Source: an uncultured Gemmataceae bacterium (lineage in GTDB: Bacteria; Planctomycetota; Planctomycetia; Gemmatales; Gemmataceae). From it: DNA of 64,000 nucleotides. The position numbers were made by a program, and so were the translations under genes. Each line of letters opens with the position of its first letter. Within the stretch, counting starts at the first letter, position 1. The notes below the pieces were generated by a model. It did not search any database, was not told the origin of the DNA, and worked only from the letters and a program-made list of their open reading frames with translations. Below are positions 1 through 64,000 of this stretch, one piece after another. Location of the stretch: NCBI GenBank assembly GCA_963701675.1, contig OY969623.1, forward strand, positions 6,450,599 through 6,514,598, written 5' to 3'.

Positions 1-1
1 C

Positions 2-985
2 TTGCTCATCGACATGATGCTCAAGGAGCAAACGCACCTCTATGTCGGCGGGGCCGGCTCGTGTGCCGGCTGCGGCGAAGGCACCGCCCTTCGCATGCTT
101 TGCTCGGCGACTGGCTCGAAGTTCGGCGATCAGTGGGGCCTGGTCGCGGCGACCGGCTGCAACACCGTTTACACCTCGACGTATCCGTACAATCCGTACC
201 TCGTGCCGTGGACGAATTCTCTCTTCGAGAATGCTCCCGCGTATGCTCTCGGCGTCCGTATGCGTTGGGACCAGATGGGCTGGCAAGGTCGGCCGCTCTG
301 GTGCATTGGCGGCGACGGGGCAATGTTTGATATCGGTTTCCAGGCACTCTCACGCGTCCTCGCCAGCGGCATGCCGATCAAGTTGTTCGTGCTCGACACG
401 CAAGTGTATTCGAACACCGGCGGCCAGGCGTCGACAGCGAGCTACACAGGGCAGAACACCAAGATGTCGGTCCACGGCAAGAGCTTCGGCGGCAAACAGG
501 AGCGGCGTAAGGAAATCGCCCAGATCGCGATGATGCATCCGCGCACCTATGTCGCACAGACGACATGCGCTCACATCAATCACTTTTACAAAGCAGTCCT
601 CGGCGCCCTAGAATTCGACGGGCCCGCGATCGTTTGTTGCTACACGACCTGCCAACCGGAACACGGCGTGGCCGACAACATGGCCGGCGAACAGGCGCGT
701 CTAGCCGTTGACAGCCGGGCGTTTCCACTCCTCATCTACGATCCGCGCAAGGGAGAAAAGATCAAGGAACGGCTATCCCTTCAGGGCAATCCGGCGATGA
801 AAGATGATTGGTTCAAGAATCCGAAGACTAGCGAAGAAGTGACGTTCATCGATTTCGCCCGCAGCGAAGGCCGTTTCGCAAAACACTTCGACAAAGACGG
901 CAATGCGTCGGAACTCCTGACCTGGGCTAAACAAGAACGGCTCGAGAACTGGCATTTGCTGCAGGAGCTCGCGGGATTGCGGTAA
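2..985 (+). CDS. nifJ: pyruvate:ferredoxin/flavodoxin oxidoreductase, C-terminal TPP-binding part (5' truncated by window edge)
   Basis: GGDGAMFDIGFQ (TPP-binding GDG motif), a CxxC cysteine pair and the conserved PFOR domain VI order; the ORF is open to the window start. Confidence 0.75.
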   Translation: MLIDMMLKEQTHLYVGGAGSCAGCGEGTALRMLCSATGSKFGDQWGLVAATGCNTVYTSTYPYNPYLVPWTNSLFENAPAYALGVRMRWDQMGWQGRPLWCIGGDGAMFDIGFQALSRVLASGMPIKLFVLDTQVYSNTGGQASTASYTGQNTKMSVHGKSFGGKQERRKEIAQIAMMHPRTYVAQTTCAHINHFYKAVLGALEFDGPAIVCCYTTCQPEHGVADNMAGEQARLAVDSRAFPLLIYDPRKGEKIKERLSLQGNPAMKDDWFKNPKTSEEVTFIDFARSEGRFAKHFDKDGNASELLTWAKQERLENWHLLQELAGLR

Positions 986-1008
986 CAAGGCGGCTCACGG
1001 GTTAGCGC

Positions 1009-1326
1009 ATGACCACCCCGCTCGCGACCCACGACTACACACCCGGAAACCTCGACCTCGCGCTGGAGTTTCTCAAACGCACCCGTGCCGAACTGCGCCA
1101 ACTGCGGAAAGTTCGCGTTTGGCGAGATCGGCTTCACGTCATTGACGTGAACAAGGATTTCTTTGAAGTTCGCGGCGTTGGTTACGACAACCCGGACATC
1201 GTTCCCATCCTCCGTGCGGTGAATACCGCGTTCAATCCCAAGACGATCGCTGAACCGACCACGGCCGAGTACAAGGAATTCGACACCGGCAGAAGACATC
1301 CGTGGGCGGAAGACCGGGTGATGTGA
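1009..1326 (+). CDS. hypothetical small protein
   Basis: 105-aa ORF with coding-like codon bias immediately downstream of PFOR; no recognisable motif. Confidence 0.3.
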   Translation: MTTPLATHDYTPGNLDLALEFLKRTRAELRQLRKVRVWRDRLHVIDVNKDFFEVRGVGYDNPDIVPILRAVNTAFNPKTIAEPTTAEYKEFDTGRRHPWAEDRVM

Positions 1327-1362
1327 GCCGCGGGTAAGGCGGCCGCGAGACTTGCGGCCAGG

Positions 1363-1671
1363 TCACGGCGACATGAGCATTACGCCCTTGATGAAGACTA
1401 GCGGGCGATCTTCGCATACCGCGAAATGGACGGAAACCGGAGATACAAGCACTAGCCGGACTTGCATCCGTAGTTCCGGCAAACGGTAAAGCGGTTCTCC
1501 CAGCGCCTGCGGATTCGATTCGAGGTGTTCGACAATGCGGCGAAGGGCTGCCGACATTTGCGGGCCTCGACCTTCGCGCGTTGCGCGACGGTGAGCGCGT
1601 CGAATTTCGGCAGTGATCGCAGCCGAACAGTGGACATTGAAACGCCCCGCGCCGCTATCTGGGTCGACCAT
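1363..1671 (-). CDS. putative ParE/RelE-fold toxin (the true start is probably an internal Met near 1560)
   Basis: C-terminal '...LVLVSPVSVHFAVCEDRPLVFIKGV' resembles the ParE beta-sheet core; it overlaps the 3' end of an upstream small basic ORF on the same strand. Confidence 0.3.
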   Translation of the reverse strand: MVDPDSGAGRFNVHCSAAITAEIRRAHRRATREGRGPQMSAALRRIVEHLESNPQALGEPLYRLPELRMQVRLVLVSPVSVHFAVCEDRPLVFIKGVMLMSP

Positions 1672-1882
1672 TCTTGATTTTTGTCTTGCGTTTGGCTGCC
1701 TCTCGATCGAGCGCTTTCAGTTCCGCGAGCACCTGCCGCGCTGGAATTCCTTCCTCAATCTCGGTATAACGCTGCAGGTCTGCCGCCGTGAATGCCCGCC
1801 GCGCTCTGGCATAGAGCGTCTTCAAGGTGTCCCCTTTCTTGACGCGCAGAATTCGAACACGGGCTTTTTTCGCTTCGGCCAT
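1655..1882 (-). CDS. putative antitoxin-like small protein (MAEAKKARVRILRV...)
   Basis: 75-aa basic ORF starting at ATG 1882, overlapping the downstream toxin-like ORF; the gene order matches type II TA modules. Confidence 0.3.
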   Translation of the reverse strand: MAEAKKARVRILRVKKGDTLKTLYARARRAFTAADLQRYTEIEEGIPARQVLAELKALDREAAKRKTKIKNGRPR

Positions 1883-2002
1883 GATTAGTTTCCTTCGTTT
1901 GGCGCAACTAGGCCACCCTCGATTATACCCGACGCAAACTTCAGTCCCTAATCCCAATTTTTCCCTCGCCTTTCGACCTTCCGTGTCTCCATAATAGGCC
2001 GC

Positions 2003-2605
2003 ATGAACTCATGCGGTTTTCGGGACATCGTGCGCAAGGCTCAGGCGGGTGACACCGGAGCCTTGGACGAACTGTTCCGCTTCGCCCGGCCGGTCGTCGA
2101 GCGGATCGTCCGAGCCCGGACCACGCCGCCGAACGAGAGCGTCAACGATCACGTGCAGAACACCTGTGCGCGGATCTTCGAGAAGCTCGACCAGTTTGAC
2201 GGAGCGCGGACCGTTTCGGACGATGAGCAATGCATCGCAGTTTTCGTCGGCTGGGTCCGGCAAGTAACGCTCTCGGTATTGGCCAACGCCCCGCGCGGCC
2301 GGGAACGGTTCCGCAAAGTCCGCATCGAGCCGGCGGGTTCGACCAACACACCAGGCAACGACCCGCCGGCGCCCGATGGAACGCCCAGCACCTACGCTCG
2401 TGCGGACGAGGAGTCCAAGCTGGTTCTCGCCGCGGTTGATGCGCTGCCGGATCCGATCAACCGCGAGATTGTAAAGTTGCGGTTTTTCGACGGCCTGTCG
2501 CTGCGGGAAATCACCGAGCAACTGTCGTTGACCTACGACGTGGTCCGCGAACGATACAAGACCAGCATGCGCCGGCTGCGGCGGGAACTGGAAAGTTTGG
2601 AATAA
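2003..2605 (+). CDS. ECF-type RNA polymerase sigma-70 family factor
   Basis: Region 2 (…FRFARPVVERIV…) and a region 4 helix-turn-helix (REIVKLRFFDGLSLREITEQLSLTYDVVRERYKTSMRRLRREL). Confidence 0.8.
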   Translation: MNSCGFRDIVRKAQAGDTGALDELFRFARPVVERIVRARTTPPNESVNDHVQNTCARIFEKLDQFDGARTVSDDEQCIAVFVGWVRQVTLSVLANAPRGRERFRKVRIEPAGSTNTPGNDPPAPDGTPSTYARADEESKLVLAAVDALPDPINREIVKLRFFDGLSLREITEQLSLTYDVVRERYKTSMRRLRRELESLE

Positions 2606-2690
2606 TTCAATCGACTCTGCGGTCTCCGCGCTCTCCGCGGTTAGGCAAGCAAACCGCCGAGATCGCAGAGATCGCGGAGAAAATTCCGGC

Positions 2691-5600
2691 ATGAACGATC
2701 CGATCAGTATCGACGACGCCGAACTCCTCTCGGAGGACATCGCCGAGGAATACCTGGAACACCTTCACGCCGGCAATGCGCCGGACCGCGCTCGCTGGCT
2801 CGATGCGCACCCTGACATAGCAGAAGTCCTCAACCGCCACTTGTCGGTTATCGAACGCATCCACCGCACGGCACAAGAGTCGAATGGCACCTCAACAGCG
2901 CTCGGCGCGGGTCTCCCGACCCCGCCGCCCGACCACATTGGCCGCTACGCAATTCTCGAAGTCCTCGGCCGTGGCGCATGCGGCACCGTGTATCATGCAT
3001 ACGATCCAAAATTCGATCGCGATGTCGCCCTTAAGGTCCTCCGCCCTGACCTGGCCGCCGATCCGCAATACGGTTCGCGCTTCCGCCGTGAAGCCCGCAT
3101 CGCCGCCCAACTGCGACACCCTCATATCGTCCCGGTTCACGCATCCGGCGAAGAAGATGGCCGAGTTTATCTGGACATGGCCTTCATCCCTGGCGAATCA
3201 CTCGAAGAGCGGCTAGCCGCCGGTCCTCTCTCGTTCGCCGACGCCGCCGACCTTGTCGAAAAACTCGCCGACGCCCTGCATTACGCCCATTCGCAAGGGA
3301 TCATCCATCGGGATGTGAAGCCAAGCAACATTCTGTTGGAGGGGTCAGGGGCCAGGGGCCAGGGGTCAGGAGTCAGAAGTCAGGATCAGGGATCAGAGTC
3401 TTCACTGACCCCTGACCCCTGGCCCCTGACCCCTGTTCTCACCGACTTCGGCCTCGCCCGCCGCGCCGCTGGGGAAGCGTCGTTGACCGAGCACGGCCAG
3501 GTCATCGGCACCCTGGCCTACATGCCGCCGGAACAAGCCCAGGGCGGCGGTCACCAGGCCGACGCCCGCAGCGATGTCTACAGCCTCGGCGCCGTGCTGT
3601 ATCGCTTGCTCAGCGGCCGTGTGCCGTTTCCGGATGACGGGTCATTCGTTTCACAGATTCACCGCATCGTGCACCACGAACCACCGACACCACGCACGGT
3701 GAACCGCGCAGTGCCGCGCGACCTGGAGACAATCTGTTTGAAAGCGATGGCCAAGGATCCGGCCGACCGCTTCACGACGGCGGCGGCGATGGCGGATGAG
3801 CTGCGGCGGTGGCGGAAGGATGAATCGCTGACAATACGGCCGCCGACGTGGTGGGAGAAAGGGCGGCGCTGGGCGCGGCGGAACAGGGCGGTAGCGAATG
3901 TTACGTTCGCTGCGGCAGTGCTGGTCGTGGCTGTCGGATTCCTGGCCCTGCTCGCCTGGCGCAACGCTGTGCTCGAAACCCGCACAAACGCCGAGGCCCA
4001 ATACATCAGGCTACTTTACCAGGCTAGACAACGCATTCTCACACCGATTGTCGGTCGCCGTGTGGAAGGACAACGCCTTCTAGAATCGGTGAAAGTACAC
4101 GGTGCGAGGATGCAAGATGCTGCAAGACGCCATCATCTCGACCTAGTGGCGCGATCGCTCTACGCAATGTCGTTAGGGGTACCGGACTTCGTTGCGAAGG
4201 AGGCCGACACTGTTAAGCTTCCAGAGGTGTTCTGGAAAATGTGGCCAATCGCGCTACATCCCGACGGGAAGGTGATGGTCATCGGCACATACAACGGGCC
4301 GGTGCGTTGGGATCGTGGTGGTTCGCCAAACTTGCCCCCCGATTTGGATCCGAATCTACATCGCCCGCGAATTGCGTTCAGTCCTGAAGGTAACTATCTC
4401 GCTTTCGCGCCGGAGGCAGGTGGCCTGATCCTCTACCCAGGCGACGTAGACACGACCCCAATCGCCAAATGGGCTTCGACAAAGAATGGTACGGTACAGA
4501 CCATCGGCTTTCATCCTGACGGACGTGCCGTGTCGCTGCTTTGCAGCGATGGGACGATCCAATGGCTTTCGGTACCGAATCTAAACGAGGCGTCTGTGTG
4601 GCCCAGCGATTCGACACTTGGGGAGGTGACGGTAGCCGCATTCTCACCCGACGCCTCGCAAATTGCGGTCGGGGACGCAAGCGGCAACGTACGGGTACGA
4701 TTCAGAGACGGCAAACCCATGAAGGTTCACTCTGCCAGCGATGACGCAACGCAGGTGGAGTCATTGGCTTGGTCGCCAGACGCCAAACTTCTTGCCGTCG
4801 GCAGGCGCGACGGCACTGTGGAACTCTGTGAAGCCGACAACGGAAGAATCCGCTGGCGAGGATCCATTTCCGCTACGGGTGTTAGCAATCTGGTCTTTGA
4901 TCCCTTGGGCCGTTGGCTTCTGGGCGGCTGGAGGCATTCCACGCTAAGAACGTGGGACGTGGCGAGCGGCCGCCAGGTCCTGACACTGGATTATTCCACT
5001 CCAATGGGATTCTCGCGTGACGGTAGGACGTTGGCTGTGGGCAATCAAATGAATGCGGCATTCGTGGAAATGGTCCCGCCCGCAACCGTGTGCCCTCTTT
5101 CCGGCCATCGGCGCGCTGTCGAGCATTTGGCTTGGAGCCGAAATGAGCGATTCCTGGTTTCGCTGGATTCCTCATACGAAATTCGTGTTTGGGACCTGGA
5201 GCGTGGCACTTCAATCATGGCCGTTCCGGCGCCACGTAGCGATTCTCAGTTTTTTCCAATGAACGCCCGGGTTGGAATCACTGATGACGGTGCTGTGGTT
5301 GCGTACGCAAGCGCCGGAACCAACGATTCTCACGCCTACATGTACGATGTGGCATCAGGGCACGTGCTCGGCAGCTGGCTGTTGCCAGGCGGTTTTGAAT
5401 CGATGGCGTTCAATGGAAAGGCGTTCGTGCTCGTGCGCGAGGAGTGTGCTTCAGCCGACGCGCCGCGGCAGAGCATCGTCTACGAATGGGCGATAGGACA
5501 TGAACCTCAAAAGCTGCATGCGTTGCGCGAAAGTGAAGCCGGCGACCAGCTAGGGTATTTCGCTAGTGAATTGACTCCGGACGCTCGCTATTTCCGATGG

Positions 5601-6092
5601 TGGGGCCCACGTAAACCGGACGAAAAACTGCGGCTGGAGGTGTACGATGTGGCTGCGAGACGCTGTATTAGGCGCTTTGGCCGGGCCGACTTGCGGGCTC
5701 CCGATGGTGGGCTTGGAGGCCATCTTTCCCCCGACGGTCGACGCTTACTTGTGGCACTTGGCGGAGGAGCCATGACGGCAATCGACCTGATTGATGGCAG
5801 CGAGTCTTATCCGGTGACAGGTTTGGAGTTCTCAGAAAACATGGAACGAACGGCACATTTCGCTGCGCCGAACGAATGGTGCAACTACGACCGTATCCGC
5901 GTATCGTCGCTCGACTCGTCAGGATCGCCTTTGGAACTGTTCAACCTCGATCTCTCAAACATCACCGGGCCGAATGTATGTTATCTCAGCCCCAGCGGCC
6001 GCTATCTTGCGTGGCGCGATGGGACCGGCGGCATCACCATCGCTGATCTACCAGCGCTGGAAACGGCAGTTGGCGGATTCCTAGCCGATTAA
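2691..6092 (+). CDS. Ser/Thr protein kinase (Hanks type) with transmembrane segment and C-terminal WD40/beta-propeller repeats; carries a 31-codon insertion between subdomains VIb and VII
   Basis: GRGACGTVY…ALKVL, HRDVKPSNILL, DFGLAR, YMPPE, DVYSLG; WD-like repeats (LAWSPD…, VWDL…, TWDV…) in the C-terminal half; it sits directly downstream of the ECF sigma gene. Confidence 0.85.
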   Translation: MNDPISIDDAELLSEDIAEEYLEHLHAGNAPDRARWLDAHPDIAEVLNRHLSVIERIHRTAQESNGTSTALGAGLPTPPPDHIGRYAILEVLGRGACGTVYHAYDPKFDRDVALKVLRPDLAADPQYGSRFRREARIAAQLRHPHIVPVHASGEEDGRVYLDMAFIPGESLEERLAAGPLSFADAADLVEKLADALHYAHSQGIIHRDVKPSNILLEGSGARGQGSGVRSQDQGSESSLTPDPWPLTPVLTDFGLARRAAGEASLTEHGQVIGTLAYMPPEQAQGGGHQADARSDVYSLGAVLYRLLSGRVPFPDDGSFVSQIHRIVHHEPPTPRTVNRAVPRDLETICLKAMAKDPADRFTTAAAMADELRRWRKDESLTIRPPTWWEKGRRWARRNRAVANVTFAAAVLVVAVGFLALLAWRNAVLETRTNAEAQYIRLLYQARQRILTPIVGRRVEGQRLLESVKVHGARMQDAARRHHLDLVARSLYAMSLGVPDFVAKEADTVKLPEVFWKMWPIALHPDGKVMVIGTYNGPVRWDRGGSPNLPPDLDPNLHRPRIAFSPEGNYLAFAPEAGGLILYPGDVDTTPIAKWASTKNGTVQTIGFHPDGRAVSLLCSDGTIQWLSVPNLNEASVWPSDSTLGEVTVAAFSPDASQIAVGDASGNVRVRFRDGKPMKVHSASDDATQVESLAWSPDAKLLAVGRRDGTVELCEADNGRIRWRGSISATGVSNLVFDPLGRWLLGGWRHSTLRTWDVASGRQVLTLDYSTPMGFSRDGRTLAVGNQMNAAFVEMVPPATVCPLSGHRRAVEHLAWSRNERFLVSLDSSYEIRVWDLERGTSIMAVPAPRSDSQFFPMNARVGITDDGAVVAYASAGTNDSHAYMYDVASGHVLGSWLLPGGFESMAFNGKAFVLVREECASADAPRQSIVYEWAIGHEPQKLHALRESEAGDQLGYFASELTPDARYFRWWGPRKPDEKLRLEVYDVAARRCIRRFGRADLRAPDGGLGGHLSPDGRRLLVALGGGAMTAIDLIDGSESYPVTGLEFSENMERTAHFAAPNEWCNYDRIRVSSLDSSGSPLELFNLDLSNITGPNVCYLSPSGRYLAWRDGTGGITIADLPALETAVGGFLAD
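3341..3435. repeat. heptamer-repeat palindrome (GGGGYCA)n…(TGRCCCC)n embedded in frame in the kinase CDS
   Basis: AGGGGTCAGGGGCCAGGGGCCAGGGGTCAGG…degenerate copies…CTGACCCCTGACCCCTGGCCCCTGACCCCTG; the arms are reverse complements. Confidence 0.8.
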
Positions 6093-6256
6093 CAGCGCAA
6101 GAAAACGAAAATCCATTCCCGCGCTTTTCGGCAGTGTGTGTCTTACTCTTTAGCTCGCACGATTGCGACGCCGTCACGCTGGCGGGGGAGGAACATCTTG
6201 TCTTTCCCAGCGGACCAATACCACCACAAATGCCCAATGAAACGCGGGGGTCTCTT

Positions 6257-8274
6257 ATGTTCTCTCTTCGAAAGCGCTCGCAAGCTACTCAAAGCCACGT
6301 GCGAAAAACGCGTTGGACGTGTCGGCCATCATTCGTCGCTTTGGAAAATCGTTGTCTGCCGTCAACGTTTTCATTGGCCTTCGACTCTCTCCCGAGTGCC
6401 CAAGGCTGGAACTACGCATCAAACGGTCCATCGGAAAACGCCGCCTATTGGGTCGACGGCACTAAGCTAACTCAAAACACAATGGCGACGGGCGTCACTT
6501 ACGCCCAATACAACAAGAATGCTTCGATTGATCCGACCAAAGCGTTTACCATTGAAACTCGCGTCAGAGTGATCGACAGCGAGACTACGGCGTGTTGCGC
6601 CCGGCGACGGCATTTCAGGCAATCGGTGCCACTGGCACCGAGTATTTTGGCTTTGGACTGAACAAGACAACTATCTACGCGCCATACGGTAAAGCTGGTT
6701 CCCTGTTTAATACCATCGACCCCACCCAGTTCCATACGTACCGGATCGAAGCAAACCCGGGCGTGAACGTCAGCATCTTCGTAGACGACGTCCTCCTCGT
6801 TTCGACGGTTCCCCCTCTGGTGGGGTCCGCAAATACTCTCTTACTTGGTAACGCTTCAAGCTTTGAAAACGGTCATGCTGAAGTTACGCACTACAAATTC
6901 ACGCAGGACACCTGCTCCACCGGCGACGATGTCGTCCTCACCTCGATCCGAACCGAGGACTCCCGCCAAATCCTCGTCGATTACGACATCAACAACCCCG
7001 CTCTGGCGGACAAGACATTCAACATCGGCATCTACCGCTCGCCTGACGAGGATTTCGACACGAGCGACGACGTGAAAATCGGATCGGTAACGATTTCAGG
7101 CCCACTGGCGATGGTGGGCCAGTATTTTGACGTGCCTGTAAACTTGGATTTCGACACAGCACTCGCACCAAGTTTCAATCTGAAGTACGTCATCGGCGTT
7201 GCCGATCCTGAGGGCACGCTGGATGGGTTCGGCCTGGATAGCTGCGATGCGCATTTTCGAAAGGTTGTCATTAGCGCTGTGTCCGTTGGCTTCCAGGTAC
7301 CTTGCTTTAGTACTTCTGAACCTGAATGGGTTACCACGATGGCAACTTCACTTAAGCAAGCCGGCTATGATGAAGTCGTTCCGTTCTGGTGGACCAGCTG
7401 CATTCCCTACCCCACCTATGATGATCGCGCGTCGAGCGACCTTTTTAACAGGCTTTCTTTGAAAGCGAGCGGGCTGATTCCGGCATTGGGAGAGAATGAC
7501 TCAATTGACCTGCACTTGATTGGCCACAGCCGCGGTGCTGTTGTCGTCAGCGGCACGATGGAGCTTTGGCAGGAACTCAACATACCTCAAGCAAAAGCCG
7601 GGTACATGAAGTTAACGCTCTTAGACCCCCATCCGGCGACCAACACATACGGGCTAAACGCAAGCATTTCCTCAAAGCCGAAAGCAGATGGTTACAAGGC
7701 GATCCAAGCTCTAATGAATGACGCGCCAATAACAGTCGCGGCGCGCGTGAACGAGGTAGAGGATTTCTGGCAGCGTACACACTACTATGAGGGGTTGCAG
7801 GGTAAGGAAGCAACCGTTAATCTCTGGGGACTTGACCACGAAGATATCAACGTAATGGGATCGCAGACCAACGTCTTTAGTTACAACCTCTCAGCCGCAT
7901 ACGAGTGCGGCAAGATCATTGGTCACACTGAAGTACATGAGTTCTATCAATCCACAATTCCAGGAAGTGGATGCCGATCAATCAAGAACGACACGCGCAA
8001 CACCTCTGAATTCGGCGGCAGGGTCGTCGTCGGCTCCAGTCCAGCGCCGATTCCGCCACCGGATCGGCCGTCTGCCAATTTAGCATTGGCACACAGTGCC
8101 AGCGACCTGATGAATCCCGCCCTTAGTAGCTCGGTGCCGGATTCCGATGCTGCGACGATGGTTGCCAAAACATCATCCGCACAGCCGATTGAACCGCCCA
8201 CACCATGCAGCCGCCTCGCCGCAACCGATTGGTTGACATCCACCATCCCCGACCCACTCGCCCTCGACCTGTAA
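6257..8274 (+). pseudogene. secreted LamG/ConA-like lectin domain fused to an alpha/beta-hydrolase (lipase-like, GHSRG) protein, split by a frameshift between about 6556 and 6661 (or a sequencing error)
   Basis: N-terminal 'FVALENRCLPSTF' motif (the same class as the FG-GAP genes); a LamG-like segment continues across two overlapping frames (ORFs 6134-6661 and 6592-8274); the nucleophile-elbow LIGHSRGAVV lies downstream. Confidence 0.5.
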
Positions 8275-8402
8275 TCCAAAATCGACCGCCCAATATGCGC
8301 TGCGGGGTACGTGAAATGCCCGCGGCGTTTTCGCTTTCCGGTGATGTCACGCCTGTGATACACTGACCCAGTCGGCCCGATTCTGGTTATGGGGGTGTCG
8401 CC

Positions 8403-8636
8403 ATGTCAGCTGTTCCATTGAGCGAAGCACACGCTCGACTACCGGAGTTAATCTCTGCCTTAAAACCCGGCGAAGCGCTGCCTATCCATCAGAATGGCGA
8501 AACCGTTGCCACGCTAACAACAAGCAACGCCGCAGCTGGCCGTGCCAGCCCGGAAGTGCGAAGCACATTACTGGATGGACGCCGTTTGCTATGTCGATTC
8601 ATCAACCGCGCGGGAGGCTTCAGCCAACCGGGTTAG
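8403..8636 (+). CDS. Phd/YefM-like antitoxin-like small protein (orphan)
   Basis: 'AVPLSEAHARLPELISALKPGEALPIHQNGETVATLT' resembles the Phd/YefM N-terminus; no cognate toxin is evident; it lies in a lower-GC patch. Confidence 0.3.
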   Translation: MSAVPLSEAHARLPELISALKPGEALPIHQNGETVATLTTSNAAAGRASPEVRSTLLDGRRLLCRFINRAGGFSQPG

Positions 8637-8813
8637 CATTTGCCGATTCCGGGCATCGTTTTCACGGCGGATCAGTTCGAACCGACGTTGGACGACGTCG
8701 TCCGGCCCGTGCAGTAGATATGGCAAGGATTCGCGCATTGCGCGGAGCGTAAGTGTTAGTCGTTCGCCGGGTGTCATGCGGCGGTATGCTTCCAGAGATT
8801 CGCGACTTAACAT
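8589..8813 (-). CDS. hypothetical small protein (overlaps the 3' end of the Phd-like ORF; only one of the two may be real)
   Basis: 74-aa ORF with moderate coding bias. Confidence 0.2.
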   Translation of the reverse strand: MLSRESLEAYRRMTPGERLTLTLRAMRESLPYLLHGPDDVVQRRFELIRRENDARNRQMLTRLAEASRAVDEST

Positions 8814-8943
8814 GGCTTTGAACGTTCGTTCGCTGCAAGGTATCCGGCCGAAACGAAGAAATATGGCCGAGCGGCGTCTGAAAACCGCAGACCTCCCCGC
8901 ACTGCCGCCAAACGCAACCTAAGTTTCATTAGGCCGCGCCGCC

Positions 8944-10362
8944 GTGTTGCGGTGCTGGGAAGCCGTCCGTACGGTGGGGTACGAAAGTATGATGGGCCGG
9001 GTCTTTCTCGGGCGATATCAAACCGTCCGCCTGTTGGGCGAAGGCGGAATGGGGCGAGTGTACTTGGCACGGCAACTCGACCTGGGTCGGCAGGTCGTCG
9101 TCAAGGTCATGCACGAGCACATTGCCTCCGAGCCGAAGTTTCAGGAGCGTTTTCAACGCGAGACGCTCCTGATGGCCCGTTTTCAACATCCGTATGTCGT
9201 CACGCTGTTCGACGCGTCGCTCAACGATCCGCAAGGACCGTGCATCATCATGGAGTATATCCGCGGCGTCACGCTTGATGCACTCCGCAAAAGCAATCGT
9301 GAAAAGCTGGGCCCCGGTCGCGTCGCACGGCTGCTCGGACAACTGTGCGAAGCCTTGCAAGCCGCCCATGGGCAGGGCATTATCCATCGCGATCTGAAGC
9401 CGTCGAACCTGATGGTGGTCGATTCGGACTCGCCGTACGAAAAGATTAAAATCATGGACTTCGGCCTTGCCCGGCTGATTGGGGAGTCTGCGGTTCGACA
9501 CGGATCATCCACTTGCGGCGATTTCGCCGTAGGCACACCGGCGTACATTTGCCCGGAACAGGTGCGTGGCGAAGCGGTCGATCATCGATCCGATCTCTAC
9601 AGCGTCGGCGTGATCTTGTACGAGCTTCTGACCGGGCGCAAGCCGTTCGTCGGTGAATCGGCGATGGACATTTTGTTGGCGCATGCAACGGAAGAGCCGC
9701 CGCCTCTTACTGAGGTCGACGAGGATTTGGACCTGCCGCCAGGAGTTGAGAAACTCGTACTTGATTGTCTTGCCAAAGACCCGGCACACCGTCCGTCTAG
9801 TGCTCGTGAATTGGCGGAACGATTCGAGACGGCGTTGGCGCGAGAAGACTTGGATTCGGATGCCGTGATTCCCGAAGCTCTGCCGGTCGTGGAGCAGCCG
9901 GAAATCGATAACCCCTCGACGACCGACTCCGACGTATTGGTGTATCGCCTCGAAGCATGGATGCCGGAGTCCATCGCCCTCTACAAGCTCCGCGGCTACA
10001 TGAACGACGTAGGCGGGGACGTGGTCCAATCCGATCCGGGACGTGTGCGCGTATGCATCGGCGGGCCGGGCAGCGCTTATCAACTGCGTGGGCGTGGCTT
10101 ATCGTGGTTGGGATTGAGCCGAAACGCCGGCCGAATCGAAATGGACCTTCGCATGCAACACACCGATCTGGCACGCAGTAATCATCTGCTGATTACGGTG
10201 GTCATGCGCTCTCTCAACGGCAATTCCGCCTTCGACCCGCACTGGCGCACCGTGGCAACTCAAATCTACTGCGACCTGCGGGCGTATTTGATGGGAAAGT
10301 CGGGAGGGGGAGCGGGAGAAGAATTCAGAATTCAGAATTCAGAATTCAGAATCAAAAAATGA
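8944..10362 (+). CDS. Ser/Thr protein kinase with an uncharacterised C-terminal domain (start probably at the MMGRV Met near 8989)
   Basis: LGEGGMGRVYLA…VVVKVM, HRDLKPSNLMV, DFGLARL, GTPAYICPE, DLYSVG. Confidence 0.8.
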   Translation: MLRCWEAVRTVGYESMMGRVFLGRYQTVRLLGEGGMGRVYLARQLDLGRQVVVKVMHEHIASEPKFQERFQRETLLMARFQHPYVVTLFDASLNDPQGPCIIMEYIRGVTLDALRKSNREKLGPGRVARLLGQLCEALQAAHGQGIIHRDLKPSNLMVVDSDSPYEKIKIMDFGLARLIGESAVRHGSSTCGDFAVGTPAYICPEQVRGEAVDHRSDLYSVGVILYELLTGRKPFVGESAMDILLAHATEEPPPLTEVDEDLDLPPGVEKLVLDCLAKDPAHRPSSARELAERFETALAREDLDSDAVIPEALPVVEQPEIDNPSTTDSDVLVYRLEAWMPESIALYKLRGYMNDVGGDVVQSDPGRVRVCIGGPGSAYQLRGRGLSWLGLSRNAGRIEMDLRMQHTDLARSNHLLITVVMRSLNGNSAFDPHWRTVATQIYCDLRAYLMGKSGGGAGEEFRIQNSEFRIKK

Positions 10363-10437
10363 GCAGACTTGTTTCCGATAATGCTTAGGGCAGCCGCACG
10401 ATAGCATTACTCTGAATTCTGAATTCTGAATTCTCAC
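10320..10437. repeat. heptamer-repeat palindrome (GAATTCA)4…(CTGAATT)3 with a nested inner inverted repeat; a candidate bidirectional terminator between convergent genes
   Basis: gaattcagaattcagaattcagaattcagaat…ataatgct…agcattactctgaattctgaattctgaattct; the left arm encodes the C-terminal EEFRIQNSEFRIKK of the kinase. Confidence 0.8.
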
Positions 10438-11870
10438 TAACGAACTTTTGCCTGGAATCTGACCATTCCGCTTTTGCCGGGGGGGAGGTCGCCGCCGATT
10501 TGCCAGCGGAGGGCGAGGGAGCCGCCGTCGTTTTCCTGCGTTGTGAAAACGTTGTCGCGGTCGGAGAGGGCGGTCCCGGGGATGTACTCTAACCGCGGCG
10601 TCAAGCTGTCAGAGACGACGACATTGTTCATGGGCTGGCCGCCGGTGTTCGTGTACTTCAGATAGAACGTGGCGATGTCGCCGACGCGGGCTGCCTTCGG
10701 TTCGCACCACTTGCACAGAAGCAATGGGCCACATGGCGGTTCCTTGATACACACGCCTACGACTTCAACACCCTTCACGACACCGCGTGCCTCGGCCGTT
10801 TCAAGCATCTGTTCGACGCGAAGGAGTCCGGTCAAAGAGTCGATTTCGCTGGGCCGAATTCGCCCGACGGCGGACTCGGGTGCATAGATCTGGAGATTGA
10901 TCTTCGGATTGCGCAGTTCTTCTATTATCACTTGAGCATGCGTCGAGACGGTCGCCTCGGGGTTGACGACGATGCTGTACCCGGCCGGCGTTACTTCGGT
11001 TCGTAGCGCGATAAACCGTGGTGCGAAAATGCAGCAACGGTTTGACACGACAATCCGGCGGCAGCCTTTGCATTCGTACTCGGCGGCGGCGTCGCTAGGA
11101 TCCAGTCCGCGAAGATGTCCGAAATCGCCGAGGCCGACCGGAAGCTTGGTGTCGCCGCCGTCGCAGATGCACTCCTCGAATGCGCCACGTGGGCCGGCAC
11201 TTGGATCATAAATCTGGTGACAGGCCCAGGGCAGCGTAGGAGGTACGAGCGGCTGTGGAATCGCGGCATCTCCCGGGAATTGGATAGTTCCGGGAATTGC
11301 ACTGCGAGCCAATTCGTCGGCATCCGGCAACCGTTCACCAAAACGGAGAATAACCATCGTTCGGCCACAACGACGTGCTTCGTCAAAGATGCAGCGCGTC
11401 GGCAAGACGTCGAGTTCAATGGGTTGGTCACGCTGGGTCGCCACCGGGAAAGCCGTGCACGGGTCTTCCAGGTAGTACACCTTGGTAATGAACGCGCCGG
11501 AAAGGACGCGTTCAATGTCTTCTTTCGAGAATGCGATGGGGACGGGAAATTCCGCCGCATTGACGTACGCTGGATACGCCACGACGCCGCGGACTTCGAC
11601 CGTGGGAAACAACGACAAGCCAGGGCGTCCGGCTATGTCCGTCAGTTGTACGCGATAGATGTATCCTGGGCGCAAGCCGACGGTGACCGGCATGTCAAAC
11701 GCTTGGGCAACCGGATCGCCGTGGTAGAAGAGTGCTCTGGCCTGCGCGGGGCCGGTGAATTTGACATAGAGCAATTGAGTGCCTACACCGGTCCGCACGG
11801 GCCCGGTGGCAATCGTCGCCGCCACGGGGACCGAGAGCACGAACGCAATGGCTAGTAGGGTTTTCTTCAT
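10437..11870 (-). CDS. secreted protein with an N-terminal beta-rich domain shared with the downstream paralogue and a C-terminal DUF11/'conserved repeat domain'-like segment
   Basis: Signal peptide MKKTLLAIAFVLSVPVAAT; C-terminal 'VGDIATFYLKYTNTGGQPMNNVVVSDSLTPRLEYIPGT' is typical of DUF11/CARDB repeats. Confidence 0.55.
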   Translation of the reverse strand: MKKTLLAIAFVLSVPVAATIATGPVRTGVGTQLLYVKFTGPAQARALFYHGDPVAQAFDMPVTVGLRPGYIYRVQLTDIAGRPGLSLFPTVEVRGVVAYPAYVNAAEFPVPIAFSKEDIERVLSGAFITKVYYLEDPCTAFPVATQRDQPIELDVLPTRCIFDEARRCGRTMVILRFGERLPDADELARSAIPGTIQFPGDAAIPQPLVPPTLPWACHQIYDPSAGPRGAFEECICDGGDTKLPVGLGDFGHLRGLDPSDAAAEYECKGCRRIVVSNRCCIFAPRFIALRTEVTPAGYSIVVNPEATVSTHAQVIIEELRNPKINLQIYAPESAVGRIRPSEIDSLTGLLRVEQMLETAEARGVVKGVEVVGVCIKEPPCGPLLLCKWCEPKAARVGDIATFYLKYTNTGGQPMNNVVVSDSLTPRLEYIPGTALSDRDNVFTTQENDGGSLALRWQIGGDLPPGKSGMVRFQAKVR

Positions 11871-11891
11871 GGTTGCGGCAGAACAGGCGAC

Positions 11892-12956
11892 CTACTTTTT
11901 CATGTAAGTGACTGGCTTGATCGCGCCCGACTCCATCATCATTCGGGCCGGCGCCGGCGTTGAACCGGCCGGCAGTCCGCCGTCCATCATCGGGTTGGAG
12001 CCGTCCATCGCCGGTGTGTTCGGTGCTTCGAGGTCGATGTTGCCTACGCGCACGACGGCCAGAATACTGCCGCGACGGCACGCTTCGGCGATCGGGTCAG
12101 CCCCAGGTTCGAGCCGCGTCGAAATGATCTCGCTCGGTCCAGCCGTCGCCAGGTCCTGGAATTGCGGATCGGGCAGATAGATCACCTTCACCAGGTAGTT
12201 TCCGGCTTTGATTTGTGCGAAATCCTCGTCTGTGAACGCGATCGGCACGGCACTGTGAGCGAGGAACACGGCCGTCTTCGCGTTGGCGGGCACCACTTCG
12301 AGTGTCGGATAAACGACCAGGTCGCCCTGGTTCGGAATGTTGCTCAGGCGAAGCCGATATATCGCGCCTTGCAGGAAGTTGTATCGTGCCGGCACTTTGA
12401 GCTGGTTGGCGTCATAGCCCGGTTGCCCGGCCATGCTGGACCCGAACCAGGCGATACGCATGTCGTTCGGGGCCGCGAATCGTATCGAGGTGCGTTGCGA
12501 GGAAACGCCGCCTGGCATACCGTCTGCCATTCCGCCGGTGAGGGCGCCCACAGCGGCCACCGCTCCTGGAGGCGCTCCGGCGCCAACGCCGGACGGGCCC
12601 ATCGGGGAACCCGGCGCCAAGGTCATCATGTTGCCGTAAGCATTGACGGCGGCGCCGCCCGGCGGGCAATTTCCAGCCGAGCACGACCCGCCCCAATGGG
12701 CAGCTTGCATGATCTCCGGCGGCATATGGGAGGCAGTCTTCGCTTTACCCTTGCTCGGCTTCATCGGCGGACCAGAGTTGGCGTAGCACGCCCCGTCTTC
12801 GCACATGTAGCCAGGTTCGGCAAATGGGCCGTACTTGGCCGGTCCGTGTTTAGCGCTGGCGTGGCCGCCGCCGCAACTTGTGCATCCGTGTTTGCTCGCC
12901 GATCGACAACCGCCGAGCATCGCCGCCACCATACAAACCACTGCCAGACGTTTCAT
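11892..12956 (-). CDS. lipoprotein, paralogue of the N-terminal domain of the 10437-11870 gene, with a Gly/Ala/Pro/Met-rich low-complexity region
   Basis: MKRLAVVCMVAAMLGGC lipobox; blocks shared with its neighbour (LYPTVEV / VPIAF..ED / KVIYL.DP). Confidence 0.5.
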   Translation of the reverse strand: MKRLAVVCMVAAMLGGCRSASKHGCTSCGGGHASAKHGPAKYGPFAEPGYMCEDGACYANSGPPMKPSKGKAKTASHMPPEIMQAAHWGGSCSAGNCPPGGAAVNAYGNMMTLAPGSPMGPSGVGAGAPPGAVAAVGALTGGMADGMPGGVSSQRTSIRFAAPNDMRIAWFGSSMAGQPGYDANQLKVPARYNFLQGAIYRLRLSNIPNQGDLVVYPTLEVVPANAKTAVFLAHSAVPIAFTDEDFAQIKAGNYLVKVIYLPDPQFQDLATAGPSEIISTRLEPGADPIAEACRRGSILAVVRVGNIDLEAPNTPAMDGSNPMMDGGLPAGSTPAPARMMMESGAIKPVTYMKK

Positions 12957-13086
12957 GGATTGTCCTCCAGCCGACGCACAAGCGCGTGGACTGCACTGTC
13001 GTCCGTCCATTCTTTTCGTGGTCGTCCGTGGATATACTCGACAGGAGACAAAGCTGAACTTTCGTTAAAAAGCGAAGAACTCCCCC

Positions 13087-14010
13087 ATGTGTACGATCCG
13101 CTCCGTTTGGATTCTTTTCCCAGTCAGCGTTGGCGTCCTAATTTCCCAAGTCGCGGCGCAGCAACCTTCGGCGCCGGGGCCAGGAATCGTGGCGGAGAAG
13201 AAAGACACTCCGTCCGCACCGCGACTGGACGAAAAAGGAGCGGCGTGGCTACGAGACGCAATTAATGCCCTGGACCCGAAGAGCCATCCTTGGATCGAAG
13301 CAAACTTGTGGCAACAGGTCGATGTTCACGGCCTGTACTTTCAGGCGGATGGCCTTTACCTGTCGGGTCCCGATCATCGCCTCCGTGTGGAGCTAAATTT
13401 GAAATGGGGAGACGCAACCGGCAGTTTGTTGTCGGTGTGCGACGGCGCAACCATTTGGGAACGATTGCAACTCGGCTCGAAGGGTGTGCCCCGGATCAAC
13501 AAGACCGACCTCAAGAAGCTCAAGGAAGCCCTCGGCGCCCCTGGTGTTGCGGAGGCGATTCGCAAGGATTTCTGGAATGCGACAGGTTTCATGGGCGTGG
13601 CCCCGCTGCTCCAGCAGATTCAACAGCAAATGACCGTCACCAACCACCAGCGAACAACGTGGCACGGACATGACGTGGTGAAACTGACCGCGTTCTGGTC
13701 GGAAAATACCGCGAAGACGCTGGTTCAGCCAAATCGTCCGTGGCCGGCGTTCTTGCCCAGGAAGTGTTACCTCTACTTAGGCGCCGCCGACGGCCCTGCG
13801 AAGTACTGGCCTTACCGTTTGGAATGGTGGGGACCGACGCCGACGAGGACCGAGGACACCTTGTTGATTCAAATGGAGCTTCGTGCTCCCAAACTCGACC
13901 AACCGCTTCCTGCCGACCGGGTGGCGAAGGAATTCCGTTTTGACCCCGGCGATGCCAAGGTCGACGATCTGACGGATCTGCATCTCCGAGCGATCAAGGC
14001 TCAGAAATAA
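13087..14010 (+). CDS. secreted hypothetical protein, possibly LolA-like / DUF4367 fold
   Basis: Signal peptide; a beta-rich sequence with weak LolA-like character; the assignment is low-certainty. Confidence 0.4.
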   Translation: MCTIRSVWILFPVSVGVLISQVAAQQPSAPGPGIVAEKKDTPSAPRLDEKGAAWLRDAINALDPKSHPWIEANLWQQVDVHGLYFQADGLYLSGPDHRLRVELNLKWGDATGSLLSVCDGATIWERLQLGSKGVPRINKTDLKKLKEALGAPGVAEAIRKDFWNATGFMGVAPLLQQIQQQMTVTNHQRTTWHGHDVVKLTAFWSENTAKTLVQPNRPWPAFLPRKCYLYLGAADGPAKYWPYRLEWWGPTPTRTEDTLLIQMELRAPKLDQPLPADRVAKEFRFDPGDAKVDDLTDLHLRAIKAQK

Positions 14011-14114
14011 CCCATCCACGCGGTCCGCTTGACTCCGCATGCAGCCCTTGGTATAAGCCCACGCCGAGCGGACTACGTATCCGCGCTGCGCCTCCGATTG
14101 GAACAGAGGCCACG

Positions 14115-14495
14115 ATGGGCGAATTCGATCACGCCGATGCCGATGAGGTTGTGCCGCCCTTGCTATTAACGCTCGTTCCGGGCGGTTCATCCATTTCATT
14201 GACCTTGGCCGACATACTGGTGGGCCGGCATTCGGAAGCGGATGTTCGCTTGCTGCTACCGGACGTGAGTCGGCGACATTGCCGTTTTCGTTTCCACGCT
14301 GGCCATTGGTACGTGCATGACCTCCAAAGCATGAACGGCGTCTTTGTCAACGATGAACGAGTAGGCCAGGCGGAGATTCACGAGGCCGACATTGTCCGTA
14401 TCGGCGGCTACACGTTTGAGGTCCACATCGGCCCACCGAACGCTGCCTTACCGGCTGTTGCGAACACGCAGTATGCCGAACGAAAAGCATCCTAG
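14115..14495 (+). CDS. FHA domain-containing protein
   Basis: LVGRHSEADVRLLLPDVSRRHCRF…HDLQSMNGVFVNDERV…DIVRIGGYTFEV matches the FHA signature. Confidence 0.7.
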   Translation: MGEFDHADADEVVPPLLLTLVPGGSSISLTLADILVGRHSEADVRLLLPDVSRRHCRFRFHAGHWYVHDLQSMNGVFVNDERVGQAEIHEADIVRIGGYTFEVHIGPPNAALPAVANTQYAERKAS

Positions 14496-14584
14496 ATGGT
14501 GTGCGAAATTCCCACCCTGTCGGCGGCCATTTCACGGTAGAATAACGTCCGAATCGTAACATCGCGACGAGGAGAAATAACACC

Positions 14585-14935
14585 GTGAGCGCCATTGACG
14601 TGCCCGATGTCATCGTATCGACCCGAACAAAGCCAAAAGCCGACCCGCGAACGCGCAGAGTTCCGCCGTCCAACGTCATTCTCGAAAATGACGAATATCA
14701 TTCCTTTGAATTCGTCGTCGACGTTCTTCGCAAGGCGCTCGGCATCACGGCGGAGCGTTCTTATCAGTTGACTCTGGAAGCCCATCACGGCGGGCGGGCC
14801 ATCGTTTGGACCGGCCCGAAGGAAGTTGCGGAGTTGAAAGTAGACCAGATTCGGACGTTTCACGAGATCCGTGGGGTTACCGGCGGTTCACTGGGTCCAC
14901 TGAGTTGCCATATTGAACCGGCGCCGGGAGGGTGA
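14585..14935 (+). CDS. clpS: ATP-dependent Clp protease adaptor ClpS (GTG start)
   Basis: PPSNVILENDEYHSFEFVVDVLRKALGITAERSYQLTLEAHHGGRAIVWTGPKEVAELKVDQI is the ClpS core. Confidence 0.75.
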   Translation: MSAIDVPDVIVSTRTKPKADPRTRRVPPSNVILENDEYHSFEFVVDVLRKALGITAERSYQLTLEAHHGGRAIVWTGPKEVAELKVDQIRTFHEIRGVTGGSLGPLSCHIEPAPGG

Positions 14936-14956
14936 CTCGCGTCATCCGCCACCCAA

Positions 14957-15626
14957 TCACTTCGCTCCGTCCAGCGGCTTGATCCAAATGTTCCGGTAAC
15001 GAACGCGGTCGCCGTGGTCCTGAAGGCGAATCGGTCCGGCCTCGGCCAACTTATCGTCTGTAAAACCCGCCGTGGGTTTTGCGAAGCGGCCCTTGTCGAT
15101 CACCGTGATGCCGTTGTGGACGACGGTGATCTCCCCATTCTCGACGACTTTGCCGCCGTCGACTTTCGGCGCACGGAACGTGATGTCGTAAGTCTGCCAT
15201 TGTTCGGGGGGTTTGCTCGCCTTCTTGGAAGGTGCGATGATTCCATACAGAGCCCCGCATTCCCCCTTCGAATAGGTTTCGTTTTCAAACGAATCGAGCA
15301 CCTGGATTTCGTAACGTCCTTGGACGTACACGCCGCTATTCCCACGGTCCTGGCCCTTCTTGGCCGGCAGGCTGGGGATCCAGAACTCGACGTGAACCTG
15401 GAAGTGGGGGCCAAACTTTTCCTTCGTGAGGATGTCTCCCGCCCCTGCAATCACCTCGGCGTATCCGTTCTCGACTTTCCAGCCGGCCGTTTGCTTCCGT
15501 TCGTTGGTCCAGCCGTCCAGGGATTTTCCGTCGAAGAGCACAACGGCGCCCGGCGGTGCTTTTCCTGAAACATCGTCGCCTGCCATCGCCGCAAGAAACA
15601 AAACTATAAATGCTTGTGCTGACACG
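14957..15626 (-). CDS. DUF1080 (3-keto-disaccharide hydrolase-like, LamG-fold) secreted protein; GTG start at 15626 with a GAGGG RBS
   Basis: Signal peptide VSAQAFIVLFLAAMA; 'GNSGVYVQGRYEIQVLDSF…PIRLQDHGDRVRYRNIW' matches the DUF1080 C-terminus. Confidence 0.7.
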
Positions 15627-15872
15627 ATTAAGACCCTCGGGTGGTGTGATGGACCTTGCCGAATCGAATCGAAAAAGGTACCGTTTGCGTCTAAGATGAC
15701 GACCGCTTTGCGCCGATCAATTTTATAAGCCTGGCGCCAACGATCGCAAAGACCTCTCAGAGGGGAAGGATAGAATAGAGATGGAAGCCGGCGTCGGAAC
15801 CGCCGTCGGACGCATCGCCCATAAACGAAAGATAGAATAGAAGAGTGGCCCGAATAACCGTTGGGCGTTGAA

Positions 15873-16607
15873 ATGAACCAAGATATTGATGCCGCCTTGA
15901 ACGGCTGGGAATACAAGCCGGGTGTCGTGCAAGCCAGGCTCGTCGAAACGAGCGACGGCCGACAGGTCATTCAGTTGCGCGTCGACCTGGGCCTGCTGCA
16001 AATGGAGATAGCTCATCGTCCGGACGGGACCCGACCGCACGGTCATCCCACGTATCACCAATACCTGGTCAAGCAGGCACAGTTAAGCAATCGTTCCGGG
16101 CGCACCTTCATTCTGAACGAAGAGCAGTGTCAGGAAGCAGACCGCGAGTTTGTGCAGTACTACCACCGACGGCTGTGCTGGCTTGCTCTGCACCAGTACG
16201 CCCAGGCCGTGGCGGACGCCGACCATACGTTGGCGTTCATGGATTTCGTCCGCGAACATTCGCCGAACGATGAGTTTACGCAGGCCCACGAGCAGTATCG
16301 CGGCTTCGTGATTTTCCAGCGAACGCAGGCGGCGGGCGCCCTCTCCGTTGAAAAGGAGGAACCCGAGGCGGCCATCGACGCTATCAACGCCGGCCTGGAA
16401 AAGCTGCGCACCTTTTTTGCAACCTATGACCTGGAAGACCAGTTCGAAGAGAACGGCATGGTCCAGCAGTTGCGAAAAATGGCGAACTCGCTTCGGAAGA
16501 CACACAACATCGAAGCGACCAAGCTCGAACAACTCAACGACGCCGTAGCCAATGAAGAATATGAGACGGCTGCCCGGCTGCGTGACGAATTGAAACGCAA
16601 GAAGTAA
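15873..16607 (+). CDS. hypothetical protein with a C-terminal UVR-like motif
   Basis: C-terminal 'ANEEYETAARLRDELKRKK' resembles the UvrB/UvrC UVR helix. Confidence 0.45.
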   Translation: MNQDIDAALNGWEYKPGVVQARLVETSDGRQVIQLRVDLGLLQMEIAHRPDGTRPHGHPTYHQYLVKQAQLSNRSGRTFILNEEQCQEADREFVQYYHRRLCWLALHQYAQAVADADHTLAFMDFVREHSPNDEFTQAHEQYRGFVIFQRTQAAGALSVEKEEPEAAIDAINAGLEKLRTFFATYDLEDQFEENGMVQQLRKMANSLRKTHNIEATKLEQLNDAVANEEYETAARLRDELKRKK

Positions 16608-17085
16608 CCCACTTGAGCTTAAGCCGCGCGGTTCTGCGAACCGTGGCTAAACGGTGTTTGCTACTCTCCACATCCAGACCTAGACTTGTACAGCAAACGG
16701 GGCTGCCAGTTTTGGTGGCAGCATCCGGGGGCAAGCCTTGGGATCGCGCCTGGACCAACAACGCCTTTTCATCCTCGAAAAGGGCAAACCCGCCGAAAGG
16801 CGGGGGCGCAAAGCCATGGGCCTTCTGTGGAAACGGATGGTCGCCAGGCTGCCGAAGGGCTGGACTGAGGCGAAGAGCCCGTCCGTCCCCGAGCGTTCCT
16901 CCGCACTGCCGAGGCGCTTGCTGCTGGTCTGGGGACCGGCGCGAACCGGTTATCCAAAGGCTTGCCCCGCTGATTTTCTCGCACCACTTCCTTCGTTCCG
17001 CTGATCACCGCCGCTGAATGTGCTTGGGCCATCTCCCGTCTATACAACGTCCTGAGAGAAGGCGTTGTGCGGAGATGACCTAACA

Positions 17086-18396
17086 ATGAAGACTCTAGCT
17101 ATCACCGCCCTAATGGTCGGCACGGTTTTCCCTGCCATTCCGGATGAGAACGCGTCAAACTGGCCGCACTGGCGCGGGCCGCTTGTCAATGGCGTCGCCC
17201 CGAACGGCGATCCGCCAGTGAAGTGGGATGAGAAAACCAACGTGAAGTGGAAGGTCGCCATTCCGGGACAGGGCCATGCGACGCCGATTATTTGGGACGA
17301 CCGCATCTTTGTGCTGACGGCGATCAACACCGGCCGAGAGGCGAAAGCCGGGGATGTGCCCAAGCCCAATCCGCAGTTTCAAACCCGCACCAAAGTGCCG
17401 ACCACCTACTATCAATTTGTCGTCATGTGCCTTGATCGAAATACGGGAAAACCTTTGTGGCAACAGATCACTGCCGAGCGTGTGCCACACGAAGGGCGCC
17501 ACGACACCAATACATACGCATCGGGCTCACCTACAACCGACGGTAAGTATTTGTACGCTTCGTTTGGAACGTATGGCGTCTATTGCTACGATTTCGACGG
17601 CAAGCTTCAGTGGCAACGCGACTTTGGCCCGATGCACACGCGCCTCGGTTGGGGAGAAGCGAATACGCCGGTCGTTCACGATGGCACCGTTGTCGTCAAT
17701 TGGGACACGGAAGGCGAATCGTTCATTGTCGCCCTCGATGCACGATCCGGAGCGACCAAATGGAAGAAGTCCCGTGACGAAAAATCGTCTTGGGCCACGC
17801 CGTTAATAGTTGAACATAAAGGTAGAGTGCAAGTCATCGTCAATGCGACTAACCGTGTGCGAAGCTACGACCTCGCCACCGGGGACGTTATTTGGGAATG
17901 CGGCGGTCAGACCGTGAATGCGATCCCTTCGCCTGTCCTGCACAATGGTGTTGTAGTGTGCATGAGCGGCTACAAAGGGTCCTATGCGTGTGCCGTGCCG
18001 CTCGACTCGACCGGCGATGTCACAGACTCGGTCGTGTGGAAGGTAAGTCAGGGAACGCCCTATGTGCCGTCGCCCCTACTTTACGATGGCCGCCTCTATT
18101 TCACGCAACTGAACACGGCAACGCTCACGTCGTTGAACGCCGGCACCGGTGAAGCCATTATCAATCGCGAACGGCTTCCCGGCCTGAATAGTATTTATGC
18201 GTCACCCGTGGCCGCCGACGGCCGGATCTACATCGTGGGCCGCGATGGGACGACGCTCGTGCTCAAACACGCCGATAAGTTGGAAGTGCTGGCGACCAAC
18301 CGGCTGGATGACGCCATCGACGCCTCGCCAGCCATCGTCGACAAGCAGCTTTTTCTTCGCGGCAAGGAGTTCTTGTATTGTCTGGAAGAAAACTGA
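17086..18396 (+). CDS. PQQ-like beta-propeller repeat protein (BamB/YVTN-like), secreted
   Basis: Signal peptide MKTLAITALMVGTVFPA; repeated 'DG.LY… G.LY..D..TG. .W' PQQ-type blades. Confidence 0.75.
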   Translation: MKTLAITALMVGTVFPAIPDENASNWPHWRGPLVNGVAPNGDPPVKWDEKTNVKWKVAIPGQGHATPIIWDDRIFVLTAINTGREAKAGDVPKPNPQFQTRTKVPTTYYQFVVMCLDRNTGKPLWQQITAERVPHEGRHDTNTYASGSPTTDGKYLYASFGTYGVYCYDFDGKLQWQRDFGPMHTRLGWGEANTPVVHDGTVVVNWDTEGESFIVALDARSGATKWKKSRDEKSSWATPLIVEHKGRVQVIVNATNRVRSYDLATGDVIWECGGQTVNAIPSPVLHNGVVVCMSGYKGSYACAVPLDSTGDVTDSVVWKVSQGTPYVPSPLLYDGRLYFTQLNTATLTSLNAGTGEAIINRERLPGLNSIYASPVAADGRIYIVGRDGTTLVLKHADKLEVLATNRLDDAIDASPAIVDKQLFLRGKEFLYCLEEN

Positions 18397-18510
18397 GCGA
18401 TTGACGGAAGTTCGGAAGTCTCACGACCCGTTTCCTTCTTTACGATAAGATAGAGATGCCCGCTTCGATTCGCCGAAGGGTCGTCTCTTTCATCCAGGAG
18501 TTCGCAACCA

Positions 18511-19437
18511 ATGAATCGCTTTTCCCGCGTAGGGGCAGTGCTGGGTCTATTTCTTTTGACCGTAAGTGTCGGGGCCGACGACAAGCCACAGGCCACCGAC
18601 AAGCCGAAGGAAGCGCCGGCCGCGGAAGATAAGGTGATCCGCGAAAAGTCCAAGGCGTATCTTGACGCATTTAATCGCGGCGACGCTGCCGCGCTGGCCG
18701 CTCATTACGCCAAGGACGCCGAAGTCGTAGACCGTGCCGGGAAGGTCACTCGCGGACGGGAAGCCATTCAAAAAGAGTTGGAGTCTTTTTTCAGTAAGAA
18801 CAAGGGCGTCAAGGTCGAGCAGAGTTGCGATGCGGTCCGCCAGGTGACACCCGACGTCATCATTGAACGCGGCTGCATCACGATGAACCCCTCTAATGCG
18901 CCTCCGATTCATAACCGTTACACCGCCGTGATCGTCAGACGCGACGGCCAATGGTTGATCGAGAACCTGCGCACCACGGAGGACGCGGCCGCGTCCGCGG
19001 ACGGTGGTCCGCTCCATCAACTCGATTGGCTCATCGGCGAATGGGTCGAAGCGGATGACAAGTCGGTGATTCATACCATTGCCGAGTGGACTCCGGGAAA
19101 GAAGTTCATTTTCCGCACGTACTCGATCTACCTCAAAGATCGAGTGGATGCGCAAGGAACGGAAGTCATAGGCTGGGACGCGGCGAACAAGTCGATTCGC
19201 TCTTGGGTGTTCGAATCGGACGGCGATTTCGGCGAACGGGCGTGGAGCAAGAAGGACGATCGTTGGGTCGTCAAATGCACCGGAACCTTGGCGGACGGCA
19301 AAAAGATGTCGTCCGTGAACATCATCCGGCCCATCGATCCGAATCGCATCGGCTTTCAATCGACGGCACGCGATTTCGGCGGCAGACTCGAACCCAACAC
19401 GGAGGAGATCATCGTCGTTCGGAAGCAACCCAAGTAG
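18511..19437 (+). CDS. secreted SnoaL-like / DUF4440 (NTF2-fold) domain protein
   Basis: Signal peptide; 'YLDAFNRGDAAALAAHYAKDAEVVD' is the typical NTF2-like opening. Confidence 0.5.
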   Translation: MNRFSRVGAVLGLFLLTVSVGADDKPQATDKPKEAPAAEDKVIREKSKAYLDAFNRGDAAALAAHYAKDAEVVDRAGKVTRGREAIQKELESFFSKNKGVKVEQSCDAVRQVTPDVIIERGCITMNPSNAPPIHNRYTAVIVRRDGQWLIENLRTTEDAAASADGGPLHQLDWLIGEWVEADDKSVIHTIAEWTPGKKFIFRTYSIYLKDRVDAQGTEVIGWDAANKSIRSWVFESDGDFGERAWSKKDDRWVVKCTGTLADGKKMSSVNIIRPIDPNRIGFQSTARDFGGRLEPNTEEIIVVRKQPK

Positions 19438-19465
19438 CCACCCACTCCGTCGTTGAGCGAAGCCG

Positions 19466-20563
19466 ATGAAAAAGCACTTACTCATCCTCGCGGCCGCGGT
19501 TGGCTGCCTCTTCGTACTTTCCGTTTCCGAATCGGCGGCGTGGTGGCCGGTCGACGGCGGCTGGGGATTCTGGCCGGGCGGCGCCTGGCCAAATTCCAGC
19601 GGTTCCATGGGGCGGCAGTCATATCGCGCCGAAGAAGACACGTTGCGCACTGAAGGGATCCAGCGCGCAAACCAACAGGCGCAGCAACTCCGCGGGGATC
19701 AACAATCGGACGCGGCTCGGCAGGCCGCGTCCATGCAACAATGGTCAGCCGTCGTCGGCCGAAATCGACAACTCCAATCGGGAGTCGATGCCGCGGTGAA
19801 ATACGACCAAATGAAGCAGGAATACCTGGCGGAACGTGATCGGCCGGTGGCGCCGGACGAGCAAATGAAACGGCACAAAACCTGGGCCGAGAGCATCCGC
19901 CGGCAGGTACGCGTCGGCTATGCCGATCTGTTCACGCCCAATTGGATGGACAACCATCCCGTACTCGATGCGCGAGTCGAGTTTCGCAACGGCAATCCCT
20001 ATCACTGGTGGAATCCGGCCACGTGGCAATCGGTGACAGGCTGGGTGACAGGAAGTTGGGGCGAACCGACGCCGTATTACTTTGGCCACAATGTGATCGA
20101 GAAGGACGGCGTTATTTATCTCGACGGGAAGCAGCTCGCGGGGGCTGCCGATTTCGCCGCCCATGCGATTGCCATCGCTTCCGCCGGCGTGCAAGCCATG
20201 GCGGCCCCGCCCGACCAACGGCGGCAAATGCAATGGCACCCGCTAGGAGTCTACGCGCTATCGCAGGATGACAAAGGGGCGCCGACTATGTTCATTCAAC
20301 TCGCAGTCGACAAAAACGGCGTCATTGCCGGCACCTACTATAACGACGCCACCGAACAGACCCAGGCAATCCAGGGGGCAGTGGACCGCAATTCGAGCCG
20401 GGCCGCCTGGTCGGTCGCGGACCATAAAGACACCGTGGTCGAGGCCGGTGTCTTCAACCTCACGCAGGATGAATTACCCGTACTCGTCCATTTCGGCACG
20501 GATCGGACTCAACGCTGGTTGCTTACCCGGCTCTTTTCTCCGCGCGGCACACCTGCACCGTAG
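19466..20563 (+). CDS. secreted hypothetical protein (Trp/Gly-rich N-terminus)
   Basis: Signal peptide MKKHLLILAAAVGCLFVLSVSESAA; no known motif. Confidence 0.45.
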   Translation: MKKHLLILAAAVGCLFVLSVSESAAWWPVDGGWGFWPGGAWPNSSGSMGRQSYRAEEDTLRTEGIQRANQQAQQLRGDQQSDAARQAASMQQWSAVVGRNRQLQSGVDAAVKYDQMKQEYLAERDRPVAPDEQMKRHKTWAESIRRQVRVGYADLFTPNWMDNHPVLDARVEFRNGNPYHWWNPATWQSVTGWVTGSWGEPTPYYFGHNVIEKDGVIYLDGKQLAGAADFAAHAIAIASAGVQAMAAPPDQRRQMQWHPLGVYALSQDDKGAPTMFIQLAVDKNGVIAGTYYNDATEQTQAIQGAVDRNSSRAAWSVADHKDTVVEAGVFNLTQDELPVLVHFGTDRTQRWLLTRLFSPRGTPAP

Positions 20564-20566
20564 TGC

Positions 20567-21604
20567 TTACGTGGATTCTCGGCCTGCCTCCTCAGGGACA
20601 ATGTTCACCGTAAGTTTCTGCGGATAGCGCACGAGAGTCAGCGGGGTGGCCACTCCGAGTTGTTTATCGGTCAGCAGTTTGTGCAGCGTGTCGATGTTCG
20701 GCACATCGTTGCCGTCGAAGCCGATAATGACGTCGCCGCGCAGAATCCCGGCTCGCTGAGCGGGGCTGGAAGGTTCGACGGATTCCACGCGTATGCCGGT
20801 TTCAACGGGCAGGTTGAAGAATCGGATCAGGCTTCGGGGCAAGGGGGCGTTCTGTCCCGCAATTCCCAGGTAGCCGCGACGAATTTTCCCATCCTTGATC
20901 AGCCGTCCCGCCACGAACTTGGCCGTGTTTATGGCGAGCGCAAAGCTCAAGCCTTGCGCCGGTAGAATCACCGCGGTGTTGACTCCGATCACTTCACCGC
21001 GCGAATTCAGAAGCGGTCCGCCGGAGTTTCCGGGATTCAGGGCCGCATCGGTCTGAATGACGTTGTCGATTAGCCGTCCCGTGCGCGAGCGCAGCGTTCG
21101 TCCGAGAGCGCTAACAACGCCGGCGGTTACCGTGAACTGAAAGCCGAATGGGTTGCCAATGGCGATCGCCAGTTGTCCGGGACGAACCTGGTCGGAATCG
21201 CCCAACGTGACGGCCGACAGGTCCGATGCCGTGATCCGAACGATGGCGAGATCGGTCTCGGGATCGTCCCCGATAAGATCGGCCGGGTATTTTCGGCCAT
21301 CGATCAGCGACACGTTAATCCGGTCGGCGCGGTGCACCACATGGCTATTTGTCAAAATGAACCCGTCCGGAGTAAACAGGAAACCCCAACCGCTGCCTTG
21401 CCCGCCGCCGCGCTGCGGGCCATGCCGTCCACGCGGCGAATGATGCACGTCCAAGTTCACGACCGACCGACTGACGGCTTCGGCGGCACGGGCCACGGCT
21501 TCCGAATAGGCGTCGAGAAGCGGCGCATCCGACGGCGGCGGCTTCGGCGTGTCGAATTCCGGCGTGTTTTCGTCCCCAGCGATTTCTTTCGTAAGTAGTC
21601 TCAT
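20567..21604 (-). CDS. HtrA/DegP-family trypsin-like serine protease with a PDZ domain
   Basis: TNSHVV (His), D, GNSGGPLLN (Ser) catalytic triad context; C-terminal PDZ. Confidence 0.8.
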   Translation of the reverse strand: MRLLTKEIAGDENTPEFDTPKPPPSDAPLLDAYSEAVARAAEAVSRSVVNLDVHHSPRGRHGPQRGGGQGSGWGFLFTPDGFILTNSHVVHRADRINVSLIDGRKYPADLIGDDPETDLAIVRITASDLSAVTLGDSDQVRPGQLAIAIGNPFGFQFTVTAGVVSALGRTLRSRTGRLIDNVIQTDAALNPGNSGGPLLNSRGEVIGVNTAVILPAQGLSFALAINTAKFVAGRLIKDGKIRRGYLGIAGQNAPLPRSLIRFFNLPVETGIRVESVEPSSPAQRAGILRGDVIIGFDGNDVPNIDTLHKLLTDKQLGVATPLTLVRYPQKLTVNIVPEEAGREST

Positions 21605-21817
21605 GGCATTACCTTAGATTGTCCTAAACGTCGGCGGGATTCCGAGCTGCACGCAGTGGCACGGCACCGCCCCTACTTGATCCTACCGTGCACAGTCAAG
21701 TGCGATGGCGGGAGCGTATTGTGTCAGATGGGTTGCCTTGCGCCTGTCACTTTTACACACACACCGTGGATGTGACGATGGCAGTCCGTGGCCACTTGGC
21801 GACGCCCGGCCATTGGC

Positions 21818-23221
21818 CTAGACATCCCCGTTGTTGATGGTGCCGGCGACAACCTGAGAGCCGGCGGAGGAGAAGACTGTTGATGCCAGGGAGGGACGCT
21901 GCACGACCATGGGAATTCCGTGTTTCGGCCGCAATGTTATGGATGCGATTAGCTCGACCGGCCGATCCGACACGAGTCGCAGCCGAAAGCGCTGCATGAC
22001 CGTTGCCAGGATGAGAACCGTCTCCATCATCGCGAAGTGATTGCCGATACAGATGCGCGGACCGTCGCCGAAGGGGAAATATGCGCAACGGGGGATGCGG
22101 CGAGCGAGATCGTTGTCCCAGCGTTCGGGCCGGAAACTCTCCGGATCGTCGAACCAGCGCGAATCACGATGAGCGACAAATTGCACGAGCTGAATTTGGG
22201 TGCCTTTCGGGACGTGGTAACCGCCGATCTTGCAGTCGGCTATGGGCTCACGTCCAATGCCCCACGCCGGTGGGTAGAGCCGCATGGTTTCCTTAATGAC
22301 CCATTCGGTGTAGCGGAGCCTGGGAACGTCGTCGGCGGTCGCGGCTCGGCCGGCCAAGACCTCGTTCACTTCGGCTGCCAGCGTCGATTCCACATCGGGA
22401 TTCCGGGCGAGTAAGTAGAAACAGTACGACATTGCCAGGGCCGTTGTTTCGTGTCCCGCGAGGAACAACGTCATGATCTCGTCGCGGACCTGGCGGTCCG
22501 TCATTTCTTTGCCGTTCTCGTCACGGAGCGTCAACAGGCGTGTGAGAAAGTCATCCGGCCGTTCCGACATGGCCCGACGTTGTCGAATCATCCGATAGAC
22601 AACTTCGTCCAGTTGTCGAATGGCGCGATGGAATCGCCAAAGTCCTGGCGTGGGCAGCCAGGGACCGAAACGGGTGTAGCTTAACGGGTGGGTGAGGTGT
22701 TTCATCGCCTCTTCCAACGCCGCTCCAACCGTTGCGGAATCGTCGGCGACTTCGGAGCTGAAAAGTGCGCGTGACACCACATCGAGCGTTAGGCGCATCA
22801 TCTGTGGATGAACGTCGAAGGTGTCGCCGTCTCTCCAGGTGTCCAACATGCGCTGCGCCGCGTTTACCATTAGGCTGCCGTACTTTTGCAATTGATTGAC
22901 CTGGAAAGCGGGCTGTGCCAATTGACGTTGAAGACGCCAACTTTCGCCTTCATTGGTAAGCAGCCCTTGCCCGAGCAGCCGGGACACCTGGTGAGTGAAG
23001 AAATCCTTGGTGAAGTTACGATGATGGGTGCGAAGGACATACTCGATATGGTCGGGATGAGTCAGCGTGTAGATCGGCGTGCCAAGCAGGTTCATCTGGA
23101 AGATGTCGCCGTACTCACGGGCACAACGGATGATGAAGCCGAGTGGATCTTTCCCATACGGAAACGTGTTGCCGAAGAACCATAGGCCTTTGGGACCCGG
23201 CGGGAGCTTCGTGTTCGACAT
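21818..23221 (-). CDS. cytochrome P450
   Basis: Heme-binding loop FPFGDGPRICIGNHFA; ETMRLYPP (ExxR and PERW-like region). Confidence 0.85.
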   Translation of the reverse strand: MSNTKLPPGPKGLWFFGNTFPYGKDPLGFIIRCAREYGDIFQMNLLGTPIYTLTHPDHIEYVLRTHHRNFTKDFFTHQVSRLLGQGLLTNEGESWRLQRQLAQPAFQVNQLQKYGSLMVNAAQRMLDTWRDGDTFDVHPQMMRLTLDVVSRALFSSEVADDSATVGAALEEAMKHLTHPLSYTRFGPWLPTPGLWRFHRAIRQLDEVVYRMIRQRRAMSERPDDFLTRLLTLRDENGKEMTDRQVRDEIMTLFLAGHETTALAMSYCFYLLARNPDVESTLAAEVNEVLAGRAATADDVPRLRYTEWVIKETMRLYPPAWGIGREPIADCKIGGYHVPKGTQIQLVQFVAHRDSRWFDDPESFRPERWDNDLARRIPRCAYFPFGDGPRICIGNHFAMMETVLILATVMQRFRLRLVSDRPVELIASITLRPKHGIPMVVQRPSLASTVFSSAGSQVVAGTINNGDV

Positions 23222-23309
23222 GGTGGCTCCTTTGCCGCCCGTAAATAAACCGGGCTAAGGAACATTCTATTCGGGCCTGATGTAGGCTTGTTAGGTTGCG
23301 GAGAGCTTC

Positions 23310-24833
23310 ATGGCGGTGAAATGGGTCACATCGCGATTCTGGACCCTCGCGACCTTGGCCGTCGCGGTGTTGTACGTTGTGTTCATGGCCATGGTGGGCC
23401 GATTTCCGACGGTCGACGAAGTGTTTTTCAAATCGCCCGGGAGGGAATGGGCGGCGTCGGGAAGATTTGCAGCGCCGGAGCTAACGGGGTTGGTGTTTCT
23501 CCGAGCCACGTCGCCGCCCATTGACGAAGTCTGGGCGGTTCATCCGCCCGGCTATCCATTTCTGTTCGGGATCTTCGTCAAGGCGTTCGGTTTCGGCCCG
23601 CAGCAGTGCATCGTGTTCGATGCCGTCATTCACGCGGTTTTGGCGCTCCTCACGTACTTGCTTGCGTGTGGCATCGGCGAAGCAATTCCTCGCTGGGCCG
23701 GCTTCCTGCTCGCGCTGGCCGTCCTGCCGCTCGGCGCCTTTGGTCGGCCGGACGAACTGTCGATGTGCCTTGGAATGGCAAGCGTTTTGTTATTGTTGCA
23801 ACGATCGGCTCACCTGGCGTTCGTGCTGATCTCCGGCGGCCTCCTGGGATTGTCTGCGGCAACGTTCATGGGCCCGGCGATAATGCTCGGCATCGTCGGC
23901 GTCACCCAACTGCTGTGCCGAGGGCCGACGGTCAAGACGGCACTCGCTCGGACAGCGCTTTGGGGAATCGCCGCTGTTACGGTGCTGTGTACCGCGATAG
24001 CGCCGATAATCGTGCGACACCCGCGCGCTCTCGAACAATTCCGGGACCATGCCGAGGCACATGTCGGTTATGGCCATTTCTTCGTGCGGTTCTTTACGGG
24101 TTGGGAGTACGAGGAGTTTCATCGGTCCATAACGTTGGCATGTCTCGTGGTTATGGTCGTCGGGTTGATTTGCAGACCACGTGACCTGAATTCGCTTCGT
24201 TGGGCACGCCTATGGCTGGGCGCGGTATTCGCCCTCTTTTTTGTTGCCATATTCGTGCCGAACAAAATGTACTACTTGTGGTTTGTCGGGCCCTGGATGA
24301 TGGTCGCCGCGACGGCGACCTGGCGAGAGATTTCCGTTTCGGGCCACCCACTTCTATTGCGCGGGGCGGCGCTCGTAGTATTGTCCCTCTACGCCGTGTC
24401 GGTGTCGGCCTTCGTGCGAAACACGGCGATCATGCTGTCGCTGCCGCCGTCTCAAAGTCTGAAATCGAACACAGAAACCCTTCGTGCACTGATTCCGCCG
24501 GGCAGTCATGTGGTAACGGACCATTATTGGTGGTCGCTTGCCGAGGATCGCCGCGTGTACGATCGCTACTTCAGCCGCGTCGACGCTGCGCAGGTCGATT
24601 ACTTGATCCTAGTGGGCGATGGTTCCGGAGACGCACAGATGCTCAGCGATGTGCCGGCGATTCCTCCGCGAGAACTACAGGAACGATTCGAGCCCATTCA
24701 CAACAACGTGAACACGCAACCAATCGTGGTACTCGGAAGGTCGATTCCACGAAGTGCGTTCGGCTTTGGCACGGCCGTTTTGAAACGACGACACGAAACG
24801 CCGGATTTGGTTTCACCGAGTGCAGCGCCATGA
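23310..24833 (+). CDS. polytopic membrane protein, GT-C/PMT_2-like glycosyltransferase (ArnT/mannosyltransferase family-like)
   Basis: At least 10 hydrophobic segments; N-terminal loop 'DEVFF…PPGYPFL' resembles GT-C family 39/83. Confidence 0.45.
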   Translation: MAVKWVTSRFWTLATLAVAVLYVVFMAMVGRFPTVDEVFFKSPGREWAASGRFAAPELTGLVFLRATSPPIDEVWAVHPPGYPFLFGIFVKAFGFGPQQCIVFDAVIHAVLALLTYLLACGIGEAIPRWAGFLLALAVLPLGAFGRPDELSMCLGMASVLLLLQRSAHLAFVLISGGLLGLSAATFMGPAIMLGIVGVTQLLCRGPTVKTALARTALWGIAAVTVLCTAIAPIIVRHPRALEQFRDHAEAHVGYGHFFVRFFTGWEYEEFHRSITLACLVVMVVGLICRPRDLNSLRWARLWLGAVFALFFVAIFVPNKMYYLWFVGPWMMVAATATWREISVSGHPLLLRGAALVVLSLYAVSVSAFVRNTAIMLSLPPSQSLKSNTETLRALIPPGSHVVTDHYWWSLAEDRRVYDRYFSRVDAAQVDYLILVGDGSGDAQMLSDVPAIPPRELQERFEPIHNNVNTQPIVVLGRSIPRSAFGFGTAVLKRRHETPDLVSPSAAP

Positions 24834-24961
24834 TATGATGAGCGGGCAGGACTGCCGGATCTCCGGCAGCTCCTGGGACCTCTCCTTGTGAGGCGCAGTC
24901 GGACGGCGTCAAAAACCGCGCGGCTGCGCCTTTTTTACATTTCCAGTTTTGCGATGGCTTA

Positions 24962-27497
24962 TCAAATGTCCGCGAGAGATTTCGAGACTTGGTCGAGTTC
25001 CTTCTGCAGGGCGTCGCGCTTCTTGATCAAGTCCTCACGCTTGGCTAAGTGTTTCAGCATCAGAGCGACCGGCTTTCCGACCGGGACAAACTCGCCTTTT
25101 GCGATCTTCGCAGACAACGTTTCCCATGCCGCGGCGAGTTGCGGATCGCCGTAGTGTTCGCTAATGACTTTCGGGGTTAAGTCCGGCAACTGGACCTCGG
25201 CCGTCTTCTTTCGGCCGACGACGTCGAGATCGCGAGCTACCTTGAGCAACTTCTCCGTCTGCTTGCTGTCGAGCGGGAAGTAATAACCGTCCGTGGGATC
25301 GACACCCCATTCTTTCATCCCAGCCGACTTGTGAATGCTGCGTCCGCTGGGCAGGTGGAAATGTGCGTGGGTCAAGCGCAACGTTCCCTTTCCGGGAATG
25401 TCGTGAATCGTCTGCACGGAGCCTTTGCCGTACGATCGGGTGCCCAGAACCACGGCACGCTTGTGATCTTTGAGTGCGCCCGCGACCACCTCCGCAGCCG
25501 ATGCTGTTTGTTCGTTGATCAGAATAACCAAAGGCGCCTCGGGAACCAGAGCGGCGCCACTTGCCGAGTAGGTGTTGCCGGCATTGTTGTGGCCTTTGAT
25601 CGTCACGATGTCGCCTTGATTGACGAATTGCTCGGCGATCTGCACAGCCGTCGAAAGCATCCCACCCGGGCAGAAGCGAAGATCAATCACCAAGCCTTTC
25701 AGGCCTTTCTCCTTTAGCTGGAGGAGCAACGCGCGAAGGTCGTCCGCCGTCGTGGCTGTGAAATGAGTCACGTCGACATAAGCGATCTGTTTGTCATTGT
25801 CGATCATGAACTGCCAACGATCGTTCGCGTCACGGCGAAATCCTTTGACGCTTGGCACCTTAATTTGGGCCCGTGTGAGAGCGATCTCCTTTTCTTGGCC
25901 GTCGGCATGGCGAATCTTCAATTTCACCGTGCTCCCTTTCGGGCCGAGAATACGGTTAACGGCGGCCGGTAGCTCCAGCGCCTTCGTCGATTGGCCGTCG
26001 ATCTCCAGAACGACATCGTCGGGCTGGATGCCTGCCTCGATTGCCGGGGAGCCCTCAATCGGCGAAACAATGGTGAGTTGATTGTCCTTCAGGCGTAATT
26101 GAATGCCGACGCCGGCGAAGGTGCCCTAGGGTGCCGCGACCTAATTCCTCGAACTGTTCTGGCGTCAGGTACTCGGAGTATGGGTCGTTCAACGCTGAAA
26201 CCATGCCACGGATGGCGCCGTCGCTCAGATCCTGTTCTTTGACGTCGCGAACGTAGCTCTTCATGATGAGTGCACGAACTTCCGCGATTCGCTCGTTCTC
26301 CGCCGGGCACGGAGTAAGAACCTCCGCTGCGGCGTCCGAGTTAGCGGAGGCCGGCCGAGCGGACGCCGGCTGCAAACTGAGAGCGGAAAGGGGCAAGATC
26401 GTTGCAACGACGAGGAAAGCGCACGCAACGGCGGCACGGCGGCTCAAAGGCCGGCGGTCACGGGTCGAATCGAGAATGAGCCGTAGCCGTTGCTCGATTC
26501 TTCGCGGCCGACCCATCGCCAAGGCGACAGGGGCCGCAAAACGACTCACAGGCAAGCCGGCCGTGACCGCCAGCAAATGTTCGGCGTAGTCCGGACCGCT
26601 TGGCCCGGCATTCAGCACCATGTCGTCACACGCGCGTTCCTGCTCAGTTCGAAGTTGGCGCACGGCGATCCAAGTCATCGGATTAAACCAATAGAACGCC
26701 CGGCAAACGTGGGCAAGGAACTGAAGCATGCAATCTGCCCGGCAAATGTGCGCCAGCTCATGTAACAAAACCACGCGCACGCATTGCGGCGACCAGTTCA
26801 GCGCGTCCAGCGGCAATAAGATGACCGGCCGCTTGACACCCCAAGTCATCGGCATCGTCCGTCGCCGACTTGCCAGCAGGACAACTCGACGATTAACACC
26901 GAACCGATCCGCAAGGAGACGAACTAACGTGGTCAAAAAAGTGTCGTCCAGCGGATAACAATCACGCCGAAGCCGGCGAAGACTGATAATCCCCAGCGCA
27001 AGGGGGATGACTACCAGCGCAGCGCCTCCTAGCCAGCTCAAGAAGAGCCTGGTGGGCAGCGGCATTTCAGGCGCCGCAACCACAGCGGCCGTCGCTCGGT
27101 CCGTAAGAACCGGGGCACGGCGTTCATTCAAGTCGTTTACGAGCGGGTTCGTTCGTCGGAAATCCATGCCTTGAGAAGCGCGGGCGTCCGGGCTTACCGG
27201 CAACTCCGCAAGAGCGCCGGGCGGTGGCAGTGTTTCCTCGATCTTGATTTTCGCCCGTTGCGCCAGCCAATCCGCACGAATGGGTACGTGCCAAGTCGGC
27301 AGGATTGCCGAAAGCACGGGCAGGAAAAGGCAGCCGGTCAGTGCCGCGGACCAAATGATATGGCGGATGGCGGCGGACCTTCGGCGAAGCGCCGTTGTAA
27401 CCAGGCCGGCTATGGCCAAAAGCAACGCACCTTTCAACGATGCGTCGATCAAAATCGGCAGTCCCACTTGTGCGGCGTAGTTAATTGTGCTTCCCAC
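24962..27497 (-). pseudogene. BlaR1/MecR1-like M56 peptidase sensor fused to an S41 (CtpA/Prc-like, PDZ-containing) C-terminal processing protease; the reading frame is broken at about 26120 by a 10-bp insertion
   Basis: M56 HExxH 'VLLHELAHICRAD'; S41 'GLVIDLRFCPGGMLS', 'RSYGKGSVQ'; the junction 'ggcaccCTAGGGCACCttcgcc' introduces TAG; removing 10 nt restores '…LGRGTFAGVGIQL…'. Confidence 0.7.
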
Positions 27498-27499
27498 GT

Positions 27500-27889
27500 T
27501 TACCGTCCCTTCTTTCGTGCCTGGCTGATCAGATCGGCCAGGCGGGCGAGTTCGTCGGGAGACAAATCGGTGGCGATGTCACCGAGATGGGCGGCGACGG
27601 CCTTCTCGAGAGAGCCGTCGAAGAACGTTTCCAAGACTCGTCGAAAAGCCGATCGTCCGACATGACCGCGCGGCCGATTCGGCTGGTAGACATAGCGGAT
27701 GCCGTCCTCCTTGTGTCGAGCGTGACCCTTGGCTTCCAGAATCCGCAGCAACGTCCGGACGGCGGTGCGGCTTGGGGCATCGGGGAGATCGGCGTGAACT
27801 TCGGCGGCCGTTGCCTCACCACGTGCGTAGAGAATGTTCATGATCTGCCGCTCTCGGCGGCTGAGATGTTCCTCGAGTCGTTCCGGCAT
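27500..27889 (-). CDS. BlaI/MecI/CopY-family transcriptional repressor
   Basis: Winged-helix 'LSRRERQIMNILYARGEATAAEVHADL…SRTAVRTLLRILEAKG'; immediately upstream of, and co-oriented with, the M56 sensor gene. Confidence 0.75.
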   Translation of the reverse strand: MPERLEEHLSRRERQIMNILYARGEATAAEVHADLPDAPSRTAVRTLLRILEAKGHARHKEDGIRYVYQPNRPRGHVGRSAFRRVLETFFDGSLEKAVAAHLGDIATDLSPDELARLADLISQARKKGR

Positions 27890-28002
27890 TAGCGAAAAGT
27901 CCTGTGGAGGATGATGGAAGCAAAAACGGCCTATATGCCAAATTTTTAACCGGATCGGAGGTGGTGTCAAGCCCAACGTGCCAAGATTTTGACGCCGCTG
28001 AG

Positions 28003-28380
28003 TCACTCGCGGAACAGCACCAGGTATACCGCCATGGCCGTTCCGATGATCGACATCACGACGGCGGCCATTAATGGCAACGACCATCGCGGCGGTAAAT
28101 AGGGTTCGTTGCGATTCAGACGTTGAACGATGCGCCAATGCTCGGCCGCGGCCAGAAGATTGATCGCCACGCCGACGACCACGAGCGCCGTCCCAAACCA
28201 CAACGAAAGCCCCGGAGACTGCTGCGGCGGTTTGTGTTCGACGAGCGACAACTCACGAAGCACGAAGCTAAAACGGGCCAGAACGAAACCGAATCCCATG
28301 AGCGCCAGGCCCGTTCGAATCCACGCCAGCAGCGTTCGCTCGGAAGCGAAACGAACTCGCGGATCTTCACCTCCATCCAT
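28003..28380 (-). CDS. DUF202 (YidH-like) small membrane protein
   Basis: 'FASERTLLAWIRTGLALMGFGFVLARF' is the DUF202 signature. Confidence 0.55.
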   Translation of the reverse strand: MDGGEDPRVRFASERTLLAWIRTGLALMGFGFVLARFSFVLRELSLVEHKPPQQSPGLSLWFGTALVVVGVAINLLAAAEHWRIVQRLNRNEPYLPPRWSLPLMAAVVMSIIGTAMAVYLVLFRE

Positions 28381-28615
28381 GGCCTGATTTCCTCCCGTCC
28401 GATGCGGAATCTCTGGCACGGCCGCATCAGTTGTAACGCCCACGACACTCTCTTGGCGCTGGCGTCCCATTGTCGAGTGGCATCCCTAGTGGCTACTACC
28501 CGCGTGGTAGGCTAGGATAAACACGTCAAGTTTGCCGGCAATGGTGAGACGCTACGTAAACCATCACTCCACGTCAACGCCCCTAGCCGTGATAGCGAAA
28601 AAGCGTTTGAAATCG

Positions 28616-30523
28616 ATGACGCCGACTGTATCGAGTTTACTCACCGACCAAGACCTATTCCTATTTAACGAGGGCTCGCACTTTCGTCTTTACGACAAGT
28701 TAGGCGCCCATCCCATGACGCAACACGGCAAGGCGGGAACGCAGTTCGCCGTCTGGGCGCCCGCCGCCCGAACCGTAAGCGTCATCGGCGATTTCAATCG
28801 TTGGAACGGCAAATCGCATCCACTCGAACGAGTGGGAGAGTCGGGAATTTGGGAAGGGTTCGTTAAAGACATCGGACCGGGCGCCAACTACAAGTATCAC
28901 ATCGAATCGCAACACCAAGGCTATCAAGTCGACAAGGCCGACCCGCTCGCATTCTTCCAACAAGAACCACCGCAAACGGCGTCGGTTGTGTGGGACCTGG
29001 CTTATCGGTGGAACGACGGCGACTGGATGGCCAAGCGAGCCGACCGTCAGAACCTTTCGGCGCCGATTTCCATCTACGAAGTCCACCTGGGCTCGTGGCG
29101 GCGCGTCGCTGAAGAGGGAAACCGCTGGCTGACTTATCGCGAAATGGCGCCGCGGCTTGCGGACTACGTCAAACGCTTGGGCTTCACGCACGTCCAGTTC
29201 CTGCCGGTGATGGAACATCCGTTTTATGGCTCCTGGGGCTATCAAGTCACGGGCTTCTTCGGGCCGACCCGGCGCTACGGAAATCCACAGGACTTGATGT
29301 ACCTGATTGACTACCTCCACCAGAACGACATTGGTGTGATCCTCGATTGGGTACCGGCCCACTTTCCGATGGACGAGCACGGGCTGGCATACTTCGACGG
29401 CACATATCTCTACGAGCACGCCGACCCCAGGCAAGGGTATCATCCCGATTGGAAGAGCGCTATCTTCAACTACAGCCGGAACGAAGTACGGAGCTTCTTG
29501 ATCAGCAGCGCTCTGTTTTGGCTCGACAAATACCACGTCGATGGGCTACGCGTCGATGCGGTTGCGTCCATGATCTACCTGGATTATTCCCGGAAGGAAG
29601 GGGAGTGGATTCCGAACCGGTACGGCGGGCGCGAGAACCTTGAGGCACTCGAACTTCTGCGGCGCTTCAATCAAGAGGTATATGCCCAGTTCCCTGGCGC
29701 ACAGACGATTGCCGAGGAATCAACGGCCTGGCCGATGGTTTCGCGACCGGTTTACGTCGGAGGTCTCGGATTTGGCTTAAAGTGGGACATGGGTTGGATG
29801 CACGATTCGCTGAAGTACATGAGCCATGACCCGATCTATCGCCGGCATCATCACAACGACTTGACGTTTCGGATGCTTTACGCCACGACCGAGAACTTTG
29901 TCTTACCACTGTCACACGACGAAGTCGTACATGGCAAAGGCGCCCTGCTCGGCAAGATGCCGGGCGATGACTGGCAGAAGTTCGCCAATCTTCGCCTCCT
30001 ATACGGATGGATGTATGGGCAGATGGGTAAGAAGCTGCTCTTTATGGGGAGTGAAATCGGACAATGGCGCGAATGGCACCACGATCGCGCTCTGGATTGG
30101 AATTTGCTACAGTATCCGTTTCATGCCGGTGTGCAACGTTGGGTGGCCGACTTGAACCATCTTTACCGGCGGGAGCCGGCCCTGCACGAACTTGATTGCG
30201 ACGGCGCCGGTTTCGAATGGATCGATTGTCATGACGCCGATTCAAGTACCCTAAGTTTCCTCCGCAAAGGAAAGTCGGGAAACGATGTGATGCTGTTCGT
30301 TTACAACTTTACTCCCGTGCCGCGCATGAAGTACTGCGTGGGTGCGCCACACGGCGGTTGGTGGCAAGAAGTGCTGAACAGCGATGCAGAGGACTACGGC
30401 GGCAGCGGACTCGGAAATCAAGGCGGCTTGCATGCCGTCGAAGCCGTGTCGCATGGCAGGGCCATGTCACTGGAAATGACATTGCCGCCGTTGGCTGCTG
30501 TCGTCTTCAAGTGGTCGAAATAG
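28616..30523 (+). CDS. glgB: 1,4-alpha-glucan branching enzyme
   Basis: N-terminal '[25 protein letters not shown]', CBM48 '[20 protein letters not shown]', and the GH13 catalytic regions. Confidence 0.9.
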
Positions 30524-30609
30524 TGATCGGCGGCTGTCAAGTGCTCGATTGCTGCAAATGATCGGCGTCCGAAGCCGAATAGGATAGCGGGGTTCGACAA
30601 ACTCCAGGG

Positions 30610-31206
30610 GTGGTGACAATGGAGACGGTATTTCTCGTTTGTGCGATCGTCGGTGGAACTCTGCTCGTCGGGCAAATGTTGCTGAGCTTTCTCGGATTCG
30701 GGGAGCATCACGGCGACATGGGCCATGATGTCGTCGATGCGCATCATGATGTCGGGCACGATCACGACGGCGCCTGGTTTGTCGGGTTGTTGACTTTCCG
30801 CGCCATCGTGGCTGCCCTGATGTTTTTCGGGCTAGTGGGATTGGCGAGCAACTCGCGCTTTCCGGAAGAGCCGATGGCCCCGCTGGGGCTGGCCCTCGGG
30901 GGCGGGTTTGCCGCGATGTTTATCGTCTCATGGATGATGCGGCAATTGCATCGACTTCGAGCCGAAGGAACGGTGCGCATTGACCGCGCCGTCGGCGCCA
31001 ATGGTACGGTATACTTGAGAATCCCTGGGCAGAGATCTGGAGTGGGCAAGGTTTCTTTGAACCTTCAGAATCGCACAGTGGAATATCAGGCGGTTACTTC
31101 ACACGATGAACTCCCGACCGGCGCCAAGATACGCGTGGTGGGTGTAGTCAGTTCCGATACCCTCGAGGTTGTCCCGGCAGATGCAGAAAGGGCCGCACAT
31201 GTTTAG
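30610..31206 (+). CDS. NfeD-like membrane protein (partner of flotillin)
   Basis: N-terminal TM helices, a His/Asp-rich loop and a C-terminal OB-fold-like segment; it overlaps the start of the downstream flotillin gene. Confidence 0.55.
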   Translation: MVTMETVFLVCAIVGGTLLVGQMLLSFLGFGEHHGDMGHDVVDAHHDVGHDHDGAWFVGLLTFRAIVAALMFFGLVGLASNSRFPEEPMAPLGLALGGGFAAMFIVSWMMRQLHRLRAEGTVRIDRAVGANGTVYLRIPGQRSGVGKVSLNLQNRTVEYQAVTSHDELPTGAKIRVVGVVSSDTLEVVPADAERAAHV

Positions 31207-32821
31207 CCTCTTTGCCGCTACCGATGCGCTCCAAGAAGTTCCTTGGGTGGCAGTCATTGCGGTCGCCGCCGCACTGTTGTTCCTCAGTTTCTTCCTTCTG
31301 TTGGTGCAGCGATACAAGCGCTGTCCCAGCAACCGGATCATGGTCATCTATGGAAAAGTAGGCGGCGGACAGGCTGCCAAATGTATCCAGGGCGGCGCTG
31401 CGTTCGTTTGGCCGTTGATCCAAGACCATGCATTCTTGAGTCTTGAACCCATTCAGATTGAGATACCGCTAAAGGGGGCGCTGTCGGCAGAAAACATTCG
31501 GGTAAGCGTGCCCAGTGTTTTCACCGTGGCCATCGGCACCGATGCCGAGACGATGCAAAATGCGGCCATCCGCATGTTAGGTAGCGATACCGAGGAGACA
31601 AAACAGCGGGCGGCGGAGATCATCTTCGGCCAACTCCGCCAGGTGATCGCCTCCATGCATATCGAGGAGATCAACAAAGACCGCGATAAGTTCTTACATA
31701 GCATTCAGACTTCATTGGAGCCGGAGCTAAAAAAGATCGGCTTGGTGTTGCTCAACGTCAACATTACCGACATCACCGACGAGTCCGGCTACATCGAAGC
31801 CATTGGCCGCAAAGCGGCGTCTACCGCCGTCCAGCAGGCGCGGGTTGATGTCGCCGAGCAAGAAAAGAAAGGGCAGGTCGGCGTCGCCGAGGCTGAACGC
31901 GAGAAAGTGATTCAGGTTGCCAACGCAACCAAGCTACGCGAGATCGGCACGCGCGAGGCCTCCCGCGAGCAAATGGTGCGCGTCGCGCAACTGGAAAAGG
32001 AACAGCAAGTCGGCGAGCAGGCGGCAGCTTTCGAACGCGAGGCCCAGGTCAAGGACGCCGAGCGCACCATGCGTATCGCGACGGCCGATGCCAACGCCAA
32101 GGCGATCGCGGGTGAGGCGCAAGCACAGGCAGCGGTCGCCGCGGCCAATGCCACACTGCAGGTCAAGCAAGCCGAGGCGTTCCAACTCGGCGAAACACGC
32201 AAGCGCGAAGCCGAAGCCGCCGTACAGGAAGCTCAACACCGCGCTCAAGCCAAAGCCGCCCTTGCTCACGCCGAGCGGATCGAAGCCGAACGCCGTGCCG
32301 AGCTGGAAGCGCCGGCGAAGGCCGAGAAGGCCAAGATTATTGTCGACGCCGAGGCGGAAGCGGAAAAGCGCCGCATCGAAGCGGAAGGCGAGGCCGCCGC
32401 GATATTCGCCAAGCTGGAAGCCGAGGCTCGCGGTCAGTACGAAATCCTCGCCAAAAAAGGCGACGGTTTGAAGCAGATCATTCAAGCCTGCGGCGGCGCG
32501 CCCCAGGCCTTTCAACTTCTCATGTTGGAACACCTCGACACGTTGGCGCAAACGGCAGCGCAAGCCATCGCTAATATCAAGTTCGACAAGGTCGTCGTGT
32601 GGGAAGGCGGCAATGGCGCCGGCAACGGCAGCAACACCGCACAATTCCTGCAAAGCATGGCACGCACGTTGCCGCCCATGATGCAAATCATGAAAGACAT
32701 CGGCGGTGTGGAACTGCCCGATTACCTCGTGCGTCTGGGCACCGAAGGGCACGACGGTGGCAAAACGGCCCACGCCGAGAACGCCAAGTCACCGGACAAG
32801 CCGACACCCGCGAAAGGGTAA
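31199..32821 (+). CDS. flotillin / SPFH (band 7) domain protein with a long EA-rich coiled coil
   Basis: N-terminal TM helix plus an SPFH domain; AEAEAEKRRIEAEGEAAAI flotillin-type repeats. Confidence 0.8.
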   Translation: MFSLFAATDALQEVPWVAVIAVAAALLFLSFFLLLVQRYKRCPSNRIMVIYGKVGGGQAAKCIQGGAAFVWPLIQDHAFLSLEPIQIEIPLKGALSAENIRVSVPSVFTVAIGTDAETMQNAAIRMLGSDTEETKQRAAEIIFGQLRQVIASMHIEEINKDRDKFLHSIQTSLEPELKKIGLVLLNVNITDITDESGYIEAIGRKAASTAVQQARVDVAEQEKKGQVGVAEAEREKVIQVANATKLREIGTREASREQMVRVAQLEKEQQVGEQAAAFEREAQVKDAERTMRIATADANAKAIAGEAQAQAAVAAANATLQVKQAEAFQLGETRKREAEAAVQEAQHRAQAKAALAHAERIEAERRAELEAPAKAEKAKIIVDAEAEAEKRRIEAEGEAAAIFAKLEAEARGQYEILAKKGDGLKQIIQACGGAPQAFQLLMLEHLDTLAQTAAQAIANIKFDKVVVWEGGNGAGNGSNTAQFLQSMARTLPPMMQIMKDIGGVELPDYLVRLGTEGHDGGKTAHAENAKSPDKPTPAKG

Positions 32822-32905
32822 CCTGCGTGGGCTAGTCGGCTTCATCCCGAAGCCAACCTTTGTTATCATCCGGCGTCCGCGTGGTCGCTCGAAACTCGCA
32901 ATGGA

Positions 32906-34769
32906 GTGCGATCCTTGACCGCCATACTGGGCATATCCGCCTTCTACCATGACAGTGCTGCGGCATTGGTGGTCGACGGCGACATTTTCGCCGCCGCTCA
33001 GGAAGAGCGGTTCACGCGCATCAAACACGACTCCGCATTTCCCAAATGCGCCATTCGCTATTGCCTCCGGGAAGGCGGGCTATCCCCGCGCGATCTGGAT
33101 TACATCGCCTTCTACGACAAGCCGCTGACCAAATTCGAACGGCTCCTGGAAACTTACCTGGCCTTTGCGCCCGCGGGTTTCGCAGCTTTCGGCTCGCCAT
33201 GCCGGTGTGGTTGAAGGAAAAATTGTTCACACGGCGGACTATTCGCCGCGGCTTCGACGAGCCGATGACCGCGCCCTTGGTGTTCACCGATCACCACGAA
33301 AGTCATGCCGCCAGCGCGTTCTTTCCGAGCCCGTTCGATGAAGCCGCGATTCTTACGCTCGACGGCGTCGGCGAATGGAGCACAACGACATACGGTGAGG
33401 GCCGCGGCAATCGCATCTCGCTGACTCACCATCTCTCGTTTCCGCATTCGTTGGGTCTCTTGTATTCGGCGTTCACGTATTACTGCGGCTTCCGGGTGAA
33501 CAGCGGTGAGTACAAACTGATGGGCCTCGCGCCCTATGGCCAACCGATTTATCAAGACGCGATTTACCGCCATCTCATCGATCTCAAGCCCGACGGCAGC
33601 TTCTGGCTCAACATGAAGTATTTCAACTATTGCCCGGGATTGACCATGACGAGCCGGTGCTTTCATCGGCTCTTCGGTGGTGCTCCGCGCGACCCGGAAT
33701 CGCCCATTCTGCAACGGCACATGGACCTGGCTGCCAGCATTCAGGCCGTGACGGAAGAGATCATGTTGCGCCTCGCCCGCACCGTGCATCGGCAGACGGG
33801 CATGAACAAGCTCGTGCTCGCCGGCGGCGTGGCGCTCAACTGCGTGGCGAATGGACGGTTGCTGCGCGAAGGGCCTTTCGAGTCGATTTGGATCCAGCCT
33901 GCCGCGGGAGATGCCGGCGGCGCGCTCGGGGCGGCCCTTTTCACCTGGCACCAACTTCTGAACAAGCCGCGCGGGCCGAGGTCGGACGATTCGCAAAAGG
34001 GCAGCCTCCTCGGTCCTGCATTCTCTGCCTACGAAGTCGAACAGTTCTTGCACGCCAATGAGGTCCCCCACGAGTGCTTTCAAGACGAGTCGGAACTCGT
34101 TGCTCACGCGGCCGATCTGCTGGCGGAAGGGAAAGTCGTCGGTTGGTGTCAAGGCCGGATGGAATTTGGCCCTCGAGCCCTCGGGCGCGGAGCATTCTCG
34201 GCGATCCGCGCTCGCCGAACATGCAGGCTCTCATGAACCTCAAGATCAAGTTTCGCGAGAGTTTTCGACCGTTTGCACCGTGCGTTCTGCGTGAGCATGC
34301 CGCCGACTGGTTCGATCTCAATCCGGAAAACGAAAGCCCGTACATGCTTCTGGTCGCGCAAGTCAAACCGAAGCATCACGTTCCCATCACCGTCGCGGAT
34401 CACCGCGTGATGGAACAGGACTCGGATTTGCGGAAACGAGTGAACGTCGTGCGCTCCGTGGTGCCGGCGATCACCCACGTCGATTACAGCGCCCGCCTAC
34501 AGACCGTGGACGAGGTACGAAACCCGCGCTTTCACCGCCTGCTCAGTGCATTTCATCAACGAACCGGCTGCCCGATTCTCGTGAACACGAGCTTCAACGT
34601 CCGCGGTGAACCCATCGTGTGCTCTCCGCGCGACGCATACCGATGTTTCCAGGCAACGAAAATCAATGCGTTGGTAATGGAAGATTGCGTAGTGCACAAG
34701 TCGGACTTGGAGCCAGAGAGTGCGCGCGCCGAACAAGCGGAGTATCTCGCTCAGTTTGCGTTGGATTAA
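32906..34769 (+). pseudogene. NodU/CmcH-family carbamoyltransferase interrupted by two single-nucleotide deletions (about 33200 and about 34200), or sequencing errors
   Basis: N-terminal 'ILGISAFYHDSAAALVVDGDI…AAQEERFTRIKHD'; the protein continues in the next frame ('RSFRLAMPVWLKEKLF…', '…FGPRALG|ARSILGDPRSPNMQ…') across three overlapping ORFs in frames 2, 1 and 0. Confidence 0.7.
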
Positions 34770-34784
34770 AGGGAAGGTGACGAC

Positions 34785-35153
34785 ATGAATTGGTCACAGG
34801 CGACGCGCCAGCCGACGACACGCGAGGTGAGGCAGTTCGCGGTGCTCTGTAGCGTTTGTTTCGGCGGACTGGCAGCATGGCAGTTTGCCGATGGCGGACG
34901 CTTCATCGGGTTTATGTGCGTCATTATTGCGCTGGCCGTTGCGCCCGTGGGAGTTTGGAAGCCATCAATGCTTCGGCCGGTGTACATGGGCTGGATGGTG
35001 CTGGTCTTTCCAATTGCTTGGTCGGTTTCGAATCTCATTCTTGCGGCCGTTTATCTCGGCATGGTTGTGCCGATCGGCGTTGCGTTTCGATTCGCGCGCG
35101 GGATGTTCTTGGACTTCGGCACGATCCTGATCGTGTCTCCTATTGGAAGTTGA
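34785..35153 (+). CDS. SxtJ-like small integral membrane protein (carbamoyltransferase-associated)
   Basis: Three to four TM helices; positioned directly after the carbamoyltransferase, as in conserved cassettes. Confidence 0.45.
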   Translation: MNWSQATRQPTTREVRQFAVLCSVCFGGLAAWQFADGGRFIGFMCVIIALAVAPVGVWKPSMLRPVYMGWMVLVFPIAWSVSNLILAAVYLGMVVPIGVAFRFARGMFLDFGTILIVSPIGS

Positions 35154-35209
35154 AGCCCTCGCCGGGTGACGCAAGCACCTACTTTCGCCAATTTTGAAAG
35201 GGCTGGTGA

Positions 35210-35401
35210 ATGAACACGGAACCATTCGAACAGCAGGCGGGCCACATGACGGAACGCTCACTACCTGTCGAACTTTGGAGTTTTGTTTCGCACACCAAGA
35301 AATGGTGGTTGTTGCCGATTCTTGTCGTCTTGTTATTGTTTGCCGCGTTGCTGTTCCTCAGCCTCACACCGGCGGCGCCGTTCATCTACACTTTGTTCTG
35401 A
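35210..35401 (+). CDS. DUF5989-family tiny membrane protein
   Basis: 'KKWWLLPILVVLLLFAALLFL…APFIYTLF' matches the DUF5989 consensus. Confidence 0.55.
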   Translation: MNTEPFEQQAGHMTERSLPVELWSFVSHTKKWWLLPILVVLLLFAALLFLSLTPAAPFIYTLF

Positions 35402-35413
35402 GATTCCCAGTGC

Positions 35414-36160
35414 TTACTGTTTGGCGGCGATCGTTTGCGCCAACGGACGGACCACGGCCGGGATGATGTGGTTGTCCACCAGTTCCTGGCAGATCTTGCG
35501 CTGATGGTGGTATGACTCGACGAAAGACTTGTGGGGTTGTCGGCCCCAGTATTGGCGGACGGTGAAATAGACGCTAATCGGCGCTTCGGGGAAGTTCCCG
35601 GTTCGAATTTGGTACGCGTTCGTGCGTGTCTCGATGCTGAGCCGGCACTGGAGCCGGCACGCCTCATCGAGAGCGAGCATGAGTGATGGCTCGTAGTTGA
35701 TCACGCGGCTGCCGGGCATTTGCAACAGACTTTCGAGCGTCGTGTTGAGCCCGAGCGCCTCCGCTACCACTTCGTCGTGATTGCCGGTGAAGCTGAAATC
35801 GAAAGCGAAGAGCACGTCCATGGCTTCGCAGTCGAGGGAACTAAAATCCAGGTGGTACGGGGCCAATTCCAGGACCCGCTCGTGTTGGGCGTCGGCGTCT
35901 TCGACTTCCGGTGGATTGACAAAACCGGTGCACAGGCGGTGATGTTCCAATGTGACCCAGCGGTAGCTGCCTTTTTCGCGATCCTCTTCGAGCACGAACT
36001 CGCCGCTTTCCCGGCGCTCGAAGTCGGTCATTTGCGGAAAGTGCTTTTGCAGACTGTCGAAGAAATGCAAAACGGTTTCCCGCCCGGACGGAAGCTCCAT
36101 CTTGGTATTCAGGTAGACATACACCCCGAAGTCGTCACAGAGCGAGTTGTATGAATTCAT
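35414..36160 (-). CDS. hypothetical protein (248 aa), co-operonic with the large upstream unknown
   Basis: ATG at 36160; strong coding bias; no recognisable domain. Confidence 0.45.
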   Translation of the reverse strand: MNSYNSLCDDFGVYVYLNTKMELPSGRETVLHFFDSLQKHFPQMTDFERRESGEFVLEEDREKGSYRWVTLEHHRLCTGFVNPPEVEDADAQHERVLELAPYHLDFSSLDCEAMDVLFAFDFSFTGNHDEVVAEALGLNTTLESLLQMPGSRVINYEPSLMLALDEACRLQCRLSIETRTNAYQIRTGNFPEAPISVYFTVRQYWGRQPHKSFVESYHHQRKICQELVDNHIIPAVVRPLAQTIAAKQ

Positions 36161-36308
36161 CAGGTTTACCTCAGGCCATCGATCAACGGCCGTTGGGCGA
36201 TCCGGCTGTCCCGTCACCCCATTGTTTGAGTTTTTAATGCCAATTGCAAGCCCTGCCGGGACTTTTCTCAAAGTCGATGTGGATACCGAAGGCGGCACGT
36301 CGTGCTGT

Positions 36309-38294
36309 TCAATCGTACCCCATAACCGGACTGCGGATGTCGATGACATGTTCGCGCCAGTGCGCGTCGTGTCCTTCGCTGAATCGCACTGCGTGAAGTC
36401 CTGACGCCGGATATTCCACGCCGCCGCGACAGCGATAGCCAGCGGTTGGATCGAATCTTAGCTCCACTTTCTTCCGAAAACCGTCCCAGTGAATCACCAG
36501 TTCGCCGGGAAAATCGCCGGCAAGCACCAGGAGGCCAGTAGCAGCGGGACCGAAGGCGACGCGCTCTTTCAACTCCGTCCAATCAAACATGGACATGAAC
36601 TCGCGCTGGGATCGCGTGGTCATCCGTAACAACACGAAATCGGTGGCCACACGGTAAGCGTCGGCGAGGGACACCTGACCAGGCCGGGCTGAAGTGGACG
36701 GCGGTGTCACCTGAACCCCGTCCATCGGCATTTGGTTGACGACAGCCTGGGCATGGGAATGCGTTTCTTTCGGGAGATCGAACTCCGGGAACTCGGCCAA
36801 TTCAGCCAGCCGGCGGCGCGCGATGGACCGGCTGAATGATTCGTACGAGAGCAACGGTGTTCGGTCAGGTTCGCCGATGCGTTTGCACGTTCCCAACGGC
36901 CGATCGAGAAAGATTGCGCTGCCCAGTTCCCGCAACTCATCCAGAACGGCCAGGTCGATGACACTCTGGCGTAACACCGCCGAGGTAGTTTCGCTCAAGT
37001 AAGAAGGTAGCGGATCATTCTCGAACAGGTGTTTCGTGCGTGTCGTCGTGTCCAGAATTTGTACGTCGGGAACGCGACGGTGCGGCGGTGGAAGGACGCG
37101 CGTGTTCTCACCGGCGGAAGTCGGCTCGTCGGGAACGGCCAGTCCTTCGTAGAGTCGCCGAAAGTACCATCCGTGCAGGAGCGCTCTGCGGCGAATGCGT
37201 TTTCGATCGCGGGCCGTCGTGTCGTCCTCATCCCGCGGCAAAAACAACAGAGGATTCTGCTCGATCAACTGAAGATACGCCTTGACTGCCTCATCAAGCA
37301 GCAGCGCATCCGGATAATTGGCACCGCGCTGGTGATAGGTCACGAGATCATACGCCGTCAGATGCCGGCCGAGTTGTCGGAGAATGTAGCTCAGGAAATC
37401 GATATGCTGCGCCACGCTCCAACCGCCGCACGATTCGAGTGAGGCGACAAAATCGAGGGTTTTCGGAACAAAATCGGTGTAAGGCGTGAGACTGGCGTAA
37501 TCGAACATATCGCGGAGCAGCCGCGGCAACGCCGGAAGGCTTTCGAGAGCAATCAGCTTTTCCACAAACATGGCCGCTAGATTTGCGACTTCCGATTGTG
37601 GAGTCGAGCGCAACGCGATTTCCAATAGCTTGATTCGTTCGACTCGCGAGAGGTCGACGGCCCATGCCTCTCGTATCAGCTCCGAGTATTCTCGAAACGG
37701 CGGTTGGGCGGAGCGCGTGATGCAAAAACAGTACGCCAACTGACCGAACGAGAACTCGGGCAAAGGCGCCTCGATCGAGGTCAGCGGCAACCGACTGGCC
37801 CCGACAACCGCATGAAAAAGATAACCGATCAATTCGTCGCGCAAGTCCTCGGCGTCTGTTAGAGACGGGAGGTGGATCGTGCCCACCAACTCACGCACCC
37901 ATTTTCGTGTTTCACGAGTCAGAAACGTGTTGTCAGTTGCTTCGTACCCTTCGGTCACCATCGAATCAATGGCGCGAGTAATATGAACGTTCTCATGGGC
38001 GGCATCGTACAACACCGCGATCAACGGCTCGGCGGCCCGCCCATCGGGGCCCGAGCGATAAACATGGCGCGACTCGAAGCGACCTATCAAGCGCGTGTGT
38101 GCCGGGTCGAGCAAGCGTCCGTGGAACAATTCCCATGGGATTTCCTCTGTGAACCAATCGGTCCATTCGATGTGGATGGAGGGGTCAACGAAGAAGTGCC
38201 CCGGACGAAGCACTTCGTCGATGACTTGCCGCACGGCCTGCCGTGTCAACGGTTGGCCCTGCGTGTTGCCGGTTCTGGCGCGAAACCTCACCAC
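36309..38294 (-). CDS. hypothetical large protein (661 aa), unknown function
   Basis: Long ORF with coding bias; no P-loop, HExxH or other recognisable motif. Confidence 0.5.
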   Translation of the reverse strand: MVRFRARTGNTQGQPLTRQAVRQVIDEVLRPGHFFVDPSIHIEWTDWFTEEIPWELFHGRLLDPAHTRLIGRFESRHVYRSGPDGRAAEPLIAVLYDAAHENVHITRAIDSMVTEGYEATDNTFLTRETRKWVRELVGTIHLPSLTDAEDLRDELIGYLFHAVVGASRLPLTSIEAPLPEFSFGQLAYCFCITRSAQPPFREYSELIREAWAVDLSRVERIKLLEIALRSTPQSEVANLAAMFVEKLIALESLPALPRLLRDMFDYASLTPYTDFVPKTLDFVASLESCGGWSVAQHIDFLSYILRQLGRHLTAYDLVTYHQRGANYPDALLLDEAVKAYLQLIEQNPLLFLPRDEDDTTARDRKRIRRRALLHGWYFRRLYEGLAVPDEPTSAGENTRVLPPPHRRVPDVQILDTTTRTKHLFENDPLPSYLSETTSAVLRQSVIDLAVLDELRELGSAIFLDRPLGTCKRIGEPDRTPLLSYESFSRSIARRRLAELAEFPEFDLPKETHSHAQAVVNQMPMDGVQVTPPSTSARPGQVSLADAYRVATDFVLLRMTTRSQREFMSMFDWTELKERVAFGPAATGLLVLAGDFPGELVIHWDGFRKKVELRFDPTAGYRCRGGVEYPASGLHAVRFSEGHDAHWREHVIDIRSPVMGYD

Positions 38295-38477
38295 GGCGCG
38301 TCACTCGTAATTAAACCGTCCGCCCCGGGGCGTATGGATAATTGAGGGATTTATATCGGTCGTGTCAATTGAACATCATGTATGCACGCTACGTCGTTGG
38401 ATCACAGTGCATCGACGCTGGCATTTTGCCGATTTCTAGTTGTAACACGGAATCCGGTTATGCAGAGGATCGATGCG

Positions 38478-39029
38478 ATGAAAACCTGGGCAGTTTTGGC
38501 AAGCGCGGTGTTGGCGAGCACGGCTTTCGGACAATCCCCGTCGCCGGAAACATTACCCGCCATGCCGCCGCCGGCCATGCCGTGTGAAGAATGTGCTCCG
38601 GCATGTTCACCCTGTTGGACATTCTCGATTCCGAGAAGGCCAATCCGGACCTGGCTGGCGTGCTGCGACAGCGTGCAAAAATGCCGCGAGTTCCTGTCGT
38701 ACAAATCGACAAGTTGCGGCAGTTGCTGCCCCACGCCGGACCCATCGATCCATCCGCCACTGTACACTTACTTCTGGCCGTTGCACTGCGCCGACGGCAA
38801 CCGCGGCGGGTGCGGCAGCCTAAACGGTATGTGGAACACCAACGTGCATATGACGGAAGAGGGCTTTGCGTCCGCCGGCGTCCCCGTCAGCACCACGCAA
38901 TACTCACACAACGGGCACGCGCCCAAGAACGAGCCCTGGTTCAGGTCGATGACGGCTCGGTTCCGAAGCGAGAAGGCGACGGCATCCAATTCCGGCATCG
39001 TTCCGGTGAGCGGACAAGCGCCTCGTTAA
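38478..39029 (+). CDS. small secreted Cys-rich protein
   Basis: Signal peptide MKTWAVLASAVLASTAFG; 14 or more Cys in CxxC/CC clusters. Confidence 0.4.
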   Translation: MKTWAVLASAVLASTAFGQSPSPETLPAMPPPAMPCEECAPACSPCWTFSIPRRPIRTWLACCDSVQKCREFLSYKSTSCGSCCPTPDPSIHPPLYTYFWPLHCADGNRGGCGSLNGMWNTNVHMTEEGFASAGVPVSTTQYSHNGHAPKNEPWFRSMTARFRSEKATASNSGIVPVSGQAPR

Positions 39030-40027
39030 TCGTGTCGGATTGCTAGATCCGACGGCTTGACGCCTTTCTTGAATCCGCCGAATTTGAACGGAGACGGCCG
39101 AAACTCACCGACGATATCCACCTTGGCTCGCGCCGGTATCTGGCTTTCCATCGCCAGAGCCCAGTAGCAAGCGTTGACCAGCAACCGTCTCAATCCTTCA
39201 CTTTCCAAGTCTTGTGACGCGCCAATGGTGGACGTGAACACGCGCGCTTTCTTCCCCGATGCGGTTTGAAAAGTCTTCGTCCAGGCGATAGGCATCATGG
39301 GATCGTTTTGCTTGCCGGCCGCGGGTTTATCCGTCGCTTGCATTCCCTCCACAACCTGCCCCAGGACCAGCGGTTGGCTAACCCCCGGCAGCGGCAGCCG
39401 GACACCGTAAACGTCGGTCGGTCCCCAGATGTCGCCGTCCTCGATGCCGCGAAGGATTGGGTGGGACTCCTGGCCTTTCACCCGCAAGCCACGGGTGCTT
39501 TGTTTGCCGTGTTGTCCGTGATGGCTGATCCATTTCTCGCCGAGCACCTGCCGACCGAAACCACCTTCCCATTCGTTGCTGTTGTCGGAGTAGCGTGCAT
39601 ATTTCTTGTCGGGCTTGATGTTGAACGCATGGGTGGATGTTCGAATGCCAATGATCGGCTTGCCCGACTCCACGTAGTCGACGATGTGTTTCATTTGCTC
39701 GTCCGGCAGATCGCGGTAACGAGTGAAGATAATCATGAGGTCGGCAGACTTGAGTACGTCCAGCCCGGGAATGTTGTCGTTGATGTTCGGATTGATTGTG
39801 CCGTCCTTCGGGTCGATCGCGAACAAGACGGTGCACTTGAAGCCGTGATGTTTGGCGAGAATCTTCGCCAACTGCGGAAGCGCCTCTTCCGATCGGTATT
39901 CCTCGTCGCCGCTGATGAGGACGATGTGTTTACCCTTTCCAGGTCCCTCGCTACCGTCAACGACAAGCCACGGGTCGGCGGCGAGGAAAGACAAAAGGAT
40001 GAAGGATGAAGGATGAAGGATGAACAT
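39026..40027 (-). CDS. ThuA-like (class I glutamine amidotransferase-like) secreted protein; the signal peptide is encoded by a (GGATGAA)4 tandem heptamer
   Basis: 'HIVLISGDEEYRSEEALPQLAKIL…MIIFTR' is the ThuA core; ATG at 40027 with a GGAG RBS 8 nt upstream. Confidence 0.6.
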   Translation of the reverse strand: MFILHPSSFILLSFLAADPWLVVDGSEGPGKGKHIVLISGDEEYRSEEALPQLAKILAKHHGFKCTVLFAIDPKDGTINPNINDNIPGLDVLKSADLMIIFTRYRDLPDEQMKHIVDYVESGKPIIGIRTSTHAFNIKPDKKYARYSDNSNEWEGGFGRQVLGEKWISHHGQHGKQSTRGLRVKGQESHPILRGIEDGDIWGPTDVYGVRLPLPGVSQPLVLGQVVEGMQATDKPAAGKQNDPMMPIAWTKTFQTASGKKARVFTSTIGASQDLESEGLRRLLVNACYWALAMESQIPARAKVDIVGEFRPSPFKFGGFKKGVKPSDLAIRHD

Positions 40028-40088
40028 CAGTCGTCTCCTTTTCACGACCCGAGGGCCGTTCCGTGGCATTGTATGACGAGGCGCTGTT

Positions 40089-40499
40089 TTAGTTTGCAAG
40101 GGTGCGCGGTGTCCACGGCCAACGAGGCGGCACCAGCACAAACGTGACGAGGACGACTAAGGCAAAGGAGATATGTATGGCATTGAGTGCCTGCGTCGAG
40201 AACTCCACAAAGAGGACTTCATTCAGAAAACGTCCGATGAACGTAGCTTCGGAAACGGACTGGCCGGCGAGGCCGCGGAGGTCGTTTTCCCAGACCGTCA
40301 ACGGGCAATGGACGCCCAAAACGGCTTGCAGTCCGACGCTGGTCATGGCGATAACGTGAGCCAACCGAAACCAGAAGTTTCGGATCCAGGCCCAGCCGCG
40401 AATGGCGCCAACGATGATGACGATTTGCCCGATGCTAATGAACACCACCAAGGCGAAGTGTGCCGCGACCAACGCGTCTGCAAGGTAGCCGAACCACAT
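40089..40499 (-). CDS. DUF2784-like membrane protein
   Basis: MWFGYLADALVAAHFALVVFI…CPLT.WEN, four TM helices. Confidence 0.45.
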   Translation of the reverse strand: MWFGYLADALVAAHFALVVFISIGQIVIIVGAIRGWAWIRNFWFRLAHVIAMTSVGLQAVLGVHCPLTVWENDLRGLAGQSVSEATFIGRFLNEVLFVEFSTQALNAIHISFALVVLVTFVLVPPRWPWTPRTLAN

Positions 40500-40663
40500 G
40501 TTTGAACAACGTCCTCCCCGGCGCAATCCTCTGGAATGATCCATTCGTTGCGACGTTATTCCCGTTGCCGAACGAACCCGTAGCCGGAAAACGGGCTCCT
40601 TCTAGGAAGAGTGGTAGGATAAAGGGTCGCCAAATCCAATGATCCAACAGGACTCCGTTCGCC

Positions 40664-42232
40664 ATGACCGACGTATCGCGTTATTACTTGACCACGGCCA
40701 TCGACTATCCGAACAGCCGGCCCCACATTGGCACCGCATTCGAGAAACTCGGCGCCGATGTGCAGGCACGCTATCGCCGCATGGAAGGCTATACGGTCCA
40801 TTTCCTCATGGGGAACGACGAGAACACGATCAAGATCGCCCGGCGTGCCGCGGAGTTGAAACTCGACCCGAAGGCGTATTGCGACGACATGGCCCGGCAG
40901 TTCAAGGACGTGTGGCGGGCGCTGGAAATCAGTTACGACGATTTCATTCAAACGAGCGAGCCTCGCCATCACGCCGGATGCCAGAAGTTCATTCAAAAGG
41001 TTTACGACAACGGTCATATCTACAAGGGGACATACGAGGGGTACTACTGCGAGGGGTGTGAGGCATTTAAAACCGAGAAGGAGCTTGTGGACGGCAAGTG
41101 CCCGAATCATCAGATCCCGGTCGTGAAGCGCTCGGAGCCGTGCTACTACTTCGCGTTATCGAAGTTTCAGGACCGATTGTTGGAGTGGTACGAGCAGCAT
41201 CCCGATTTCATTCAGCCGGAGAGCCGGCGGAATGAAATCCTGAGCCTGGTGGAGAGCGGACTGCAAGATGTCAATGTAACACGGACCGGTCAGGCGTGGG
41301 GCATCCCCGTGCCGTTCGACCCGGCATATACCATCTACGTCTGGTTTGATGCCGTGTTGAACTACATTACTGGGATTGGCTACGGCACCGATGAAGAACA
41401 GTTCCGTCGCTGGTGGCCGGCCGACATTCATTTCATCGGTAAGGACATCACGCGCTTTCATTGTGCCCTCTGGCCGGCCATGTTGATGGCGGCGGATGTC
41501 GAGCCGCCGCGCTCCGTCTTCGGCCATGGCTTCGTCTACGTGAAGAAGGACGACGGCGGCGCGCTGGAAAAAATCAGTAAATCGCTCGGCAACGTCGTCG
41601 AGCCGATGGAGATCATCGAAAAGTTCAGTGCGGAAGCGTTCCGTTATTACTTCTTGCGCGAGTGTCCGTTCCCCGGCGATGGGGAGTTCAGTTGGCAACG
41701 GTTCACGGACGTGTACAACGCCGACCTGGCAAACAACCTCGGCAATCTCTATAGCCGGGTGATTACGCTCGTGACGAAAAACTTTTCCGGCCACTTGGCC
41801 GACACCGCGGGTTTAGAGCCGGGAGTCATTTACACGGAGATCGATACGCAGGCGACGGTGCAACAAGTACAGGCTCACATCGAGGCCTGTCAATATAACC
41901 AGGCGTTGGAAAAGATCTGGCGGCAAATACTCGATCCAGCCAATAAGTACGCCGACCGCACCGAGCCGTGGAAACTCGTGAAAACCGACCTCGCCGAAGG
42001 GCAGCGGGTGCTCTACGATCTGGTCGAACAACTCCGGATCGTGGCGATCTTGCTGAAGCCTTTCTTGCCGCGGTCGTCGGAGACTATCTACCGTAGCTTC
42101 AACTTTCCACAGCCCTGGGAAGAAGTTCGGCACGAGGACGTCTGGGTTCACCCACGCCAGGCGGATGACTTGCGTGTGCTGGCGGCGCTCGAAGGTGGTA
42201 AAGTGAAACCGTTGTTCCCGCGCATAGGGTGA
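40664..42232 (+). CDS. metG: methionyl-tRNA synthetase
   Basis: 'YYLTTAIDYPNSRPHIGTAFEKLGADV' (HIGH region variant), a CxxC…CxxC zinc knuckle, and 'KISKSLGN' (KMSKS). Confidence 0.9.
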   Translation: MTDVSRYYLTTAIDYPNSRPHIGTAFEKLGADVQARYRRMEGYTVHFLMGNDENTIKIARRAAELKLDPKAYCDDMARQFKDVWRALEISYDDFIQTSEPRHHAGCQKFIQKVYDNGHIYKGTYEGYYCEGCEAFKTEKELVDGKCPNHQIPVVKRSEPCYYFALSKFQDRLLEWYEQHPDFIQPESRRNEILSLVESGLQDVNVTRTGQAWGIPVPFDPAYTIYVWFDAVLNYITGIGYGTDEEQFRRWWPADIHFIGKDITRFHCALWPAMLMAADVEPPRSVFGHGFVYVKKDDGGALEKISKSLGNVVEPMEIIEKFSAEAFRYYFLRECPFPGDGEFSWQRFTDVYNADLANNLGNLYSRVITLVTKNFSGHLADTAGLEPGVIYTEIDTQATVQQVQAHIEACQYNQALEKIWRQILDPANKYADRTEPWKLVKTDLAEGQRVLYDLVEQLRIVAILLKPFLPRSSETIYRSFNFPQPWEEVRHEDVWVHPRQADDLRVLAALEGGKVKPLFPRIG

Positions 42233-42250
42233 TCAAAGGGAGACAATCAC

Positions 42251-42478
42251 ATGCCATCGGTCCCGTTAAAAGATCGGGTCGCGGCACTTGAGGCGGAAGT
42301 TGCCCAATTAAGGGCATGCCTTCACAACCGCAACCACTCTTCAGACGACTGGCTTCCCAAGATTAGTGGGACTTTCGCGAATGACCCCGATTTTGTCGAG
42401 GCGATGAAATTAGGACGCGAATGGCGCGAGTCCTTCCGGCCGAAGCCGCCGCGCCGTCGACGAAAGAAAAAGACATGA
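42251..42478 (+). CDS. type II antitoxin (coiled-coil / DUF-type VapB partner)
   Basis: Small ORF overlapping the downstream PIN gene by ATGA; 'FANDPDFVEAMKLGREWRESFR' is the typical antitoxin tail. Confidence 0.5.
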   Translation: MPSVPLKDRVAALEAEVAQLRACLHNRNHSSDDWLPKISGTFANDPDFVEAMKLGREWRESFRPKPPRRRRKKKT

Positions 42479-42900
42479 TCGTGCTCGACACTGATCACGT
42501 CACGGTGTTGGAATGGGGGACCGGCCCAGACTATGAAAGGCTCGCTAAGCGCCTTGAGAGTATTCCGCATGCGGAGAGGGCGACAACCATAATCTCATAC
42601 GAGGAGCAAACTCGCGGTTGGTTGGCATTCGTCGCAAGAGCACGGACCATGGCGCAACAAATCAATGCTTATCACAAATTGAGCAAACACCTTGATGATT
42701 ATCGCAAACTTCACGTTTTGGAGTTCACCGATGACGCTGCGGCGGAGTTCCAACGATTAACCAACATGCGGATTCGGATCGGGACACAGGATCGCAAGAT
42801 AGCCTCTATTGCGCTTGCGCATGACGCCACACTGCTATCCCGCAATCTCCGAGATTTTGAAAGAGTGGCCGGCCTGCGCGTTGAGGATTGGACTGTCTGA
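42475..42900 (+). CDS. vapC: VapC-family PIN-domain toxin
   Basis: MIVLDTDHV… (first acidic residue), '…HDATLLSRNLRDFERV' C-terminal PIN motif. Confidence 0.7.
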   Translation: MIVLDTDHVTVLEWGTGPDYERLAKRLESIPHAERATTIISYEEQTRGWLAFVARARTMAQQINAYHKLSKHLDDYRKLHVLEFTDDAAAEFQRLTNMRIRIGTQDRKIASIALAHDATLLSRNLRDFERVAGLRVEDWTV

Positions 42901-42911
42901 CCGCTGGCCGG

Positions 42912-43802
42912 CTACGCCAACCCCAAACACCGATCCATCCGCTCCGCGACATCTTTCAATTCCTTCTCGCCGCCGCCGGCGACCTCTGCAGTCGCCCAGC
43001 CGTTGTAGCCGACTTCATCACAGGCCTTCAGCACATCCGGCCAATCTTCGTCGCCTTCACCGATGGCCACCCAACCCTTGGCCTTGCTGAAGCCCTTGAA
43101 GTCGAACTTGAGCATGCGCTTGCCGAGCTTGCGAATCCAATCGCCGGATTTCACACCGTACTTGAGCATGTTGCTGCAATCAAAATAGGCGCCCACCGTC
43201 GGCGTCTTGAACTCGTCCACGTACTGGATGAGTTGCTCCGGCGTCGTGATGAAATCGTTCCACACCACCTCGACGGCGATCTGCACGCCGAGTTTGTCGG
43301 CCAGCGGAACGGCCTTACGCACTTCCTCTTGAGAGCGAGTCCACGCTTGCTCGAAGTTCTCCGTCTCCTTGTTGGAAACTTTGCCCGGCACCAGAAGGAC
43401 GGTGTCGCCGCCATAGAGCTTGCAGTCTTCGAGTGCGGTCTTGAGTCCCGCCAAGCCTCTGGCGCGCACCTCGGGGTTCGGATCGGATAGGCGCACATTC
43501 CAATGGATAGAATCGACGACGCCGTGAATGACGATGCCGGTGGCGTCGCGTGCCTTGACGGCCTCTTCCTTCTTAACGTCACTCGGGCTGTCGAGCTCCA
43601 CGCCCTGGAAGCCGAGCGCTTTGATAAGCTCGAACTTGCCTTGGATCGAGTCCTTGGTCTGGATCATGCCGTACTTGACGGCCTTCTTCAGTTTCGCCTT
43701 GTTCATCCGGCCCCATGCAGTTAGCGGGAAGCCACCCATTAGCAAGCCGGCGCTCGCAACGCCGGTTTGAATGAAGCGACGGCGGTCAACCAGTGTAATC
43801 AT
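42912..43802 (-). CDS. sugar phosphate isomerase/epimerase (xylose isomerase-like TIM barrel) with a Tat signal
   Basis: 'DRRRFIQTGVASAGLL' twin-arginine signal; AP-endonuclease-2/XylA-like TIM-barrel blocks. Confidence 0.65.
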   Translation of the reverse strand: MITLVDRRRFIQTGVASAGLLMGGFPLTAWGRMNKAKLKKAVKYGMIQTKDSIQGKFELIKALGFQGVELDSPSDVKKEEAVKARDATGIVIHGVVDSIHWNVRLSDPNPEVRARGLAGLKTALEDCKLYGGDTVLLVPGKVSNKETENFEQAWTRSQEEVRKAVPLADKLGVQIAVEVVWNDFITTPEQLIQYVDEFKTPTVGAYFDCSNMLKYGVKSGDWIRKLGKRMLKFDFKGFSKAKGWVAIGEGDEDWPDVLKACDEVGYNGWATAEVAGGGEKELKDVAERMDRCLGLA

Positions 43803-43988
43803 CGCACTGTCTCCTTCGGCATTCGTGGCGGGATTATCGGATTGCCGTAACCATCTATCATGTCTACAGTTGCATAAATCGACTTAGTAGCTTCGAAATA
43901 CTCACCCTTCTCCAACGAATAATTTATCAAAAAGAGTGTCATCAGGTGTTGGGACCTTAATGCGTTCGGTGATTTCACCGGGGAGCAT

Positions 43989-44804
43989 GTGGCCATGTGG
44001 GAGACAACGACGATTCTGTACTGGGCGATTGCGGCGGGTATTCTCATTTTGGGATTGTCGGGAATTCGAGTCGCGCAAGAATACCGGCGCGCGGTGGTGT
44101 TCCGTTTGGGCCGGTATCACTCCATTCGCGGACCGGGCTTGTACTACAACATTCCGATTATCGAATGGCAGAAGTCCGTCGATATGCGAACCGTTACGGT
44201 TGACGTGGAGCCTCAGGAAACGATCACCAAGGACTCGGTGACGATCAAGGTGAACGCGGTGTTGTGGTACCGAGTCACCGTGCCGTTCAAGGCGATTCTC
44301 GAAGTCGCGGACTTCCGGGCGGCCGTGTATCAAGTCGCCCTGACGAGCCTGCGAAACATCATCGGCCAACATGTGCTGGACGAAGTTCTGAAGGAACGGG
44401 ACAAGATCAACCTTATGCTTCGGGAGATTGTGGACCGCGATACCGACCCGTGGGGTGTCAAAGTAGAGATGATCGAGATGAAGGACGTGGAAATTCCACA
44501 GGCCATGCAACGGGCGATGGCCCGCGAGGCTGAGGCGATCCGGGAAAAGCGTGCCCGCATCATCAAGTCCGAAGCGGAACTGGAAGCCTCAGCCAAGCTG
44601 GCACAGGCTTCGGAGGTAATCACGAGGCATCCGCTGAGCTTGGAACTTCGCCGAATGCAGATGATCTCCGAAGTCGGCGCGGAGCAAAACACGACGACCA
44701 TCATCATGATGCCGTCGGAGTTCGTGTCGATGGCGAAAGGCATCGGAGATTTGCTTAAGCAAACCAGCAACGGCGTCGCCCGGGAACCCATCGCCAAAGG
44801 CTAA
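43989..44804 (+). CDS. SPFH/band-7 (stomatin/HflC-like) membrane protein
   Basis: N-terminal TM helix plus 'IRVAQEYRRAVVFRLGRY…' in the SPFH domain. Confidence 0.8.
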   Translation: MAMWETTTILYWAIAAGILILGLSGIRVAQEYRRAVVFRLGRYHSIRGPGLYYNIPIIEWQKSVDMRTVTVDVEPQETITKDSVTIKVNAVLWYRVTVPFKAILEVADFRAAVYQVALTSLRNIIGQHVLDEVLKERDKINLMLREIVDRDTDPWGVKVEMIEMKDVEIPQAMQRAMAREAEAIREKRARIIKSEAELEASAKLAQASEVITRHPLSLELRRMQMISEVGAEQNTTTIIMMPSEFVSMAKGIGDLLKQTSNGVAREPIAKG

Positions 44805-44936
44805 CTGATCGACTCCGACACGCGGGTGCCCTCAATGGCACCCGCGTTGTCGCGCGCACCATGTCACCCACTCTTCCGGATGGTTAGAATCTAAACAGGC
44901 CGGCGGATCGACTAACTTGGTGGAGTCGAGTGCCAT

Positions 44937-46151
44937 ATGTCCAGTTATTATCAATACCGATCTCCTGAACCACGGCGTCCGCGAAGCGCCACGTGGCCGG
45001 CGGTGCTACTCATCATTCTGATTGCCGTTTTGGGCGTGTTGGCACTGGATCAAGGTTTTGGTTGGCGGCTGTTTCGGCGAGCGCCGGACCTCAAGGGTTC
45101 GTTCGAACCTCGGCTAGTGGTGGCGCGGGGCGATTTTTCGTCGGATGAACAGGCCACCATCGCCGTCTACGAGCGGAATGCGCCGTCGGTTGTTCACATC
45201 AACAACCTGGCCGAGCACGAGAATTTTCTCACCTGGGATGTACAGCAAATTCCGCGGGGCTCCGGCTCCGGATTCGTCTGGGATGATAACGGGATTATCG
45301 TCACCAACGCGCACGTCGTTCAAGGGGCCGATACCGTCGAAGTCATCCTGCCGGACAAAGCGCAGACCCGCTATGTGACGCGTGACTGGGTCGCCTACCC
45401 GGACAAAGATATTGCAGTCATTTATGTCGATGCTCCCAAAGACAAGCTCCGCAAGATCCCCGCCATCGGGACATCGAGTGACTTGAAGGTTGGGCAGAAG
45501 ACGTATGCCATCGGTAATCCCTTTGGCTTGGACCAAACGCTGACGACCGGAATCGTCAGTGCGCTGAATCGTGAGATCAAGGCGGACAGTGGGCGAAGTA
45601 TCGAGAAAGTTATTCAAACCAGCGCACCAATCAATCCGGGAAACAGCGGCGGACCGCTCCTCGACGCTGAAGGCCGGGTCATCGGTGTGAATACCGCGAT
45701 ACTTAGCCCATCGGGCACCTTCGCCGGCATCGGCTTCGCCATTCCGATCGATGAGGTCAATCAGGTTGTACCGACGCTAATAGCGCGGCTCAACGAGAAC
45801 ATTCAAAACAAGTCGGGGCCTATGACCGTGCGCCCGCCCCGGCTTGGCGTCACACTGGCCCCGGAGCAATACGCTCGCAGTCAAGGTATTGACGGAGGCG
45901 CCCTCATCCTCCGGGTGGAACCACGAAGCCCGGCAGCCGAGGCAGGTCTACGTCCGACTCGACGTGATAGCAGCCGCGGCACCGTTCTTCTCGGCGACGT
46001 GATTCTTAGCATCGACGACAAGCCGGTGAAATCTCCGAGCGACATTTCCGCCATCCTTGAGGGCCGTCAATACGGCGAAAAGATCGTCGTGCAAGTGCTG
46101 CGTGGCCGACGGCAGATGGGTGTTGAAGTAACACTCACACCGTTGCGGTAG
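44937..46151 (+). CDS. HtrA/DegP-family serine protease with PDZ, membrane-anchored
   Basis: TNAHVV, GNSGGPLLD, and a C-terminal PDZ 'LGDVILSIDDKPV'. Confidence 0.8.
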   Translation: MSSYYQYRSPEPRRPRSATWPAVLLIILIAVLGVLALDQGFGWRLFRRAPDLKGSFEPRLVVARGDFSSDEQATIAVYERNAPSVVHINNLAEHENFLTWDVQQIPRGSGSGFVWDDNGIIVTNAHVVQGADTVEVILPDKAQTRYVTRDWVAYPDKDIAVIYVDAPKDKLRKIPAIGTSSDLKVGQKTYAIGNPFGLDQTLTTGIVSALNREIKADSGRSIEKVIQTSAPINPGNSGGPLLDAEGRVIGVNTAILSPSGTFAGIGFAIPIDEVNQVVPTLIARLNENIQNKSGPMTVRPPRLGVTLAPEQYARSQGIDGGALILRVEPRSPAAEAGLRPTRRDSSRGTVLLGDVILSIDDKPVKSPSDISAILEGRQYGEKIVVQVLRGRRQMGVEVTLTPLR

Positions 46152-46242
46152 TAACCGGTCCGACTTGACAGGTTAGTTCCTTCCGTGCTAAAAGCCGGTG
46201 CCGATCACCAGATAAGTAACCCGGCCCACGGATGGGCGAGCA

Positions 46243-47637
46243 ATGATCCGACGCACCAGCCAGCTCTTGAGCGCGTGGTTCCTGGTTTGGGACCTGGCGG
46301 TGACGGCCGTCGCCTGGGTTGGTTCCTATTATTTGCGCTTCGATTCCGGTTGGTTCCCCGTTCTCAAAGACACCCCGGACGTTGCTTTATGCTTGCGTAA
46401 TCTTCCCGTCACGTTACTCTGTGCCGCGCTCGCTTACCGCTGGACCGGGCAATACAAACTAAACCGGTTCCGCCGATTTCGTGAAGAACTTCTCGGCGCC
46501 ATTCAGGGCACGGGTTTGATGGTCTTGCTCGTCATGGCGACGACGTTTCTGCGGCAGGATCCTTACGAATCACGGGTCACGATGGCCATCTTTACCATCG
46601 CATCGGCGGTCGGCATTCTAACGGTGCGACGGCTAAGTTGGATGGCACTGCGCGAGCTACGAAGCCGTGGCTACAACCAGACGCGCTCGATCATTGTCGG
46701 CACGGGCCGGGTCGCGCGCCAGACGGCCCGGGCCCTACACCGCCTTAGCTGGCTCGGCATACGAAACATCGGCTACATCGAAGATCACCCAAGCCGATGG
46801 ACCGACGATCTGAATACGCTCGGCACCAGCGCCGATTTACCTGTGTTGATTCAGAAGTACCAGGTTGGACATGTTTTCATCGCGTTGCCCATGAGCCGTT
46901 ACCACGACGCTCGTCGTGTTTTCAACATTCTTTCGCAGAGCATGGTTGAGGTGCGGCTGGTCACCGACGTGCCGACTCTTTCCGGACTTTCGTTGACCAC
47001 GACGAGCTTGGACGGTTTGCCGGTGATCGGGTTGCGCGAGAGTCCGCACTTCGGACTGAACATGCTCGTCAAACGCGTCGTTGACGTGACGGTGTCATTT
47101 CTCCTTCTCATTGTGCTGGTGCCGCTCATGGCACTGCTGGCCATCCTCATTAAGCTCACCAGCCCGGGGCCGATTTTCTACGGGCAGGAGCGATGTGGAC
47201 TGAACGGCGAGGCATTCAACATGCTGAAGTTCCGCAGCATGCGCGTCGACGCGGAAGAGCAAAGCGGGGCCGTGTGGGCACAGAAGGACGACCCGCGCCG
47301 CACCCGTTTGGGCGCGTTTCTGCGCGCCACCAGCTTAGACGAGCTGCCGCAACTCATCAACGTACTCAAAGGCGACATGAGCCTGGTGGGGCCCCGTCCG
47401 GAACGTCCCGTTTTCATTCAGCGTTTTCGGAACACCATCCCGAACTACATGGCCCGCCACTCCGTCAAGGCCGGCATCACCGGATGGGCCCAGGTCCACG
47501 GTTGGCGCGGCAACACATCGCTTCGCAAACGGGTGCAGTACGATCTCTACTACATCACCCATTGGAACCCCTGGCTCGACATCCGCATCCTGTGGATGAC
47601 GCTTTTTCACGGGCTGTTCCATCGAAATGCCTACTAG
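46243..47637 (+). CDS. undecaprenyl-phosphate sugar phosphotransferase (WbaP/WcaJ-type bacterial sugar transferase)
   Basis: N-terminal TM helices and a C-terminal 'KRVVDV…LKFRSM…DELPQLINVLKGDMSLVGPRPE' domain. Confidence 0.8.
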   Translation: MIRRTSQLLSAWFLVWDLAVTAVAWVGSYYLRFDSGWFPVLKDTPDVALCLRNLPVTLLCAALAYRWTGQYKLNRFRRFREELLGAIQGTGLMVLLVMATTFLRQDPYESRVTMAIFTIASAVGILTVRRLSWMALRELRSRGYNQTRSIIVGTGRVARQTARALHRLSWLGIRNIGYIEDHPSRWTDDLNTLGTSADLPVLIQKYQVGHVFIALPMSRYHDARRVFNILSQSMVEVRLVTDVPTLSGLSLTTTSLDGLPVIGLRESPHFGLNMLVKRVVDVTVSFLLLIVLVPLMALLAILIKLTSPGPIFYGQERCGLNGEAFNMLKFRSMRVDAEEQSGAVWAQKDDPRRTRLGAFLRATSLDELPQLINVLKGDMSLVGPRPERPVFIQRFRNTIPNYMARHSVKAGITGWAQVHGWRGNTSLRKRVQYDLYYITHWNPWLDIRILWMTLFHGLFHRNAY

Positions 47638-47767
47638 CAGTTGTCAGTTGTCAGAATTCGTAGTCTCGTAACTGCAATCCATAGCGGCTAGGCACCTGCA
47701 TCCAATATCATTGGAGAAGTGTCCCAGCAACTGACAACTGACAACTGGCAACTGACAACTGCTTGAA
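47637..47767. repeat. heptamer-repeat palindrome (CAGTTGT)n…(CAACTGR)5 filling the sugar-transferase/obg intergenic space
   Basis: gcagttgtcagttgtcag … cagcaactgacaactgacaactggcaactgacaactgc; the right arm ends 5 nt before the obg ATG. Confidence 0.8.
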
Positions 47768-48787
47768 ATGTTTGTCGACCGTGTAACCCTGTATGTCAAA
47801 GGCGGCGATGGCGGCGCGGGCTGCTGTAGCTTTCGGCGCGAGAAGTATGTACCGAAAGGCGGTCCCGACGGCGGCGACGGCGGCGACGGCGGCAGCGTCG
47901 TCATTCGGGCGGTGGCCGGCACGGATAGTCTTGCCGACGTAGTTAATCGCAAGCATTGGCGTGCACCGAAGGGTGGCAGCGGGCGATCGGACAACTGCCA
48001 TGGTCGAAAGGGCCGAGATCTATTCATTCCTGTGCCCCCAGGCACTTTGGTTCTGGATCGGGATCGGGGCCATGTGCTTCGCGACCTCGTCCATCCGGAT
48101 GACGAAGTAACGATTGCCCACGGCGGCCGCGGCGGGCGCGGAAATCGCGCATTTGCAACAGCGACAAATCGTGCGCCACGTGAAACCCAGCCCGGAACTT
48201 CGGGTGAGGAACGCTGGATCGTTCTCGAACTCAAGGTCATTGCCGACGCCGGGCTGATCGGGTTGCCGAACGCCGGCAAGTCGACGCTCTTGAGCCGCCT
48301 CTCGCACGCCCGACCGGAAGTCGCGGATTACCCGTTCACCACCAAACACCCGAATCTTGGCTTGGTCACGATCGGCGAAGAGCGGGCGTTTGTGCTCGCC
48401 GATCTACCCGGACTCATCGAAGGTGCTCACGAAGGCATCGGCCTGGGCCACGAGTTCCTCCGTCACGTCGAACGCACTCGTGTTCTGGTGCATCTTGTTG
48501 AGCCGTTGCCGCTGGACGGCAGCGATCCGGTGAAAAACTACCATGCGATACGACAAGAGTTGACACTTCATCGTCACGGACTTGAGCAAAAGCCGGAGAT
48601 CGTCGCCGTGAGCAAAGCCGAATTGACGGGCAGCGCGGAGGTGCGCGAGCGGCTGGAGAAAGACCTCGGGCGTGACGTGCTGGCGGTGTCCTCGGCAACG
48701 GGCCGCGGACTGGCGGAGCTGGTCGGCGCGGTCAGTCGACAGTTACGAGCATCCCAAAACCACATGCTTGATGAGACCCGCGCATGA
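47768..48787 (+). CDS. obg: GTPase Obg/CgtA
   Basis: MFVDRVTLYVKGGDGGAGCCSFRREK…, a GGDGGDGG glycine-rich loop, and the G1-G4 motifs. Confidence 0.9.
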   Translation: MFVDRVTLYVKGGDGGAGCCSFRREKYVPKGGPDGGDGGDGGSVVIRAVAGTDSLADVVNRKHWRAPKGGSGRSDNCHGRKGRDLFIPVPPGTLVLDRDRGHVLRDLVHPDDEVTIAHGGRGGRGNRAFATATNRAPRETQPGTSGEERWIVLELKVIADAGLIGLPNAGKSTLLSRLSHARPEVADYPFTTKHPNLGLVTIGEERAFVLADLPGLIEGAHEGIGLGHEFLRHVERTRVLVHLVEPLPLDGSDPVKNYHAIRQELTLHRHGLEQKPEIVAVSKAELTGSAEVRERLEKDLGRDVLAVSSATGRGLAELVGAVSRQLRASQNHMLDETRA

Positions 48788-49530
48788 AACCGCACCTCGT
48801 GGTCGATGTCGGCAATAGCCGAATCAAATGGGGCCGGTGTGCGGACACTCACGTCACAGAAGGCGTTTCGCTCCCGCCGGACGAATCCGAAGTTTGGGGA
48901 CGACAACTGGAAACGTGGAAAATGGAAGGCCCGCTCAGGTGGGCCGTCTGCGGCGTCCACCCGGAGCGTCGGGATCGATTCATCGAATGGATACGGAAGC
49001 GCGGCGACGCCGTCCTCCAGCTTAACGCCGCGAACCAGCTTCCACTCGAGGTCGACCTGGAGTTTCCGGACCGCGTCGGCATTGATCGGCTCATGGACGC
49101 CGTCGCGGCCAAGCAACGTGCTGTTGGCAAGCCCGCCATCATCGTGGACGCCGGTTCTGCCGTAACCATCGATTGGCTTACGGAGACAGGTATTTATTCC
49201 GGCGGTTCGATTTTTCCGGGTATCCGCCTCATGGTCGAATCGCTCCATAACTTCACCGCTCTGCTGCCGCACATCGACGTCAAAGAACCCAGTCCGAAAC
49301 TCCCGGCCACTTCGACTCCGGCGGCGATGGAAGCCGGCGTGTTCTGGGCGGTGATCGGCGGAATCAACGAGATATCCGCCCGGCTGGAAGCAAGCGTCAT
49401 GAGCAAACCGGCGCGTTTCATTACCGGGGGCGACGCCGAGTTCCTCCATCCCGCGCTACCCAATGACTTCATGCTTTGGCCCACGATGACACTGGAAGGA
49501 ATTCGCATTGCCGCCGAGGGCCACCCGTGA
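48784..49530 (+). CDS. coaX: type III pantothenate kinase
   Basis: MKPHLVVDVGNSRIKWG… in an ASKHA fold; it overlaps the obg stop (ATGA). Confidence 0.8.
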   Translation: MKPHLVVDVGNSRIKWGRCADTHVTEGVSLPPDESEVWGRQLETWKMEGPLRWAVCGVHPERRDRFIEWIRKRGDAVLQLNAANQLPLEVDLEFPDRVGIDRLMDAVAAKQRAVGKPAIIVDAGSAVTIDWLTETGIYSGGSIFPGIRLMVESLHNFTALLPHIDVKEPSPKLPATSTPAAMEAGVFWAVIGGINEISARLEASVMSKPARFITGGDAEFLHPALPNDFMLWPTMTLEGIRIAAEGHP

Positions 49531-50621
49531 CGGCGGCGCACACGTATGCGGCTCAACTGACACCTGCCGGGACCGGCGCGATCGCGACCGTCGCCGTGTG
49601 CGGTCCGCGCGCCTGGGAAGTGGCTGCTCGGCTTTTTCGGCCAAAATCTAAGTCGAGCTCCTGGCCGCCGGCAACGCCAACTGCCGATCACATTTGGCTT
49701 GGTCGTTTCGGCGAAACTACTCAAGGCGTCCTCATGGACGAAGTCGTGCTCTCCGTGCCACGCCTGAAGCCGACCCCGCGCGTGGAGATTCACTGTCACG
49801 GCGGCGCGGAGGTTGTGCGCTGGCTGTTGGAGCTACTGGATGCACAGGGCGTGCAGCGTTGTTCCTGGCAGGAACTGGAACGCCGTTTCACCGATGATCC
49901 GCTGGAAGTGTCGGCAAGGACGGCCTTGGCCGAAGCGTTGACCCTCCGAACGGCGGGCATCTTGCTCGATCAGTGCCACGGCGCCCTCCGCCGAGCGTTT
50001 GCCGCGATTGAAGCGGCAGAAGCGGCCGGCAATGCCGAGGGAGGCAGCCGATTGCGTGAAGAACTTCGCCGCTACGCGCCCGTCGGTTTGCATCTCACGA
50101 CGCCGTGGCGGGTGGCCGTGATGGGCGCGCCGAACGTCGGCAAGAGTAGCCTGGTAAACGCCCTGGCGGGATACCAGCGCACTATCGTGTCAGCCACACC
50201 TGGCACAACGCGCGATGTAGTCACGACGCTCATCGCCGTCGACGGTTGGCCGATCGAACTTTCCGACACCGCGGGCTTCAGGGAAAGCAGCGAGGTGCTT
50301 GAAGCCGAGGGGATCAAGCTTGCTCGGACGGCCGGGCAGTCGGCTGAGTTGTGTTTATGGATACTTGATGCAGCGACAGCGCCCGTCTTTCCGCCAACGG
50401 ACCTGAAGAATGTGCGCCTCGTGTTGAACAAGATTGACTTGCCGGCCGTTTGGGACGTTGAACAGGCATCGGCGCTCCGAGTGTCGGCACAGACCGGCGA
50501 AGGCATGGCGGATCTGGTTTCCAAACTTGCAGAGTGGCTGGTTCCGGAGCCGCCCCCCCCGGGTGCCGCTGTGCCATTCACGGCGGAAATTGCCAAAATG
50601 GTTGGAGCGACGACGCAATGA
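49527..50621 (+). CDS. mnmE: tRNA modification GTPase MnmE-like (short form)
   Basis: N-terminal 'GTGAIATVAVCGP', 'VEIHCHGG', and a G domain 'VAVMGAPNVGKSSLVNAL…TPGTTRD…DTAG'. Confidence 0.6.
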   Translation: MTAAHTYAAQLTPAGTGAIATVAVCGPRAWEVAARLFRPKSKSSSWPPATPTADHIWLGRFGETTQGVLMDEVVLSVPRLKPTPRVEIHCHGGAEVVRWLLELLDAQGVQRCSWQELERRFTDDPLEVSARTALAEALTLRTAGILLDQCHGALRRAFAAIEAAEAAGNAEGGSRLREELRRYAPVGLHLTTPWRVAVMGAPNVGKSSLVNALAGYQRTIVSATPGTTRDVVTTLIAVDGWPIELSDTAGFRESSEVLEAEGIKLARTAGQSAELCLWILDAATAPVFPPTDLKNVRLVLNKIDLPAVWDVEQASALRVSAQTGEGMADLVSKLAEWLVPEPPPPGAAVPFTAEIAKMVGATTQ

Positions 50622-50726
50622 AAATCAGCGTGGTGGGGTTTGCTGACAGCCAGGTTTTCCGTGTCAGGTGGCACAAGACATTTCTGTCTGTGGCCGCACA
50701 GACAGAAATGTCTGTACCACCGGGCT

Positions 50727-53070
50727 CTAGTTTTCTGACGGTCTAGAGCCGAATTCCATCGCGAACGGGTCAAGAACCAAGTGCAGCCGCTTGATCGCCG
50801 CGGCACGTCCTGGCGGAAGGATTCGTTTGGGCGTGGCCGCGGGATCGGATTTCGCGACATCGGGTGGCGAAGTGCGAATTAGTTTTACGGCTGATCTCCG
50901 TATTCCATCCGGCTCATCCTCAAGCGGCATCGGCGGCCAGATGCCGTCGTTGAGCACGACAGCGACACCATTCTCTAGCGCGGCCACGACATCCAGCCAG
51001 CCGATATCCGCGAGTGCCACTGGTGCCTGAACGAAAGAACTGCCTGGATAGGGGAAATCACCCACGGAGAACTGACAATCATTCTTAAACGTGCCATCGC
51101 CGTTTCCTATCAAGAGGCTCACGGTGCCGCCCCAATGATTGCCCACGATCAAATCCACGTTGCCATCGCCACTGACGTCGCCGGCCGTGATCGTCCGAGA
51201 TGTATTGCCGACCGCGTAGCTAGTCGGCGCGGAAAAAGTCCCGTCGCCATTACCGGAGAGTACGCGAACACTACCGACGTTAGAATCGCTTGTAACGGCC
51301 AGATCGAGGTCACCGTCTCCATCAAAGTCTTCCGTCACCAAATCGTAGAGAGACGATCCGGCTGCGAAGCCGGCCGCCGGCTGAAACGTGCCGTTACCGT
51401 TCCCCAGGAGAATACTTATCGTGCCGGCAACCTTGTTCCCGGTGGCGAGGTCTGGTTTGCCGTCGGCGTCGAAGTCCCCGATCCCCACACTGCGGGGCTC
51501 GTTGCCCGTGTCGAACGTGAGACCCGAACCAAACGTCCCGTCGCCAATTCCCAGCAGAATTTGCACCGAATCGCCGACGCTATCGGCGATGACAAAATCC
51601 AAGTCGCCATCGCTATCAACATCAGCGGTGGCGATAGCGAAAATCGTGTTACCACCGGAAGGATAGCTGACGAAAGGCTTGAACGTCCCGTCACCGTTGC
51701 CGAGGGCGACGCGTACCGTCTCCTCGAAGTTTAATCCGACCGCAACATCGAGGGCCCCGTCACCGTTGAAATCTCCTGATGTGAATCCTCGTGTACCACT
51801 CCCGATGAGGTAGGACCGCGATTTCTCGAAGGTCGCATTTCCCACGCCAAGCATTACCGTCAGATACCCGGGGCCACCGTTGTTGCCTTCCGACAATATC
51901 AAATCGACTTCACCATCTCCGTTGAGGTCCGATGGAGCGATCCCCCAAGGGTGTTTGGGAGCGGCGGAAATCAGCCATTCAGTGAACACCCCTCCGCCAA
52001 GCCCGATCTGAAACGTCACAGTCCCGCCGGTGGTCACATTGTTGGCGATGGCGATGTCCGGCACTCCGTCGCCGGTGTAATCGCGAATCGCCGCGCCGCT
52101 GACGCCGGTGCCGGCAATGTACGGCCCCGCGGTCTGGAACGACCCGTCCCCGTATCCCAGGTTCAGGTGGAATTGCTCTGGACCCAACGCAATAAAGTCG
52201 AGTTTACCATCTTGATCGAGGTCCTCCGTGTCTATCAAGTGCACACTGGTTCCGGCGGAATACACTCCTGCGATTTGGAATGTGCCGTCGCCATTGCCCA
52301 AGCGCACGATCACTGTTCCATCAGTATTGGCAACTGCCAGGTCGGGGTTGAAGTCAGCGTTGTAGTCGGCGACGGAAACATCGTTCGGGGTTCCTTCGTT
52401 GTACTGCGCCGAACCAGAACGTGCCGTCGCCATTACTCAAAAGGATGGCCGTCTTGGGTGCGGAACTGAAGTTGCCTACGGTGACGATGTCGTAGAGGCC
52501 GTCGCTGTTGAAATCGCCGGTCGATACCGCCCGCATTTTTGTGCCCATGTCGTAGCTGACCGTATTTTGGAAGGCGCCGCCGCCCAGACCGGTGAGAACG
52601 GTAACATTTCCGAGGTCGTAGTTGGCCACGACTAAATCAATGATTCCATCGACGTTGAAGTCTGAATACCCTACGGAAGTGGGATTCGCTCCGGCCTCGA
52701 AAGTCATTGGTCGACGAAACAACCCGGTGGCCGATCCACGGAGCACGGCGATCTCATCGTTGGGCCCTGAGTAATTATCGTTCGTCACCACCAGATCGAG
52801 CCGGCCATCGCCGCTAACGTCGACCGCGACCAATGACGTCGGGTTATTGCCGCCGGTTGGAAAGCTCTTCGGTGCTCCGAACGTGCCGTTGCCGGCGTTC
52901 AGCATAATGCTGATGGAGCCCGGCTTGGTTTGATTGGTCACGACGATGTCGTAGAGCCCATCGCCGTTGAAATCGTCGCTCACGACGTCTGATGGCGACG
53001 CACCCACCAAGATCGCCTGCGGCGCGGCGAAGCTCGGCACATCCCGGCGTTCGAGGGCTTCCAGGGTCAA
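50727..53070 (-). pseudogene. FG-GAP/VCBS-repeat beta-propeller protein, paralogue 1, split by a +1 frameshift near 52400-52420 (or a sequencing error)
   Basis: N-terminal 'MTLEALERRDVPSF'; repeating '…LGNGDGTF…DFNGDG.LDL…' units; overlapping ORFs 52354-53070 and 50727-52433 join into one continuous FG-GAP repeat. Confidence 0.7.
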
Positions 53071-53141
53071 CCGGCGATAGCGGTTAGTCTGAGAGTTTTG
53101 CGACTCATGACAACCTCTCCTCCTAGCAAAGCGTCTTGGGA

Positions 53142-56100
53142 CTATGTCATTTCAATCGAAAGTACATCACCAAGCGGATCGTGTCCGGCGGCAATTGCGT
53201 ATCGCACGGCGGGACGTATGCGGTGAGCGTGGGCTCCGGGTTTCGCCGTGTCGTCAACGGTTGCCAACCGGTGAATTCGAGGATTCGATTCGACCGTGTG
53301 CGTTGTCGATTTGTCTGGCTTCGTAAATGCCGATGCGGCGAGCATTCGGACGTCCGCCCCCGGCCCGTCGCTGATCGGCAGCGGCGGCCAGTCGGCGGCG
53401 TTAAATAGGATCGCCATGCTAATTTCGTTGACGGCTGCGATGTCGACGAAACCGTCGCCGTTGAAGTCGCCGACGGTCAAGTCGAGTCCTTTCGCCAACA
53501 CCGCATACACGAGCGGCGCTTTGAACGTCGCGTCCCCATTACCCAAAATGATGCTTACGGCGCTCGGCGCTACAACGGCGAAGTCGAACTTTCCGTCGCC
53601 GTTAAAATCCGCCGTTACGATTCCCGCTACAGTACCCGTACCGGTGGTGATGACAATTGGGACCTGAAAAGTGCCGTCGCCGTTGCCAAGCAGCAATCGC
53701 ACGGTGCCTGGACTGACGTCATTCGTTACCGTTACGTCGGTGTTGCCGTCGGCGTTGAAGTCGCCGGTTGCGAGGAATTCCGGTTTCGTCCCCGCTGGAA
53801 ATGCCGTCGACGATTGGAACGTGCCGTCGCCGTTGCCGAGAAGAACGCTGATCGTTCCACCATCATAATTGGCAGACACGATGTCCAGAATGCCGTCATT
53901 ACTTACATCGGTGACGGCCACATAGAGCGGTAGTTTGCCGACTGCATACCCTTGCACGGAAGGATAAACACCGCCGCCACCTGAGGCGAGGAGCACTTCG
54001 ACTGTCGGTGGATTCGTTTGAGGACTGCTCGATGCCAAGTCAAACAAACCATCGCTGTTGAAATCGCCGCCGGCTGTCAATCCACCTTCATAGACGGCCG
54101 GTCCGGGGAAAGAGCCGTCCTGCTCATTGAGCAAAACATGGGCGCCAATGTTGCCGACACCCACAATGTCGCGAAAGAGATCACCATTGAAGTCCGCGAC
54201 GGCAACGGACGAAATCGCCGAGCCCAAAACATAGCGAGACGGAATCCCAAAAGTTCCATCGCCATTCCCGAATCGAACCGCGGTTATCGATTCTAAGACC
54301 GTTACGAGATCGAGTATTCCGTCCTCGTTCAGGTCATCGATCGCCAGGCTAGCCGGCTCAGCGTACACGTCGGGCGCGGCTACGAACGTCCCGTCTCCGT
54401 TTCCGAGACGTACGCACAGTAACGGGCACGCGATGCTGACAATGTCCTGAAATCCGTCATTGTTGACGTCTGCGACATCGACATCCGGTCTCGGAGCGCC
54501 GACTGCTACCAGCGTGGCGGCACTGAATGTCCCATTGCCGTTACCCAAGAATAAATGCAGTCCGTAATTGGGATAGGTCCCCCCGTTGGCAACGAGATCT
54601 GCTTTGCCATCGCTGTTGAAATCGCCGCCGGCTAGCGCCAGTGGCTGGTAAATCGAGGTGTTAATCGACATACCAAACGTGCCGGCGCCCAGGTTCAGTA
54701 ACACGCGAATTCCATTACTCGTGGCCAGCCCCAGATCGAGTTTGCCATCACCGTTGTAGTCGTCGGCGACAATTCCCACGCCGGTGCCGCCGCTGTTATA
54801 GCCGACCGCCGGTTCGAAAGAACCGTCGCCGTTCCCGAGCAGAACGCTGGCAGTCGAGCCGGCGGCCGCTACATCGAGGAACCCATCGCCATTCAAGTCG
54901 GCAACCGCAACCGCACTGGGCGTCGTCACCACAGCCACAGTGCTCGGCGGACGGAAGGAGCCGTCGCCGTTCCCCAATAATATGCTGACGTTCGCGGCGC
55001 CTCCGACGTTGTTGGGCACGACCATATCCAGGATTCCGTCCTGGTTGAAGTCGCCCAGAGCGACATCGTCCGGTTTCGGCCCTGCGTTATAAAGCGGCGC
55101 TTGAAAGTATCCCGAGGGGCCGCCGAGATGGATCGTGGCGTAGTAACGTCCGACGGCATAATCTTGGAATCCATCGTTATTCAAGTCGTGCACGATGACG
55201 TCGCCGCCACCTTCGGACTGTATGCTGGTGCCGGCGGAAAAGGCGCCGTTCCCGAGCCCGTTGAAAGTCAGGATGTGCGACGTCCACAACGAGCTGAGGA
55301 TGATGTCGACGGAGTAGAGCACGGTCAGGTCCAAAATGCCATCGACATCAACGTCGTGCGCGGTAATGCCATTGGCGTCGCCCCCGGTGGGCATGGAATA
55401 AATGGGGAGCGCGCTTAGAGCACCGCCGCCGGTACCGAGAAGGATTGTTGCCGAGTCGCTCGCACGATTCGATGTAGCGACATCCGGAAGACCATCGCCG
55501 TTAACATCTGCCACGGCGACGGCGACTGGGATGTCACCAACGGAATAGCTGACGCGGCGGCGCAAAGAACCGAGTTGATTTCGCAACACCGTAATCGTGC
55601 TCGCCGTGTTGCCGACGATGATGTCGACATCCCCGTCGCCATCCATGTCCGCGCCGGTGATGGAATTCGGCTTGGTGCCCGCCGGGTATGTCTTCGGTGG
55701 CAAGAACGTGCCGTCGCCGTTACCGCGCAAAACGTCGATCGTGTCGCTGTTGTTGTTCGTCAAGACGATGTCGAAATGGCCATCCCCGTGAAGTTCGGTG
55801 ACAACCAGAGATCCGAAGCCGTTTCCGATCCAAGTGGGTGGCTGAAACGAACCGTCGCCGTTACCGATCATGATCTGCAACGCACCGCCAACGGCGAGGT
55901 CCGGGATACCATCCGAATTAAAGTCCGCGGCAGCGACAGCGATGGGACTGGAGGAAACGGCGTAGCCGGTAAAGTGAAACGTACCGTCGCCGTTATTAAG
56001 GAGCACCACCAGGCCGCCATTGAAGGCATCATTGGTTACGGCCAGATCAATGTCTCCATCCGCATCGAAGTCATCGAGCGCCAGTCCCGCCGAATGGAAA

Positions 56101-56510
56101 CCAGCTCCAATCTTTACCACAGTCTGGAATGTCCCGTCGCCGTTGCCGAGATTGATGGATACTTCACCGTGTTGATAGAGGGTCGCAACCACATCAAGCC
56201 GGCCGTCGCCGTTCATATCCGCCACACCGACCGACTGTGGATCGCCTCCGACGGGATAGTTTGTTGCCGACTGAAATACGCCACCGCCCTGGCCCAAAAG
56301 GATGCTTATGGTGTCTGCGGGGCTGTACATCTTGTCGTTAGCGGTCACGATGTCCACATTGCCGTCGCTGTTGAAATCAGCCATGGCAATCGATCTGGGT
56401 TCATCGCCCGTCGGCACCAGCAGCGGCGCGAAGAAACTCAATAGATCGCGGCGTTCGAGCGGTTCCAGAATCAAGGGTCGTTGCCAATTCTTGTTCACGA
56501 GCCGACTCAT
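53142..56510 (-). CDS. giant FG-GAP/VCBS-repeat protein, paralogue 2 (1122 aa)
   Basis: N-terminal 'LILEPLERRDLLSFF'; more than 20 FG-GAP units; C-terminal 'NAADWPPLPISDGPG…SIEMT'. Confidence 0.8.
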   Translation of the reverse strand: MSRLVNKNWQRPLILEPLERRDLLSFFAPLLVPTGDEPRSIAMADFNSDGNVDIVTANDKMYSPADTISILLGQGGGVFQSATNYPVGGDPQSVGVADMNGDGRLDVVATLYQHGEVSINLGNGDGTFQTVVKIGAGFHSAGLALDDFDADGDIDLAVTNDAFNGGLVVLLNNGDGTFHFTGYAVSSSPIAVAAADFNSDGIPDLAVGGALQIMIGNGDGSFQPPTWIGNGFGSLVVTELHGDGHFDIVLTNNNSDTIDVLRGNGDGTFLPPKTYPAGTKPNSITGADMDGDGDVDIIVGNTASTITVLRNQLGSLRRRVSYSVGDIPVAVAVADVNGDGLPDVATSNRASDSATILLGTGGGALSALPIYSMPTGGDANGITAHDVDVDGILDLTVLYSVDIILSSLWTSHILTFNGLGNGAFSAGTSIQSEGGGDVIVHDLNNDGFQDYAVGRYYATIHLGGPSGYFQAPLYNAGPKPDDVALGDFNQDGILDMVVPNNVGGAANVSILLGNGDGSFRPPSTVAVVTTPSAVAVADLNGDGFLDVAAAGSTASVLLGNGDGSFEPAVGYNSGGTGVGIVADDYNGDGKLDLGLATSNGIRVLLNLGAGTFGMSINTSIYQPLALAGGDFNSDGKADLVANGGTYPNYGLHLFLGNGNGTFSAATLVAVGAPRPDVDVADVNNDGFQDIVSIACPLLCVRLGNGDGTFVAAPDVYAEPASLAIDDLNEDGILDLVTVLESITAVRFGNGDGTFGIPSRYVLGSAISSVAVADFNGDLFRDIVGVGNIGAHVLLNEQDGSFPGPAVYEGGLTAGGDFNSDGLFDLASSSPQTNPPTVEVLLASGGGGVYPSVQGYAVGKLPLYVAVTDVSNDGILDIVSANYDGGTISVLLGNGDGTFQSSTAFPAGTKPEFLATGDFNADGNTDVTVTNDVSPGTVRLLLGNGDGTFQVPIVITTGTGTVAGIVTADFNGDGKFDFAVVAPSAVSIILGNGDATFKAPLVYAVLAKGLDLTVGDFNGDGFVDIAAVNEISMAILFNAADWPPLPISDGPGADVRMLAASAFTKPDKSTTHTVESNPRIHRLATVDDTAKPGAHAHRIRPAVRYAIAAGHDPLGDVLSIEMT

Positions 56511-56619
56511 GGGTTCACTCCTCCTTCACCCGTCTCGGAGCAGCGTGGAAGTGACGTTGCCGTCCGCGCCGCTCTGAGAGCGGCGGCTAAACAAATCTCG
56601 AGTCAATCGCAATGGTCCG

Positions 56620-59600
56620 TTACTCCAACTCTGTCGCAAACCAATCAAACGCAGGGTCAGTCGTTGCAACCAGTGCAACACGGCCGATGTGGCGAGGGGC
56701 AATCTTCAGGCGGGGCGGAATGGCCGGGATATCCGCAGATGCGGACATTGCGCGCTTGAAAGTTTGCCCTTCGGTACGGGTCGGCTGCGGGTTCGAGGCG
56801 ATGTCGCCGACGTCCGGCGGCTCAAACGCCCCCGGCCCGTCGCCGATCGGCAGCGGGGGCCAGTCGGCGGCGTTGAGTAGCACCGTCACGCCTTCCCGGC
56901 TGCCGGCCGCGATGTCGAGCCAGCCATCGCTGTTGAAATCGGAAACAAGGATGGCCGCCGGGTTGAAACCGGAAACGTAAGTCAGCGGCGATTGCAGGGT
57001 GCCGTCGCCGTTGCCGATCAAGACTTGAATCTTGCCTGCGATGACGTTGTTGACCACGGCCATGTCGGGAGTGCCGTCGTTGTTGAAATCACCGGTGACA
57101 ACCGCGGATGGACTGGCGCCGACTGCGATGGTTTGCGGCGCCTCGAATGTGAAGTTGGTCTTGGCGAGCAGGACGTGGACGTTGCCGGTCGACGCATCCC
57201 CCGAAGTGACGATCAGGTCAAGGCGGCCATCGCCGTTCATGTCGGCCGCAGTGATGGACAATAGATTCGGGGCGACGGCGACTGTCAGCGGTCGGCGGAA
57301 TTGGCCAGCGCCGTTGCCGCGCCACACGGTGATAGTGCCGCTGCCTTTGTTGGCGACGGCGAAGTCAAGGTTGGCGTCGCCGTTGAAATGCCCGATCACG
57401 ATATCGACGGGATTGGCGCCGACCGCCTTGACGACCGGCGCTGCGAAGGTGCCGTTGCCGTTGCCGAGCAGGATGCTCGTAGTACCCGCAGCTTGGTTGT
57501 TCGTGACCGCAAGGTCTAGGATGCCGTCCGCGTTGAAGTCCGCGCCGGCAACGGAGGATTGCGAGGCGCCGCCCGCGAATGCGATATGGGTCGCAAAGAC
57601 CCCGCCGGTGTTCAAAACCACATGGATTTGGTTCGGATTAAGGTCGGATAGCACCAGGTCGAGAAAACTGTCGTTGTTGAGGTCCGCCGTTGTGAGCTGC
57701 CAAAGCGGCTCGCCTGGAATCATGTACTTTTGGGGTGGCATATAAGTCGCGTCGCCGTTGCCGCGGAAGACCTTTATCGTAACCGGAACGGAGTTCCCGG
57801 ATCCCAAATCCACTGCCGCCAGATCAGCATGACCATCATGATCGAAATCGCCGATGACCACGTTTCGCACGTCATCGAATTGAGGAATGAAGATTGCCGC
57901 CTGAAAGGTGCCGTCGCCGTTATTGATCAAGAGCACCACGTTTTCCGGATCGCCGCTGGAGCTGGCCATCGCCAAGTCCGGGAATCCATCTTCATTGAGA
58001 TCGCCAGCCGTGATTGACTGTGGATTGGTCCCAGCGGGATAGCTGGTCTGCGCCTGGAAGGTGCCGTCCCCATTACTTAGAAACACACTCACCGAATTAG
58101 CCGAGTGGTTTCCGGTGGCGACATCCGGGCTGCCGTCGCCGTTGAAGTCCGCCGAGGTAGCCTGAAAGGCCCCGGCATCAGCCGCGTAAGCCACGAAAGG
58201 CATGAATGTCCCATCGCCATTGCCCAAGAGCACACTCATGAAGCCGGAGCTGCAAGCGGCCGCAATGTCGACGTTGCCGTCGCCGTTCCAATCTCCGGTG
58301 GTCACGTGGCCGGTCCCAGTCGCTGCGGCAAAGGTAACTCTGGGCAAGAAGGTGCCGTCGCCGGCGTTCAGCAAAACGCTCACGGCGCCGAACCCGTTGC
58401 CTGCAACAATATCCGGATAATCGTCCCCATTGAAATCGCCGGAAGCGAGTTCACGCCCGCCCGTGTTGTAGATGGCGGGCGCCGCAAGCGTTCCATTACC
58501 GACCCCAAAATAGACGGCCGCGTTGTTGGCACCCGCAACCGCGACGTCCGCGATTCCGTCTTGATTGAAGTCGGCCACGATCGGTGAAGCAATATTGCCG
58601 ACATCCGGATCATAACTTTTGGAGGTCAGCAGGCCGGAGCCACCGCCTAACAATACAGTGCCGAGCCCATCGGGCACGTCGTGAACGGTGGCCACGTCCG
58701 GTCGGCCGTCCCCGCTAAGATCGCCGCCAGCTAGCGATGTGCCAAAACCCCGAGTCACGTAATTTGTCGGCGCCCCGAAGCCACCGGCTATCTCTCCTGG
58801 AAGGACCTGTACGTCGTTCAGCCGACCGATGACGAGATCCTTCAATCCATCCGCTGTGTAGTCGTCGAACAGCATCCCGGCCAGACTGTGACCGGAGACA
58901 TATGAGTGAGCGGCGCGGAATGTACCGTCGCCTAAGCCCAGCATGATGTTTGCCGACCCGGCGTAGTTGTCCGCGACGGCGACGTCCAACGCGCCGTCCG
59001 CATTAAAGTCGGCCAGGGCCAGGCCGCGAGGCGAACTGCCGGCGACATAACTTACCGCAGGCTGGAATGTGCCGTCGCCGTTGCCGAGTCGAACGGTCAC
59101 GCTTTGTTTGTTCTCATTCGCCACCATGAAATCCAGGTTGCCGTCGTTGTCGAAGTCGTCAGCCGCGATGGTAGCCGCATTACTCCCCGCGATAAAGTGG
59201 GTGGCCGGTTGAAACGTGCCCGTGCCCGTGCCGCGGAACAGACTGACAAGCGATGGTTGAAATACGTTGGCAGCCACAAGGTCCAGGTTGCCGTCGTTGT
59301 CGAAATCCCCCGATGCGACCGACGAGACAGCCGACGACGTCGCGTAGCTCACGGGACTTGCGAACGCACCACCACCGGTGCCGATCAGAACGTTTACTTG
59401 CGACGCATAATTCCCCACGACCAGATCGGCGATGCCATCCTCGTTCCAATCATCCACCGCCACGGCATCCGGAAAAGTGCCGGCGGCGTAATCCGTCCGC
59501 GGTTTGAAAGTGCCGTCTCCACGGCCGAGGAACACACTGATCGAATCGCTGAAGCGATTGACCGTCACTAAGTCCGTAATCGTGTCGCCGTCTAGATCGG

Positions 59601-60051
59601 CTGTCGCTACCGCGCGAGGCGTGTCGCCTGAGCCATAACTGACCGCGAGCGAAAACGAACCGTCACCGTTGCCCAGTAGGACGCGAACAAGATCCGAGCC
59701 TTCGTTCGTCACCGCGAGATCGAGTTTCGCGTCGCCGTTGAAATCGGCAATGGCGATGCTGTTGGGATCGGTCCCGGCGCTGTAGTCGGTCTTCGGAGTA
59801 AACGAACCGTTGCCGTCACCCAATAGAATGCTCACCGTACTTCCAACGAAGTTGGCGATGGCAAGGTCCGGCGCACCATCGGTATCGAAATCGGCGACAG
59901 CCACCGCACGGGCCTCAACCCCGGCCGTATGTGATGTTGCGCCGAAGAAACTCGGCACGTCGCGACGTTCCAATGCTTCCAAGAATAGCCGCTGTGTCCG
60001 GAACACTTTCGCGAGTCGAGAAATGCTGCGAGTCACCTGAAAGTCCTCCAT
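56620..60051 (-). CDS. giant FG-GAP/VCBS-repeat protein, paralogue 3 (1143 aa)
   Basis: N-terminal 'LFLEALERRDVPSFF'; FG-GAP units; C-terminal 'NAADWPPLPIGDGPG…FATELE'. Confidence 0.8.
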   Translation of the reverse strand: MEDFQVTRSISRLAKVFRTQRLFLEALERRDVPSFFGATSHTAGVEARAVAVADFDTDGAPDLAIANFVGSTVSILLGDGNGSFTPKTDYSAGTDPNSIAIADFNGDAKLDLAVTNEGSDLVRVLLGNGDGSFSLAVSYGSGDTPRAVATADLDGDTITDLVTVNRFSDSISVFLGRGDGTFKPRTDYAAGTFPDAVAVDDWNEDGIADLVVGNYASQVNVLIGTGGGAFASPVSYATSSAVSSVASGDFDNDGNLDLVAANVFQPSLVSLFRGTGTGTFQPATHFIAGSNAATIAADDFDNDGNLDFMVANENKQSVTVRLGNGDGTFQPAVSYVAGSSPRGLALADFNADGALDVAVADNYAGSANIMLGLGDGTFRAAHSYVSGHSLAGMLFDDYTADGLKDLVIGRLNDVQVLPGEIAGGFGAPTNYVTRGFGTSLAGGDLSGDGRPDVATVHDVPDGLGTVLLGGGSGLLTSKSYDPDVGNIASPIVADFNQDGIADVAVAGANNAAVYFGVGNGTLAAPAIYNTGGRELASGDFNGDDYPDIVAGNGFGAVSVLLNAGDGTFLPRVTFAAATGTGHVTTGDWNGDGNVDIAAACSSGFMSVLLGNGDGTFMPFVAYAADAGAFQATSADFNGDGSPDVATGNHSANSVSVFLSNGDGTFQAQTSYPAGTNPQSITAGDLNEDGFPDLAMASSSGDPENVVLLINNGDGTFQAAIFIPQFDDVRNVVIGDFDHDGHADLAAVDLGSGNSVPVTIKVFRGNGDATYMPPQKYMIPGEPLWQLTTADLNNDSFLDLVLSDLNPNQIHVVLNTGGVFATHIAFAGGASQSSVAGADFNADGILDLAVTNNQAAGTTSILLGNGNGTFAAPVVKAVGANPVDIVIGHFNGDANLDFAVANKGSGTITVWRGNGAGQFRRPLTVAVAPNLLSITAADMNGDGRLDLIVTSGDASTGNVHVLLAKTNFTFEAPQTIAVGASPSAVVTGDFNNDGTPDMAVVNNVIAGKIQVLIGNGDGTLQSPLTYVSGFNPAAILVSDFNSDGWLDIAAGSREGVTVLLNAADWPPLPIGDGPGAFEPPDVGDIASNPQPTRTEGQTFKRAMSASADIPAIPPRLKIAPRHIGRVALVATTDPAFDWFATELE

Positions 60052-60097
60052 TTAGGTTGATGCTTAGTCGCCGTTCTGCGAGCGGCGGCTAAGCCAA

Positions 60098-62464
60098 TTA
60101 GGTCAACTCCGTCGAAAACAAATCCAACGCCCGATCAATCGTTTCAGGATGCGCGATGCGGGCAATATGGCGCGATGCGTAAGTCGTTCGGGGCGTAATC
60201 ACTGCTTCGTGCACGCCTACGGCGCGGTGGTGAACTGTCGGTGTCGTCTCGAGCCGCGTTGGATTGAGGACTGTATCGCCGACAAGGGGTGGCGTGGACG
60301 GCCGCGGCCCGTCGTCGATCGGCAGCGGCGGCCAGTCGGCGGCATTTAGCATAATTGCGATCTTGCCAATGTAGGCGCCGCTGTAGTTACTCGTGGCCAC
60401 GACATCGGGGAACGCATCACCGTTGAAATCAGCGATTGCCAGGTCGTCGCTGTCGGGTTGATACGTTATTCCTGCCTGGAACGTCCCGTCGCCCTTTCCG
60501 AGGAACACGATAGTCCCCGATGCACCGGCAACGGCTAGATCTACGGCGCCGTCCAAATTGAAGTCGGCGACGGTGATTTCAAGCGGATCTTTGCCGGCGG
60601 CGTAACTGACGGGCTGTTGGTATTGGCCGTTTCCGATGCCCAGAACAATACTGATCGTGCCGGACGTCATCCAATTGGCGACGACAAAATCAATGTTGCC
60701 ATCCCGATTGAGGTCCGAAGCCATCATGGAGCGCGGTGAAGGGCCGGCATTATAAACACTCGGCATGTTACCGAATGTGCCATCGCCGCCTCCCCACAGC
60801 ACATGGAATGTCGAAAAAGTATAATGGCTAGTCACAACATCCAAGAAGCCATCGCCGTTGGCGTCCTGTGCCAAAACGCTATTCGGATTATTTTCCGTCG
60901 GATATCTCACTTGAGGCTTGAACGTGCCATTCCCGTTGCCCAACAGCACGCTCACGTCGTCACTGTCACTGTTTGACGTGGCCACATCCAGGCTACCGTC
61001 GCCGTTAAAATCAGCCACCGCGATCGCGTTGGGCCAGTTGCCCACGCTGAATTCGGTCCTTGGTCTCAACGTGCCGTCGCCGTTGCCTAAGAATAGGCTG
61101 ACTTTCGCTATCTCCGTGTTCGCAATCACTACGTCGAGGACGGCATCGCCATCAAAATCCGCCACTTGCAAATCGGTTGGACTGTTTCCCGGCGCGTATG
61201 ATACGGGGGACATGAGAATGCCGCCGGCTTGTGCGATGAAGACGTATAACAGGTCGTTTGAGCGGTCGGACACAATCAGGTCGCTGTCGCCGTCGCCGTC
61301 CATATCAGCGGCGGCGACGTCTTCCGGCGCCTCAACCACGGCGGTGGACGCGATGGCGGCGAAGGCACCGGCGGTTAGCGTACGCAGGACGGTTACGGTG
61401 TTATCACCGGAGTTGGCAGTAACTACGTCTTCCTTGCCATCGCCGTCAACGTCAGCAGTCGTCGCCGCCGCCGGTCTCTGACCGACCACGTAGGCTTCAC
61501 CGATTCGGAAAGTTCCGTCGCCGTTACCCAGCAACAACCCCATAGTGCCGGGATAGGTCCAATCGAAATTACTGACCGTCACATCTTGGTTGCCGTCAGC
61601 GTTGAAGTCGCTCATCGCGATGCAAACGGGTTCCTCGTCAACGAGCGTGGTGAGCGCCGGCTGAAACGTGCCATCGCCATTGCCTAACAAGGTGCTCAGT
61701 GTGGCGGTGTCTTCGTTGGGTACGGCGAAGTCGGGAATCGCGTCGTTGTTGAAGTCTCCGATTTGCAAGGCCGACGCGTATCCATTGGTTGCAAAAGAAG
61801 TCGGAGCGCCAAACGTGCCGTTGCCGTTATTCAACGACACCGTCACATGCTTGAAAAAGGTATTGGCTACGACCAGATCGGGGTGACCGTCATCGTTGAA
61901 ATCCGCAGCCGTTATGAATTCCGGACCGGCGCCGACCGGTAGGCTGCCTGACAGTTGTAATTGGCCGGAACCTTGGTTCAAAAGGATGCTGATGGTCCCG
62001 TAATCGTCTGCCGTGGCGACATCCAAATCGCCGTCGCCGTCAAGATCTGCTCCAGTTACGGCACTCGTGCCTAGGCCGGCTGCGAAGCTGACGGGACGTC
62101 GGAACACACCGGTCCCGGATCCCCGCAACAAGCTAACATTGTTGGTGCCGGAGTTGGCCACGACGACATCGACTTTACCGTCGCCGGTGAAATCACCGAG
62201 CGCGAGCGAAGTTGGATCGTTGCCACCCGTCAAAAAACCCTTCGGGGCTGAGTAGGCGCCGCCTGTATTCAGCAGTACGCTTACTGCACCCGGTTTGGAC
62301 TTGTGGGTCACGATTAGATCGCTGAGCCCGTCGCCATTCACGTCGGCCGCCGCCAGCGCGGAAGGCGATAGCCCGATGGGGAAGGCGGGCGCGGTGACGA
62401 AGCTCGGCAGGCCCCGCCGTTCTAAGGCTTCCAAAGCCAATCGTCTGCTGCGAACGCGAGTCAT
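60098..62464 (-). CDS. FG-GAP/VCBS-repeat protein, paralogue 4 (788 aa)
   Basis: N-terminal 'LALEALERRGLPSF'; FG-GAP units; C-terminal 'NAADWPPLPIDDGPR…FSTELT'. Confidence 0.8.
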   Translation of the reverse strand: MTRVRSRRLALEALERRGLPSFVTAPAFPIGLSPSALAAADVNGDGLSDLIVTHKSKPGAVSVLLNTGGAYSAPKGFLTGGNDPTSLALGDFTGDGKVDVVVANSGTNNVSLLRGSGTGVFRRPVSFAAGLGTSAVTGADLDGDGDLDVATADDYGTISILLNQGSGQLQLSGSLPVGAGPEFITAADFNDDGHPDLVVANTFFKHVTVSLNNGNGTFGAPTSFATNGYASALQIGDFNNDAIPDFAVPNEDTATLSTLLGNGDGTFQPALTTLVDEEPVCIAMSDFNADGNQDVTVSNFDWTYPGTMGLLLGNGDGTFRIGEAYVVGQRPAAATTADVDGDGKEDVVTANSGDNTVTVLRTLTAGAFAAIASTAVVEAPEDVAAADMDGDGDSDLIVSDRSNDLLYVFIAQAGGILMSPVSYAPGNSPTDLQVADFDGDAVLDVVIANTEIAKVSLFLGNGDGTLRPRTEFSVGNWPNAIAVADFNGDGSLDVATSNSDSDDVSVLLGNGNGTFKPQVRYPTENNPNSVLAQDANGDGFLDVVTSHYTFSTFHVLWGGGDGTFGNMPSVYNAGPSPRSMMASDLNRDGNIDFVVANWMTSGTISIVLGIGNGQYQQPVSYAAGKDPLEITVADFNLDGAVDLAVAGASGTIVFLGKGDGTFQAGITYQPDSDDLAIADFNGDAFPDVVATSNYSGAYIGKIAIMLNAADWPPLPIDDGPRPSTPPLVGDTVLNPTRLETTPTVHHRAVGVHEAVITPRTTYASRHIARIAHPETIDRALDLFSTELT

Positions 62465-62490
62465 AGGTGTGCTTCCTTTCTGAGCGGCGA

Positions 62491-63927
62491 GAGATATTCT
62501 CGAATGATGGGTTCTAGTTGAGAGGGAAAAGGCGGCGTATCCTGCTGGTGATTTGGATTTACTTCATCAGCTGACCCAACGAGGATACGCCATGAACGAG
62601 ACTACGGCATTCAGTATTGAAAAACCAGAGGTTGGTTCCGTGGATCTGGAAGTGGCCCACTTCCGCGAGCGATTCGAAGGGCGCCGGCTTCTCGATGAGG
62701 TGGTCCACCACGGCGCTCAGCAGATGCTCCAAAAGGCCATTGAGGCCGAGGTCCAGGAGTTTCTCCAGGAGCACCATGGGCGGCGCGATGGCAGAGGTAA
62801 TCGCCTGGTCGTTGGCAACGGTCGCAAGCCGACGCGCAAGATCGTGACCGGCGCCGGCGTGTTGGAGATTCAGCAGCCACGCGTGCGGGACAACTCGCCG
62901 AACCGGGACGAGCGGGTGCAGTTCAGCTCGGCACTGTTGCCTCCGTACCTTCGGCGCAGCAAAGCGATCGAGGAGTTCATTCCCTGGCTTTACCTCAAAG
63001 GGATTTCCACGGGAGATTTTTCGGAGGTGCTCCAGTCGCTGTTGGGCGAATCTGCCAAGGGGCTGAGTCCGAATGTGATCGTTCGTCTCAAGGAACAGTG
63101 GACCACGGAGTACGACGAATGGAATCGGCGTGACCTCAGCGGCAAATCGTACGTCTACATTTGGGCCGATGGCATCTACGTCAACGTGCGCCTCGAAGAC
63201 ACGGAAAAAAAGCGGCAGTGCATGCTGGTGCTCATGGGCGCGACTGCGGACGGTCACAAAGAACTGATCGCGGTCATGGATGGCTATCGCGAGAGCGAGC
63301 AGAGTTGGTATGAGCTGCTCGTCGATCTGAAGCAACGTGGGTTAACGCTGACCCCGCAGTTGGCGACGGGTGATGGCGCCTTGGGATTCTGGGCGGCCCT
63401 TCGCAAGGTATATCCGGAGACACGGGAACAACGTTGCTGGGTGCACAAGACGGCCAATGTTCTCAACAAGATGCCCCGGAGTGTGCAGCCCCGAGCCAAG
63501 GCTGATCTCCATGAAATCTGGTTGGCGGAGACGCGGGAAGCGGCCAACCAAGCGTTCGACAAGTTCCTCGCCAAATATCAGGCGAAGTACGAAGAAGCCT
63601 GGGAATGCTTGCGGAAGGACCGTGAGGTGTTGTTGGCCTTCTACGACTTCCCGGCGGAGCACTGGAAACATCTGCGAACGACGAATCCGATCGAATCGAC
63701 ATTCGCGACGATTCGTCTTCGCCACCGAAGAACGAAAGGGAGCGGTACGCGGAAAACGAGCTTAGCGATGATGTTCAAGTTGGCCCAGGCCGCTCAAAAG
63801 CGATGGCGACGGCTCAATGGCCATGAGCACCTGGCACCGCTTCTTCAAGGAAAGATTTTTGTCGACGGAGTATTGCAGGAAGCCGCCTGATCCCGGATTC
63901 CTGGAACCCAAGATTTGACAATATCTC
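62491..63927 (+). mobile_element. IS256-family insertion sequence (about 1.44 kb) with imperfect terminal inverted repeats and a 9-bp target-site duplication GAGCGGCGA
   Basis: IRL gagatattctcgaatgatgggttc (62491-62514) against the reverse complement of IRR gagatattgtcaaatcttgggttc (63903-63927); direct repeats at 62482-62490 and 63928-63936. Confidence 0.75.
62592..63890 (+). CDS. IS256-family (mutator-type) transposase
   Basis: '…YVYIWADGIY…CMLVLMGATADGHKELIAV…QRCWVHKTANVLNKMP…' matches the Transposase_mut DDE signature blocks. Confidence 0.85.
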   Translation: MNETTAFSIEKPEVGSVDLEVAHFRERFEGRRLLDEVVHHGAQQMLQKAIEAEVQEFLQEHHGRRDGRGNRLVVGNGRKPTRKIVTGAGVLEIQQPRVRDNSPNRDERVQFSSALLPPYLRRSKAIEEFIPWLYLKGISTGDFSEVLQSLLGESAKGLSPNVIVRLKEQWTTEYDEWNRRDLSGKSYVYIWADGIYVNVRLEDTEKKRQCMLVLMGATADGHKELIAVMDGYRESEQSWYELLVDLKQRGLTLTPQLATGDGALGFWAALRKVYPETREQRCWVHKTANVLNKMPRSVQPRAKADLHEIWLAETREAANQAFDKFLAKYQAKYEEAWECLRKDREVLLAFYDFPAEHWKHLRTTNPIESTFATIRLRHRRTKGSGTRKTSLAMMFKLAQAAQKRWRRLNGHEHLAPLLQGKIFVDGVLQEAA

Positions 63928-64000
63928 GAGCGGCGATCGCTAGCCCGCTTTAGCGTCACCGTTTCAATCCCAATCCGCCGTGATCAAAATCGAGGAATGG

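Follow-up and report, generated by a model that had tools for sequence, protein, structure and literature searches.

The heptamer repeats that occupy the space between a sugar-transferase gene and obg in an uncultured Gemmataceae bacterium (47638-47761 of the 64-kb stretch of DNA analysed, hereafter the window) are, on balance, probably one of a class of dispersed palindromic heptamer arrays maintained by slippage, and not a regulator purpose-built for obg. Each element of this design is composed of two tandem arrays of 7-nt units, inverted around a unique spacer, with arms that are complementary equally on both strands, and the elements typically fill the stretch between a stop and a start codon. 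By analogy, the class is best read as a putative planctomycete counterpart of the STRR heptamers of cyanobacteria and the inverted heptamer pairs of Xanthomonas. The name STRR was reportedly introduced for the cyanobacterial heptamer repeats by Mazel et al. in 1990.

Organization of the obg-upstream element

The element lies within a series of co-directional genes extending from 43989 to 50621, in which obg and coaX overlap by ATGA (48784-48787). Its components are as follows.

47635-47637, plus strand: TAG stop codon of the sugar-transferase gene (464-aa bacterial sugar transferase with Bac_transf and CoA_binding_3 domains)
47638-47654, plus strand: left (5′) array, (CAGTTGT)x2.4, which can also be written (TCAGTTG)n; TRF, 100% match; inverted-repeat arm
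47655-47727, plus strand: unique spacer (loop) of 73 nt, with small hairpins within
47706-47711, facing obg: −10-like TATCAT in the spacer, 56 nt upstream of the ATG
47728-47761, plus strand: right (3′) array, (CAACTGR)x4.9; TRF, as (CAACTGA)x4.9, 92% match; inverted-repeat arm
47762-47767, plus strand: 6 nt (cttgaa) separating the array from obg, without an SD-like motif
47768-48787, plus strand: obg, 339 aa (GTP1_OBG and MMR_HSR1), start confirmed

The initial annotation had described a heptamer palindrome filling the gap between the two genes, and this is borne out, with a real hairpin that takes up the whole 130-nt gap. The right arm had been placed 5 nt before the obg ATG; the distance is 6 nt from the end of the array and 4 nt from the end of the paired arm. 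The left array presents the G/T-rich, TCA-type strand, while the right array (CAACTGA, CAACTGA, CAACTGG, CAACTGA and CAACTG, in order) presents the C/A-rich, TGA-type strand with stop codons in all three frames, and is about 2.5 units longer than the left (4.9 vs 2.4 copies by TRF). The longest complementary arms (47636-47654 and 47745-47763) are 19 nt in length with 95% complementarity and lie 90 nt apart; their sole mismatch becomes a G.U pair in RNA, and three pairing registers are possible. Since the complementary arm starts at 47636, the AG of the sugar-transferase TAG takes part in the pairing, joining CT at 47762-47763 in the stem foot. The pattern CAACTGRCAACTGR (≤1 mismatch) gave five matches, all within this element, against 0.04 expected from shuffles, and CAACTGR doublets are likewise confined to it. 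The RNA hairpin was calculated at −51.6 kcal/mol (z = −4.4), with none of 200 shuffles folding as well, and the DNA fold at −27 kcal/mol (z = −4.0).

Related heptamer arrays in the window

A total of four heptamer-array loci were detected in the 64 kb by TRF and an inverted-repeat search, comprising at least three inverted pairs and one solo array, each with its own unit. The three besides the obg-upstream element are listed here.

3340-3435, plus strand: sister element 1, (AGGGGTC)x8.3, 8 nt, (CTGACCC)x4.4, in frame within the Ser/Thr kinase-WD40 ORF 2691-6092
10320-10434, plus strand: sister element 2, (AGAATTC)x4.7, 58-nt spacer, (TCTGAAT)x3.4, between convergent genes
39995-40024, minus strand: solo array, (AAGGATG)x4.3, the minus strand reading (CATCCTT)n

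The initial annotation had missed these further elements of the same kind. Sister element 1 sits between HRDVKPSNILL and LTDFGLA of the kinase; the sole unit whose TGA would fall in frame carries TGG, and this variant of the right arm is mirrored as CCA in the left arm. Sister element 2 is read through in its left array by the kinase ORF 8944-10362, and the stop of the minus-strand DUF11 gene is 2 nt from its right array. The solo array encodes FILHPSSFILL, the hydrophobic signal-peptide core of a ThuA-like protein, and its AAGGATG unit recurs at 6981-7021 of a related locus (L088). The top six inverted repeats of the window, which belong to sister elements 1 and 2, are all heptamer pairs, and all three pairs fold well, with z-scores of −4.4 for the element at obg and −7.2 and −7.0 for the two others.

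Unit turnover at orthologous sites

Comparison of orthologous Gemmataceae sites, namely the obg 5′ edge and the kinase loop, indicates that the inverted arrays stay in place while the sequence of the unit turns over. At the obg 5′ edge, the window carries TCAGTTG/CAACTGA, the sister locus L002 carries CTTGTCA/TGACAAG-TGACAAC despite a different, divergent upstream gene, L087 carries TCATTNG/CNAATGA after the same TAG as in the window, L010 carries octamers and L105 carries CTTTAGG/CCTAAAG. The sugar-transferase C-terminus ..NAY* is common to L087, L005, L092 and L094. In the kinase loop the units are GGGGTCA/TGACCCC in the window, GGCAGTA/TACTGCC in L161 and ATTGCAG/CTGCAAT in L162, and the insert is absent from distant homologues. 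The coding copies are in frame in all orthologues, and their units are degenerate.

Repeat-free sites in relatives had been named in the initial annotation as evidence that would speak against a regulatory hairpin. Most relatives, including the closest (80-81% Obg identity), are indeed without repeats at the obg 5′ edge, but arrays are present in L002, L087, L010 and L105. Heptamer arrays were about 5-fold commoner at obg starts than at other genes of the same loci (odds ratio 5.4; p = 0.016, rising to 0.08 in a sensitivity analysis), a test that carries inspection bias and phylogenetic non-independence, so this obg-specific enrichment is only suggestive and is not built upon.

Class-wide statistics and the proposed origin of the arrays

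A total of 40 independent period-7 elements were counted in 2 Mb (window and related loci), a census that is small because it is limited to 64 kb of the host genome and about 2 Mb of related loci. The TGA/TCA core was found in 20 of the 40 elements, where the null expectation is 0.195 (p = 1.5e-5), and TGAC/GTCA in 10 of the 40, where it is 0.046 (p = 1e-5). In about 14 of 27 cases the element ends no more than 20 nt away from a start codon, and the beginning of many lies 12 nt or less from a stop codon. The difference between sense and antisense ddG scatters around zero in eight elements, and on this test RNA-level selection on the stem was rejected. Pure slippage does not account for the enriched TGA(C) core and the recurring units AAGGATG and TGACCAA, which could reflect a protein partner or selection. 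A DnaG CTG primase site as the source of the shared core was dropped because the L002 and L087 units are without CTG.

In the proposed mechanism, replication slippage would lengthen and shorten the arrays, and intrastrand template switching (quasipalindrome correction), a step deduced from the symmetry of the arms, would keep the two arms complementary. Spread of the element would halt where it meets sequence under selection, in this case the TAG of the sugar-transferase gene and the ATG of obg.

Start codon and expression of obg

The annotated ATG of obg is upheld: position 1 of the Pfam GTP1_OBG profile aligns to residue 3, the Obg N-termini of all relatives read MFVD or MAFVD, and an in-frame TGA lies upstream at 47753. 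An alternative in-frame start, which the initial annotation had named as a finding that would speak against its reading, is rejected on these three grounds. No SD-like motif was found upstream of obg, as had been reported, but its absence is normal here: among 50 crude gene starts taken from the window, only about 19 show even a lenient SD-like motif (approximately 60% are without one).

The further claim that there is no room for a promoter cannot be drawn from these data. A two-hexamer promoter scan was negative in the window, L002 and L087, and is uninformative because it also missed relatives whose TACAAT box is obvious; the spacer holds TATCAT facing obg. A −10-like hexamer facing obg is present in all three long loops (window, L002 and L087; joint chance 0.008), although this was noted post hoc and no −35 is recognisable. 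In 6 of 30 relatives, a −10 box precedes the obg ATG by 6-7 nt, in a leaderless-type layout (p = 2e-8), and by sequence a fifth of the Gemmataceae relatives appear to have a leaderless obg. In L002, the gene upstream of obg is divergent, so that obg must have a promoter of its own there. A −35-like reading of CTGACA/TTGTCA inside the arrays was dropped because there is no matching −10 at the right distance.

Expression of obg is probably driven from the −10-like spacer box, from read-through RNA through termination-coupled unmasking, or from both, with the spacer box as the likeliest site of transcription. Transcription from the candidate −10 box at 47706-47711 would produce an mRNA carrying the right array only, that is, an accessible C/A-rich leader of about 50 nt with many stop codons; right-arm-only RNA gave a modelled P(unpaired) of 0.65-0.77 at obg −10 to −1. 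In RNA that reads through from the sugar-transferase gene, the complete hairpin would form as a 3′ stem-loop and mask obg −6 to −25, for which the modelled P(unpaired) is ≤0.02. A ribosome terminating at the TAG in the stem foot would unzip this hairpin and permit coupled initiation at obg, and in the model its presence raises P(unpaired) at obg −15 to −6 from 0.01 to 0.38-0.46. The geometry for such coupling by unmasking is present, with the upstream stop in the stem foot and the obg start 4 nt past the stem.

Alternative explanations

It is possible, though doubtful, that the element is a neutral passenger in a polycistronic mRNA and that obg is promoterless, being translated only by coupling to sugar-transferase termination as the stem foot is unzipped. 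The co-directional genes, the obg/coaX overlap, the position of stop and start relative to the stem, which is identical in L087, and the opening of the obg upstream region in the ribosome model are all consistent with such an arrangement. However, coupling is impossible in L002 because the upstream gene of this sister element is divergent, relatives usually have their own −10 box near obg, and a −10-like hexamer recurs in each of the long loops.

A processing site for RNase III, at which cleavage of the 19-24-bp perfect stems would separate the cistrons and free the obg start, seems rather unlikely. RNase III has a lower substrate length of about two helical turns, and the stem, though a long and near-perfect dsRNA, is at this lower limit; the copies inside ORFs would also be left unexplained. 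By analogy, a tested precedent exists in the cleavage of a heptamer-SSR hairpin that raises expression (PMC12721329).

The proposal of the initial annotation, in which a cis-acting RNA hairpin dedicated to obg would attenuate its translation, possibly as a thermometer, is improbable. Its suggestion that the obg initiation region is sequestered holds for −6 to −25, which are paired in read-through RNA, but the AUG itself is 72-84% unpaired at all modelled temperatures (20-55 °C). The thermometer is not borne out in silico and is rejected, as P(unpaired) at −20 to −11 stays at 0.00-0.02 from 20 to 55 °C, without any opening. Analogous hairpins abut obg in L002, L087, L010 and L105, and the modest enrichment at obg starts points the same way; however, the hairpin is absent from most relatives including the closest, and a device made for obg does not fit an architecture that recurs within the kinase ORF and between convergent genes, with arms that show no sense-strand pairing bias. 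A scan for intrinsic (Rho-independent) terminators found none at the element, where the sequence past the stem is CUUGAAAUG, and a search with Rfam 15 families returned no match at E ≤1 in 47400-48000.

Phase variation is quite improbable as well. As a contingency locus, the element would gain or lose 7-nt units, shift the register or spacing of the hairpin and so switch the Obg level, and in the coding copies the same events would throw the kinase and ThuA-like genes out of frame. Perfect arrays with 4-5 units are prone to slippage, a 7-nt unit is no multiple of 3, the copy numbers of the arms are unequal (2.4 vs 4.9), and precedents are available (PMC4679880 and PMC12721329). However, the coding copies hold their frame in all orthologues and their units are degenerate, which argues for selection against switching.

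It is very unlikely that the arrays form a selected, copy-number-tunable coupling device, which would combine termination of the upstream ORF at the foot of a long stem, re-initiation just across the stem foot (a bacterial analogue of ribosome shunting), preferential retention at the obg 5′ edge, a dedicated factor reading the conserved TGA(C) core and a unit number whose gains and losses set the Obg level stochastically. Insertion of a MITE or REP-like element between the two genes is hardly tenable and was rejected: terminal inverted repeats do flank a unique core and the presence or absence among relatives is insertion-like, but there is no loop similarity between elements and no second copy in 2 Mb, the terminal unit differs at every locus, no target-site duplication is visible at the flanks, and orthologous sites hold the architecture while the sequence changes.

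Comparison with known heptamer repeats

The preferred reading, a dispersed class of slippage-maintained arrays, places the element among several described repeats. Xanthomonas genomes carry 70-75 inverted pairs of GGGAATC heptamers each (Rehm et al. 2015, PMC4692102), which are alike in having tandem 7-nt units in two nearby convergent arrays able to form a stem-loop, in lying mostly between aligned ORFs and <50 bp from gene ends, and in a type (single or inverted pair) that is conserved across species while the length is variable. At obg, too, the same unit is found on opposite strands and close together. However, the Xanthomonas repeats use one genome-wide G-rich GGGNATC unit that forms G-quadruplexes, whereas the Gemmataceae loci each have their own unit (CAACTGA/TCAGTTG at obg and others elsewhere), of which only that of sister element 1 (GGGGTCA) is G4-like; they also have a common TGA(C) core and copies in frame within ORFs.

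In Nostoc, the heptamers GGGGA[C/T]T and TTTTGAA (PMC4692102) and an array of (GAC[C/T]AAT)x8 at the recO start (10.1101/2022.06.06.494920) are known. The cyanobacterial repeats resemble the present ones in having multiple distinct units per genome and arrays that adjoin or overlap start codons, and their GACCAAT/TGACCAA is identical to units at 13885-13967 of L013 and in the obg-proximal arm of L087. They differ in that few inverted pairs are reported in Nostoc, that turnover at orthologous sites is not described, and that they belong to another phylum.

The TAACTGA repeats of Beggiatoaceae, one base from CAACTGA, precede start codons and are almost always direct, with 1 inverted case in 170 (MacGregor 2015, PMC4679880). 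Like the forward (CAACTGR)x4.9 that ends 6 nt before the obg ATG, they stand in forward orientation a few nt before starts, contain stops in three frames and precede genes without an SD, including essential ones. In contrast, theirs is a single genome-wide unit in direct repeats, whereas the Gemmataceae units are locus-specific, with CAACTGR doublets in one element only, and have an inverted partner array.

The (ATCTTTC)n repeat of H. influenzae hmw1A forms a 5′-UTR hairpin that is processed by RNase III (PMC12721329). As at obg, the gene is preceded at close range by a long hairpin with a heptamer SSR as one of its arms, and RNA structure could therefore couple repeat number to expression. 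However, the second arm in hmw1A is G-rich and not a repeat, and experiments have demonstrated transcription, cleavage and phase variation there, while the case at obg is built from sequence. REP/REPIN elements and MITEs are similarly short, intergenic, hairpin-forming and dispersed, but those families are multicopy, conserved in sequence and equipped with a cognate transposase, whereas the Gemmataceae copies are without sequence conservation. The arrays also agree with the long simple sequence repeats of bacteria that are built of heptanucleotide units (Mrazek et al. 2007; summary in PMC4679880), being head-to-tail 7-nt units longer than expected by chance (2.4 and 4.9 copies; five matches vs 0.04 expected) and dispersed over multiple arrays in one genome (four loci in 64 kb). 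Such repeats also vary in copy number between strains; the best relatives found for comparison, at 80-81% identity, are not conspecific.

Biological significance

These findings extend hairpin-forming heptamer SSRs from cyanobacteria, Xanthomonas and Beggiatoaceae to Planctomycetota, for which no earlier description of such repeats was found in the searchable literature. With regard to repeat evolution, both arms swap their unit together at orthologous sites, with periodicity and complementarity retained, and an array has survived in frame within a loop of a kinase catalytic domain, where in-frame TGA units are edited to TGG. For annotation, they caution against taking every such hairpin for a gene-specific riboregulator. 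If function lies behind the modest obg enrichment or behind the TGA(C) core, these elements would become a tractable system in which to study initiation independent of an SD and the tuning of an essential GTPase by repeats.

Inverted Heptamer Arrays Upstream of obg

The space between the sugar-transferase gene and obg is filled by two inverted arrays of heptamers (the obg element, 47638-47761), and this palindrome, first noticed in the initial annotation, was confirmed by the TRF arrays, the arms of the repeat finder, and the RNA and DNA folds. The features concerned, together with the sister elements in the window, are as follows:

46243-47637, sugar-transferase ORF, 464 aa, with Pfam Bac_transf and CoA_binding_3; TAG stop at 47635-47637
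47638-47654, left array of the obg element, (CAGTTGT)x2.4 (TRF)
47728-47761, right array of the obg element, (CAACTGA)x4.9 (TRF)
3340-3435, pair (AGGGGTC)x8.3/(CTGACCC)x4.4, in frame within a Ser/Thr kinase-WD40 gene
10320-10434, pair (AGAATTC)x4.7/(TCTGAAT)x3.4, between convergent genes
39995-40024, solo array (AAGGATG)x4.3, encoding the signal-peptide hydrophobic core of a ThuA-like protein, minus strand

The complementary arms of the obg element (47636-47654 and 47745-47763) are 19 nt long at 95%, with two alternative registers, and their sole mismatch becomes a G.U pair in RNA. The element folds at -51.6 kcal/mol as RNA (z = -4.4) and at -27 kcal/mol as DNA (z = -4.0), and all five occurrences of the doublet pattern CAACTGRCAACTGR lie within it, against 0.04 expected. 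It does abut the obg start, but the distance to the ATG (47768) is 6 nt from the array end and 4 nt from the paired-arm end, rather than the 5 nt originally given. An alternative start further downstream is contradicted by the GTP1_OBG profile, which begins at residue 3, and by the N-terminus, MFVD or MAFVD in all relatives compared; an in-frame TGA lies at 47753.

Further downstream, obg and coaX overlap by ATGA (48784-48787), and an mnmE-like ORF, which the mechanical ORF list begins at a TTG, overlaps the coaX end (49476-49530), so that these genes and the upstream co-directional genes look like one long operon. Within obg, the repeat (CGACGGCGG)x3.1 (47866-47893) is an ordinary repeat of coding sequence that specifies a glycine-rich motif of the Obg fold, GGPDGGDGGDGG, and it has no relation to the heptamer elements. 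A perfect, non-heptameric 17-bp palindrome (AGACATTTCTGTCTGTG/CACAGACAGAAATGTCT, 4-nt loop; 50676-50713) between the mnmE-like gene end and a convergent gene probably acts as a terminator in both directions or as a 3′ stem-loop.

Sister Elements and Orthologous Sites

The top inverted repeats of the 64-kb window (I1-I6) are heptamer-array pairs without exception, and the three pairs have fold z-scores of -7.0, -7.2 and -4.4. The 3340-3435 pair sits between HRDVKPSNILL and LTDFGLA of the kinase catalytic domain, at the beta7-beta8 turn, and its left array, (GGGGNCA)n, matches the canonical motif for a G-quadruplex. The only unit with a potentially in-frame TGA reads TGG and its paired left-arm unit reads CCA, which indicates that the insert is translated and held open by selection with the pairing also preserved. 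At the 10320-10434 pair, a kinase ORF (8944-10362) continues for 14 codons within the left array, which adds a tail of 14 residues (EEFRIQNSEFRIKK) to its product, the opposing gene's stop lies 2 nt from the right array, and the spacer contains a separate 7-bp hairpin as well as a GATAAT hexamer. Since pairs occur inside an ORF and between convergent genes, with a solo array in a signal peptide, a device dedicated to obg is unlikely.

The three closest orthologues of the Ser/Thr kinase (66, 59 and 56% identity) all carry variable inserts at the beta7-beta8 turn, while more distant homologues have a normal short turn. Two of these inserts show, as DNA, inverted heptamer arrays that fold as hairpins, (GGCAGTA)n...(CTACTGC)n at locus L161 and (ATTGCAG)n...(CTGCAAT)n at locus L162. 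These units differ from those of the window copy, so periodicity and complementarity outlast long divergence, both arms switching unit together.

The nearest Obg homologues (80-81% identity) come from Gemmataceae MAGs and soil metagenome contigs, and a look-up of the identical Obg protein gave no record. Repeats upstream of obg are absent in most relatives compared, including the closest ones, whereas loci L087, L002, L010 and L105 carry arrays, for all of which long hairpins were predicted. In L087 (75% identity), where the sugar-transferase/obg synteny is kept, the TAG is followed directly by TCAGTAG, TCATTCG, TCATTGG and TCATTAG, a spacer, CTAATGA, CGAATGA, CTAATGA and CCAATGG, with the ATG following after 8 nt. 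L002 comes out as sister to the window in a rough NJ tree of Obg that carries no support values, and its CTTGTCA-type and TGACAAG/TGACGAG/TGACAAC arrays stop 8 nt short of the ATG. The L002 units nearly equal the window's TGACAAC despite a divergently transcribed kinase upstream of obg, so the element stayed with obg through rearrangement. L010 (9784-9997) has octamer rather than heptamer arrays with strongly asymmetric arms, (GGTGAGGT)x6 against about 20 units of CCCCACAA/CCTCACCA/CCTCACTA, reaching to 3 nt from the obg ATG, and L105 reads rpmA, (CTTTAGG)n, loop, (CCTAAAG)n, 3 nt and the GTG start of obg. Four loci with conserved synteny (L005, L092, L094 and L096) show ordinary post-stop hairpins with a -10-like box closer to obg.

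Expression of obg

Of the readings offered for the obg element, an RNA thermometer is ruled out in silico, as positions -20 to -11 from the ATG of a read-through transcript stay paired throughout 20-55 °C (P(unpaired) at most 0.02) and the AUG is 72-84% unpaired. The missing Shine-Dalgarno (SD) motif, taken initially as an anomaly, is normal here, since, of 50 crude gene starts in the window, only some 19 have even a lenient SD-like motif.

Six of 30 Gemmataceae relatives (L007, L081, L084, L090, L092 and L095; p = 2e-8) have a -10-like box (TACAAT/TATCAT/TAAAAT/TATGAT) whose end is 6-7 nt upstream of the obg ATG. In these six the box is accompanied by no E. coli-like -35, and its position implies that their obg mRNAs would be leaderless. 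No such box lies 6-7 nt before the ATG in the window. A two-hexamer promoter scan was negative in the window, and equally so in relatives with a clear TACAAT box, so it says nothing on a promoter in the window. A -10-like hexamer faces obg in all three long loops (joint chance 0.008, post hoc): the window has TATCAT (47706-47711), L002 has TACAAT and L087 has TATGAT, and the divergent kinase means that L002 obg must own a promoter in this region.

These observations favour a mixed model, in which obg would be transcribed from an internal promoter with a right-array leader, and read-through RNA would form the full hairpin as a 3′ stem-loop, where obg could be initiated only by coupling to termination. 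In the fold model, an RNA that starts in the loop contains the right array alone, with an accessible start region. On read-through RNA, a ribosome that terminates at the TAG would keep the stem foot open; when modelled, it raised P(unpaired) at -15 to -6 from 0.01 to 0.38-0.46, as what is left of the left arm shifts its pairing to inner units. The initial interpretation is partly supported.

Regularities and Maintenance of the Arrays

The class was surveyed as 40 independent period-7 elements in about 2 Mb of sequence. TGA/TCA is present in 20 of the 40 (null 0.195, p = 1.5e-5) and TGAC/GTCA in 10 (null 0.046, p = 1e-5), with GTCA being the commonest 4-mer. At least three TGA-type units place stops in every frame, and the opposite strand is without these stops, which fits the orientation of coding copies. 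Of 27 elements, about 14 have their end no more than 20 nt from a start codon, and for many the beginning is no more than 12 nt from a stop, so edge-to-edge filling of intergenic space is typical and not specific to obg. Enrichment of heptamer arrays at the start of obg over other genes of the same loci is about 5-fold (p = 0.016; 0.08 in a sensitivity run), a weak test affected by inspection bias and shared ancestry.

Units can recur: TGACCAA is found in L013, L087 and Nostoc recO, and AAGGATG at unrelated sites in two genomes, the window (39995-40024) and L088 (6981-7021), where a solo array between obg and coaX supplies the obg stop and an SD-like AAGGA immediately before the coaX ATG. In a Pirellulaceae MAG (L021), obg is closely followed by a long solo array, (GGGCGTA)x17.4 (11044-11165). 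Inverted pairs with locus-specific units were also observed in Anaerobacillus, a Firmicute (L070, 14800-14905 and 18581-18788), and in a deltaproteobacterial Syntrophobacterales MAG (L056, 354-422), so the architecture is not restricted to Planctomycetota.

A sequence-conserved MITE or REP family is excluded, as the loops are unrelated and none of the elements recurs elsewhere in the 2 Mb. If the stem were selected as RNA, G.U pairs would be expected to favour the transcribed strand; the sense-minus-antisense energy differences of the eight elements with a defined sense strand (+3.6, 0, -3.1, -10.4, +9.4, -1.8, -5.0 and +6.4 kcal/mol) revealed no strand bias. We infer that arm pairing is maintained at the DNA level. 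Replication slippage would alter the unit number, and intrastrand template switching between the arms (quasipalindrome correction, an established process) might copy changes from arm to arm.

Relation to Known Heptamer Repeats

According to Mrazek 2007, as cited in PMC4679880, the long simple sequence repeats of many bacteria are most often built of heptanucleotide units. Xanthomonas carries 70-75 inverted GGGAATC array pairs, located preferentially close to gene ends and of a type conserved across species (PMC4692102). In Beggiatoaceae, TAACTGA arrays precede the starts of SD-less genes by a few nt (PMC4679880), and in Nostoc several heptamers lie close to start codons, (GAC[C/T]AAT)x8 at recO among them (10.1101/2022.06.06.494920). 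In H. influenzae, a heptamer-SSR 5′-UTR hairpin is cleaved by RNase III, tuning expression (PMC12721329). The present elements join this broad kind, but do not share the unit identity of any named family; unlike those, they have locus-specific units that share a TGA(C) core, unit turnover at orthologous sites and in-frame persistence in coding regions. No description of such elements for Planctomycetes was found in the searchable literature. Overall, the obg element is ordinary as a regulator of obg, and is informative on the evolution of palindromic heptamer arrays and on the places that tolerate them.

Follow-up and report, generated by a model that had tools for sequence, protein, structure and literature searches.

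FG-GAP propeller genes in tandem with a PF07595-type N-terminal motif and a family-specific C-terminal tail, probably from a Gemmataceae-type planctomycete

Four neighbouring genes for large FG-GAP repeat proteins share short sequences at both ends and have no classical signal peptide, which raises the question of how the proteins might reach the cell surface and what the shared ends are for. The genes lie in a 64-kb stretch of DNA (64,000 nucleotides, here called the window), and the host is probably a planctomycete of the Gemmataceae type.

Four FG-GAP genes on the minus strand

Open reading frames and Pfam matches confirm four consecutive FG-GAP genes, arranged head-to-tail on the minus strand between positions 50727 and 62464, with a transposase gene beside them:

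60098..62464, minus strand: g4, intact FG-GAP ORF, 788 aa, ~14 blades (two propellers)
56620..60051, minus strand: g3, intact FG-GAP ORF, 1143 aa from the ATG, ~21 blades (three propellers)
53142..56510, minus strand: g2, intact FG-GAP ORF, 1122 aa, the database protein P0001
50727..53108, minus strand: g1, disrupted FG-GAP copy, ~780 codons, degenerate tail
62553..63890, plus strand: IS256/Mutator-family transposase (Pfam Transposase_mut, E 5.7e-66), flanking the array and divergent from g4

The sequence-only reading had described four giant proteins of 788-1143 aa; the genes are as described, but their products, at 780-1143 aa, are large rather than giant. FG-GAP_3 units were found by Pfam in all four genes, with 9-20 per protein and E values of 1e-32 to 1e-145 (g3, 20 stretches, E 1.7e-145; g4, 14 stretches, E 7.7e-102). 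Each protein strings together two or three seven-bladed FG-GAP propellers in tandem, between disordered N- and C-terminal extensions. The tandem propellers match those of the DDB1/SF3B3 type, and residues 30-705 of g4 are modelled by AlphaFold as beta-propeller with a pLDDT of about 80-93. Proteins of this family have a pI of 4.05-4.09, 1-2 cysteines and 10-19 DxNxDG calcium-type loops, and are without a Sec signal.

The ATG of g4 is preceded by the ribosome-binding site GAAAGGAAG. Translation of g3 probably begins at a GTG at 60036 rather than at the ATG, giving a protein of 1138 aa, since GGAGGA precedes the GTG and the resulting N-terminus (MTRSISRLAK..) aligns with that of paralogue P0005. 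The product of g2 is identical to P0001 (100% across 1122 aa). A frameshift near 52415 splits g1 into ORFs at 52354-53070 and 50727-52433, and its 5' end holds a second disruption: the ATG at 53108, which has AGGAGG as its ribosome-binding site, and the motif at 53070 are in different frames. These two frameshifts rule out g1 as an intact ORF, and it is either a decaying copy or carries assembly errors. Frameshifts also occur in unrelated genes of the window.

The N-terminal motif

As had been noticed from the letters alone, all four genes carry LE[AP]LERR[DG][VL][PL]SF close to the N-terminus in place of a signal peptide (LxLExLERR(D/G)x(P/L)SF in 4/4 array proteins):

62399..62440, minus strand: g4, LALEALERRGLPSF, preceded by MTRVRSRR and fitting the Tuwongella consensus LxLExLExRxxP
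59947..59988, minus strand: g3, LFLEALERRDVPSF
56433..56474, minus strand: g2, LILEPLERRDLLSF
53029..53070, minus strand: g1, LTLEALERRDVPSF, without an in-frame start codon or basic segment upstream

Six-frame translation placed the pattern in no other N-terminal context. In the N-terminal extension a basic stretch leads into LxLExLERRDVPSF, and the extension borders directly on the first blade. The possibility that re-annotated starts would uncover a classical signal peptide can be dismissed, because in-frame stops 19-43 codons upstream of the motif make a hidden one impossible; within the first 70 residues there is no hydrophobic signal peptide either, the highest 15-residue hydropathy being only 0.6-1.2.

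This motif had been thought uncharacterised, which is not so. The only Pfam match at the N-termini is PF07595, "Planctomycete extracellular" (Planc_extracel; Studholme, Fuerst & Bateman 2004), with every score under the gathering threshold (19.5 bits, E 7.6e-4, for g2 and 12.3 bits for g4, against a gathering score of 25.5). Published consensus forms are RRLxxExLExRxLLA in Rhodopirellula and LxLExLExRxxP in 52 Tuwongella proteins (PMC8567305). Judged by sequence, the array motif is the Gemmataceae-type form of PF07595, already catalogued. Proteomics detected 20 of the 52 Tuwongella proteins, eight of these 20 only in the SDS-soluble fraction, and the authors read the motif carriers as cell-surface proteins (PMC8567305); that the motif brings about export is no more than an inference in published work.

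A lipase-like gene elsewhere in the window (6134-8274, split by a frameshift) had also been credited with the motif. Support for this is wanting: the gene gives no PF07595 score at E<=1, reaches 2.1 bits with the family's N-terminal HMM and does not match the tail HMM. All that it has in common with the family is LENRCLPS and a terminal DPLALDL; neither motif is convincingly shared.

The C-terminal tail and its distribution

At the other end, g2, g3 and g4 have NAADWPPLPI(S/G/D)DGP and g1 has the degenerate form NDGIWPPMPLEDEP, and the tails that follow have ..RHI.R.A...D..D.F.TEL. in common. The complete tail opens with an invariant NAADWPPLPIGDGP, a proline-rich stop that follows the final propeller strand; next comes a Pro/Thr/Ser-rich spacer, variable and 35-60 residues long, and then ~28 conserved closing residues (consensus ..SRHIARVA..ETTD..D.FSTELT), the end always falling 1-2 residues past (E/K)L:

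60305..60346, minus strand: g4 C-terminal motif 1, NAADWPPLPIDDGP, directly after the last propeller strand, exact match to the 27-nt core
56833..56874, minus strand: g3 C-terminal motif 1, NAADWPPLPIGDGP
53361..53402, minus strand: g2 C-terminal motif 1, NAADWPPLPISDGP
50910..50951, minus strand: g1 degenerate C-terminal motif 1, NDGIWPPMPLEDEP
60098..60184, minus strand: g4 terminal peptide TYASRHIARIAHPETIDRALDLFSTELT and stop (C-terminal motif 2)
56620..56706, minus strand: g3 terminal peptide KIAPRHIGRVALVATTDPAFDWFATELE and stop
53142..53228, minus strand: g2 terminal peptide AHRIRPAVRYAIAAGHDPLGDVLSIEMT and stop, a divergent subtype common to g2 and P0012

The tail HMM scores g1 at 27 bits versus 94-117 bits for g2-g4, and the 27-nt DNA core of the motif has three matches in the window versus none expected by chance. 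AlphaFold predicts both termini to be disordered: pLDDT is below 50 from residue 708 of g4 onwards and 25-39 for the tail in two models, one of them from a 13-sequence alignment, and in the g3 terminal peptide a strand (IGRV) and a helix (DWFAT) are suggested at low confidence. The last 110 residues contain no transmembrane helix (highest 19-residue hydropathy 0.7-1.4), and the tail has none of the features of sortase- or exosortase-type anchors (motif, transmembrane helix, basic cluster). No match to it was found in Pfam, NCBIfam or PDB. The proposal of a shared, uncharacterised C-terminal module is borne out, the module being real and previously undescribed.

When a tail profile was searched against 1.84 billion (1.84e9) representative proteins, 26 matches were returned, every one ending an FG-GAP protein; 22 came from the window's own genome and four from metagenomes. 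Both g1 and g2 are on the same 8,725,057-bp contig (8.7-Mb genome) as the 22. Four further paralogues were found separately, and the genome holds about 29 tail-bearing gene ends (at least 29 copies), 16 of which are N-terminally truncated ORFs. P0020, P0036 and P0042 have aberrant ends, though they are called as full-length genes. Both termini are present in 12 of 12 intact members and are conserved far beyond the repeat body, as had been claimed: identity is 71-79% in the motif blocks versus 36.5% over whole proteins, the propeller bodies sharing only about 36%. A relative in another genome (contig GC 70%) has both RVELLERRDVPSF and NAADWPPLPIGGG in different codons, which points to selection at the protein level.

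The idea that the tail is a sorting module shared by diverse clients fails on these matches, as all 26 are FG-GAP proteins of one family; on this evidence the tail is family-specific, not a general sorting module. It occurs almost nowhere outside the window's genome. The suspicion that the motifs are confined to recently duplicated paralogues is nearly right for the tail as to confinement, but the duplications are old and at least one other organism is included.

Proposed export and retention, and known systems

On balance, we think it probable that the array belongs to a lineage-specific, anciently expanded family of exported, envelope-associated, calcium-binding multi-propeller planctomycete proteins, for which the N-terminal motif would direct export. 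Homologues in Acidobacteria (31-40% identity) start with a classical Sec signal peptide, contain Ig-like domains and have a transmembrane segment at the C-terminus, indicating that the propeller body is generic and normally extracytoplasmic. In the array family the N-terminal motif stands where FG-GAP equivalents of other phyla have the Sec signal peptide, and it would direct export to the cell surface by a planctomycete route. More tentatively, the tail may serve as a linear handle that is recognised by its free C-terminus, neither a folded domain nor a membrane anchor; as spacer plus docking peptide it could retain or position the propellers on the envelope, or pass them to a processing enzyme. 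No gene for a secretion system, sortase-like enzyme or protease adjoins the array or the GC-70% relative. The N-terminal export motif was already known; the C-terminal tail is undescribed, and the family is a lineage-specific variation on a familiar type of planctomycete surface protein.

The sequence picture would be the same if the tail were a T1SS-type secretion signal or served purely as a structural cap. In the first case, with the tail as an uncleaved signal and the N-terminal motif serving retention or processing, a single passage via ABC transporter, membrane-fusion protein and outer-membrane channel would take the proteins out of the cell, to fold there as they bind calcium. An acidic, cysteine-poor, Sec-less make-up with calcium loops is typical of T1SS substrates, VCBS/FG-GAP adhesins are known T1SS cargo, and the family combines this make-up with a conserved peptide that follows a disordered stretch, lies in the last ~30 residues and keeps a constant distance to the free C-terminus. 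We nevertheless regard this as unlikely: RTX nonapeptide repeats and T1SS-related Pfam or NCBIfam matches are absent, the 64-kb window and the surroundings of the GC-70% relative contain no ABC transporter, HlyD or TolC gene, and acidity and low cysteine are general to FG-GAP repeats, including homologues with Sec signals. PF07595-type proteins of other planctomycetes moreover have unrelated C-termini, leaving the N-terminal motif as the feature common across families. It is less likely still that the tail has no sorting role, NAADWPPLPIGDGP capping the last blade and the remainder being a disordered appendage kept by descent and gene conversion. The motif does directly replace the GNGDGTF turn of the last repeat, g2-g4 agree at the synonymous sites of its 27-nt core, as local gene conversion would leave them, and the aberrant ends of P0020, P0036 and P0042 fit as well. 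However, the terminal peptide is conserved among bodies ~36% identical while its synonymous sites differ freely, which implies selection on the protein; other organisms keep the tail too, and in the AlphaFold models the WPPLP segment is not packed against the propeller.

That the 3' block is a recombination site, at which bodies and tails, silent truncated copies included, are swapped to vary the surface, seems improbable. The many truncated copies, the tandem arrangement beside an IS256-family transposase and the identity of 10 of 12 degenerate codons in the block across three genes, versus 24% elsewhere, would suit such a system. Conservation at the DNA level is nonetheless restricted to one short block of about 27-48 nt, and the 5' motif is not so conserved, so cassette replacement would lack paired flanks. 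The window copies are all direct repeats, the truncated ORFs may be mere frameshifts like those in unrelated window genes, the GC-70% relative uses different codons, and no recombinase or reverse transcriptase gene was found near the array. Cytoplasmic proteins whose terminal motifs serve assembly or regulation would explain the lack of a classical signal peptide or transmembrane segment, but we give this very little credence. Calcium-dependent FG-GAP propellers are typically extracytoplasmic, homologous bodies elsewhere have Sec signals, and the Tuwongella motif proteins, eight of which turned up in the SDS-soluble fraction alone, were read by their authors as surface proteins (PMC8567305).

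Our preferred reading, that of exported, envelope-associated propeller proteins, can be set beside several known systems. Like LPXTG/sortase, PEP-CTERM/exosortase, GlyGly-CTERM/rhombosortase and T9SS signals, the tail is conserved, strictly C-terminal, placed after a Pro/Thr-rich spacer and carried by many paralogous surface proteins of one genome. Unlike them, it lacks a hydrophobic helix and a terminal basic cluster, matches no Pfam or NCBIfam sorting-domain model even at E<=10, is predicted to be disordered rather than a beta-sandwich, and occurs on one body type in all carriers. T1SS adhesins and RTX proteins of the LapA or HlyA type are acidic, cysteine-poor and Sec-less, with calcium-binding repeats; they have an N-terminal module of their own and, among their last ~50 residues, a conserved peptide. 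The array family resembles them in acidity, scarcity of cysteine, calcium-binding repeats, absence of a Sec signal, conserved terminal peptide and distinct N-terminal module, but RTX GGxGxD repeats are absent, the window contains no linked genes for an ABC transporter or membrane-fusion protein, and the N-terminal module of the family is only ~25 residues long, not a folded retention domain.

FG-GAP/VCBS proteins of Acidobacteria, Pirellulales and others (for example P0029 and P0031) have the same repeat body at 31-40% identity, with tandem seven-bladed propellers and DxNxDG calcium loops. They differ in their Ig-like (PF16640) domains and at both ends, where they have a classical Sec signal peptide and a C-terminal transmembrane segment and lack the LERRDVPSF start and the NAADWPPLPI tail. 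The closest likeness in the N-terminal region is to PF07595 proteins, which are likewise large, repeat-rich, inferred surface proteins with a basic stretch and LxLExLExRxx(P/L) in the first ~35 residues and no hydrophobic core; exact matches to the Tuwongella consensus are seen in g1, g3 and g4, and the Rhodopirellula-type ..RxLL form in g2. The best score remains 19.5 bits against a gathering score of 25.5, the Pfam model being Rhodopirellula-seeded, and compared with the PF07595 set the motif of the array family is much more rigid (M-T-R-R...R-L-x-L-E-x-L-E-R-R-D-V-P-S-F) and always paired with one tail.

The FG-GAP array and its surroundings

Four consecutive minus-strand FG-GAP genes had been read from the sequence at 50727-62464, and this array was borne out by the ORFs and by Pfam. 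The genes and the neighbouring transposase are as follows:

60098-62464, minus strand: g4, ORF of 788 aa
56620-60051, minus strand: g3, ORF of 1143 aa
53142-56510, minus strand: g2, ORF of 1122 aa
50727-53108, minus strand: g1, split gene (ORFs 52354-53070 and 50727-52433)
62553-63890, plus strand: IS256/Mutator-family transposase (Transposase_mut, E 5.7e-66), divergent, 88 nt upstream of g4

All four encode FG-GAP/VCBS repeat proteins (PF13517, PF01839) above the Pfam gathering thresholds, with 4-20 PF13517 stretches per ORF scoring 110-474 bits against a cut-off of 26.9. The ORFs consist almost wholly of FG-GAP units, and the repeat period of ~147-150 nt is detectable in the DNA of the array. 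The proteins have a pI of ~4.05-4.09, 1-2 cysteines and 10-19 DxNxDG loops, and hydropathy analysis found no transmembrane-grade segment in them. The start of g3 is probably the GTG at 60036, yielding the family-typical MTRSISRLAK.., while g1 is damaged twice, by a frameshift near 52415 and at its ATG (53108, with an AGGAGG ribosome-binding site), whose frame differs from that of the N-terminal motif. The array borders on obg, coaX and mnmE at one end and on the IS256-family transposase at the other; a promoter and terminator scan was uninformative.

Motif-to-motif spacing in the array is 3472 nt twice, and stop-to-stop spacing (53142/56620/60098) is 3478 nt twice, despite the length difference between g3 and g2. 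Tandem duplication with either exact period was rejected, as gapless identity at these offsets is ~31%, no higher than at other offsets, and the exact spacings are probably coincidence. A diversity-generating retroelement or shufflon was also rejected: the spacers are too diverged, a reverse transcriptase or recombinase is absent nearby, and the repeats are all direct.

The FG-GAP bodies are predicted to adopt a beta-propeller fold. AlphaFold places four-stranded blades over residues 30-705 of g4 (modelled at full length) and in the last ~370 propeller residues of g3 (last 450 residues, 13-sequence alignment), at a pLDDT of 80-96 in both models; the Foldseek matches are all to tandem propellers of a generic kind, DDB1 and SF3B3 among them. 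The pLDDT is 25-39 in the N-terminal 27 residues and in all residues past the last strand, with no more than weak signs of a strand at HIGRV and of a helix at DWFATE; neither folding of the tail nor its docking on the propeller is supported by the two runs. At the two ends of the body, ..DVPSF stands in for the GDGTF turn of the repeat and ..VLLNAADW for ..VLLGNGDGTF, so that both signals join the fold without a linker.

Three genes in the 64 kb are split by frameshifts: a hydrolase-like gene (6134-8274, plus strand), a carbamoyltransferase (32953-34769, plus strand), whose break falls at Carbam_trans_C model position 26, and the twice-broken g1 (50727-53108, minus strand). These are either assembly indel errors or widespread pseudogenes, and they bear on the reading of the 16 truncated family members in the protein database. 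Elsewhere in the window, a c-di-GMP-I-GGC riboswitch aptamer at 16774-16857 on the plus strand (Rfam RF03167, 79.9 bits; gathering score 59) precedes a PQQ_2/BamB-like beta-propeller gene (17056-18396) by ~200 nt. At 24962-28252 on the minus strand, the gene for a BlaI-type repressor (Penicillinase_R) is clustered with those for a BlaR1 M56 peptidase that carries a fused CtpB N-terminal-like domain and for a PDZ-containing S41 C-terminal-processing peptidase; trypsin-PDZ proteases of the HtrA-like kind are encoded twice, at 20567-21613 and 44916-46151. Free C-termini are what PDZ proteases read. There are also two Ser/Thr protein kinases and a cytochrome P450 (2691-6092 and 8944-10362, plus strand; 21818-23254, minus strand), one kinase being fused to a long region that is WD40-like beta-propeller by eye. 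Kinases and a P450 of this sort are typical of Gemmataceae-like planctomycetes, and the kinase-WD40 fusion, a 3-keto-disaccharide hydrolase, the PF07595-type motif and its xxPS variant appear to fit Gemmataceae.

A PF07595-type motif at the N-terminus

The sequence-only reading held that these proteins lack a classical signal peptide and carry an uncharacterised N-terminal signal instead. The former holds: the first 70 residues of g1-g4 contain no hydrophobic core (top 15-residue hydropathy 0.6-1.2), and the first 30 combine low hydropathy with a net charge of +2 to +4. In each gene the frame is closed by a stop 19-43 codons before the motif, ruling out a hidden upstream signal peptide that re-annotated starts might have revealed. 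As for the signal itself, it is already known and named.

A published PF07595-type consensus is present in the N-terminal ~40 residues of g1-g4, preceded by basic residues and lacking a hydrophobic core. LALEALERRGLP, LFLEALERRDVP and LTLEALERRDVP match the Tuwongella form LxLExLExRxxP, to which the motifs of g1, g3 and g4 are an exact fit, and the g2 motif LILEPLERRDLL matches the Rhodopirellula form RRLxxExLExRxLL (..RxLL). PF07595 is the sole Pfam family matched by these N-termini, always under its gathering score of 25.5 bits (g2 19.5, g1 12.7, g4 12.3, and 12.8 in the paralogue P0005; g3 gave no match); the seed of that model is the Rhodopirellula form.

The Rhodopirellula consensus RRLxxExLExRxLLA, credited to Studholme et al. 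2004 and Pfam PF07595, has been described as a putative novel N-terminal export signal (PMC8567305). In Tuwongella immobilis LxLExLExRxxP occurs in 52 proteins, including 8 of the 10 longest; 20 of the 52 were detected by proteomics, 8 of them solely in the SDS-soluble fraction, and the set was interpreted by the authors as cell-surface proteins (PMC8567305). Another paper handles PF07595 simply as a signal-peptide family, and no mechanistic work on the motif was found in the searchable literature. Only the likeness to the Tuwongella proteome suggests that members of the present family may be exported or surface-located.

A lipase-like gene (6134-8274, plus strand) had been tied to the array by its N-terminal motif. 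Its product resembles alpha/beta hydrolases and has a GHSRG elbow, the gene being broken by a frameshift, and the proposed motif is weak: the gene reaches just 2.1 bits with the N-terminal HMM of the family, has no Pfam match and none to PF07595 at E<=1, and is not matched by the tail HMM, so that its place as a client is unsupported. A six-frame regex scan of the window found [LVIM]E.[LVIM]E.R in N-terminal context in g1-g4 only.

The C-terminal tail and its distribution

The shared C-terminal module aligns as NAADWPPLPIGDGP(R/G)(P/A), followed by 35-60 variable residues rich in Pro, Thr and Ser, and then by (P)RPKY.SRHIARVA..ETT(D/E)...D(L/V)(F/L)S(T/M)(E/K)L(T/S) and the stop. An exhaustive search of 1.84 billion cluster representatives with a profile of the window's four tails (E<=1e-3) gave 26 matches, all of them to FG-GAP proteins and at their very C-terminal end. 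Twenty-two are on one 8,725,057-bp NCBI/ENA contig and the other four on metagenome contigs. The former contig carries g2, which is identical to P0001, as well as the 3' part of g1 (P0002), and is therefore the window's own genome; a full-length search added four paralogues on the same contig. In all, 29 tail-bearing called ORFs were counted from this genome: 12 intact, 16 N-terminally truncated, and g1. The M(T)RR..RLxLExLERRDVPSF start is also present in every one of the 12 intact members.

Other searches with the tail were negative. A word-indexed search with the g3 tail gave no match, the exhaustive profile search being required; [LF]N[AD][AG][DI]WPP[LM] in GTDB species genomes gave a chance match only, to an Oligoflexales membrane hydroxylase; the tail motif was not found in JGI metagenome DNA, scanned twice; and Pfam, NCBIfam and PDB sequences gave no match, even at permissive thresholds. 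The tail occurs in the window's genome and a few metagenomic relatives, and is absent elsewhere among ~15 billion proteins. The module claimed from the sequence alone is real, undescribed and private to one lineage-specific paralogue family; it is not a general sorting or anchoring module, as all 26 matches are FG-GAP proteins.

One relative lies on a 70%-GC metagenome contig (L002, ENA ERZ25039586 contig_47680), where a fragmented FG-GAP gene begins ..RSLRVELLERRDVPSF and ends ..LLNAADWPPLPIGGG.. plus tail, with synonymous codons that differ from those of the window. This gene (L002 6603-7091 and 3550-7091) is broken into at least five ORFs, and its tail-motif region uses the AT-rich codons GCT, TTG, ATA and GGA, unusual for that contig.

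The family is defined by its termini, not by its body. Among its members identity reaches 79% in the N-terminal 14-mer and 71% in the C-terminal 16-mer, against a whole-protein identity among intact paralogues of 36.5% on average (range 32-55%), which indicates that the duplications are old and that both termini are under purifying selection. Paralogues are no closer to one another than to FG-GAP/VCBS proteins of Acidobacteria, Pirellulales and other groups (31-40% identity), which number in the thousands.

Within the tail, conservation extends to the DNA:

53373-53399, 56845-56871 and 60317-60343, minus strand: 27-nt blocks inside NAADWPPLPI, in genes with bodies ~35% identical at the protein level

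The core GCCGCCGACTGGCCGCCGCTGCCGATC matches at 27/27 positions in g2 and g4 and at 26/27 in g3. Ten of the 12 degenerate codons of the motif are the same in g2-g4, where codon usage predicts ~2 by chance, compared with 24% at other identical-residue columns. Synonymous sites are conserved in this block only and vary freely in the N-terminal motif and the terminal peptide; the L002 relative has other codons at the block. RNA structure was rejected, folding z-scores being an unremarkable -0.3 to -0.6. Local gene conversion might account for this, as might a constraint on the codons of the polyproline.

Export readings and known secretion systems

The sequence-only reading was thus largely correct as an observation and half right as an interpretation: the N-terminal signal is known, and the C-terminal module is new and lineage-private. 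The best supported reading is that these proteins would be exported, envelope-associated, calcium-binding propellers, in which the PF07595-type motif would replace a Sec signal peptide and a family-private tail, predicted to be disordered, carries two conserved linear motifs. We infer that the tail may consist of a spacer and a terminal recognition peptide read via the free C-terminus, for retention, docking or processing.

The main rival is a C-terminal secretion signal like that of type I secretion systems (T1SS). The tail does lie at the extreme C-terminus with its last ~28 residues conserved, and the acidic pI (~4.05-4.09), 1-2 cysteines and lack of a hydrophobic N-region or Sec signal agree with such a route; however, this composition is unspecific, as Sec-dependent FG-GAP homologues are composed similarly. 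RTX nonapeptide repeats are absent, with no RTX/HemolysinCabind match in Pfam or NCBIfam, and no linked ABC transporter, membrane-fusion protein or outer-membrane factor was found in the scanned ORFs of the 64-kb window or of the 17 kb around the L002 relative. No secretion or sortase-like gene was seen within the 64-kb window either. A bolder proposal starts from the rigid pairing of MTRR..RLxLExLERRDVPSF with the tail in ~29 otherwise diverged propeller proteins, and takes it as a dedicated two-signal export-and-retention pathway, with a nucleic-acid-level function of the WPPLPI block besides; we regard the two together as quite unlikely. The pathway could be T1SS-like or an otherwise unknown planctomycete secretion route, in which secretion or docking would be signalled by the free C-terminal peptide, and processing or retention would take place at the PF07595 motif, while the synonymous conservation could mark a site of recombination or, at the polyproline, a programmed pause in translation. 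If true, the family would be a genetic handle on how PF07595-type proteins cross the planctomycete envelope.

The PF07595 motif has been catalogued since 2004 and is present on most of the largest planctomycete proteins, and the present family offers a compact, highly paralogous set of ~29 copies whose bodies are alike only in the repeat consensus and whose termini are near-invariant. Diverged bodies with near-invariant termini make the set a clean natural experiment, suited to delimiting the minimal signal, to terminomics and to phylogenetic profiling of the machinery. That a conserved C-terminal module can be family-private, and not a general sorting tag, calls for caution in motif-based prediction of secretion clients.

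Known C-terminal sorting signals differ from this tail. Sortase, exosortase and type IX secretion system (T9SS)-type signals were rejected, as there is no transmembrane helix, basic cluster or folded C-terminal domain. No sortase, exosortase or rhombosortase signature was found, the last 110 residues having no hydrophobic stretch (top 19-residue hydropathy 0.7-1.4); the family ends acidic or polar, ..FSTELT, and the NCBIfam and Pfam sorting-signal models gave zero matches to the tail at E<=10. Related FG-GAP/VCBS proteins of Acidobacteria, Pirellulales and others differ from the present family in that they begin with a classical Sec signal peptide, contain Ig-like domains and have a transmembrane segment at the C-terminus. 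The T9SS C-terminal domain is a folded beta-sandwich of ~80 residues (TIGR04183/PF18962-type), whereas the tail matches no such model and is predicted at a pLDDT of 25-39 with almost no secondary structure.

Follow-up and report, generated by a model that had tools for sequence, protein, structure and literature searches.

The locus near one end of the window (the whole 64-kb stretch of DNA that was analyzed) raises a question about an insertion sequence and its neighbor: has an IS256-family element, found immediately upstream of an FG-GAP/VCBS repeat gene, here named g1, taken over the expression of that gene, or has it separated the gene from whatever transcribed it before? A first-pass annotation had proposed the former, suggesting that the expression of g1, and perhaps of the whole array of related genes, may now depend on the IS. 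The results reported below point in another direction: very probably, the locus is the product of a simple insertion, where a structurally intact IS256-family element entered a short spacer upstream of g1, with an effect on the host that is disruptive or neutral, not activating.

The coordinates of the features described are collected in Table 1. The IS proper, as read directly from positions 62300–64000, extends from 62491 to 63927, for a length of 1437 bp; the interval originally assigned to it, 62482–63936, is correct as the span of the whole insertion, but takes in both copies of the target-site duplication (TSD). On the left side, the flank reads ...TTTCT, followed by GAGCGGCGA and then by GAGATATTCTCGAATGATGGGTTC; on the right, GAACCCAAGATTTGACAATATCTC is followed by GAGCGGCGA and then by TCGCTAG. 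The two terminal inverted repeats (IRL and IRR) are imperfect: when the left end is compared with the reverse complement of the right one, 20 out of 24 positions are identical, or 22 out of 26 over a longer span. The match ends exactly at the tips: just beyond them, two positions mismatch, and this makes the boundaries of the element sharp. A degenerate IR pattern, searched with up to three mismatches, finds two sites in the 64 kb, corresponding to the two ends of the element, while none is expected in shuffled sequences.

Table 1. Position, strand and main characteristics of the features found at the insertion locus; positions refer to the window.
Feature	Position	Strand	Characteristics	Evidence or remark
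g1, FG-GAP/VCBS repeat gene	60098..62464	-	788 aa, both termini intact	paralogue match
Remaining native g1 leader	62465..62481	-	SD-like AAGGAAG at 62472-62478, 7 nt from ATG	
Target-site duplication, left copy	62482..62490	.	GAGCGGCGA	adjoins left IR tip
Left terminal inverted repeat (IRL)	62491..62514	+	GAGATATTCTCGAATGATGGGTTC, with -10-like TATTCT at 62495-62500	20/24 vs IRR
Transposase leader stem-loop	62534..62591	+	outer stem GGCGTATCCT/AGGATACGCC plus inner hairpin	pairing kept in relatives
Transposase gene	62592..63890	+	432 aa, intact; D193/D261/E368 catalytic, C282/H285 CxxH	alignment to ISCth4 TnpA 6xg8
Right terminal inverted repeat (IRR)	63904..63927	-	GAACCCAAGATTTGACAATATCTC as read	outward TTGACA 63915-63920, away from FG-GAP genes
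Target-site duplication, right copy	63928..63936	.	GAGCGGCGA	adjoins right IR tip
Putative g0, 3' end of upstream FG-GAP paralogue	63956..64000	-	...PFLDFDHGGLGLKR-stop (TGA 63958-63956)	14 codons

The 9-bp TSD, too, is genuine. The sequence GAGCGGCGA is found exactly twice in the window, when both strands are counted, and each copy adjoins an IR tip. The presence of a 9-mer twice anywhere in 64 kb is unremarkable alone, being observed in 51 out of 100 shuffles: the significance rests on the placement at the IR tips, since the probability of a 9/9 match at a fixed position is about 4e-6. When the empty site is rebuilt with one copy of the 9-mer, it reads, on the array strand, ...CTAGCGATCGCCGCTCAGAAAGG..., and a motif, TAGC..CGCCGCTC..AGA, is restored, which is found elsewhere only upstream of the next two genes of the array. 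The restored motif supports, from within the locus, the notion that the two flanks used to adjoin each other, around one copy of the 9-mer. As for natural counterparts of the empty site, a 25-mer across the g1 leader and the TSD had no matches in metagenome contigs, and a search for g1 homologues found nothing above 40% identity and no orthologous locus in the collections searched.

A single long open reading frame is present within the element, coding for a transposase of 432 aa. The protein scores 328 bits against the NCBIfam model NF033543, "IS256 family transposase" (cut-off 150), covering profile positions 2–334 of 338, and 223 bits against the Pfam model PF00872, Transposase_mut (cut-off 21), while the scores for the sister models ISH6 and IS1249 are far under their cut-offs. 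Among solved structures, the sole match is the ISCth4 transposase TnpA (6xg8, E=1.9e-30, 109 bits), where D193, D261, E368 and the C282/H285 pair lie opposite residues D178, D244, E351 and C265/H268 of the chain. As the 6xg8 chain has 410 residues, versus 407 for the protein (+3), these correspond to D175, D241, E348 and C262/H265, known as the catalytic DDE residues and the C/DxxH motif of ISCth4 (PMC7780238). The spacings between the DDE residues are 68 and 107, versus 66 and 107 in ISCth4. Because both DDE and CxxH align with the active-site residues of ISCth4, the transposase appears to be catalytically intact. The ATG at 62592 was selected as the start codon: it is conserved in relatives, features a Shine-Dalgarno sequence (SD, AGGA) 7 nt upstream and gives a protein of 432 aa, a length more frequent than any other among the best 120 homologues. 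On the same grounds, a TTG at 62553, which would give 445 aa, was rejected as the start. TSDs of the IS256 family range from 8 to 9 bp. The hallmarks of the family are found here together: the transposase model, DDE and C/DxxH, one ORF in an element within the usual size of about 1.2–1.5 kb, imperfect IRs and a TSD within this range. The assignment made by the first-pass annotation is borne out, and the element is an ordinary member of a known family, itself new.

The transposase gene is preceded by a leader of 101 nt, where a perfect 10-bp stem, formed by GGCGTATCCT and AGGATACGCC, masks the SD and extends up to the ATG; a second, inner hairpin is nested within this outer stem. Across 14 relatives, standard pairs make up 92.9% of the pair cells of both helices, versus 34–48% when the partners are slid; for three pairs of the inner helix, both sides are changed in relatives, in a compensatory way. 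A conserved hairpin, masking the SD, fits with a translational damping of the transposase.

At the outer ends of the element, a perfect TTGACA is found in the right IR, 7 nt from the tip and directed outward. If IRR and IRL are joined through a 6-bp junction spacer, the sequence TTGACA-N17-TATTCT is generated, matching 10 of the 12 consensus positions. The asymmetry between the two IRs is kept across relatives, where IRR features TTGACAAT, and IRL features TATTGT, TATTCT or TATAAC: a conserved difference at promoter positions is compatible with function, being what is expected if these positions work as a promoter. Elements of the IS256 family transpose by a copy-out/paste-in route, via a circular intermediate, where a -35 in the right terminal inverted repeat and a -10 in the left one form a strong transient promoter (PMC7780238, PMC9330008); for ISCth4, the junction promoter is composed of TTTACA and TAAAAT, with a 5–6 bp spacer (PMC7780238). 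The element described here probably used the same route for its transposition, and the predicted split promoter, with its -35 in IRR and its -10 in IRL, would be active only on the joined ends, in the circle.

Related elements are widespread: a scan of genome contigs yielded 585 related loci, with many genomes holding several copies each. The clade spans Planctomycetota, Acidobacteriota and other phyla. The best genome-borne relatives, L001 and L002, both from the Planctomycetota MAG MFD01213.bin.2.22, feature 81% amino-acid identity; they are 1444 bp long, with about 76% DNA identity, IRs built in the same way (GAGGTATTCTCGAAAG... and ...TTGACAATACCTC), and exact 9-bp TSDs. The closest copy found, L088, is located in the JGI metagenome contig Ga0683364_0189143: it is full-length, with 92% DNA identity over 1437 bp, and has unrelated flanks. 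The sequences flanking L001 and L002 also differ from those of the window. Within the IRs, GGGTTC of the window element stands in place of the GTGTTC of most relatives. Seven matches to the IS ends were found in metagenomes at near identity, none of them sharing the IS body.

Exact 9-bp TSDs are present in at least 16 relatives, and several others are off by one base. The exact ones include GTCAACTCT for L001, GTGGATTGA for L002, AGCTTGACG for L004, AGAATGCGA for L020 and CGTCCTTTT for L089; a further relative has CATAATTAT, and no target consensus is apparent among the TSDs of relatives. With exact duplications of this length shared by so many relatives, 9 bp is thus the norm for the clade.

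These data bear on the present status of the element, described at first as recent and probably still mobile. The opposite view, that of an immobile, fixed copy, either old or single, draws on the finding that the 64-kb window holds this copy alone, and no fragments of others, and on the consideration that an identical 9-bp TSD can last long. Yet no damage is seen in the ORF, its catalytic residues, either IR or the TSD; the leader fold and the predicted split promoter are preserved as well, and close relatives are multi-copy in other genomes. These relatives are often assembled as IS-sized contigs of about 1.4–1.7 kb, the usual outcome for repeats in metagenome assemblies. A fixed copy is, on balance, doubtful, and it is plausible that the element is recent and still mobile.

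On the host side, the insertion is located in the leader of g1, not in its coding sequence, because, with the empty site rebuilt, the g1 frame is closed by stops at 11 and 13 codons before the ATG. Between this ATG (62464, minus strand) and the first base of the IS (62491) there are 26 nt, in agreement with the distance reported at first. These nucleotides, as had also been anticipated, retain a ribosome binding site and little else: an SD-like AAGGAAG, 7 nt from the ATG. The N-terminus of g1 (MTR...LEALERRGLPSF; MTR..LEALERR..PSF) matches at least 8 paralogues of the same genome, and so does the C-terminus (NAADWPPLP...STELT). A truncation of the g1 coding sequence by the insertion is ruled out by the upstream in-frame stops and by the match of the N-terminus to paralogues.

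The array to which g1 belongs lies on the minus strand, and also includes g2 (56620–60036), g3 (53142–56510) and g4 (50727–53106), g1 itself being at 60098–62464. The g2 start is probably a GTG, located behind GGAGGA and giving MTRSISRL..., rather than the ATG at 60051. g4 is broken by two frameshifts: MSRKTLRLTAIAG-stop is followed by the LTLEALERR frame, and a second shift is found near 52400–52430. Upstream of g2 there is a spacer of 61 nt, and upstream of g3 one of 109 nt. The motif restored at the empty site, in the form TAGC(N0-3)CGCCGCTC(N0-2)AGA, occurs three times on the array strand of the rebuilt window, and never in 200 shuffles: one copy is 7 nt past the g1 stop, another is 32 nt past the g2 stop, and the third extends across the insertion site, as rebuilt, and includes the TSD.

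In the first-pass annotation, g1 was the first FG-GAP gene; the edge of the window suggests that this is probably not the case. The last 45 nt, on the array strand, are an open frame, ending as PFLDFDHGGLGLKR-stop, and this tail resembles the C-terminal tails of paralogues, such as DDPFLVDLT in P0181, DPAFDWFATELE in g2 and LDPFAMEF, within g4. The putative stop is followed, after 13 nt, by the third copy of the motif, as is the case, with the same post-stop motif, at the other junctions. Because the 14 codons at the window edge resemble paralogue tails, and the same motif follows the stop, the IS is probably located inside the array: it is rather likely that 63956 marks the end of one more paralogue, g0, with the IS inserted into a g0–g1 spacer of about 45 bp. 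A protein search with a lengthened PFLDFDHGGLGLKR tail returned no candidates.

The preferred reading of the locus may now be stated in full. The element would have landed in a short, non-coding spacer ahead of g1, 26 nt from the start codon, duplicating the 9 bp GAGCGGCGA. After the insertion, g1 would keep its SD alone, severed from whatever transcribed it from upstream: the former source was probably read-through from the paralogue just past the window. The IS end facing g1 would give no recognizable promoter. The original statement that the insertion cuts g1 from its native promoter holds only in part: the leader of g1 is indeed reduced to the SD, but the IS is probably inside the array, and not between the array and its promoter. 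The extent of the consequences would depend on the organization of transcription. If the tandem genes are co-transcribed, polarity may be expected for g1, with g2 and g3 possibly hit too; if each gene has its own promoter, g1 alone would be affected.

Expression may also be unaffected, with the IS as a passenger, either because transcripts read through it or because g1, g2 and g3 have their own, unrecognized promoters. No strong intrinsic terminator is found on the minus strand of the IS, where one weak terminator-like match is present at 63495–63475; the g1 ORF is intact, with native N- and C-termini, and the intergenic stretches ahead of g2 and g3 could house promoters. For g1, however, 26 nt are too short for a promoter and a leader, and read-through would generate 1.4 kb of untranslated antisense RNA, a typical substrate of Rho-dependent polarity. 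A complete lack of effect is, accordingly, unlikely, and an uncoupling of g1 is preferred.

Much less credit can be given to the proposal of an outward or hybrid promoter at the IS end, from which g1, and perhaps the whole array, would now be expressed: this is improbable, mostly because of the orientation of the IS. Fusion promoters, composed of a -35 in the terminal repeat and a -10 in the target, are documented for the IS256 family (PMC7780238, PMC9330008, PMC3281130), and with only 26 nt of native leader left, any transcription of g1 must begin in the IS or cross it. Such promoters, however, arise from the outward -35 in the right IR (PMC9330008, PMC7780238). Here g1 and the transposase gene are divergently oriented, so that it is the left IR that g1 faces: the outward TTGACA of the right IR points away from g1, and its counterpart in the left IR is TTCGAG, an asymmetry that relatives also keep. 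The transposase promoter is no better candidate, since it reads away from g1, and transposase transcription cannot enter the array, because of the divergent orientation of the gene.

Promoter scans add little to this picture. A relaxed sigma-70 scan in the direction of g1 finds, at best, CTCTCA-17-GAGAAT, with 7 matches out of 12. A consensus sigma-70 scan of positions 62300–64000, on both strands, finds no promoters, planctomycete promoters being poorly defined; the same scan finds none in 12.5 kb of the array, where 4.8 sites are expected from shuffles. The lack of a consensus promoter is weak evidence either way, because the array scan is also empty and the rules for Planctomycetota promoters are poorly known: the argument from orientation is the stronger one, and outweighs that from the scans. 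Because of this orientation, it is more likely that the IS uncouples or silences g1, and possibly g2 and g3, with polarity on the array, than that it drives g1. The idea that expression may now depend on the IS is not supported.

A target-directed insertion, where the IS would recognize the spacer motif TAGC..CGCCGCTC..AGA of the array, is very improbable. The TSD (TCGCCGCTC, on the array strand) does fall inside this motif, which is found only upstream of g1, g2 and g3, and the TSD of one relative, L061, is CGGCCGCTC. Other relatives, however, have TSDs without a consensus, e.g. GTCAACTCT, CATAATTAT and AGAATGCGA, and no insertion is seen at the two remaining copies of the motif. A variant of this hypothesis, insertion targeted to a hairpin, was rejected: the rebuilt g1 spacer has no stable fold (-8.6 kcal/mol, z +1.05), while the g1–g2 spacer forms a hairpin of -21 kcal/mol, with z -2.1.

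Reversible switching by IS256 has been reported for the ica operon of Staphylococcus epidermidis. A comparable role of the element, as an on/off switch of the downstream FG-GAP paralogues by insertion and precise excision, is very improbable, even if the frameshifted g4 would be in line with variable or relaxed selection on the array; if true, it would imply population-level variation of the cell-surface repertoire of a planctomycete.

The significance of the simple insertion thus preferred is mostly one of annotation: a well-formed IS256-family element is described, belonging to a clade with 9-bp duplications, a split junction promoter and a leader occluding the SD. The functional reading of the locus is also corrected, as g1 is more likely to be uncoupled or silenced by the IS than driven by it, and is probably not the first gene of the array. 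A practical lesson is that the IS end facing a gene should be checked before a hybrid promoter is proposed.

Of the known systems, ISCth4 from Clostridium thermocellum (6xg8, 6xgw, 6xgx; PMC7780238) is among the closest. Both elements have imperfect terminal inverted repeats (TIRs) and a size of about 1.4–1.5 kb; in ISCth4, the right TIR contributes a -35 and the left one a -10 to a promoter spanning a junction spacer of about 6 bp (PMC7780238), as is predicted for the window element. They differ in the details: ISCth4 is 1503 bp long, with a TIR match of 24/31 (PMC7780238), versus 1437 bp and 20/24 for the window element; the transposase match is distant (109 bits), the TIR sequences are different, and ISCth4 is AT-rich and from a Firmicute, while the window element lies in planctomycete DNA, with 58.6% G+C. 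The length of ISPaes3 is 1393 bp (PMC3281130). The TSDs of ISCth4, IS256 and ISPaes3 are all 8 bp long (PMC7780238, PMC3281130), versus 9 bp here, those of IS256 being also AT-rich (PMC7780238). With IS256 itself, the type element of the family, known from Staphylococcus and Enterococcus, the window element shares the curated model NF033543; circular intermediates and hybrid promoters are described for IS256 in the literature (PMC7780238, PMC9330008). A further difference concerns the neighboring gene: for IS256, gene activation through fusion promoters is documented, while in the window element the end carrying the -35 faces away from g1.

The motif TAGC(N0-3)CGCCGCTC(N0-2)AGA is confined to three spacers of the tandem array of minus-strand FG-GAP/VCBS genes (g1 to g4), lying upstream of g3, of g2 and, once the IS256-family element (IS) is removed, of g1; in shuffled sequences it was found in 0 cases out of 200. 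In the g1-g2 spacer the motif constitutes the 5' arm of a -21 kcal/mol hairpin, starting 6 nt past the stop codon. The motif could be an intercistronic element involved in processing, stability or termination; alternatively, it could merely have been inherited along with the duplicated genes. By consensus scan of positions 50000-62500, sigma-70-like promoter sites (0 vs 4.8 +/- 2.0) and terminator-like sites (5 vs 13.2 +/- 4.4) are both rarer in the array region than in shuffled sequence.

Coordinates of the features described in the array and in the IS; where a feature is interrupted, this is indicated in the last column.
Feature	Position	Strand	Remarks
Spacer motif upstream of g3	56573-56589	minus	
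Spacer motif upstream of g2	60075-60091	minus	
Spacer motif upstream of g1	62479-62490 plus 63937-63942	minus	split by the IS
g4, fourth gene in the FG-GAP array	50727-53106	minus	interrupted by two frameshifts
Conserved transposase leader	62534-62591	+	seen also in the equivalent region of relatives in other genomes (L001-L020)

The minus-strand open frame at 63956-64000, PFLDFDHGGLGLKR-stop, looks like the C-terminal tail of an FG-GAP paralogue, and the array probably runs on past the window edge. For g2, the true start is probably the GTG at 60036 (product MTRSISRL...), with GGAGGA located 7 nt upstream; it is preferred to the upstream ATG at 60051 (MEDFQV...), because it fits better with the MTR... 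N-termini of the paralogues. In g4, the first frameshift follows codon 13, where the frame ends as MSRKTLRLTAIAG-stop and LTLEALERR resumes in a different one; at the second, around 52400-52430, ...GDGTFWFG is followed by QYNEGTPNDVSVADYNADF, again in a different frame. Either g4 is a pseudogene or the sequence contains assembly errors; a 238-aa N-terminal fragment is present as a protein in the source annotation.

The family is a large one in the source genome, with 12 or more members, each about 790-1170 aa long (P0126-P0181 of the 8,725,057-bp source contig, plus g1-g4), which share an N-terminal segment, (L/F)LE.LERRDVPSF, and a C-terminal one, NAADWPPLPIGDGP. The nearest homologues of g1 from other genomes are only 31-40% identical. 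In a collection of 15 billion proteins, no homologue of g1 above 40% identity was found, nor was an exact match to the g1 (60098-62464) or g2 (56620-60051) product. From the same 8.7-Mb contig, the collection does record g3, the g4 fragment, the transposase and six other window proteins; g1 and g2 either have no protein annotation in the source record or are missing from the collection.

Within the IS, the outer stem of the transposase leader, GGCGTATCCT/AGGATACGCC, covers the Shine-Dalgarno (SD) segment adjoining the start codon. Three pairs of the inner hairpin show two-sided compensatory changes among 14 relatives. An alternative folding, in which the SD segment pairs with the inner portion of the left terminal inverted repeat (IR), is predicted by RNAalifold. 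Among the matches listed, some MAGs of Vicinamibacterales, Planctomycetaceae, Alphaproteobacteria and Bryobacterales carry 4 to 9 copies each of relatives of the IS (L022-L025, L030-L035, L053-L058, L071-L079). Most of these multi-copy relatives feature a left IR of the form GAG.TATAACCGAAAG, with a -10-like TATAAC, and a right IR of the form ...TTGACAATA.CTC.
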